Shown: one piece after another, positions 1 to 24,000 of the stretch
How the letters are laid out: every line of letters starts with the position of its first letter
Numbering within the stretch: the first letter of the stretch is position 1
Source: Dolichospermum sp. ST_sed8
Lineage (GTDB): Bacteria; Cyanobacteriota; Cyanobacteriia; Cyanobacteriales; Nostocaceae
Direction of reading: 5' to 3'
Assembly: GCA_028658405.1 (NCBI GenBank)
Contig: JAKOGY010000010.1
Span: 1,607-25,606, forward strand
Length of the DNA: 24,000 bases
Translations under genes and position numbers: made by a program
The notes under the pieces: generated by a model
Database searches by the model: none
The model's input: only the letters and a program-made list of their open reading frames with translations
What the model was told of the DNA's origin: nothing

Positions 1-896
1 TGATACTGTGGTCTGGTATCATTATATTGCTCATTTATTTCCAAACTAGCTACTCCTTTAAAATTACTGTTATTTTGAAGTCTATATTTGAAGTATTCTA
101 GTGACCATCTTTCAAATTTTTGCTGTTCTTCTCGGTATTCTAGCCATTTTGGTTTCCAATCTGAATCTGAGTTATTTCCTAAAAGTTTAGTTAAATGTTG
201 TGTATATGTTTCCGCAGCTTTCTGTTCTTTAGAATCTTTATAACTTGTTTTATATAATCCTGCATTACGAGCAACTGCGCGATTATGAAATAGTAGAAAT
301 AATTCGCCTTTATTTTTACTAACATAATCAGCTATAGAACAGATTTGCTCAAAAGTTACTCCTTTAACTCCAAAAGCATCTAGAAAAAATAATGTTGGAT
401 AGTTTTCTAATTCACTCATTATTTTATCCAATGCTTTATCAAATCTTTGATAATCATACACTTTATAGGATAATCCCTCACCTATTAAACTACAGTTAAT
501 ATTCAGGTTGTGGTTAAGTTCTTTATCTTCTTCAGTAAAAAAGCATCTTAAAATAACACGCTGCTCATCTCCAAATATTTTTGCTAATTTAAGAGCTATC
601 AAAGGTGAACCATCAGTATCTAAAAAATCAGTTTTATATCTGTTCCAAAAATCTGATTTATCCACAAAGTTTTCAATACCAATTCCTTCATCATATTTAC
701 CTTCTCCCGCAAAACCATCAACATAGTTCAGATATTTTGATTGAAAAGGCTTGCTACCACCTAAATTATAACAGAAAGCTTGTATATATCTCAGCATTAT
801 CCGATGTTTAGCAGCAGACCATGTTCTTTTACGTGTAAAAAATTTATTTGAATCTTTTGGTTCTTCATCAAATATAGATAATTGCGTTACTGACAT
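1..896 (-). CDS. TcmP-like protein (three-Cys-motif partner protein family), first 298 codons; 3' end runs off the window
   Basis: Absent from the ORF track because it has no stop in the window. I checked every minus-frame codon from the ATG (894..896) down to position 3 and found no stop. Translation starts MSVTQLSIFDEEPKDSNKFFTRKRTWSAAKHRIMLRYIQAF and contains YVDGFAGEGKY, DGSPLIALK and FFLDAFGVKG. These match the pattern I recall for the TcmP family (W..K...L..Y, hDGFAG, GSP, FLDxFG). Assignment is from memory only. Confidence 0.5.
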   Translation of the reverse strand, partial: MSVTQLSIFDEEPKDSNKFFTRKRTWSAAKHRIMLRYIQAFCYNLGGSKPFQSKYLNYVDGFAGEGKYDEGIGIENFVDKSDFWNRYKTDFLDTDGSPLIALKLAKIFGDEQRVILRCFFTEEDKELNHNLNINCSLIGEGLSYKVYDYQRFDKALDKIMSELENYPTLFFLDAFGVKGVTFEQICSIADYVSKNKGELFLLFHNRAVARNAGLYKTSYKDSKEQKAAETYTQHLTKLLGNNSDSDWKPKWLEYREEQQKFERWSLEYFKYRLQNNSNFKGVASLEINEQYNDTRPQY

Positions 897-941
897 TGCT
901 TAACCTCAAGAAATAAATACAACATCTAATGCCTGTATTCT

Positions 942-971
942 AGGTTAGCAAATGTAAGTAAAATTTGTCAA
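942..971 (-). promoter_or_regulatory. possible sigma70-type promoter for the TcmP-like gene
   Basis: Minus strand reads TTGACA (971..966), 18 nt, TAACCT (947..942), about 45 nt upstream of the ATG at 896. Motif match only. Confidence 0.2.
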
Positions 972-1029
972 AAATATAACAATTTATGAAGAGATTTAAC
1001 TTTTGAGAAAACAAAAAAATATCTAGCAC

Positions 1030-2160
1030 TTATCTTAATGTCCGAAATATTACCCTTCCTGGATATTCTTCCTGATTAATTCTGGCATACACTCGCAAAC
1101 AAGTTAATACTTCACCAGGATTACCACCACAATCTAATTGCAAGTCATCTTTAGAAAATTCACAAACATCAGCATACAGTCCTGATAACTGTTTAATTCG
1201 AACTTCATTACCTGCTTTAATAGCTTTATCAGCGGCTTTTCTGAGAATAAGACGAGATTCTTTTTGTAATTTCCCCCACCAGGAATAACGTTCAGCAGGG
1301 GGGATAAATACTAGAGAATGGATGGCTTCATCCATGTCAATCCAAGCACATAGGTTAACAATTGTATCAGTATATTCCTCGGATTTTTGAGTTCGATGAA
1401 AGCGATCACTTAATGCATCAATATATTGATGACGTTGTTCTAATTTGGAATATAAAGAAACAATATCAAAGCTAAAAACACTTTTTAAAGCATGATGTAA
1501 ATCTGGATCTATTTCCATAAATTTAATATATAAAAGTAAAAAGCCGGCGATTAAATGTAGGTTTTCTGATAAATTATTTTGGGCAATTTCTGAATTTACC
1601 AGGGCTTTTTGAGATAAACATAGTCCTTTTGCTTTAACTGTACCACTCAACCCCGGATAAATAATTTCATCCCGCACAAATGGTAATTTATCCAGATTTC
1701 TATTATCTACAACTGCACCGACTTCCTCTGCCAATTTCAAAGCCTTTTGTCGCCAAGATGTAGCTAAATCTTCGGGAACGCGTAATAATTTTCTATGAAT
1801 TTCATTCCATATTTCCGCATCAATTTGACTTTGGATATGAGAATTACCTAAATAACAATTTAATTCAGAATCACAATTAAAGGCTTCTTTTAATTTTAAT
1901 AATTTTAATTCATTTGTTAATTTAGGTTGTTTTAGATCCCCGACTTCTTGAAGAAGTTGGGGATTTAGGGATTCTGAGGATGGTAGTTGTAATATTTGAT
2001 CAAGTTCTTGTAGAAGTTCTGCACATAAATTAAATCCAGGATCAAATGGGTATTCTTGATTGGCTTTTGTTAAAGTTGCAGCTAATCCATATAAATTAAA
2101 TCGTAATATTTTAGCTAATTCTGAGTTTTCTATGGTTAGTAATTTATGTAAGTGCTGCAT
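1030..2160 (-). CDS. hypothetical protein, 376 aa, third gene of the dynamin-like/Hsp70-like cluster
   Basis: The track ORF 1030..2406 is trimmed to the internal ATG at 2158..2160 (MQHLHKLLTIENSELAKIL...). The upstream 82 codons read through a palindromic repeat and overlap the end of the previous gene. I recognise no motifs. It has few prolines or glycines and a leucine-rich heptad-like texture, so it is probably mostly helical. Confidence 0.7.
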   Translation of the reverse strand: MQHLHKLLTIENSELAKILRFNLYGLAATLTKANQEYPFDPGFNLCAELLQELDQILQLPSSESLNPQLLQEVGDLKQPKLTNELKLLKLKEAFNCDSELNCYLGNSHIQSQIDAEIWNEIHRKLLRVPEDLATSWRQKALKLAEEVGAVVDNRNLDKLPFVRDEIIYPGLSGTVKAKGLCLSQKALVNSEIAQNNLSENLHLIAGFLLLYIKFMEIDPDLHHALKSVFSFDIVSLYSKLEQRHQYIDALSDRFHRTQKSEEYTDTIVNLCAWIDMDEAIHSLVFIPPAERYSWWGKLQKESRLILRKAADKAIKAGNEVRIKQLSGLYADVCEFSKDDLQLDCGGNPGEVLTCLRVYARINQEEYPGRVIFRTLR

Positions 2161-2188
2161 GATTTTGTGAGGATGAAAATAGAAAAAA

Positions 2189-2265
2189 GTAGGTTGGATT
2201 AAGCGACAGCGCAACCCAACACAAGAATTAATAATGTTGGGTTTCCTTATGTCAACCCAACCTAC
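2189..2265. repeat. 77-bp palindromic MITE-like small repeat (GTAGGTTGG...CCAACCTAC)
   Basis: Terminal inverted repeats are gtaggttgg / ccaacctac. An internal pair is aacccaaca / tgttgggtt. It sits exactly in the gap between two co-directional genes. It resembles the small dispersed palindromic repeats typical of Nostocales genomes. Confidence 0.6.
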
Positions 2266-2275
2266 GGAATTAAAG

Positions 2276-5200
2276 CTAATGAATACCAGAAAATGGATCA
2301 CGTTCTTTATCAACTTCATTGGGTTGTAATTCCAATTCTGCTTGATAAACACATCCTTCCTCTTGCAGACATTCTTGATTATTAGATTTCCAATAAGGAA
2401 CTGCACCAGCGTGCATTCTTAATATTCCTGTATTATCAAGAGTTACATGATATTGACAAGGATAATCTGTGATAATATCCGGTCTGCTGAGTGTACCAAT
2501 CCGGATCCATTTTTTAGTATTGGTTTCATTATCAGTTTGATAAATATAGAAGGTATGTTGACCACTTTGGGGAAATGGTGGCAATGATTTACTAATTAAT
2601 CCTGTTCCTGGTTGCTTCACACCATCCTGTAAATAATGAAATGTTTCTATTAATTTACTATCATCATTATTATCAATTGCAAATACTAAATGATAAGCAT
2701 GAGGTTGATCAACTGTTGCTGACTCTAAAACATTCACAGCAATATCACCATCATTTAAGTTGTGTTGATGGTTTTCTATAGCAATATTCCATTTTAAATT
2801 GCCATCAGCAAACAAGGTATTTTCAGCAGATTTAGATACAACTAAATTCACATCAATACCAGTTACATCTATTAAATAATGGGGATTACCTCGACATAGT
2901 AAAACACTAAATTGTAAAGCTTGATCAATCTCAAATTGAACCTTAATTTTTTTGAGAAATTCCTGTTCTTCCATTCCCAATTTATCCATCAATATTTTAC
3001 CATCAAAACTTCCCCACAGGCGAAAAGTGCCGTTTTCATAATCTTGACGATGGATAATATTAGTTAATTGTATTCCCTGCCAAGGTGTCCGCACCTTCGC
3101 AACAGTATCCCAAGGTGCAAGTTGATATAATTCTTGCCCAGCATTAAAAATAGCTAAGGGTTCGTTACTTTGAGTTTTGCGTTTGAAGTTACAAGGAAGA
3201 TAATAAAACAGGTTTTTGACATCAATTTCTAATTGATTTGCACCTTTGCGTAACAAATTTTTAGACTCTTCAGGATCAAATCGAAAGCGACGCAGTTTTT
3301 CAGCATAACAAGCACCTGCGGAAGTAGCAAGTTTGGTAAATTCTAAAACAAATGTAATTCGTTCTGAATTCCAAACAAAATAGGGTGATTGACTAAATTC
3401 TTCGTAAATTTGTTGTTGAACAAGATCAAGACTACAAGTTTTGCCAGAAAGAATTAACCAATCTACTTTTTGATTAGGTTCTGAACTTAGACGGCTTTCC
3501 ATTAGGCCCTTTGCAATACCAATTGCTTCTTTAATAGAAGACATAGCAGCCCGGTCAAATTGCTCATTATCTAAGGTTATAGAAATAGATTCAGAACTTC
3601 TCACTTGAAATTTAACAGAACTTTGGGACAGCAGTTCGCCAATTTGTTGTTCGTTTAAAGTGAAGGTTAATAAAGAACCATCTGTGGGTGGTTTTTGTCC
3701 TAATTTGAGTTTAGCAGCTTCAGCATGATCCCACAATGTGTAAAAGGTTTGCAGGCGTTGAGTTGCTTGTTGCCAACGGGTTGGTAATACTTTTTCGGCT
3801 GTATCTAGGGCATCTTTAAAGGCAACGTCACCTTCGGGATTTTCTTTATCTATACATTTTAACAAACTTCCAGTTTTAAATTTTCCATCTTCTAAAAAAC
3901 GGTCATTTAATTCGGAGTTAATTAAGTCTTCTAATTTGTCGCTTTCGATGTCACCTATAGTTACTGCGGTGAGAAGAAAATCAGAAATAGCAACTTTCAA
4001 AAGGCGGAAAATTCGTAAAGTAATTAATTCACCACCTAATTGTAAATGTCCAGAAGAACCTAATAGCTTGGGAGTAAGTTTATAGTAACGTCCTCCTAGT
4101 CCTCTATCTTCATTGTCTGCAAAGAAAGGAGTCTTATCTTCTAGGGTAAGTTCAATTAGAGCTAAGTCAGTTGTACCTCCACCAATATCTAAAACCAGGA
4201 CATTTTGTGACCATTTGTTCCCATTTTGATGACAGCGAGTTTTAAAAGATTCAATACCGATATTGAGATTACCGCCAAATTCTCGCCAAAGGAAAAATAT
4301 CGCTACAGAAACAGCTTCGTCATAGGCTGTCTGCACATCATCAATTCCTAATTCCTGTACTAGGTTCTTAATTTCTTTTCTCACTACAGGAGGGGCAACG
4401 GTGGGATAGGTAACAACTGCTGTGAGAAAATCGCCTTCAGAAAATCTGCGTCTACCCCGTTGACGATAATCTTCTGTTAATTCAATTAATTGCGCCCAAG
4501 CTGCTTGAATTAAGTGATTAACTTGAATATTTTCTTCATCTTCTTCTAAGATAATAGGGAAAGAGCGATTTTGTCCAAAATAGCGTTTGGGTGAATGGTG
4601 GAATCTGCTAATAATTTCTTTGACAGAAACAGTTGTTCCTTGGGCTATGGCTTTTTTTCTATTATCTCTGGCATCTCTACCCATGCGGAGTTTTAATGGG
4701 ATTAATTGCGAGACTTCCATTTCGCTGGGAATTTCTGTACTGCGTCTGTCAATATCTAAAACTACGGGAATTAAATTTTGTGATTCTAATGTGGGAACGC
4801 GAAACACTTCATGATATATAGCATAAAGTTTTTTGCTAACAGCCCGCCGAAATCTATCACTTGTTCCTAAACATAATTCAATTTGCCGAATTGCTTCTAA
4901 AAATAATTCTTTGTTATCACTTTCAAAAATTTCACTTAATTGTTCTGATTCTATTTCTAAGTTTTTGCTAATATCAGCCAGAAATTTTTCCCACTCACCA
5001 CTACTAACATCTGGTAAGGCTAAATCTGGTACTGAACTGAGCCATTCAGCCATGCGTTCTCTTAATCTCAATTCTTGTTCTCTGGGTAAAACTTCGGCAA
5101 TGGGGACTTCAATGGGATCAAAAAGTGTCACTGTAGAGTTAGAAGTACCAAAATCTAAAGCTAACCAACCAGGAAATCTTTTTCTTTGTTTTTCGTTGAG

Positions 5201-5692
5201 TTTTTCACTGAGTTGTTGACTTAAATTATTTAGATAGGTGTCAAATTGCGAAGTATTCATGGCTGGATAATTTTTTGTAGATGACTTTGATGGTTTTTCT
5301 AAATTGGGTATAAACCAAAGATCACATTCAGCACATACATGATTAGATATAGACAAATGTGGTTTTCCCTCAGCGTCAGAGTCAAAATATTCGATAATTA
5401 CTTTTAAAGTACAATCAACTATTGTAATTAAAGGTGAATCTAACTGACAGGGATTTTGTCCTAATTGACAAATAGTAGAAATCTTTTTGGGTGTGGCTGA
5501 GTCAAGTTGTCTATAACTGCTTTGAATTTGTGCTGCTAATTGATATGGTGTACCTCTAACTATGCAGGTAATCCGAGAAATATGGGGAATGTTGCTGTTA
5601 ATAGGGACAATTTGAATGGTGGGTAGATGCAACTGTGTGTTTTCTTTGATACCTAATTTAAAGCTAGGTAAAAGCTGAATTTCCACAGGCAT
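2276..5692 (-). CDS. large Hsp70/actin-fold ATPase-like protein (1138 aa) with non-canonical N- and C-terminal domains
   Basis: Phosphate-1 motif is LALDFGTSNSTV (DFGTSNS at 5135..5155). AVVTYPTVAPPVVRKE aligns with DnaK AVITVPAYFND. AYDEAVSVAIFF aligns with IINEPTAAALAY. Phosphate-2 motif is VLVLDIGGGTTDLALIE (4166..4189). GHLQLGGELITLRIF aligns with GDTHLGGEDFD. DWLILSGKTCSLDLVQQQI aligns with VILVGGSTRIP.VQ. AAGGA lies 9 nt upstream of the ATG at 5692. Confidence 0.85.
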   Translation of the reverse strand: MPVEIQLLPSFKLGIKENTQLHLPTIQIVPINSNIPHISRITCIVRGTPYQLAAQIQSSYRQLDSATPKKISTICQLGQNPCQLDSPLITIVDCTLKVIIEYFDSDAEGKPHLSISNHVCAECDLWFIPNLEKPSKSSTKNYPAMNTSQFDTYLNNLSQQLSEKLNEKQRKRFPGWLALDFGTSNSTVTLFDPIEVPIAEVLPREQELRLRERMAEWLSSVPDLALPDVSSGEWEKFLADISKNLEIESEQLSEIFESDNKELFLEAIRQIELCLGTSDRFRRAVSKKLYAIYHEVFRVPTLESQNLIPVVLDIDRRSTEIPSEMEVSQLIPLKLRMGRDARDNRKKAIAQGTTVSVKEIISRFHHSPKRYFGQNRSFPIILEEDEENIQVNHLIQAAWAQLIELTEDYRQRGRRRFSEGDFLTAVVTYPTVAPPVVRKEIKNLVQELGIDDVQTAYDEAVSVAIFFLWREFGGNLNIGIESFKTRCHQNGNKWSQNVLVLDIGGGTTDLALIELTLEDKTPFFADNEDRGLGGRYYKLTPKLLGSSGHLQLGGELITLRIFRLLKVAISDFLLTAVTIGDIESDKLEDLINSELNDRFLEDGKFKTGSLLKCIDKENPEGDVAFKDALDTAEKVLPTRWQQATQRLQTFYTLWDHAEAAKLKLGQKPPTDGSLLTFTLNEQQIGELLSQSSVKFQVRSSESISITLDNEQFDRAAMSSIKEAIGIAKGLMESRLSSEPNQKVDWLILSGKTCSLDLVQQQIYEEFSQSPYFVWNSERITFVLEFTKLATSAGACYAEKLRRFRFDPEESKNLLRKGANQLEIDVKNLFYYLPCNFKRKTQSNEPLAIFNAGQELYQLAPWDTVAKVRTPWQGIQLTNIIHRQDYENGTFRLWGSFDGKILMDKLGMEEQEFLKKIKVQFEIDQALQFSVLLCRGNPHYLIDVTGIDVNLVVSKSAENTLFADGNLKWNIAIENHQHNLNDGDIAVNVLESATVDQPHAYHLVFAIDNNDDSKLIETFHYLQDGVKQPGTGLISKSLPPFPQSGQHTFYIYQTDNETNTKKWIRIGTLSRPDIITDYPCQYHVTLDNTGILRMHAGAVPYWKSNNQECLQEEGCVYQAELELQPNEVDKERDPFSGIH

Positions 5693-5780
5693 TTTTGATG
5701 TTCCTTTTTTTGTTGATTAATAATTCATTGATAGTGCATTTCCCTAATGTTTATTTATTTGAATAATATGGATTAAATGA

Positions 5781-5820
5781 ACCACGAAGGAGCGAAGGAC
5801 ACGAAGGAAGAAGGAAGAAA
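5781..5820. repeat. short tandem CGAAGGA-type repeat in the intercistronic gap
   Basis: The plus strand reads accaCGAAGGAgCGAAGGACACGAAGGAAGAAGGAAGAAA, starting 8 nt beyond the dynamin-like gene stop (5828..5830). This is a repeat type I recall as common in Nostocales intergenic DNA. Confidence 0.5.
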
Positions 5821-5827
5821 CTACCAA

Positions 5828-8386
5828 TTAAATATAGCTGAATAGTTCGGCTTCATTAATTGTGGCAATATCGGTTAAAATTTCTAACCAAGCAGGAATG
5901 GCTAATTCAGCTTGTGAATCTCTAGCAGCAATATATCTGAGTAGTGTTTCTTTTTTGGCAAGGTTTTGCAAACTGGGAATTATTTGATCTAAAATTCCAT
6001 TGATTTCTATATTTACTTGTTGATTGCTTTCACTTACATACTGGACAAGGTGAAGACTAGCACTAGCGGTAATTTCATCTCGCAGTCGGAGGACGAAAAG
6101 TTGATGATTCGTGCTTCTAGATGGGTTTTGATTTCTTTCGGGAGACCAATCAAAAATTTGCCCTATACTATGTTTTTCATCTTGTTTAGCTAGAGGAAAA
6201 ATACTTTCTGGTTTGATACTTTGATCATGGTTATTGATTTCGGCAATTATGGCTTCTTTCCACTGACGAGGATCACATCCTAATAACAGTTTATAAAATA
6301 AGTCGGCTTCTTCAAGTCCAAATTTTTCTTCAATTTCTTGTTCCATTTCTGGCTGAAGAATGGCTTGCAGTTTTTCCCGTTCTAATGTGATTTGATGTGC
6401 CATTGAGCTTAATAAGTCTATCACGGCTTGACGAATGCGATCGCTCGCAAAGGTTTCCAATTCTTTGACTGTTTTCTCAAAGGCTGGATAAAAGTCATCA
6501 CTCTTAGTTGGTAAGGAGGTATTTACCCGATTTCCTCTATCAAATAATTTCCCTGCTGCACCTTTAAATTCTGCTAAGGTAATTGTGCCATTTTGGACTT
6601 TATTAAATAGTAATGTCCATTGACTCCAATTTAAAATTCTCAATGTTAGTTCATCTTTAATGACATCACTAACTACAATTCCTCTCCGATCTTTTAGTTG
6701 TTCTTTCCCTAAACCTTTTTGGAAGTTTCTATAGATTTTATCTAAACTTTCTATGGCTAATCGCAGTTCCATTAACGCCGGAGTATCAACTGTGGGTATG
6801 CCTTGTTCATGAATTTCGGCAATAATCTCTTTGAGATATTCTTGTTGTTGACGAATTACATCAGCAGCCCGACGGCTATCTTCATACAATTGTTTTAACC
6901 CGTGATTAGCAACATGAGTTTGAATTAATTCTCTTAATTTACTAATACCGCCATCTTGGGCAAAATAACCTAATTGTTTTCCTAATTGATTTCGTCCATC
7001 TACTGCTAATAAACCTTCGCTTAAATCACCCCATTTCTGTTGTAGTTTCTTTGGTCTTTCCAAATAATCAGGATAATCTAAATTGGCGAGAAATTCCTCA
7101 GAACCAGCTTTCACTTGACTAGAACGTTTAGCCAATTCAGCTAATCCTAACAGGGGTGATAATAAAACAATTCTGTCTTTTTGAGAAGTGAATGCTTCAG
7201 CCCCATCAATAATGGTTTTGAGAACTTTCAATTTTTGGAAAACTGTATTTGTTTGTAAAGGTTGAAGATTAGATTGATTAGCAATTAATAAATCTAGTTC
7301 CCTTTCCCCACCTTCACTTTCTAAAGGTAGTTGATCAAAACGTCCCACACCTACAAGAATTAAGTCTTTTAGGTCTTGTCCAGGGCGTTTTTGCTGCATC
7401 ATTGTGAAAATTTTATTGGCGCGATCGCTCCCTGGCGATTTACCATTAAGTAAGACTAAAATTGTCTGTACCTGTGTCAATTCTCGCAATGATAAAAATG
7501 TATCTCTAGTTCCAGAATTAGCCGCACCCAAACCGGGAAAATCTAACAGGACAAATTCTTCTGCACCTGTCACATCCCAAATTTCTCTTGATATTTTCAC
7601 TTCAATATCAACGCGACGAATTAAGAGAAAACTAGTTTGTAATAATTGCGTCCCTAATCTTTGTGGCGCGTTTGGTAAGCGAATAGGTGCTGCTGGTAAA
7701 TCCTCAAATTTGAGAGATTGAATCGCCATGGGCATTTCTGCCAGTTGTAAACCTTCACGGGCGGTGATAGCATCAATTTGGTAAAAGCGACCGCATAAAG
7801 CCTCACCATAAGCCTGATAAGCCCGCAAAAATGACAATAACTCCCGCACCAAATAACGCAACTCTAAATTATTTGAGCTTTTCCAAACTTCCTCACACCA
7901 AATACTGATATCTTTACCAGTTTTAATTTTAACTACCTGTAAAGGTGTCACCCCAGCAGACGTAGCGCGACGGTTTGCTTCTTTGAGCATGAAGTGTAAG
8001 CACTCATTCACCCCTTCGTGGGATAAATATTCTACCGTATAATTATTTACTTGGGTAGTTGCAAAACCATCTTGAGGTTTAACATGAATAGCTGTGACAT
8101 TACCAGTTGTCGGATTTTCACTCACTGGTAAAGCGTCCGCATAACCAATCAGACTTCCTAGCAACAAACTTTTACCGCTGCTAAATTCCCCCATTACGCC
8201 GATTTTCACCGGTGAGGTTGCCAGTTTTACCGTGTTTTCAGCCGCTTCTCGTAACCGCAACAAACAATCATCCAGACTAGTGGGAACCCAATCTTCCTCC
8301 TGGGAAGGGCGTTGGGGTACTGAGTCAATTTTGCGGAGGATAAATTCACCGTACTCTTTCAATCGTGCCAGCTTATCTGGTTCCAT
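5828..8386 (-). CDS. dynamin-family (bacterial dynamin-like) GTPase, 852 aa
   Basis: G1 P-loop is GVMGEFSSGKSLLLGSL (GEFSSGKS at 8168..8191). G2 candidate threonines lie in NPTTGNVTAI. G3 is LLDFPGLG (DFPG at 7532..7543). The G4-like motif is LVGVGRFDQL (GRFD at 7334..7345). A long C-terminal region of about 500 aa follows, as in dynamin-like stalk/paddle regions; its likely helical nature is a guess from composition. Confidence 0.8.
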   Translation of the reverse strand: MEPDKLARLKEYGEFILRKIDSVPQRPSQEEDWVPTSLDDCLLRLREAAENTVKLATSPVKIGVMGEFSSGKSLLLGSLIGYADALPVSENPTTGNVTAIHVKPQDGFATTQVNNYTVEYLSHEGVNECLHFMLKEANRRATSAGVTPLQVVKIKTGKDISIWCEEVWKSSNNLELRYLVRELLSFLRAYQAYGEALCGRFYQIDAITAREGLQLAEMPMAIQSLKFEDLPAAPIRLPNAPQRLGTQLLQTSFLLIRRVDIEVKISREIWDVTGAEEFVLLDFPGLGAANSGTRDTFLSLRELTQVQTILVLLNGKSPGSDRANKIFTMMQQKRPGQDLKDLILVGVGRFDQLPLESEGGERELDLLIANQSNLQPLQTNTVFQKLKVLKTIIDGAEAFTSQKDRIVLLSPLLGLAELAKRSSQVKAGSEEFLANLDYPDYLERPKKLQQKWGDLSEGLLAVDGRNQLGKQLGYFAQDGGISKLRELIQTHVANHGLKQLYEDSRRAADVIRQQQEYLKEIIAEIHEQGIPTVDTPALMELRLAIESLDKIYRNFQKGLGKEQLKDRRGIVVSDVIKDELTLRILNWSQWTLLFNKVQNGTITLAEFKGAAGKLFDRGNRVNTSLPTKSDDFYPAFEKTVKELETFASDRIRQAVIDLLSSMAHQITLEREKLQAILQPEMEQEIEEKFGLEEADLFYKLLLGCDPRQWKEAIIAEINNHDQSIKPESIFPLAKQDEKHSIGQIFDWSPERNQNPSRSTNHQLFVLRLRDEITASASLHLVQYVSESNQQVNIEINGILDQIIPSLQNLAKKETLLRYIAARDSQAELAIPAWLEILTDIATINEAELFSYI

Positions 8387-8423
8387 AGAGTAGTCTTTCG
8401 TTTGAGTTCATTTTCACAACTGG

Positions 8424-8432
8424 GTTATAACA
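8424..8432 (-). promoter_or_regulatory. possible extended -10 promoter element upstream of the dynamin-like gene
   Basis: Minus strand reads TGTTATAAC (TGn + TATAAC), about 38 nt upstream of the ATG at 8386, in the 121-bp gap after mazF. Motif only; there is no convincing -35. Confidence 0.2.
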
Positions 8433-8507
8433 CAAAACCTCAAAACTATTCCTATGTGGTGCAACGAAAACAGGCAAAACGCAAGACGGAAGCGGGAATT
8501 TCTGTTT

Positions 8508-8876
8508 CTAATCTTTATCTAAAGCTATTTCTTTTGGTTCTGTTATCATAGCTACACCTGCTAAAATTTGTCTAATTCTTTCTTGAGATAGCTTACCTAT
8601 TTTTTCAGTTAATAAGGCTTTATCTACTGTAAAAAGTTGCGATACATTTACTACACTTTGTCTATCAAGATTAGCTTCTCCTAACTCTAGTAAAACATTA
8701 CCCATTGCCTTAGCTCGTCGCAAATTAGAAGTTAATGCACAAACTATGACTGTTCTGATTTGAGAACTGTTGAGCAAATCATTTTGGATTACCACATAAG
8801 GACGGAGATAAGCTGGTTCTGAACCTATTGGTTCTCCCAAATCAATCCAATAAATATCACCTTGCTTAATTACCAT
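8508..8876 (-). CDS. mazF: type II toxin, MazF/PemK family endoribonuclease
   Basis: MVIKQGDIYWIDLGEPIGSEPAYLRPYVVIQND...VIVCALTSN is the typical PemK/MazF N-terminal signature. Its ATG overlaps the stop of the upstream antitoxin gene (8870..8876). Confidence 0.85.
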   Translation of the reverse strand: MVIKQGDIYWIDLGEPIGSEPAYLRPYVVIQNDLLNSSQIRTVIVCALTSNLRRAKAMGNVLLELGEANLDRQSVVNVSQLFTVDKALLTEKIGKLSQERIRQILAGVAMITEPKEIALDKD

Positions 8877-9124
8877 TCTTTTGCTTGTAATTTTCCTTGG
8901 TGGTGTCGCATTGCTTCTAACATGATTTGTTCTGATTCATCTAAATCATCTGCATAAGCTTCATTAATACTTTCTAGCAATTGACGATGTTTTTTATGAC
9001 GCAAAAATTCTGCCATTGCTATAGCAAATAATTTACTCCGAGGAATTTTCATTTCATTCGCTAAAGCGTTGACTTCCTCATAAAGCGATTCTTCAATGGA
9101 GATAGCCGTTTTGATACTGGTCAT
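8870..9124 (-). CDS. ribbon-helix-helix (CopG/MazE-like) antitoxin
   Basis: 84 aa. N-terminal KTAISIEESLYEEVNALANEMKIPRSKLFAIAMAEFL fits a strand-helix-helix RHH pattern. The C-terminus is acidic. It is translationally coupled to the MazF/PemK gene. Confidence 0.75.
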   Translation of the reverse strand: MTSIKTAISIEESLYEEVNALANEMKIPRSKLFAIAMAEFLRHKKHRQLLESINEAYADDLDESEQIMLEAMRHHQGKLQAKEW

Positions 9125-9127
9125 TGA

Positions 9128-9190
9128 GTTATACCATTTTTCTGACTGAGGGTATAACTTAATTTTACTTTGTTTCTATAATTTTTACAA
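9128..9190 (-). promoter_or_regulatory. putative TA promoter with operator-like inverted repeat
   Basis: Minus strand reads TTGTAA (9190..9185), 17 nt, TAAAAT (9167..9162). An 8-bp inverted repeat GTTATACC (9128..9135) / GGTATAAC (9151..9158) follows, between the -10 and the antitoxin ATG. This layout fits autoregulated RHH antitoxin operators. Confidence 0.4.
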
Positions 9191-9217
9191 GCAATACCGA
9201 AAAGCATTAGCGGTAGC

Positions 9218-9439
9218 TTACCAAAGATACGCCCAAGTAATCACTTGAGGATGTAATCTAATGGAAACTGATTGATATTTTTCTGTTCCACTTTTAACTG
9301 GTCTTCCTCGTCGAGTGTAATTGATTCCAAACTGTTCTTGAATAGCTTGTTCAGCAGCTATTACTTCTGATGGACTAATTCTTCTAGCATAAGCAAAAGG
9401 AAATTCATCATTCTTCTTCATCTTAAAAAGTGATACCAT
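9218..9439 (-). pseudogene. BrnA/DUF4415-like antitoxin-type ORF, apparently C-terminally truncated
   Basis: The 73-aa ORF contains RRGRPVKSGTEKYQSVSIRLHPQVITWA. This resembles the RGRP...K..vSIRL.p.vl.W core I recall for BrnA/DUF4415 proteins. It stops (..WAYLW*) where homologues, as I recall, continue about 25 aa further. No BrnT-like partner is present. Confidence 0.3.
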
Positions 9440-9444
9440 AAGGT

Positions 9445-9633
9445 TTAAAATTTAGGTAATAAATCAGCTTGTTTACAAATTGCATTGGCAGTAATGCGGT
9501 CAATTGCACGATGTCTTTTGACGGGAATAGTTTTTATATCATTAGTATAAATAGAATGATTGCCACCTTCCCGCAATAAATAAAATCCATTTTCTTCCAA
9601 ATACTTAATTAAATCTTTTCGTTTTACGGACAT
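9445..9633 (-). CDS. hicA: type II toxin HicA (mRNA interferase)
   Basis: 62 aa. KRKDLIKYLEENGFYLLREGGNHSIY...IPVKRH..I...TANAICKQA is the classic HicA/YcfA pattern. It lies 2 nt downstream of hicB. Confidence 0.85.
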   Translation of the reverse strand: MSVKRKDLIKYLEENGFYLLREGGNHSIYTNDIKTIPVKRHRAIDRITANAICKQADLLPKF

Positions 9634-9635
9634 GA

Positions 9636-9854
9636 TTACACTTCTACAGGAATTTGTTCAAGTAAAGAGTTTCCTGTGGGAATTTCTTTATTTTGCTGAT
9701 GATAGGCAAAAATCATTTCTTTGAGTGCATCTTGTAACATAGCTCGGCATATTTCTAGTGTTTCTCCTTCGGTAATGACTTCTTGCCATTCAATCAGTTG
9801 TCCCATATATCCACTATTTATTTTGGTATATTTGGCGGTGTATGTAGTTAACAT
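9636..9854 (-). CDS. hicB: HicB-family antitoxin (short, N-terminal HicB fold only)
   Basis: 72 aa. YTAKYTKINSGYMGQLIEWQEVITEGETLEICRAMLQDALKEMI matches the HicB-like pattern (Y.a.....e.gy.a.......v.t.GeTleEa......Al...). It is adjacent to hicA. Confidence 0.75.
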   Translation of the reverse strand: MLTTYTAKYTKINSGYMGQLIEWQEVITEGETLEICRAMLQDALKEMIFAYHQQNKEIPTGNSLLEQIPVEV

Positions 9855-9965
9855 AAGACATTAATTAAGGGTATTTTCTAAATTATAACTTTTTTTGAGC
9901 GATAGATCTTTATTCTCCATAACCACAGAAAAGCGATACATCAATCTTAATATTTTATCACAAAC

Positions 9966-9994
9966 GTAGGGGTTTAGCATTGCTAAACCCCTAC
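9966..9994. repeat. 29-bp perfect palindrome GTAGGGGTTTAGCA-T-TGCTAAACCCCTAC
   Basis: 14-nt arms are perfectly complementary. It shares GTAGG/CCTAC termini with the repeats at 2189..2265 and 20694..20714. It lies in the gap between convergently ending blocks, and could double as a terminator hairpin. Confidence 0.6.
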
Positions 9995-10211
9995 AATCAT
10001 TGACGGTAGATAAAGGATTTCTATGTTCGCTTCGCTATTGCATTTACACCCGAATTAGACAGTAGTTATCTGCATCACTTGTTCCTGATTTATTATTGGC
10101 GACAAAATGCTTCTTGATGGCAACATTACCATTCAGATTCCAATTTTGATCCCATACATAGAAACCAGATACTCTATATTTTTACACTATTATCTGGTAT
10201 TTATGATCTTT

Positions 10212-11075
10212 TTACAAAATAATTGGCAACACACTATAGCTACCAAAGATTTTCAAGATTTCTGTGTAATTTTGTAATTCCTCTAAAGCAGATTTCATCA
10301 TCTGTGTATTCACATCTGCTTCTATGTCCAAATAAAATAAATATTCCCCTAAAGAACGTTTTGTGGGACGCGATTCAATGCGACTGAGGTTAATACCCAA
10401 ATGAGCAAATACCTCTAATGCTTTCATTAATGCCCCTGGTATATTAGCTGGTACACTAAAGGCTAGAGATGTATGAGTACAATCAATAGTATTATTTTCC
10501 TCCGTGCTAACTACCCAAAACCGAGTGCAGTTTTCTGGATAATCATTAATTTCCCTAGCGAGAATAGGTAAATTATACAGTTGTGCGGCTCTACTAGATG
10601 ATATAGCTGCTGTTGTTATTTCCTCTTCTAATCCTTGTAGTGCTTCAGTAGTAGAATTACTCGGAATTAAATTGACATTTGGTAAAAACTGTGACAACCA
10701 TCCCTGGCATTGAGCTAGGGCTTGAGGATGTGAATATACAGTTTTAATAGAGTCTAAACTAGTTGCGAAGGAAATTAATGTATGTTGAATTGGTAGAACT
10801 AAAGCTAATTGAATTTTTAAACTCTCTAATTGCCATAAGCTATCTAGTGTCATATTGACACTGCCTTCAATAGAATTTTCCACAGGGACAACAGCTATTT
10901 CTGCTTTTTTGTCTGTTATAGCTTGTAGTGATTGAGCAATTGTCGAATATGGACATAGTTCAAAACTTTTTTGAGAAGTAATGCCCTGGTGGGTGTTTAA
11001 CCAGTTGAGATAAAAAAAAGCCGCTTGTTCGGCATAAGTTCCCGGTGGACCTAAATGAGCAATTTTCAGATTCAT
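10212..11075 (-). CDS. pheA: prephenate dehydratase
   Basis: The N-terminus IAHLGPPGTYAEQAA, then VPVENSIEGSV, and the ACT-domain signature SRIESRPTKRSLGEYLFYLDIE are canonical PDT motifs. 287 aa. Confidence 0.9.
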   Translation of the reverse strand: MNLKIAHLGPPGTYAEQAAFFYLNWLNTHQGITSQKSFELCPYSTIAQSLQAITDKKAEIAVVPVENSIEGSVNMTLDSLWQLESLKIQLALVLPIQHTLISFATSLDSIKTVYSHPQALAQCQGWLSQFLPNVNLIPSNSTTEALQGLEEEITTAAISSSRAAQLYNLPILAREINDYPENCTRFWVVSTEENNTIDCTHTSLAFSVPANIPGALMKALEVFAHLGINLSRIESRPTKRSLGEYLFYLDIEADVNTQMMKSALEELQNYTEILKIFGSYSVLPIIL

Positions 11076-11183
11076 GCGTTTAAATTTGATGAGTTTGATG
11101 AATAATAAAATAAGAGTTTGATTTTTGGCAATTTAAATTGTTAAAAAATATTACAATAAAAAAACAAATGGTTTAATTTGCTC

Positions 11184-11780
11184 ATGGTTACTAAGTTTAT
11201 TGCCTCTCAATCGGTGGAAATTTCCGTTCCTCAGCAATCTATTCCTATTCAACACTACTTACGTCAACCGCAACGTTTGGTAAATGCCTTAGTTGATAAT
11301 ACAAGAATTCAACAACTTTCTGATGAAGTATTTCGGTTGAAAATGCGTCCTCTGTCTTTTATGTCACTGAGTATCCAACCAACTGTAGATATGAGAGTTT
11401 GGGCAGATGCTAATGGTACAATTTATTTGCGATCGCTCGGTTGTGAAATCCTGGGTTTTGAGTATATTAACCAAAGGTTTGCTCTGAATTTAAAAGGCTA
11501 TTTGTCACCAATGGAACTCAATGGTGAAACTCACCTGCAAGGAAAAGCTGATTTAGAAGTTTTGGTAGACATACCGCAACCATTTTCCTTTACACCTAAA
11601 TCAATTTTAGAAACCACAGGTAATGGATTGCTCAAAAGTGTGTTGTTAACGATTAAGCAAAGATTGTTACACCACCTTCTAGAAGATTATCGGCATTGGG
11701 GTATCCAAGAAGCTAGTAACACCAAAATTGATCATAACATTCCTGATAGCGCAAACCATATTACCAAGCTTGAATTTTGA
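11184..11780 (+). CDS. DUF1997-family protein (conserved in cyanobacteria and plastids)
   Basis: YLRQPQRLVNALVD...FRLKMRPLSFMSLSIQPTVDMRVW...LRSLGCEILG...TGNGLLKSVLLTIKQRL matches my memory of DUF1997 proteins. I prefer the ATG at 11184 over the TTG at 11178 used by the track. Confidence 0.7.
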   Translation: MVTKFIASQSVEISVPQQSIPIQHYLRQPQRLVNALVDNTRIQQLSDEVFRLKMRPLSFMSLSIQPTVDMRVWADANGTIYLRSLGCEILGFEYINQRFALNLKGYLSPMELNGETHLQGKADLEVLVDIPQPFSFTPKSILETTGNGLLKSVLLTIKQRLLHHLLEDYRHWGIQEASNTKIDHNIPDSANHITKLEF

Positions 11781-11787
11781 ACCGTCC

Positions 11788-11823
11788 TCATCTGCGTTTA
11801 TCTGCGTTTATCTGCGTTCGATA
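11788..11823 (+). repeat. 3x tandem decamer repeat (TCATCTGCGTT-type), copy A
   Basis: Sequence is tcatctgcgtttatctgcgtttatctgcgttcgata, starting 8 nt after the DUF1997 stop. It is about 86% identical (31 of 36 positions by my hand alignment), in the same orientation, to 13911..13946. Confidence 0.7.
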
Positions 11824-11878
11824 ATTCTTGATATTTTATTCCATCAGGTACATATCACGTTTCCAGGATTCAAGAGCA

Positions 11879-12442
11879 ATGACAACATTAGTTACACAAT
11901 CTTTGACTCTCGAAGAGTTTCTCAAACTACCAGAAACAAAACCTGTCAGCGAATACATCAACGGTGAAATTATTATCAAGCCAATGCCAAAAGGGAAGCA
12001 TAGCCGATTACAGTTAAAACTGTGCAATAGTGTTAATGATGTCACCGAAAGTGAAAAGATTGCTTATGCTTTTCCTGAACTACGCTGTAGTTTTGGTATT
12101 CGCTCAATAGTACCTGACGTAGCGGTTTTCAACTGGCCGCGCATTTCCTTTGCTGCTGACGGAGAAGTTCCTAATGATTTTCTGATTTTTCCAGACTGGA
12201 CAATTGAAATTCTTTCCCCAGACCAAAGTTCAAATCGAGTTATAGATAATATTCTTTATTGCTTAAATCATGGTTGTCAATTAGGTTGGTTGATAGACCC
12301 ACAAGACCGATCTATTTTGGTTTTCCGTTCAAATCAACAGCCAGAAATTTTCAGAGGAAATGAGCTTTTGCCAGTATTAACTGGAATTAATTTAGAATTA
12401 ACAGTTGCTCAAGTATTTGGTTGGCTTAAAATGAGTAATTAG
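11879..12442 (+). CDS. Uma2-family (DUF820) putative endonuclease
   Basis: LTLEEFLKLPETKPVSEYINGEIIIKPMPKGKHSRLQ...VPDVAVF...DWTIEILSPDQS...GCQLGWLIDPQDRSILVF is the typical Uma2 pattern. The start is trimmed to the ATG at 11879 (MTTLVTQ), because the track's upstream extension reads through the decamer repeat region. Confidence 0.85.
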   Translation: MTTLVTQSLTLEEFLKLPETKPVSEYINGEIIIKPMPKGKHSRLQLKLCNSVNDVTESEKIAYAFPELRCSFGIRSIVPDVAVFNWPRISFAADGEVPNDFLIFPDWTIEILSPDQSSNRVIDNILYCLNHGCQLGWLIDPQDRSILVFRSNQQPEIFRGNELLPVLTGINLELTVAQVFGWLKMSN

Positions 12443-12546
12443 AGGATTTACACATTCAAAATCATAAGAATACCCGGTAAGTGGGAAACTCAGTTCCTTT
12501 AGGGACCAGAGGGAAGCGACTCAAGGGATTTTAATCCCCGTCAATC

Positions 12547-13596
12547 CTAAAATGCGTAATCATAGCCATCTTTGCGGTGAATGATTTTGCAGTATTTATA
12601 ACTAATACCCTGAACTAATTTTGATGCGGAAATATTGAAAGAACCTGTTGCTCTAACTGCAACACGACCAATATATTTACCGATTTTTTTCCCAGTAGTA
12701 ACAATTGCTTTCACAATATCACCGGTCTGAAAACCTTTAACAAATTTAATTCTCGGCACATATCGAGATGGAAAACCAAACTTGTCAGTCCGACACATTT
12801 GACGAGTTCCATGCCCTGTTGCTTTGATTAGCAAAGGCTTGTTCGTTAAAATTTCCAATTCTCCAATTTGTCCAACACAAGCAGCATCTAGCCAATGAGT
12901 TTTAGGAAACTTTAATCTAGTTCGGTTGAACTTAGTTTGACCACCTCTGGCTTGAGGATGAATATGCTCAACTTGCAAGGGAACATTCTCAATCCCACAG
13001 TAAGCACATTTTCTCTGCCATTTTTCTAGTAGATACTCACGGACTTCGTACCCGGACAAAGTGCCTTGCTGATATTCAATACCTGATATTTCTGGATTGT
13101 CTATTTGTTGCAGGTCAAATCTGACAAGCTCTTGAGATATCCTTGTGATGGGAGCAAACTTAATGAGTTTGTTAACCCAAGTGAAAGTAGTCTCAACTCG
13201 ATGCTGCAAACTTGGAGCTAACCAATTTTTTGTCCTAGTTCTATTCAAGAATCTGGCTTGACGATAGCGAGTATGGCGGTTTCGTCTCCCCCTGCGGAGT
13301 GAGCGACGGGATTCTAGGGAAGCTTTAATTACATTTCCTCGATGAGAAAGTTCTCCACCAAAAATGATTTTTTCTCCCTGAATCAATGCTATGCCCGTAG
13401 TTTTGGAACCAGGATCTATTTTGAGTTCTATTGCTTGGTTAACAATATCTGAGCATGACTTGTTTAAGATGATAGTAAAGGGATACCTCCTAAATACAGC
13501 AGCTTTTCCAGAATCCAATAATTTCCTTGCTACCGAGGGATGACAAGGGCTTAAAGGTTGTTTGTTTGTGTCGAGAACTAATGCGTAATTTGACAT
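12547..13596 (-). CDS. iscB: IscB-like RNA-guided nuclease (RRXRR/HNH/RuvC), short form with apparent HNH deletion
   Basis: PLMP-type N-terminus is LDTNKQPLSPCHPSVARKLLDSGKAAVFRRYPFTIIL. RuvC-I is ELKIDPGSKTTGIAL. The Arg-rich bridge helix is RRSLRRGRRNRHTRYRQARF. RuvC-II is ISQELVRFD. The first half of the HNH is CAYCGIENVPLQVEHIHPQARGG. This is fused directly to QTKFNRTRLKFPKTHWLDAACVG, a RuvC-III region. Confidence 0.8.
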   Translation of the reverse strand: MSNYALVLDTNKQPLSPCHPSVARKLLDSGKAAVFRRYPFTIILNKSCSDIVNQAIELKIDPGSKTTGIALIQGEKIIFGGELSHRGNVIKASLESRRSLRRGRRNRHTRYRQARFLNRTRTKNWLAPSLQHRVETTFTWVNKLIKFAPITRISQELVRFDLQQIDNPEISGIEYQQGTLSGYEVREYLLEKWQRKCAYCGIENVPLQVEHIHPQARGGQTKFNRTRLKFPKTHWLDAACVGQIGELEILTNKPLLIKATGHGTRQMCRTDKFGFPSRYVPRIKFVKGFQTGDIVKAIVTTGKKIGKYIGRVAVRATGSFNISASKLVQGISYKYCKIIHRKDGYDYAF

Positions 13597-13910
13597 TTCT
13601 GCCTCTGGAGATTTCTCAGGTAATGTTCGCTTTGACCTTGTTATCTAAGCTTATTAGGCTTGCAACACTGTAAAGCGTGACTTTAAAACTGTTTAATTGC
13701 AAACGACAGAGCGGAAAACTAGCGTCGCATTCTCCGGTGTCTTGACTCAAATAACGGCTACCCTTCGACTATACTCAGGGTGGTCTGGTCAGTATAGCTT
13801 GCTTGATTACTCTTACAAGCTCAGTGGCTTGGTTCCCTGAGTTACTGACAGTTAGCTGTAATTTCAGTCATTGTGATTAAATTAAATATACTTAAAATAT
13901 TAACACATCT
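13597..13910 (-). ncRNA. candidate IscB omega-RNA (scaffold; the guide would lie at or beyond the 13910 end)
   Basis: This 314-nt ORF-free stretch lies directly 5' of iscB, where omega-RNAs are encoded. It has several local stems: agcttg/caagct (~13796..13821), accct/agggt (~13761..13784) and nested actga-acag/ctgt-tcagt (~13843..13867). No covariance model could be run. Confidence 0.45.
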
Positions 13911-13946
13911 TCATCTGTGTTCATCCGCGTTTATCCGCGTTCGATA
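13911..13946 (+). repeat. 3x tandem decamer repeat, copy B (overlaps the hsdM stop codon)
   Basis: Sequence is tcatctgtgttcatccgcgtttatccgcgttcgata. It is a direct-orientation counterpart of 11788..11823. The hsdM stop codon (13931..13933) and its last five sense codons (NIERG) lie inside it. Confidence 0.7.
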
Positions 13947-15490
13947 TTATATCCCAACCCCCGTAGATTCTCCCGAATCATCGCTTCTAACTTGGCACTT
14001 TCTGTAAATTGTTTATCTAATTTTGTCGTCAAATGTAACATCTTCTCCTCAAAAGATTCACCATCATCTTCTACTTCCTCAGCCCCCACATATCGTCCAG
14101 GAGTTAATACATAACCATGCCCTTTGATTTCTTCAAAAGTGGCACTTTTACAAAACCCAGGAACATCTACATATTCTTCCTTCCCACTACCGCGCCAATT
14201 ATAATAAGTTTGGGCAATTCTGGTGATTTCTTCCTGTGTTAAATCCCGATGGACTCTATCAATTAAAACCCCCAATTTACGCCCATCAATAAATAAAGTT
14301 TCTCCCCGACGTTTACGAAACTTACCCCCAGATTTAGAACGAGTTAAAAACCATAAACAAGCGGGAATTTGGGTGTTATAAAATAATTGTCCTGGTAGTG
14401 CCACCATACAATCAACTAAATCAGCATCAATTAAAGCCTTTCTAATCTCTCCTTCCGCAGATTGATTAGAACTCATTGAACCATTAGCTAATACAAACCC
14501 CGCATAACCAAGAGGGGCTAAATGACTAATGATATGTTGAATCCAGGCATAGTTAGCATTACTAGCTGAGGGTGTACCATAAAGCCACCGTCCATCTTCT
14601 TGTAATGCTTCCCCACCCCAATCACTCATATTAAAAGGAGGATTTGCTAAGATATAATCTGCTCTTAAATCTTTATGTAAATCACTGCGGAAAGTATCAG
14701 CATTTTGTAAGCCAATATTCCCATCAATGCCCCGGATAGCCAAATTCATTTTGCACAGCTTCCAAGTTGTCGGGTTAGATTCTTGTCCATAAATAGAAAT
14801 ATCCCCAACTCTGCCCCCGTGAGATTCTACAAACTTCTCTGACTGGACAAACATTCCCCCAGAACCACAACAAGGATCATAAACTCGTCCTTTGTAGGGT
14901 TCTAACATTTCTACTAATAATTGCACCACACAACGAGGGGTGTAAAACTGTCCCCCGTTCTTCTTTTCTGCACTGGCAAATTGTCCTAAAAAATATTCAT
15001 AAACCCTGCCTAAAATATCCTTAGAGCGACTTTCTGCGTCTCCTAAACCAATAGTACCAATTAAATCTATTAACTCTCCCAATAACCGTTTATCTAGGGC
15101 TGGTTTACCATATTCTTTGGGTAATACGCCTTTGAGAGAGGGATTTTCTTTTTCTATGGCATCCATCCCCAGATCAATTAATTCTCCAATCTTGATATTT
15201 TTAGCGTTACTCTGGAAATGTAACCACCGTGCAGGTTGGGGAACATAAAATATATTTTCTGCCTTGTATTCGTCCCTATCTTCAGGTTCGGCATATTCGT
15301 CTTCTGCTAATTTATCGTAGAGTTCATTAAAAGCATCAGAAATATATTTGAGGAAAATTAAACCCAGGACGATGTGTTTATATTCAGCAGCGTCTAAATG
15401 ACCCCGCAACTTATCGGCAGCCTGCCATAATTTCTCTTCAAACCCCAGTTTAGTGCTACTACCGTTTGTTTTAGTCTGTTTCGTTGCCAC
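13931..15490 (-). CDS. hsdM: type I restriction-modification N6-adenine DNA methyltransferase subunit HsdM (orphan here)
   Basis: The N-terminal HsdM domain is [37 protein letters not shown]. The SAM motif I is [12 protein letters not shown]. The catalytic motif IV is ILANPPFN (NPPF at 14633..14644). It has a GTG start at 15488..15490. Confidence 0.9.
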
Positions 15491-15751
15491 TTAGTTGCTT
15501 ACCCTTTACTGTCTAATTTATTAAGCTTCTGTTCCATCAGTAGCAATTGGTGAAAGCTGAAAGCGGCCACTTTACTAACGGTTCATTATGAAATATTTTA
15601 CAGTCAGATGTGCAACAGTAGCTTTTTTCGCTCCGTTTCCAGAGCGTCTGCTAGACAAAAGCTACACCAATAATATATTACCGCCAACAAACAGCGATAC
15701 TTAGCTTTTAAGTTGTCCATAAGAGAACTCCACAAAAAAGATTATCCAATT

Positions 15752-15813
15752 TTGTGGGATGGGCATCTTGCCCGTCCTTGTATTATTAGGGGACCAGATG
15801 CCCGCACCACAAG
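15752..15813. repeat. imperfect inverted-repeat element (TTGTGGGATGGGCATCT ... AGATGCCCGCACCACAA)
   Basis: The 17-nt arms are complementary at 14 of 17 positions and separated by about 28 nt. The GGGCAAGATGCCC-type core is a repeat I recall as frequent in Nostocales intergenic regions. Confidence 0.4.
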
Positions 15814-15865
15814 AAATTTTGGGATATTTTTTTAATTGGAAGTCTCTAACTGTATCAAAGTAGTA

Positions 15866-15955
15866 TTATTCACGGGTTAGCAGTTCCAAATTATGACCAT
15901 TGGTGTCATAGAAGTAAAAACCTCGACCACCTTTTCTGTGATTAATTTCACAAGA
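15866..15955 (-). pseudogene. 3'-terminal remnant of a glyoxalase/VOC-family gene
   Basis: The minus-strand translation ...EINHRKGGRGFYFYDTNGHNLELLTRE* matches the conserved C-terminal strand pattern of VOC/glyoxalase proteins (G.r.fYf.DpdGh.lEL). There is no start codon, no upstream body, and it abuts the TnpB element right end. Confidence 0.5.
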
Positions 15956-15959
15956 TCTC

Positions 15960-16160
15960 GCGGTATGCGGGAAGCTCAGTCCCTTTAGGGATGGGTTACT
16001 AACCTTAATGTTGGTGCATAATGCTTTGACACTCCCCGCTCTAAAGAGACGGGGATTCTTAAGATTTTACAATCCTAATATCCTGCTCACACAGGTTCCC
16101 AGACTCAGTACGTTTGCACAAAAGTGCGTGCTGATATCTTCTGGGCGTTTAGCTGTTAAA
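15960..16160 (-). ncRNA. candidate TnpB omega/right-end RNA scaffold
   Basis: TnpB guide RNAs derive from the tnpB 3' end plus the right end. This ORF-poor 200 nt contains stems such as ccccgtctc/gagacgggg (about 16044..16074). It ends at the element boundary, so the guide would read into the flanking VOC remnant. Confidence 0.4.
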
Positions 16161-17520
16161 CAGCAAGTTTCGCGGAGTCCCCACGTACTATTTTGAAACC
16201 TCTATCTCTGATAGTTTTTGCAGCACCAATGTCAGCGTGTTCGTGATATCCGCATTCCGTACAAATGAATTTCTCACCATCACGGTTTGACTTATCAGTA
16301 TGCCCACAATTTCTGCATTCTTGACTGGAGTATTTAGGATTAATTTTAATTACAACTTTTCCTTGCTTCACAGCGAGATACTCAATTTTTAAAATCAAAT
16401 CACTCCAACTTGCATCAGAAATAGAACGGTTTAATCCTTTTTTTCTAGACTGGCCATTCTTTAAAAATCTCCCTGTTTTTTCATCGGTTTTAACTTTGCA
16501 ACGCCTCAACATACCGGAGATGTTTAAATCTTCTAAGGCAATAGCATCAACTTTTCTAGAAACTATTGTATTAGCAACACTCCATTGATAAGCGGTCCGT
16601 TTATCTGTAATCTTTTTGTGAAACCGTCCTACTTTATTAGCTGCTTTTTTACGATTTTTACTCCCCTTGACTTTACGATTAATCCGTCGCTGTCTGATTT
16701 TTAAAGTGCGTCTAGCTTTTTTATTGGTTGAGAATCTAGGATTATCAATTTGATGTCTGTCGGAGAAATGGACAAGTTTAGTTATTCCTAAGTCACAACC
16801 AAGAATAGAATTAACTTCGTTTAGAGGCTTCTTTATATAGTCTGGCATGGTTTTATCTTCAATTCTAATTGAGACATACCAGCCATCTTGACGCTTTCTC
16901 AACGTGGCAGCTTTGATAGTAAAACCTGATAGTATCAAACGAGAATTAAAAAACCGCATCCATCCCAACTTAGGAAGATAGATTTTATTCCCTTGAGCTT
17001 TTACGCCCATCTGGTAAGTAAAAGAGGTAAAATTACTACGGTTTTTAAACTTAGGAAAACCTCTCCCTTCAAAGAAATTTTTGTAGGCAATGTCAAGGCG
17101 TTTGACGTTTTGCTGTAGAACTGTAGAATCAATTTCAGCAAACCAAGGTCTAGCTTTTTTTAGATATGGTAATGACGTTATTTGAATATCACCAGCACTA
17201 CGCCGAGGGTTTTTGAGGTTGCCATTCTTGTCAGTTTTAGCATCTTTCCACGGCTCTCCACTTGCTCCATTTTTACTGACAAAACAAGTTAATGGACAAG
17301 CTTCTGCTTTAGTCCTAATATCGCAATAGTCACCTTGAATAAATTGCTGATTGTATTGAGCTATCCTGTCAGCTAAACTCCAATTGTAAGTAGACCGGAG
17401 CATATCTAGCCAACCGTCCATTTTATCGGACTGACTAATATTAGGACGTAGCTTATATACATAATTTGTTAGCAAATATAAGTCCCTCCCATTGTTGTTT
17501 CCTTTATTGTATGCTAACAT
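16156..17520 (-). CDS. tnpB: TnpB (IS200/IS605 accessory RNA-guided endonuclease, RuvC + zinc finger)
   Basis: YVYKLRPNISQSDKMDGWLDMLRSTYNWSL is a typical TnpB N-terminus. RuvC residues lie in GCDLGITKL, AIALEDLNISGM and HADIGAAKTIRDRG. The zinc finger is CRNCGH...CTECGYHEH. 454 aa with no frameshift seen. Confidence 0.9.
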   Translation of the reverse strand: MLAYNKGNNNGRDLYLLTNYVYKLRPNISQSDKMDGWLDMLRSTYNWSLADRIAQYNQQFIQGDYCDIRTKAEACPLTCFVSKNGASGEPWKDAKTDKNGNLKNPRRSAGDIQITSLPYLKKARPWFAEIDSTVLQQNVKRLDIAYKNFFEGRGFPKFKNRSNFTSFTYQMGVKAQGNKIYLPKLGWMRFFNSRLILSGFTIKAATLRKRQDGWYVSIRIEDKTMPDYIKKPLNEVNSILGCDLGITKLVHFSDRHQIDNPRFSTNKKARRTLKIRQRRINRKVKGSKNRKKAANKVGRFHKKITDKRTAYQWSVANTIVSRKVDAIALEDLNISGMLRRCKVKTDEKTGRFLKNGQSRKKGLNRSISDASWSDLILKIEYLAVKQGKVVIKINPKYSSQECRNCGHTDKSNRDGEKFICTECGYHEHADIGAAKTIRDRGFKIVRGDSAKLAV

Positions 17521-17780
17521 ATAAAAATACCTACCTTATGGACACCAAGCTATTTTGTGAGTACCGCTGGAAATATTTGCACAGAAACGGTTAAGAAATA
17601 TATTGAACAGCAACGCGATTAATGTCAATGCAGGATAAATCCTGCGACTAGCCTTCATCCCTTGTCTAAAGCACAGATGTAGCTTCCTAAATCAGCTACA
17701 TCTTCAAGGGTTTTCGGCATTTCTCTTATAATGCTATGAAAAAAATTAAAATAGAATAGTTCTATGATTCGGTTAAGCAG

Positions 17781-20684
17781 TTGACTCTTAATTCTTCGGT
17801 TATAAACAAGCCTATATTCATCCTTGTTGATGGACATTCTTTAGCTTTCCGTTCCTACTTCGCTTTTGCTAAAGGTAGAGATGGTGGACTTCGGACAAAA
17901 GCTGGTATTCCTACTAGTGTATGTTTTGGTTTTATTAAATGTTTGTTAGAAGTAATAGCCACACAACAGCCGCAAGCAGTAGCAGTGGCTTTTGATTTAG
18001 CTTCACCCACTTTCCGTCATGAAGCTGATGATACTTACAAAGCGGGACGTGCAGAAACACCAGAAGACTTTATTCCCGACATAGAAAACCTCTATGAGTT
18101 ATTGCAGAGCTTGAATTTACCTATACTCACTGCACCTGGTTATGAAGCAGATGACGTATTGGGAACATTAGCACAAAAAGCCGCAGCATCTGGGTATCAA
18201 GTAAAGATTCTTTCCGGGGATAGAGACTTATTTCAACTAATTGATGCTGATAAAGAAATTACAGTTTTAAATTTCACTCCAGAAGCATTAAAACGTTCTA
18301 CAAATAGTATTGTTGAATTTCAAGCAGAACAGGTAAAAGAAAAATTAGGAGTATTACCCACACAAGTTGTTGATTTTAAAGCCCTTTGTGGTGACAAATC
18401 AGATAATATTCCCGGAGTCAAAGGAATTGGTGAAAAAACAGCAGCACAACTATTAAATACTTATAATTCTCTGGATGAAATTTATGCAGATTTAGATAAT
18501 ATTAAAGGTGCAACCCAGCAAAAACTAATTACTGGTAAAGAAGATGCGGAAAAATCTCGCTATTTAGCTAAGATAGTTTGTGATGTTCCCCTAGAAATTG
18601 ATTTAGAAGATTGTCAATTAAAAGGTTTTGATAATAGCCTGTTGATTCCAATTTTAGAGAAATTAGAATTTAAAAGATTTTTAGATAAAATTAACGAAAT
18701 TCAGCAAAAATTTGGTGGAGAATTTGTCCCACCTCAAGTATCGGAAATCATCGAAGAAGCAAATGATGATTTATGGTTTTTTAGTGCAGAAGATACAGCA
18801 CAAGAAATAAAACAAAATGCTTTACCAATTCAACCGCGCATTATTAATACAGAAGCTAAATTAACGGAATTAGTAGAACTTTTAAGACAATTCACAAATT
18901 CAGAAAACCCAGTTAGTTGGGATACAGAAACTACTGCATTAGAACCCAGAGATGCCGATTTAGTAGGAATTGGTTGCTGTTGGGGAACAGAACCAGATGA
19001 ACTTGCTTATATTCCCATTGGTCATACAAACGGCAATAATTTAAATCGAGATTTAGTATTAGAAGCACTGCGGCCAATTTTGGAAAGTGCTGATTATCCT
19101 AAATGCTTACAAAATGCTAAATTTGATCGGTTAATTCTGCGGTGTCAAGGCATTACTTTAGCTGGAGTGGTATTTGATACCATGTTAGCCAGTTATTTGA
19201 TTAATCCAGATAGTAGTCATAATTTAACTGATTTATCTTTGCGATATTTGGGATTAAGTGCGAAAAGTTATGGAGATTTAGTTCCCAAAGGTAAAACTAT
19301 CGCTGATGTTAGTATTCCTGCTGTTGCTGATTATTGCGGAATGGATGTTTATGGCACATTTGCATTAGTAGCAAAACTAAAAGAGAAGTTAGCAGAAACG
19401 CCAACTTTATATAAACTGTTGAATGAAGTAGAACAACCATTAGAAGAAGTTTTAGCAGAACTTGAATATACAGGAGTTAGGATTAATTCAGCTTATCTCA
19501 AAGAACTTTCACAACAGTTAGAAACAGAATTAGCGAAGTTAGAAATAACAGCTACAGAAATTGCTGGAGAAAAATTTAATTTAAGTTCTCCTAAACAATT
19601 AAGTCAGATTCTCTTTGATAAATTAGGTTTAAGTACGAAATATTCTCGGAAGATTCAAACTGGTTATTCTACAGACGCAGCAACTTTAGAAAAACTCCAA
19701 GAAGTTGATAATACTGGATTTGTGGCAGCGATTATTGAAAATCGGACTTTATCAAAATTAAAATCTACCTATGTAGATGCTTTACCAGCTTTGGTACATC
19801 CTAAAAGTCAAAGATTACATACTGATTTTAATCAAGCTGCAACTTCTACTGGTAGGTTGTCTTCTTCTCATCCAAATTTACAAAATATTCCCATTCGGAC
19901 TGCTTTTAGCCGACAAATTAGAAAAGCGTTTTTACCGGAATCAGGTTGGTTAATGGTAGCTGCTGATTACTCACAAATTGAGTTGAGGATTTTGGCTCAT
20001 TTGAGTCAAGAACCAATTTTAATGAAAGCATACCAGCAAAATGAAGATATTCACACTGTTACAGCAAAATTAGTCTTTGAAAAAACAGAAGTAACGTCAG
20101 AAGAACGACGTTTTGCCAAGACGATTAACTTTGGTGTAATTTATGGAATGGGTTCTCTCAAGTTTGCACATTCAACAGGTATAGATAAAGCTAATGCTAA
20201 TGAATTTATTAAGCGATTTAATGAAAGATATCCCCAATTGTTTAAATATTTGGAGGATGTGAAAAAACAAGCTATTTCTCAAGGTTATGTAGAAACAATT
20301 TTGGGTAGACGACGCTATTTTGAGTTTACGAGTAATAGTTTACGTCAGTTAAAAGGTAGTAAATTAGAAGATATTAATTTGCAGAAATTAAAGAATTTAG
20401 GCGCTTATGATGCCGGGTTACTGCGTTCTGCTGCTAATGCACCAATTCAAGGTTCTAGTGCAGATATCATTAAAATAGCAATGGTACAATTGCATGAAGT
20501 TTTAAAGAAATATGAAGCGCGGTTACTGCTGCAAGTGCATGATGAATTAGTATTTGAAATTCCTCCTCAAGAGTGGGAAGAATTGCAACCACAAATTAAA
20601 TCTGTAATGGAAAATGCTGTTTCTTTATCTGTGCCTTTAGTTGTGGATATTCATGCGGGGGATAATTGGATGGAAACTAAGTAG
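17781..20684 (+). CDS. polA: DNA polymerase I
   Basis: The 5'-nuclease N-terminus is ILVDGHSLAFRSYFA. Pol motif A is DYSQIELRILAH. Motif B is RRFAKTINFGVIYGM. Motif C is LLQVHDELVFE. There is no in-frame ATG near the N-terminus, so the start is probably the TTG at 17781 (uncertain). Confidence 0.95.
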   Translation: MTLNSSVINKPIFILVDGHSLAFRSYFAFAKGRDGGLRTKAGIPTSVCFGFIKCLLEVIATQQPQAVAVAFDLASPTFRHEADDTYKAGRAETPEDFIPDIENLYELLQSLNLPILTAPGYEADDVLGTLAQKAAASGYQVKILSGDRDLFQLIDADKEITVLNFTPEALKRSTNSIVEFQAEQVKEKLGVLPTQVVDFKALCGDKSDNIPGVKGIGEKTAAQLLNTYNSLDEIYADLDNIKGATQQKLITGKEDAEKSRYLAKIVCDVPLEIDLEDCQLKGFDNSLLIPILEKLEFKRFLDKINEIQQKFGGEFVPPQVSEIIEEANDDLWFFSAEDTAQEIKQNALPIQPRIINTEAKLTELVELLRQFTNSENPVSWDTETTALEPRDADLVGIGCCWGTEPDELAYIPIGHTNGNNLNRDLVLEALRPILESADYPKCLQNAKFDRLILRCQGITLAGVVFDTMLASYLINPDSSHNLTDLSLRYLGLSAKSYGDLVPKGKTIADVSIPAVADYCGMDVYGTFALVAKLKEKLAETPTLYKLLNEVEQPLEEVLAELEYTGVRINSAYLKELSQQLETELAKLEITATEIAGEKFNLSSPKQLSQILFDKLGLSTKYSRKIQTGYSTDAATLEKLQEVDNTGFVAAIIENRTLSKLKSTYVDALPALVHPKSQRLHTDFNQAATSTGRLSSSHPNLQNIPIRTAFSRQIRKAFLPESGWLMVAADYSQIELRILAHLSQEPILMKAYQQNEDIHTVTAKLVFEKTEVTSEERRFAKTINFGVIYGMGSLKFAHSTGIDKANANEFIKRFNERYPQLFKYLEDVKKQAISQGYVETILGRRRYFEFTSNSLRQLKGSKLEDINLQKLKNLGAYDAGLLRSAANAPIQGSSADIIKIAMVQLHEVLKKYEARLLLQVHDELVFEIPPQEWEELQPQIKSVMENAVSLSVPLVVDIHAGDNWMETK

Positions 20685-20693
20685 ACGCGCTTT

Positions 20694-20714
20694 GGTGGGC
20701 AATGCCCACCCTAC
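20694..20714. repeat. palindromic GGTGGGCA-A-TGCCCACC(CTAC) repeat / terminator-like hairpin between convergent polA and the RNase T2 gene
   Basis: An 8-bp perfect inverted repeat lies at 20694..20710, 10 nt after the polA stop. Read on the minus strand it begins GTAGG, like the other palindromic repeats in the window. Confidence 0.5.
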
Positions 20715-20742
20715 AATATTTCGTGAAAGAAATTAGATTAAA

Positions 20743-21411
20743 TTACTTCACATTTCTCACTAAAAAATCTGCTTGTCCACAACTTTTGCGAGAACGTTTC
20801 AAAATCTCTTCGCTACAAATACCAGCTTTCCCATCCTTAGCATAGCAAAAAAATACTTCTTTTAAGAATCTACCAGAATCAGAACAATAAGGTGCTATGC
20901 CATTAGCGGTAAATTCACTATTAGCACTGATAAATGTATTTTTTAAACCTTGAATTGTCGTCCGAAAAGGTTTGGGAGGACGATTATATGCCGCAGGAAT
21001 AGCCACAGAATCTTTTAACTTTTTACTTAATGCTAGATATCCTTGAGGAGTTGTTCCCGCACAAGTTCCATGTTTTTGCCATTCATGATTATAAAGCTTA
21101 TCACTGGGATACAAACCTGGAAATTTCTGCTTTAATGCTGGAGTTAATTTCTCCGTTGAACAACTAGCAGGATAGCCTTTTTGATATTGTGGCCATAAAC
21201 CATGTAAAACAAAACCCAGTTTTTTACCTGAATTACATTGCTGTTGGTCACGCTGACCATTTTTCGCGCAATAGTCAGGAGACCAGGAAAGGGTAAGAAC
21301 GTAAAAATCAAATTTACCTGGAGTTCCGCGATTTTGAGCAATTGCACTATTAGATATAGCTAGGCTAGTTATGAATAAAGAAGATGCAATTAAAAGTGTT
21401 TTTCTCTGCAT
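20743..21411 (-). CDS. secreted ribonuclease T2 family protein
   Basis: CAS I is FVLHGLWPQ and CAS II is HEWQKHGTC. FDFYVLTLSWSPDYC is also present. The predicted signal peptide is MQRKTLLIASSLFITSLAISNSAIAQ. The start is trimmed to the ATG at 21409..21411. Confidence 0.85.
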   Translation of the reverse strand: MQRKTLLIASSLFITSLAISNSAIAQNRGTPGKFDFYVLTLSWSPDYCAKNGQRDQQQCNSGKKLGFVLHGLWPQYQKGYPASCSTEKLTPALKQKFPGLYPSDKLYNHEWQKHGTCAGTTPQGYLALSKKLKDSVAIPAAYNRPPKPFRTTIQGLKNTFISANSEFTANGIAPYCSDSGRFLKEVFFCYAKDGKAGICSEEILKRSRKSCGQADFLVRNVK

Positions 21412-21611
21412 ATTTAAGCCTGGCAAAAATATAAATACAGAATTTTATCACTATTTTTTTGTATTAGTGCGTTTTGTTACAAAAATATTACTGTGGGGAA
21501 TACCTCACCTATTTGAGTACATACACACCAAAAAATAATTTGCAAGTTTTGTTAACAATCTGTTATATTTATTTACATAAGGTTACAAAAAGTAAAAAAC
21601 GAGGTTCTCGA

Positions 21612-21839
21612 ATGGCTATTTTAATTTCTCTATTAGTTGTTGGTTGGGTAGCAGTTGCCGTTATCGGTTCTCTAGCTTACTTCATGGGTGAACAAAGTAA
21701 GCCCATTCACGAACGCAATTGGGCTTCTGAGAATTTTGAAACTTTAGCTAAATCTATTACTGGCGTAGATATGGACTATGCTCAACGCATACCCGCCTAC
21801 GCTGTAGATGCTTACAATAGCCGTAATATATCCAGATAG
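21612..21839 (+). CDS. small single-pass membrane protein (75 aa), function unknown
   Basis: The internal ATG at 21612 is preceded by GAGG 8 nt upstream. The N-terminal hydrophobic helix is MAILISLLVVGWVAVAVIGSLAYFM. The track's upstream 46 codons look like AT-rich non-coding sequence. Confidence 0.5.
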   Translation: MAILISLLVVGWVAVAVIGSLAYFMGEQSKPIHERNWASENFETLAKSITGVDMDYAQRIPAYAVDAYNSRNISR

Positions 21840-21875
21840 TATTGATTAGCAATTTGACAAGATGTGCATAAAAAT

Positions 21876-21910
21876 AACCCCCAGTCACAATTCTGGGGGT
21901 TTTGCTTTTT
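21876..21910. terminator. bidirectional rho-independent terminator
   Basis: A 9-bp GC-rich stem aacccccag/ctgggggtt has an 8-nt loop. It is followed by ttgcttttt on the plus strand and by tatttttat on the minus strand. It sits between the convergent small membrane protein gene and the GH57 gene. Confidence 0.7.
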
Positions 21911-21935
21911 CTGAATTTTTAACTCTGTTCCCTAT

Positions 21936-23528
21936 TTAAAATGCTGGACGATAAACACGATAGTTAATATTGGGGAAAATATTATCCATTGATTCGACTT
22001 TTTCCAACCAACCACTATCAACTTTACCAACTTTGACATCTTCATACAGTTTATTAAACCGCATTAAGTGGGATCTGGTTCTTCTCACCGCATAGGGAAC
22101 CATTGTTCCTGTCCGCATAATAAACGCCCAGTCAGAAGATTGTGCTAATAACAATTCTCTCGCAGCTTGGTTGAGTGCTTTTTCCTGTAATTCATCTTCA
22201 GCTTCGATTTGAGAAATTTCAATCATTCGTTCCGCAGCTTTGTGCAAATGTGGGTAAACCCAAGCATTAGTATCATTCAACCAATATTCATGGAAACCCT
22301 TAAAGCCCCAACTCGATTGAGCCGGACGACATACTTGCTGATTAGGATTATCCCGTAAATAATCAGCTAAATGGGTCATTTCATAAGTTTTTTGGTCATA
22401 CCATGATTTGCGGAACAGATAATCAATGAACCAAGGACCCTCATACCACCAATGACCAAATAATTCTGCATCATAAGGGGAAACAATAATTGGTGGACGA
22501 CCCATTATATCGTGTAAATGCCCAGCTTGTTGCTCACGATTATACATGAAGTTAGCAGCGTGTTCTGCGGCTTTTTCCCTTGCCCAATAAGGATCATACA
22601 GGGCTTTATCAGCAAGACCTAAGCCCCGCCCAGTAATTTTATGATACTTAATACCTGTATTTTTTCGCTGCCCATTAGGCATAATATAGGGCTTAATATA
22701 TTCATATTCAGCTTCCCAACCCAAATCTTTATAAAATTCCCGATATTCTGCTGCACCAGGATAACCTACCTCAGAAGACCATACTTGTTGGGAAGATTCA
22801 TGATCTCGACCAAAAGCCGCTACACCGGGTTCTGTAAAAATCGGGGCATAGCTACCAAAGCGAGGACGGGGACGGGCGTATAAAATACCATGACCATCGG
22901 TGAGGAAATAACGTAGTCCAGCATCCGCCAGCATTCGCTCTACACCTTCATAATAGGCACATTCTGGCAACCAAATTCCTCTGGGGGCTTGACCAAAGGT
23001 TTCTTCGTAATGTTCACAAGCTACCTGAATTTGCGCCCACACAGCTTGGGGATACATTTTCATTAATGGTAGGTAGCCGTGAGTAGCACCACAGGTAATA
23101 ATTTCTAAGTTATTACTATCTTGGAATTGTTTAAATGCTGTAACTAAATCACCTTTATAACGTTCCCATAATTCCCGCGCTTCATTAAACTCAGTTGCAT
23201 AGTGTTCTGCTAAATAACGAACATGACCATTATGAACATTTCGCTCGGCTTCTAGTTCTATAAGCTCTTCCAGTTGTGATAAATGAGCATCATAGCGTTC
23301 TTGCAGCAGCGGGTCGCGGAGCATGGACACCAACGGCGGAGTCATACTCATTGTTAGTTTAAAATCAATGCCGTCTCGCTTTAAGCCTTCAAATACTTTT
23401 AATAAAGGAATGTAAGTTTCTGTAATTGCTTCATACAGCCATTCTTCTTCCAGCACATAGTCACTTCCAGGGTGACGAACGAAGGGCAGGTGTGCGTGAA
23501 GTACAAGCGCGACGTAGCCTAGAGCCAT
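21936..23528 (-). CDS. glycoside hydrolase family 57 protein (1,4-alpha-glucan branching enzyme type)
   Basis: The N-terminus YVALVLHAHLPFVRHP is present, along with WLPECAY, AELFGHWWYEGP and a C-terminal helical DUF1957-like region. Its 530 aa is the length I recall for cyanobacterial GH57 branching enzymes. Confidence 0.8.
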   Translation of the reverse strand: MALGYVALVLHAHLPFVRHPGSDYVLEEEWLYEAITETYIPLLKVFEGLKRDGIDFKLTMSMTPPLVSMLRDPLLQERYDAHLSQLEELIELEAERNVHNGHVRYLAEHYATEFNEARELWERYKGDLVTAFKQFQDSNNLEIITCGATHGYLPLMKMYPQAVWAQIQVACEHYEETFGQAPRGIWLPECAYYEGVERMLADAGLRYFLTDGHGILYARPRPRFGSYAPIFTEPGVAAFGRDHESSQQVWSSEVGYPGAAEYREFYKDLGWEAEYEYIKPYIMPNGQRKNTGIKYHKITGRGLGLADKALYDPYWAREKAAEHAANFMYNREQQAGHLHDIMGRPPIIVSPYDAELFGHWWYEGPWFIDYLFRKSWYDQKTYEMTHLADYLRDNPNQQVCRPAQSSWGFKGFHEYWLNDTNAWVYPHLHKAAERMIEISQIEAEDELQEKALNQAARELLLAQSSDWAFIMRTGTMVPYAVRRTRSHLMRFNKLYEDVKVGKVDSGWLEKVESMDNIFPNINYRVYRPAF

Positions 23529-24000
23529 AATATTTCTCTGTGTGGTATTTGGAGATTACAGACAAAAAAGTCTGTGTGGGGAAATTAAGAATATTTTAAG
23601 ATGATATTGGGTTTGTGAAAGAAGTTTTATCAAAACAACCAATCTAGGGGTAGATAGTTGTCATGACTAAGTGCAAAGTAACTTATTTGACATTTCTTCG
23701 CTCATTTTCACTAATATATCTTTTTTTCGCTTATTCCTACTACCATAATAGATTTTTTTTGACAAGTATTTAAATCACTAAATCTATTCAAATAATTTTA
23801 GGCAAAAAGACTTTGTATTAATTTAACTAATACATAAACTTTATATAAACAATCAGCGATACTAATGTGTTAATCTTTGTAAAGAACTTTCATAAAATTT
23901 CATTATTTACTCACAAACTACTAGCCAAGATGAGAAAACTTAATTTTTTGTTACTTTTTTGATTAAGGTTAAGAGTAAATCTGCTATCCAGCTAACTGGT

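Follow-up and report, generated by a model that had tools for sequence, protein, structure and literature searches.

In the 24,000-nt stretch of Dolichospermum sp. ST_sed8 DNA analysed here (the window), an ORF check located three co-directional genes, all on the minus strand: gene 1 (5828..8386), which encodes an 852-aa dynamin-like GTPase; gene 2 (2276..5692), which encodes an 1138-aa SrfB-family Hsp70/actin-fold ATPase; and gene 3 (1030..2160), whose product is a 376-aa orphan protein and the constant third member of the module. These coordinates, and the motifs detailed below, bear out those of an earlier note made from the sequence alone. Homologues placed the start of gene 3 at the ATG at 2160 (MQHL), the mechanical ORF extending to a GTG at 2406. 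Each gene has hundreds of conserved homologues, which puts all three far above chance ORFs. The spacer between genes 1 and 2 measures 135 bp (5693..5827, minus strand) and that between genes 2 and 3 measures 115 bp (2161..2275, minus strand), the latter with no convincing terminator within it. At other loci, the gene 1-gene 2 junction ranges upwards from an 11-bp overlap, with a median gap of 208 bp and occasionally an inserted gene, and the gene 2-gene 3 junction ranges upwards from a 44-bp overlap, with a median gap of 124 bp. The operon promoter likely lies in the 121-bp stretch (8387..8507, minus strand) that separates gene 1 from an upstream MazF-like gene; promoter-like matches there were no commoner than in shuffled sequence and we claim no site.

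Annotation matches confirmed the surroundings previously described for the trio, that is, the MazF/RHH and HicA/HicB toxin-antitoxin modules, PheA, TcmP (TIGR04474, E 3e-27), Uma2, IscB, HsdM and TnpB, and also that the window contains no DnaJ, GrpE or second dynamin. The accessory genes around the trio in the window are strain-specific insertions. PADLOC identified no known defence system, returning only TIR matches and a LeoA match of gene 1 (E 1.7e-4, 47 residues) confined to the P-loop region, so that the suggested link to the Eleos system amounts to analogy and not to membership.

Gene 1 exceeds the Pfam Dynamin_N threshold (36.8 bits versus 27, E 5e-9). Its G1 motif is GEFSSGKS (aa 66-73, including K72), its switch-I region PTTGN (aa 92-96) and its G3 motif LLDFPG (aa 280-285, DFPG at 282-285), with an insertion of ~200 aa separating G1 from G3, and its catalytic residues are invariant among relatives. 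The G4 motif (GVGRFDQLP, aa 346-354) is atypical, and for this reason GTP specificity is unproven. Sequence searches with gene 1, either singly or as a family profile, matched no solved dynamin-like protein structure. Hydropathy analysis detected neither a hydrophobic paddle nor a transmembrane segment in its product, nor in those of genes 2 and 3, so that any membrane binding by the trio proteins is putative. Like the paired dynamin-like proteins (NosDLP/BDLP1, DynA, DLP1/DLP2, Streptomyces DynAB), gene 1 has a long C-terminal half after its G domain, and a membrane role is by this analogy plausible, but it differs from them in its large G-domain insertion, atypical G4 and undetected paddle, and in that the trio includes no second dynamin. 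Through Cylst_0498 and Nos7524_3124, both listed members, gene 1 was assigned to the ‘chaperone clade’ of cyanobacterial dynamin-like proteins described in heterocystous cyanobacteria by Jilly et al. 2018 (Front Plant Sci, PMC5827413), in which a DnaK-domain/‘SrfB’ gene lies directly downstream. This clade represents the same gene cluster as the window trio; with it and the named SrfB family already on record, the architecture, which the earlier note had put forward as a candidate uncharacterised system, is not new.

Taken singly, gene 2 gave a weak SrfB match (22.4 bits, under the Pfam threshold of 27.1) and a weak HSP70 match. Its family profile matched solved DnaK nucleotide-binding domains (E 3e-9), PF07520 is present in its relatives, which databases name SrfB, ‘virulence factor SrfB’ or ‘molecular chaperone’, and hhalign aligned it with canonical SrfB over 157 columns of the ATPase core (probability 97%, E 4.7e-11). 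Gene 2 belongs to the named SrfB family or lies next to it. Its N-terminal beta-rich domain (aa 1-130; 5303..5692, minus strand) occupies a variable position of the family: the 991-aa Nostoc versions lack it, others have a longer form, and in P0382 a TIR domain and repeats stand in its place. This domain matched PapD/MSP-like beta-sandwiches weakly (E ~1e-2) and was the only part of the gene 2 structure model to reach a pLDDT of ~80. The ATPase core (~aa 170-800; 3293..5185, minus strand) carries phosphate-1 (DFGTSNS, 180-186, with D180/T183), phosphate-2 (DIGGGTTD, 502-509), LGGE (552-555) and the adenosine-motif region (DWLILSGKT, 744-752), and includes a helical insertion (~aa 205-295). Residues D180, G182, K369, D458, E459, D502, G504, G506, D509 and G750 are invariant in 44 diverse relatives. 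The family-specific C-terminal region (~aa 801-1138; 2279..3292, minus strand) has conserved columns, is beta-rich according to a low-confidence model used for secondary structure only, ends in a conserved RDPFxGxH and matched no known domain in Pfam. Gene 2 shares with canonical Hsp70s (DnaK-DnaJ-GrpE; HscA; HscC/YegD-type) the actin/Hsp70 nucleotide-binding fold and all phosphate-binding motifs, but its N- and C-terminal domains are family-specific, it has no substrate-binding domain or lid, and neither a J-protein nor an exchange factor is encoded in the window. Because it has no DnaJ, GrpE or Hsp70 substrate-binding domain, the trio is not a classical chaperone system and, in line with the earlier proposal, profile searches assigned it to no known chaperone pathway.

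Gene 3, whose family includes Cylst_0501, had no matches in Pfam, NCBIfam, PADLOC or PDB. It is mostly helical and its C-terminal half is highly conserved (DEAxHS...PPxxRYSWWG...GGxPGEVLxCLR), invariant residues having been computed across 14 diverse members, one of them high-GC. Structure models were of low confidence and gave no interface or fold evidence for this protein.

We sampled 90 related loci and limited the counts to those with enough flanking sequence. The dynamin gene was directly upstream of the ATPase gene, on the same strand, in 69 of the 70 loci with enough upstream sequence, and gene 3 directly downstream, again on the same strand, in 73 of the 75 with enough downstream sequence. 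Stop and start codons overlap at some trio junctions, and bit scores showed parallel divergence of the three families from subgroup to subgroup. Both within Nostocales and outside them the trio is a conserved, operon-like unit, as had been anticipated: the order is the same in nearly all related loci, and the trio recurs outside Nostocales, once permuted. Since this co-occurrence persists through a change in gene order, chance adjacency is excluded. The best explanation is a single co-inherited NTPase machine composed of a dynamin-like GTPase, an SrfB-family ATPase and a helical orphan. Jilly et al. 2018 (PMC5827413) reported the two-gene pairing only, in a Pfam-based survey of 11 genomes without experiments, and did not mention the third gene, the non-cyanobacterial occurrence, the variant fused to TIR or any relation to SrfABC; gene 3 as an equally constant member is among the additions of the present analysis to that known pairing.

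Across Nostocaceae genera the trio proteins are ~65-75% identical, and the trio lies mostly within one recurrent syntenic chromosomal block, in the order PAS-GAF kinase, trio, cytochrome b561, Dam methylase, Asp protease, carA, STAS, RNase III, SpoU. This largely fixed position beside carA, RNase III and SpoU, at such levels of identity, counts against the reading in the earlier note, which had named a fixed core position of this kind as refuting it, and is unlike what a hopping defence island would show. The Anabaena/Nostoc PCC 7120 lineage also seems to carry the trio (BAB73103 for gene 1, BAB73105 for gene 3). Judging from sequence, the trio looks vertically inherited and not like a mobile island; the cyanobacterial type was absent from the plasmids searched. 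In a subgroup at ~50% identity the flanks are variable, and one assembly holds paralogous copies.

Outside Nostocales, the trio was also found in non-photosynthetic high-GC bacteria. A contig of 70% GC (L095) carries it (gene 3, E 7e-26; dynamin C-terminal half, E 3e-18), and a Micromonospora locus (L010) contains it with weaker matches, adjoining vWA and tubulin-like genes. Another locus (L093) retains the complete trio, but rearranged (ATPase, gene 3, dynamin), and its ATPase bears a TIR domain at the N terminus (PF13676, E 4e-21; SxWxxxE glutamate present), a fusion present in 1 of the 150 representatives examined. Further relatives adjoin TPR and ADP-ribosylglycohydrolase genes, or kinase-like genes. 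The TIR-fused relative fits the sensor/effector role initially suggested for the trio; the window version has no recognisable effector.

Among known systems, the dynamin-based anti-phage system Eleos (LeoA/LeoBC) resembles the trio in its bacterial dynamin-like GTPase, and either may be connected with phage or membrane stress, but the trio has no LeoBC-type second or third dynamin and its partner is an Hsp70-fold ATPase. The DO-GTPase/GAP1 conflict systems with HSP70 or tubulin components, which are enriched in multicellular bacteria and include TIR among their effectors (Kaur, Burroughs, Iyer & Aravind 2020, eLife, PMC7159879), likewise combine a GTPase with a constant ‘third’ component and with an Hsp70-family or polymer-forming NTPase; on the trio side, vWA and tubulin-like genes adjoin the Micromonospora copy. 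Their GTPase, however, belongs to a separate TRAFAC family and is not a dynamin, their canonical Hsp70s are accompanied by GrpE and DnaJ, and hypervariable effectors set them apart from the constant Nostocales trio; PMC7159879 nowhere uses the words ‘dynamin’ or ‘SrfB’.

Our tentative reading, to which we give somewhat less than an even chance, is that the trio forms an NTP-driven complex, a switch for membrane or infection responses that is triggered under certain conditions. Its unit character, the in-step divergence, the permuted TIR-fused L093, the L095 and L010 trios, the gene neighbours of further relatives, the invariant NTPase catalytic residues and an ATPase N-terminal domain that is variable or lost all point in this direction, as does an AF3 model in a 2026 preprint that places SrfA, SrfB and SrfC in one complex. 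Against it stand the conservation and synteny in Nostocaceae, typical of lineage-core genes and not of defence systems, the near-empty PADLOC result, the window version without a recognisable effector, the single TIR fusion among 150 representatives, the undetected paddle and transmembrane segment, the atypical G4 and the low confidence of the structure models. A close rival, possible though doubtful, is a housekeeping membrane-remodelling machine specific to filamentous heterocystous cyanobacteria, in which the dynamin-like protein would fuse or divide membranes (thylakoid, septal or differentiation-related), with the Hsp70-fold ATPase assembling or disassembling the dynamin, as Hsc70 acts on coat proteins, and gene 3 as a cofactor. 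Jilly et al. 2018 (PMC5827413) put forward this same reading, and the wide representation of the trio across Nostocales genera, its high conservation and fixed position beside housekeeping genes in Nostocaceae and the lack of any defence-database system match are consistent with it. A TIR NADase fused to the ATPase of a close relative that keeps both partners is nevertheless hard to square with a constitutive machine, and the non-photosynthetic high-GC bacteria that carry the trio have no thylakoids; the paralogous copies in one assembly, the variable flanks of the ~50%-identity subgroup and the undetected membrane-binding segment also argue against it.

We consider it very unlikely that the trio is a cyanobacterial counterpart of the proteobacterial SrfABC ‘toxin’, with three exported proteins harming eukaryotic cells such as grazers. 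SrfABC (Salmonella, SsrB-regulated; Xenorhabdus ‘SrfABC toxin’, reported to be cytotoxic; PF07520 SrfB, PF10139 SrfC) has, like the trio, a three-gene core with a central SrfB-type Hsp70-fold ATPase of ~1000-1140 aa, whose core is homologous to that of gene 2, and a flanking 800-900-aa P-loop NTPase with GxxxxGK[ST] and LLDFPG, SrfC being a large P-loop protein similar in size to gene 1 and sharing its LLDFPG motif. The homology is limited to the ~157 columns of the ATPase core, through which alone the trio appears linked to SrfABC, and the match of SrfC to the dynamin was not significant (probability 30-34%). The gene order is A-B-C in SrfABC versus GTPase-B-third in the trio, and gene 3 is related neither to SrfA, which comprises a kinase-like domain, a transmembrane helix and a lipocalin-like domain, nor to the TPR gene found in srf clusters, whose vWA, ABC transporter and SUMF1 genes are absent in the window. 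Transmembrane segments are missing from all three trio proteins, and SrfABC is often plasmid-borne (142 plasmids), whereas no plasmid occurrence of the cyanobacterial type was found. The 2026 preprint with the AF3 model doubts the ‘secreted effector’ label. Least probable, and scarcely credible, is a normal Hsp70 chaperone whose C-terminus is unusual and which lies by chance beside a dynamin and a hypothetical gene: the Hsp70-like nucleotide-binding-domain motifs and the database names ‘molecular chaperone’ or ‘DnaK (HSP70)’ suggest it, but gene 2 reached 12-15 bits in NCBIfam against cut-offs of 331-822 (DnaK, HscA, HscC), it has no substrate-binding domain and no DnaJ or GrpE in the window, and the neighbourhood statistics (69/70 and 73/75, surviving the gene-order change) contradict it.

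In the triggered switch that we tentatively favour, the SrfB-like ATPase would be the hub that binds both other proteins, and ATP binding would change its assembly state (oligomer or filament); actin-fold ATPases often polymerise. Its N-terminal position would hold a swappable sensor/effector domain, a beta-sandwich in the window and a TIR NADase in one relative, TIR NADases being switched on by oligomerisation. The dynamin-like protein would contribute GTP-dependent self-assembly at the membrane. Such a complex would be idle most of the time and, once triggered by envelope damage or infection, might protect or sacrifice the cell, in the manner of DynA-type membrane protection (B. subtilis DynA protects the membrane during phage attack) or of an abortive-infection switch. 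In Nostocales, the complex would have become fixed in the chromosome and vertically inherited, and would no longer be a mobile island.

The three co-directional open reading frames proposed in the earlier note were confirmed on the minus strand: an 852-aa dynamin-like GTPase (gene 1, 8386..5828), an 1138-aa ATPase (gene 2, 5692..2276) and a 376-aa partner (gene 3, 2160..1030), with same-strand spacers of 135 bp between genes 1 and 2 and 115 bp between genes 2 and 3. The nucleotide-binding motifs that it had quoted for genes 1 and 2 were all found at their residues. Proteins encoded in the window are identical to those of Dolichospermum sp. ST_con. We gathered 90 loci carrying a gene-2 relative from genomes and metagenomes; the metagenome part comprised the best 80 loci, all of them at least 49% identical, and the profile scan of genome contigs, whose matches were dominated by the generic Hsp70 motif and which under-sampled phyletic breadth, gave at least 9. 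Among the 90 loci listed, a dynamin gene lay directly upstream on the same strand in 69 of the 70 with at least 3.2 kb of upstream sequence, and the gene map of the remaining one (L066) shows a dynamin gene too. Likewise, gene 3 directly followed the ATPase gene in 73 of the 75 listed loci whose sequence extends 1.5 kb or more downstream. In the other two (L049 and L062), which are near-identical contigs, dynamin and ATPase are present and gene 3 is truly absent (tblastn negative over 10 kb downstream); among the cyanobacterial loci listed, no others depart clearly from the trio. At their tightest the junctions had overlapping stop and start codons (-11 and -44 bp), and their median gaps were 208 and 124 bp; a few were broken by inserted genes. 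The three core families occurred in 89, 77 and 77 loci, the most frequent flanking family in at most 24, and the three proteins diverge in parallel across subgroups. These comparisons show genes 1 to 3 to form what, judged by gene order and sequence, is a conserved three-gene unit. Outside the Nostocaceae this unit also co-occurred across phyla with variable flanks, the outcome for which the earlier note had proposed to look. A promoter and terminator scan found sites no commoner than in shuffled sequence.

Against the Pfam model Dynamin_N, gene 1 scored 36.8 bits (E 5e-9), above the threshold of 27. An insertion of ~200 aa separates its G1 and G3 motifs, and its G4 position reads GVGRF(D/N)Q, that is, RF(D/N)Q where (N/T)KxD is canonical. 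Pfam gave no match to PF10139 (SrfC), and hydropathy analysis found no transmembrane-grade hydrophobic segment in any of the three proteins. Public annotation names gene 1 'dynamin family protein' and, in many NCBI and UniRef records, 'proteasome protein'; the latter label was unsupported by every family search run on gene 1.

Public records call gene 2 either 'virulence factor SrfB' or 'molecular chaperone'. In Pfam it scored 22.4 bits against SrfB (PF07520), under the gathering threshold of 27.1 and over residues 450-519 only, while a precomputed PF07520 match is present in relatives at 75-81% identity. Its score against the Pfam HSP70 model was 13.7 bits (cut-off 20.6). A profile of the 44-sequence gene-2 family matched solved DnaK nucleotide-binding domains (E 3e-9), and every family member has D180, G182, D502, G504, G506, D509 and G750, residues of its phosphate-1, phosphate-2 and adenosine motifs. 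By profile and motif, gene 2 is thus assigned to the Hsp70/actin-fold ATPase superfamily, and the comparisons show that the NTPase sites of both gene 1 and gene 2 are conserved. The AF2 model of gene 2, built like that of gene 3 from an alignment restricted to homologues sharing at least 64-93% identity with their query, reached a pLDDT of 46.7, and the N-terminal beta domain (aa 1-130) was its sole confident part, with weak Ig/PapD-like matches. The middle part holds the ATPase core, and the C-terminal region is family-specific and terminates in RDPFxGxH. Hsp70 nucleotide-binding domains were the best Foldseek matches of this low-confidence model; we take these and the PapD/MSP-like matches as leads, not proof. 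The N-terminal position is the variable part of the protein: it is longer in many relatives, its beta domain is missing from 991-aa Nostoc forms, and in the gene-2-related representative P0382 it is occupied by a TIR domain and repeats. In many Nostoc loci (L024, L025, L027, L029, L034, L036, L043 and L051) a DUF2887 gene separates the dynamin from the ~991-aa ATPase, and three Nostoc loci (L004, L006 and L009) carry the short ATPase form without the DUF2887 insert. A plasmid search with gene 2 returned no match.

The start of gene 3 was set by its homologues, all of which begin at MQHL; the mechanical open reading frame reaches a GTG at 2406. The protein is mostly helical, and its C-terminal half is highly conserved. 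No family match was found in Pfam, NCBIfam, PADLOC or PDB. One UniRef record of a homologue is named 'Fido domain-containing', and Pfam finds no Fic/Fido match. An AF2 model computed from a 31-sequence Nostocales alignment had a pLDDT of 57; Foldseek searches with this model found nothing in PDB under E 1.6, and profile searches of PDB gave no match.

The surroundings described in the earlier note (MazF/RHH and HicA/HicB modules, PheA, Uma2, IscB, HsdM, TnpB and TcmP) were all recovered. The gene for TcmP, a three-Cys-motif partner protein (TIGR04474, E 3e-27; 3-896, minus strand), reaches the window edge, and its usual partner gene would lie outside the window. A Uma2-family putative endonuclease gene (PF05685, E 8e-35; 11828-12442, plus strand) sits between pheA and the IscB element. 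The IscB gene itself (RRXRR plus HNH; 12547-13596, minus strand) has immediately upstream a full-length HEARO RNA (Rfam RF02033, 123.9 bits, E 1.4e-25; 13620-13849, minus strand), and the two together look like an intact IscB-omegaRNA (OMEGA) element. The type I methylase gene hsdM (N6_Mtase plus HsdM_N; 13931-15490, minus strand) has no hsdS or hsdR nearby in the window and is flanked by the IscB/HEARO element and a TnpB gene (OrfB_IS605/Cas12f-like; 16156-17520, minus strand). The toxin-antitoxin modules and TcmP are not shared even by the relatives at 92-93% identity (L013-L022). We read these accessory genes around the trio, from sequence comparison, as local insertions. In L017-L019, which are among these close relatives, the trio is preceded immediately upstream by a gp25-like baseplate wedge gene (PF04965), perhaps left over from a prophage or belonging to a contractile injection system.

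Across the Nostocaceae the trio belongs to a recurrent block composed of a PAS-GAF histidine kinase, the trio, cytochrome b561, a D12 (Dam-like) methyltransferase, a trpD-like gene, an Asp protease, carA, STAS, RNase III and SpoU. The block was found in Trichormus, Heteroscytonema, Nostoc and relatives of Dolichospermum/Aphanizomenon, and the trio proteins of Dolichospermum and Trichormus share ~65-75% identity. Synteny and identity of this degree within the Nostocaceae largely amount to the core position with housekeeping-like conservation that the earlier note had named as counting against its hypothesis. A second subgroup, at ~50% identity and with variable flanks, comprises Fischerella, Scytonema HK-05, Rhizonema and many metagenome contigs. 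Since one assembly holds two copies (L066 and L073), paralogues exist. Anabaena/Nostoc PCC 7120 also appears to carry the trio; the tags alr1404-1406 are wrong for it, alr1404 being cysE. The broad, syntenic conservation across Nostocales argues for a housekeeping role in membrane remodelling, a possible explanation that we place a close second, after a triggered switch, for which the distant relatives described below provide the reasons.

The earlier note had left room for the architecture being undescribed; that a dynamin gene is paired with one for an Hsp70-fold protein had in fact been noted by Jilly et al. 2018 (PMC5827413), who divided a set of 121 dynamin-like proteins from cyanobacteria among six clades. 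Their 'chaperone clade' has 11 members, all from heterocystous Nostocales, and is characterised by a large Dynamin_N GTPase with a DnaK-domain gene directly downstream, two features that the window shares. Among its members are Cylst_0498, with a neighbour named 'molecular chaperone', and Nos7524_3124, with a neighbour named 'Virulence factor SrfB'. Since the gene-3 family contains Cylst_0501, three genes from Cylst_0498, the trio of the window probably corresponds to a chaperone-clade locus; the putative clade assignment of gene 1 is an indirect one, made through the neighbour genes of the listed members. A 2023 review in the same field did not follow up the pairing. Our literature search found no experimental work on the trio cluster, and no paper linking SrfB with dynamin or describing the trio as a defence system. 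To the pairing already noticed, the present analysis adds a constant third gene, a cross-phylum reach, a permuted TIR-fused variant, synteny and a limited link to SrfABC.

HMMER searches found 428 gene-2-related clusters at 50% identity, 225 of them with E <1e-30. Distant contexts were taken from six representatives and a Micromonospora genome locus. In the metagenome contig L093 (GC 38%) the gene order is permuted: a 1549-aa TIR-ATPase comes first, followed by a gene-3 homologue (HMM E 1e-82) and then a dynamin (E 1e-202). The TIR domain (PF13676, E 4e-21) keeps the catalytic-type SxWxxxE glutamate. At this locus (3391-11868) the ATPase bears repeated helical segments besides its N-terminal TIR domain, and a DDE transposase adjoins. 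Locus L095 (GC 70%) contains a dynamin cut by the contig end (E 3e-18), the ATPase, gene 3 (E 7e-26) and a weakly kinase-like protein. Other loci hold fewer or different partners: dynamin and ATPase without gene 3 in L096 (GC 58%); dynamin, ATPase, a TPR protein and an ADP-ribosylglycohydrolase in L098 (GC 50%); the ATPase, a 368-aa gene and a protein kinase at the P0387 locus; and the ATPase alone at the P0453 locus. In Micromonospora carbonacea (L010, GC 76%) the ATPase is accompanied by a weak dynamin-like ORF (E 3e-6, with P-loop and G3) and a gene-3-like ORF (profile E 1e-10), E-values that come from very small search sets and are to be read as weak. Directly after this actinobacterial version of the trio come genes for a vWA protein and a Tubulin_2 (PF13809) protein (14273-18902). 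A kinase-like or protein-kinase gene occurs after the gene-3 position in L095 (5840-6778) and at the P0387 locus; this neighbour recalls the kinase-like N-terminal domain of SrfA and could be either a coincidence or a recurring fourth component.

We also compared the trio with the proteobacterial srfABC operon. Erwinia and Brenneria yielded canonical srf clusters, as did plasmids of Klebsiella, Haematospirillum and Gluconobacter (L102-L104), where srfABC lies in a larger conserved cluster including SUMF1/FGE. The cluster order is [vWA], SrfA, SrfB, SrfC, TPR/Sel1, vWA, ABC ATPase, FtsX-type permease and SUMF1. SrfC homologues were present on 142 PLSDB plasmids, of which Klebsiella accounts for 114. 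SrfB from Erwinia and Brenneria aligned with the 44-sequence gene-2 profile over 157 columns (hhalign probability 97%, E 4.7e-11), and matched blocks such as TYPT/LPSAMP and YDEA/WDEA go beyond generic Hsp70 motifs; the likeness is nevertheless confined to the ATPase core, and the N- and C-terminal regions do not align. The P-loop protein SrfC (800-900 aa) carries GxxxxGK[ST], a switch-I-like TG.VT block and the LLDFPG motif of gene 1. Profile-profile comparison of SrfC with gene 1, over the N-terminal helix, P-loop and switch I, gave a probability of just 30-34% (E ~5e-4), so that homology between SrfC and dynamin is unproven. SrfA, with its kinase-like domain, transmembrane helix and lipocalin-like domain, has no counterpart in the trio; gene 3 is unrelated both to SrfA (hhalign probability 0.3%) and to the TPR/Sel1 gene of srf clusters. 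Since gene 3 lacks relatives there, the SrfC link is unproven and the SrfB likeness is core-limited, the trio, as far as sequence comparison reaches, uses an SrfB-type hub yet is not an SrfABC system. In a 2026 preprint SrfA, SrfB and SrfC are modelled as a single complex, SrfA is regarded as a membrane-anchored kinase-like/lipocalin protein and the 'secreted effector' label is doubted. A toxin role like that ascribed to SrfABC is in our judgement improbable for the trio.

An ordinary chaperone is the explanation that we consider least probable of all, since the Hsp70 likeness of gene 2 stops at 12-15 bits against the NCBIfam DnaK, HscA and HscC models (cut-offs 331-822), and gene 2 lacks the substrate-binding domain and the J-protein and GrpE partners of canonical Hsp70 chaperones. 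As the earlier note had observed, no DnaJ, GrpE or second dynamin is encoded within the window, and these data show that the trio is not a classical chaperone system. The analogy that it had drawn with Eleos did not extend to membership: the PADLOC LeoA match (E 1.7e-4) covers residues 56-102 only, and a second dynamin is lacking. Searches of PADLOC-DB v2 found no significant match to a component of a known defence system, the only matches being those to LeoA, at P-loop level, and a 29-residue one to PDC-M61B; relatives of the trio gave TIR-domain matches alone. By these searches the trio is neither Eleos nor any catalogued candidate system. Similar logic is seen in the DO-GTPase/GAP1 systems of Kaur et al. 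2020 (PMC7159879), which occur mostly in multicellular bacteria and recruit either canonical HSP70, GrpE and DnaJ or tubulin and vWA; their GTPase family is, however, different, and the words 'dynamin' and 'SrfB' are absent from the paper. The vWA/tubulin pair that adjoins the Micromonospora trio resembles the actinobacterial version of this theme, and these two genes may be components of a DO-GTPase-type system.

The earlier interpretation, an NTP-driven sensor/effector or membrane-surveillance module, is thus partly supported: the unit and its non-chaperone character hold, but the pairing had been described before and the trio mostly sits in a syntenic block in the Nostocaceae. Our first, tentative choice is that the trio is a triggered switch for the response to stress or infection. 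The SrfB-like ATPase would be the hub of one complex, with an assembly state that shifts with ATP; its N-terminus would bear a sensor or effector domain, and the dynamin would contribute GTP-driven assembly, probably at a membrane. TIR NADase activity depends on oligomerisation. The TIR-fused relative therefore speaks for conditional activation, because a constitutively active machine could not tolerate such an oligomerisation-dependent NADase. For this reason, and because loci outside the Nostocales have conflict-type neighbours, the switch is ranked ahead of housekeeping membrane remodelling. By analogy with DynA, both readings could merge in a form of membrane protection. A wider proposal, which we consider unlikely as a whole, is that dynamin, SrfB-type ATPase and orphan partner constitute a class of NTP-driven switches for immunity or stress that is widespread but has gone unrecognised, in which ATP-dependent polymerisation of the actin-fold hub would activate its N-terminal domain (a TIR NADase in some relatives) and recruit the dynamin for membrane action. 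SrfABC would then be a divergent branch, with SrfC as a cryptic dynamin, and the class would have been fixed in the chromosomes of multicellular bacteria (Nostocales, Micromonospora).

Most bacterial dynamins still have no assigned function. Their pairing with an Hsp70-fold ATPase, noted once, is widened here to three genes that are kept together across phyla and through a change in gene order, and the trio can carry a TIR effector. Together these findings turn a passing review remark into a concrete hypothesis, and the SrfABC operon gains a possible wider family. If the trio is a triggered switch, bacterial immunity would gain an actin-fold/dynamin mechanism; if it has a housekeeping role, a membrane-remodelling machine characteristic of heterocystous cyanobacteria would have been identified.

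Follow-up and report, generated by a model that had tools for sequence, protein, structure and literature searches.

A giant, diverged Hsp70-type ATPase encoded beside a dynamin-like GTPase in Dolichospermum sp. ST_sed8

Introduction

The pairing of a dynamin-like protein with a DnaK-like protein has been known since 2018, when Jilly et al. (PMC5827413, Front Plant Sci 9:206) described a 'chaperone clade' of dynamin-like proteins in cyanobacteria with a 'DnaK-domain' gene directly downstream. In its passages on this clade, that account reports adjacency only, without an analysis of the Hsp70-like domain, an experiment, a third gene or non-cyanobacterial homologues. Kaur et al. (2020) described NTPase-centred conflict systems that are enriched in multicellular bacteria, with a DO-GTPase and GAP1 core, a canonical Hsp70 with GrpE and a DnaJ-fused FNIII protein.

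Almost all known Hsp70s share one architecture. SrfB of the srfABC system (Salmonella, Xenorhabdus and Erwinia) is also an Hsp70/actin-fold protein of about 1000 aa, and the genes next to its own code for a large GTPase-like P-loop protein and one further protein. The closterovirus HSP70h is a diverged viral Hsp70 (about 600 aa) in which only an SBD-like fold is left of the C-terminal part, and its role is dedicated assembly or movement, not general folding.

Results and Discussion

Gene and three-gene module

The window, that is, the whole 24,000-nt stretch of Dolichospermum sp. ST_sed8 DNA that was analysed, contains three adjacent genes:

2276..5692, minus strand: giant Hsp70-family ATPase, complete ORF, 1138 aa
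5828..8386, minus strand: upstream partner, an 852-aa dynamin-like GTPase ('chaperone clade' cBDLP)
1030..2160, minus strand: downstream partner, a 376-aa protein with no family match

The open reading frame at 2276-5692 is complete (1138 aa plus stop) and encodes a real, much-modified Hsp70-type ATPase. A plus-strand reading of the same interval was ruled out, as it contains stops throughout, and a ribosome-binding-like AAAGGAA lies a short distance 5' of the ATG. Starting the 376-aa gene at the GTG at 2406, as the ORF finder proposes, would make it overlap the ATPase gene, and this GTG is unlikely to be the real start.

The upstream protein matches Dynamin_N (5e-9) and its gene is separated from that of the ATPase by 135 nt, so that this locus has the gene pair described by Jilly et al., which is conserved in eight Nostocales loci. 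In seven of these eight the genes for the GTPase, the ATPase and the third protein (about 370 aa) are adjacent in this fixed order, which is also kept in the eighth (Scytonema HK-05), where 6.1 kb are inserted between the GTPase and ATPase genes. We found the same order in one Gemmatales genome, two metagenome contigs and Micromonospora; the trio is a module conserved in Cyanobacteria, Planctomycetes and Actinobacteria. None of the three proteins has a detected transmembrane segment. Going by their published description, the systems of Kaur et al. (2020) with a DO-GTPase, tubulin and Hsp70 contain a canonical Hsp70 with GrpE and appear to be of a different kind; no gene for GrpE, DnaJ or another J-domain protein, FNIII or a zinc-ribbon GTPase was seen within the module.

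Overall architecture

The AlphaFold2 model of the full-length ATPase (pLDDT 85, pTM 0.77) falls into five parts, and two insertions enlarge the nucleotide-binding domain (NBD):

5303..5692, minus strand: N-domain, residues 1-130
5177..5302, minus strand: disordered tether, residues 131-172, including Met145
3287..5176, minus strand: expanded Hsp70-type NBD, residues 173-802
4802..5083, minus strand: six-helix insertion in lobe I, residues 204-297, between phosphate-1 and the catalytic Lys
3701..4033, minus strand: helical expansion of subdomain IIB, residues 554-664
2852..3286, minus strand: conserved linker and SBD-beta-like sandwich, residues about 803-947
2279..2851, minus strand: C-terminal beta-rich domain without a fold match, residues about 948-1138, ending in DPFSGIH

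The protein resembles the canonical Hsp70s (DnaK, BiP and Hsc70) in its NBD fold, its catalytic residues, its conserved linker and, by its predicted structure, a putative SBD-beta-like sandwich. It differs from them in having only about 13% identity, in the addition of the N-domain and tether (about 170 aa), the lobe I insertion (about 125 aa) and the IIB expansion (about 95 aa), and in carrying a beta domain (about 190 aa) in place of the lid and EEVD tail.

An expanded NBD with intact catalytic residues

The first-pass annotation had called this an Hsp70-fold ATPase with a large insertion in its NBD, and both statements hold. The alignment with the genome's own DnaK (hhalign, 98% probability, 280 columns) places K369 and E459 opposite the catalytic Lys and Glu, respectively, DIGGGTTD opposite DLGGGTFD and LSGKT at the adenosine motif, and Foldseek matches the model to Hsp70s at E = 4e-16, with ATP-state DnaK and BiP as the best structural matches. 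All the motifs that define an Hsp70 NBD (phosphate-1, Lys, Glu, phosphate-2 and adenosine) are therefore present. The NBD residues are D180, K369, E459, D502, T507/T508 and G750, and D180, K369, E459, D502 and G750 are invariant across 39 sequences whose identity goes down to 24%. By these residues the NBD appears catalytically complete, and the protein is a predicted ATPase. Sequence searches recover less of this: a PDB sequence search with the whole ATPase found the phosphate-2 motif only (E = 0.27), the Pfam HSP70 family (PF00012) scores 13.7 bits, below its gathering threshold of 20.6, and the only NCBIfam match is PRK11678, far below threshold (15 bits versus a cut-off of 331).

Phosphate-1 (DFGTSNS) starts at residue 180, as had been proposed from the sequence, and TYPT at residue 428 lies 248 residues beyond it, in agreement with the earlier estimate of about 240. 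Phosphate-2 begins at residue 502. The last NBD motif (DWLILSGKTCS) had been placed near residue 770 and is in fact at residue 744. Between D180 and K369 there are 189 residues, whereas the equivalent Asp and Lys of E. coli DnaK are about 62 residues apart; the helices at 204-297 are extra. About 95 further residues, modelled as the helices at 554-664, are found in subdomain IIB, opposite gaps in the hhalign alignment with DnaK.

The C-terminal region probably retains an SBD-like sandwich

All of the 340 C-terminal residues had been taken as non-Hsp70 sequence. This stands only for the last 190 or so; the 145 or so before them resemble a diverged SBD-beta. We modelled residues 803-1138 separately (pLDDT 84.9, pTM 0.81), and Hsp70 SBDs were the only high-probability Foldseek matches in the PDB and BFVD (probability 0.85-1.0 over 107-146 columns), although the E-values are weak (0.008-0.2) and the query is itself a predicted model. 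They include 4jnf (probability 1.0, rmsd 3.8 Å, 110 columns), 6jpv and 7kzu in the PDB, and closterovirus HSP70h and a giant-virus DnaK in BFVD. With the full-length model, Foldseek likewise scores Hsp70s that include an SBD (E = 4e-16 to 1e-14) better than entries limited to the NBD (about 4e-12 to 4e-11). No sequence-profile signal for an SBD was found, since hhalign against DnaK aligned the NBD alone, and the sandwich boundaries (about 803-947) were inferred from secondary structure and not from the Foldseek ranges. The linker is nearly invariant (G817, N827, L832, P833 and F836), and the SBD-like region, with a median identity of 59%, is as conserved as the NBD. The earlier statement that the protein has no DnaK-type beta-sandwich, lid or EEVD tail is thus confirmed for the lid and the tail, and judging from the structural matches it is probably wrong for the sandwich. 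The likeness to HSP70h, which matches 803-1138, is structural only; HSP70h has neither an N-domain nor a dynamin partner.

Residues 948-1138 are mostly beta, with no helical lid or EEVD-type tail, and the last 198 residues gave no significant match among PDB sequences (E >= 0.18). P1133, F1134, G1136 and H1138 of the terminal DPFxGxH are invariant in 54 sequences. The region had been described as long and Asn/Gln/Tyr/Trp-rich; the enrichment is real but mild (Asn/Gln 13.8-14.7% versus about 11% overall, Tyr/Trp 5.5-5.8% versus about 4%), and the region is a folded, beta-rich one and not of low complexity.

The catalytic motifs, the SBD-like domain and the 'molecular chaperone' label carried by some homologues would suit an ordinary folding chaperone, in which the extensions of a fourth DnaK paralogue are mere decoration. 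We give this reading hardly any credence. The protein lacks a lid and an EEVD tail and falls below the Pfam HSP70 cut-off, the module contains neither dnaJ nor grpE, and linkage to a dynamin-like GTPase is strict in three phyla. Given that the genome also encodes three canonical full-length DnaKs, the ATPase is not the housekeeping chaperone.

The N-domain and its tether

The N-terminal region had been described as a Cys- and Ile-rich, beta-looking extension outside the Hsp70 fold, and the data bear this out. The first 145 residues contain 12.4% Ile and six Cys, and the N-domain is modelled with confidence (pLDDT about 76-89) as mostly beta, with one helix at residues 50-59. Using jackhmmer, we detected the same domain in at least 32 of 93 representative sequence clusters; it is family-specific, and a PDB sequence search with its profile gave no significant match (E >= 0.18). 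The tether that follows has a pLDDT below 50 for residues 131-169 and a median identity of 14%. Met145, within it, is the sole internal Met among residues 1-200 and had been considered as an alternative start. Since the N-domain is conserved and confidently folded, a start at Met145 is ruled out for the ST_sed8 gene. In the Nostoc clade the homologues lack the N-domain and a Met145-type start does apply, which indicates that the domain is not essential to the core mechanism.

As had been suggested, we compared the conservation of the terminal domains with that of the core. Median identity is 45-47% for the two terminal domains and 59-60% for the core. Together with the loss of the N-domain in the Nostoc clade and a TIR domain at the N-terminus of one homologue, the faster evolution of the terminal domains fits a specificity or adaptor role. 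That TIR domain (TIR_2, 4e-21) precedes the same core in homologue P0143, one of 14 homologues scanned with Pfam, most of which have long N-terminal extensions; in the remaining ones, nothing was found beyond weak matches in the ATPase core.

The relation to SrfB

Many homologues are named 'virulence factor SrfB' in NCBI and UniRef, and Pfam SrfB (PF07520) is the best family match of the ATPase, which raises the possibility that the protein belongs to SrfB proper and that the module is an SrfABC toxin/virulence system in rearranged form. In line with this, the ATPase aligns with Erwinia/Brenneria SrfB at 96.6% probability, SrfC, a P-loop protein too and similar in size, has a G1 region that aligns with that of the GTPase, and the three protein sizes resemble those of SrfC/B/A (PMC6950479). 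Nevertheless, the Pfam match reaches only 22.4 bits against a cut-off of 27.1 and covers 70 of 992 profile positions, while a true SrfB scores 1297 bits, and the alignment with Erwinia/Brenneria SrfB spans 155 columns only, compared with 280 for DnaK. SrfB shares the TYPT-to-DIGGGTTD region with the ATPase, but the phosphate-1 context and the N- and C-terminal regions differ. The neighbours expected of srfABC (a membrane-anchored, kinase-like SrfA, and SrfC) were not found: the SrfC profile (PF10139) has no match at the module, hhalign of the GTPase against SrfC gives 43% probability for the P-loop alone, and the third protein shows no similarity to SrfA (probability 0.1%) and no transmembrane helix, so that the module has no membrane-anchored component. 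Moreover, the gene order is reversed relative to srfABC. By these comparisons the ATPase does not qualify as a member of the SrfB family; the annotation goes back to about 155 aligned columns, and the name 'virulence factor SrfB' is misleading for free-living phototrophs. We therefore regard the SrfABC reading as very improbable.

Distribution and genomic neighbourhood

The distribution and neighbourhood of the module bear on a further reading, in which it is an anti-phage or conflict system that would be akin to the NTPase-centred ones of Kaur et al. (2020). The GTPase and ATPase would be switches that sense a signal or set a threshold, and the variable N-terminal part of the ATPase would be an effector or adaptor. 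Several observations are compatible with it. The ATPase N-domain is variable or lost, P0143 carries a TIR domain, the family is patchy in Micromonosporaceae (6 of 101), and the named hosts are all filamentous or multicellular. In the window, mazEF-type toxin-antitoxin genes and a TcmP gene adjoin the module, and elsewhere its neighbours encode a large Ser/Thr-kinase protein and a vWA protein with a tubulin-like protein, with an NB-ARC-TPR gene inserted in Scytonema. On the other hand, neither the ATPase nor the third protein matches a model in PADLOC-DB 2.0, where the GTPase gives a sub-threshold match only (LeoA, E = 1.7e-4, P-loop only), PHROGs gives no match for the ATPase, TIR is present in only one of the 14 homologues scanned, and the cyanobacterial module contains no nuclease, pore or NADase effector. 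The ATPase is present in 33 of 34 Nostocaceae genomes and at a single place in all but one of these 33, it retains 75-80% identity across genera, and Trichormus and Nostoc commune share its flanking genes. This near-universality, together with the single locus, the shared flanks and the level of identity, fits a core gene passed down by vertical inheritance and not one in an arms race. The conflict reading thus seems unlikely to us, though it has a better claim than that of SrfABC.

Proposed function

We consider it somewhat more probable than otherwise that the ATPase is a subunit of a conserved, soluble three-protein module and represents a deeply diverged Hsp70 branch dedicated to the co-encoded GTPase or third protein as its client. 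It is the adjacency of the genes that suggests a physical link between the ATPase and the GTPase. The parts retained from Hsp70 would be a complete NBD, with both of its upper lobes enlarged, the conserved interdomain linker and an SBD-type sandwich, while the variable N-terminal beta domain would be attached through a flexible tether (about 40 aa). As in DnaK, ATP binding and hydrolysis may dock and undock the sandwich. In this cycle the protein could grip part of a single client of its own, which would be the GTPase or the third protein. Its task would then be to build, dismantle or place a GTPase assembly, and not general protein folding, with the terminal domains supplying partner or site specificity.

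A more specific version, by analogy with the disassembly of membrane-remodelling coats by Hsc70, is a bacterial Hsp70-dynamin machine in which the SBD-like clamp would load, disassemble or recycle GTPase polymers. Being near-universal in heterocyst-forming cyanobacteria, it might help to maintain, for example, the thylakoids, septa or envelope. This extension is speculative, and we hold it to be a little less likely even than the conflict reading.

Set against the one architecture of almost all known Hsp70s, this family keeps the core of ATPase, linker and putative clamp and swaps the lid. It represents an Hsp70 variant with enlarged nucleotide-cleft lobes and a tethered N-domain, and in three phyla its gene is linked to that of a dynamin-like GTPase. 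Given that the ATPase occurs in nearly every heterocystous cyanobacterium searched, genetically tractable strains included, both an Hsp70 role for a bacterial dynamin and the role of this dynamin clade can be addressed. A contig scan with back-translated motifs, which are very generic, returned at least 13 loci, and a second profile search aimed at distant relatives recovered mostly the same cyanobacterial proteins.

The ATPase gene and its neighbours

A single ORF of 1138 codons fills positions 2276-5692 on the minus strand, with an AAAGGAA motif close upstream of its ATG at 5692, while the plus-strand frame is riddled with stops; this is a real gene. It is flanked on the same strand by two others, separated from it by 135 nt (GTPase) and 115 nt (third gene):

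5828-8386 (-), upstream neighbour, 852-aa dynamin-like GTPase (Dynamin_N, 5e-9)
2276-5692 (-), 1138-aa Hsp70-type ATPase
1030-2160 (-), downstream neighbour, 376-aa protein without family

All three proteins lack predicted TM helices. The mechanical call of the third gene (1030-2406, minus strand) takes as its start a GTG that lies within the ATPase gene, giving an overlap of 131 nt; from the ATG at 2160, the product has 376 aa, and the orthologues have 363-405. The gap at 2161-2275 holds GGTTGGGTT / AACCCAAC-type inverted repeats, which resemble small interspersed repeats of Nostocales. Also on the minus strand are an RHH antitoxin/MazF toxin pair ahead of the module (8508-9124) and, after it, a TcmP-family gene (3-896; TIGR04474, 3e-27), which also matches the PADLOC candidate PDC-M41A (1e-8).

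Family assignment and catalytic centre

Layout of the ATPase (motif positions checked by script; structural features from the AlphaFold2 model)
Residues 1-130: N-domain, mostly beta, pLDDT ~76-89
Residues 131-169: disordered stretch (tether), pLDDT <50
Residue 180: DFGTSNS (phosphate-1)
Residues 204-297: six extra helices of the nucleotide-binding domain (NBD)
Residue 428: TYPT
Residue 502: DIGGGTTD (phosphate-2)
Residues 554-664: helical expansion of the NBD
Residue 744: DWLILSGKTCS
C-terminal third: largely beta
C-terminus: DPFSGIH

Pfam profiles scored the ATPase below their cut-offs (HSP70, 13.7 bits against 20.6; SrfB, 22.4 against 27.1, residues 450-519), NCBIfam returned PRK11678 alone (15 bits, far below its cut-off of 331), and PADLOC and PHROGs gave no matches for it. 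A 39-member family profile nevertheless aligned with DnaK from the same genome at 98% probability over 280 columns, placing K369 and E459 opposite the catalytic Lys and Glu, DIGGGTTD opposite DLGGGTFD and LSGKT opposite the adenosine motif. These elements and D180 are invariant among family sequences down to 24% identity, so that the Hsp70 catalytic centre is, as judged from the alignments, intact. Together with a best Foldseek E-value of 4e-16, this bears out the Hsp70 fold proposed in the first-pass annotation, which had also placed phosphate-1 correctly at residue 180; DWLILSGKTCS is present as claimed, but at residue 744 rather than about 770. Given that the genome also encodes three canonical full-length DnaKs, the ATPase is not the housekeeping chaperone. 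Many homologues are named 'virulence factor SrfB'; true SrfB of Erwinia and Brenneria scores 1297 bits on PF07520, whereas its homology to the ATPase is detectable only over ~155 columns, around TYPT and phosphate-2, and the name therefore overstates the relationship.

Predicted structure of the C-terminal third

The full-length AlphaFold2 model (pLDDT 85, pTM 0.77; 54 input sequences, 30-94% identity) agrees with the proposed expansion of the NBD, which is formed by the extra helices at 204-297 and the helical expansion at 554-664. In a Foldseek search of the PDB, the top ranks were Hsp70s containing a substrate-binding domain (SBD), namely ATP-state DnaK and BiP (E = 4e-16 to 1e-14, ~660 columns), with NBD-only entries lower (~4e-12 to 4e-11, ~490-540 columns). 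This ranking was probed by modelling residues 803-1138 separately (pLDDT 84.9, pTM 0.81). High-probability matches were exclusively Hsp70 SBDs, including 4jnf (probability 1.0, rmsd 3.8 A, 110 columns), 4r5k, 6jpv, 7kzu and 1dky, and an independent search of BFVD returned closterovirus HSP70h and giant-virus DnaK; E-values of the SBD matches were weak (0.008-0.2) and came without aligned ranges; we set the bounds of the sandwich (~820-947) from the strand pattern. The segment preceding it is among the best-conserved parts outside the NBD (L814, G817, N827, L832 and P833 invariant in the 54-sequence alignment, F836 nearly so) and sits at the expected site of the Hsp70 interdomain linker. An SBD-beta-like clamp thus likely follows this conserved linker in the modelled ATPase, and the earlier statement that a DnaK-type beta-sandwich is absent is probably wrong. 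The lid and the EEVD tail are indeed missing, and the reported Asn/Gln/Tyr/Trp richness of the C-terminal third exists but is mild. For the last ~190 residues, we found no structural (Foldseek, 803-1138 model) or PDB sequence matches; their end, P1133-F1134-x-G1136-x-H1138, is invariant in all 54 sequences.

The N-domain and its loss in the Nostoc clade

Exhaustive searching of 1.84 billion representatives yielded 428 clusters with an E-value of 1e-3 or lower; in nearly all, the alignment begins near residue 170 and runs through to the C-terminus. Downstream of phosphate-1, the length varies remarkably little (926-997 residues to the C-terminus), while the N-terminal part varies from 27 to 582. 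Using N-terminal pieces only, jackhmmer recovered the query N-domain in 32 of 93 representative clusters, including proteins with a second ~130-aa module inserted behind it. The extra N-terminal domain is therefore real, as its confident modelling had indicated, and the Cys- and Ile-rich composition ascribed to this region holds (12.4% Ile and 6 Cys in residues 1-145). When the terminal domains were compared with the NBD, as had been suggested, both proved less conserved: median identity to the query was 45% for the N-domain and 47% for the C-domain, with the SBD-like part (59%) close to the NBD (60%) and the tether at 14%.

Met145, the sole internal Met within residues 1-200, had been considered as a possible true start. 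This does not apply to the query, but ATPases of the Nostoc clade (985-991 aa; four loci: L003, L006, L008 and L011) begin at its equivalent and lack the whole N-domain. Six-frame whole-genome matches there begin at query residues 138-202, the upstream frame in N. commune is closed 12 codons ahead of the Met, and at one Nostoc locus the GTPase-ATPase gap is down to 76 nt. In Nostoc commune NIES-4072, this gap (719 nt, L003:9282-10000) holds a DUF2887-type gene fragment.

Distribution and possible role of the module

The GTPase-ATPase-third gene order is common to eight Nostocales loci and recurs in one Gemmatales genome, two metagenome contigs and Micromonospora carbonacea, with both partners recovered by profile searches at all of them; the three-gene module is conserved. 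In Scytonema sp. HK-05, the GTPase and ATPase genes lie apart, with 6.1 kb inserted between them; this insertion carries, on the opposite strand, a gene for a 1108-aa NB-ARC + TPR (STAND-type) protein (L010:2578-5904). Downstream of the trio on the two metagenome contigs, which carry distant versions, lies a gene for a ~965-aa Ser/Thr kinase-domain protein, directly after it on the same strand in one (L021:12994-15903) and one gene further on, on the opposite strand, in the other (L020:9524-12421). In M. carbonacea, the trio is directly followed by genes for a vWA-domain protein and for a 1033-aa Tubulin_2 (FtsZ-like 1) protein (L012:12273-16902), the vWA/FtsZl1 pairing of Makarova and Koonin 2010.

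Among 301 sampled cyanobacterial genomes (E of 1e-20 or better), the ATPase gene was present in 33 of 34 Nostocaceae, the family of the window, and in none of 266 outside it, at one place per genome with one exception; named homologues exist in Oscillatoria, Kamptonema, Okeania and related filamentous genera. Given this near-universality, the high conservation within Nostocaceae and the flanking genes common to Trichormus and Nostoc commune, we favour a cell-biological function there. A role in defence is unlikely; what speaks for one is the conflict-type neighbours of the module, its patchy actinobacterial distribution (6 of 101 Micromonosporaceae genomes) and a homologue of the ATPase, P0143 (1549 aa, representative library), in which an N-terminal TIR domain (TIR_2, 4e-21) precedes the conserved core by ~450 residues. 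This was the only recognisable effector-type fusion among 14 homologues scanned, the other 13 having no further domains. The ATPase cycle would serve to clamp a dedicated client from the same module; the dynamin-like GTPase and the third protein are the most plausible candidates, and specificity may come from the terminal domains.

Among cyanobacterial dynamin-like proteins, Jilly et al. 2018 (PMC5827413) recognise a 'chaperone clade', defined by a DnaK-domain gene downstream, and speculate on protein sorting in membrane remodelling. On SrfABC, published work consists only of cytotoxicity assays in Xenorhabdus (PMC6950479) and one 2026 preprint, in whose model SrfA forms a platform in the membrane to which SrfB binds first and SrfC next; the third protein of our trio has no similarity to SrfA, and the GTPase matches SrfC solely at the P-loop. 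The DO-GTPase systems (Kaur et al. 2020), compared by their published description, employ a canonical Hsp70 with GrpE and are therefore a different system.
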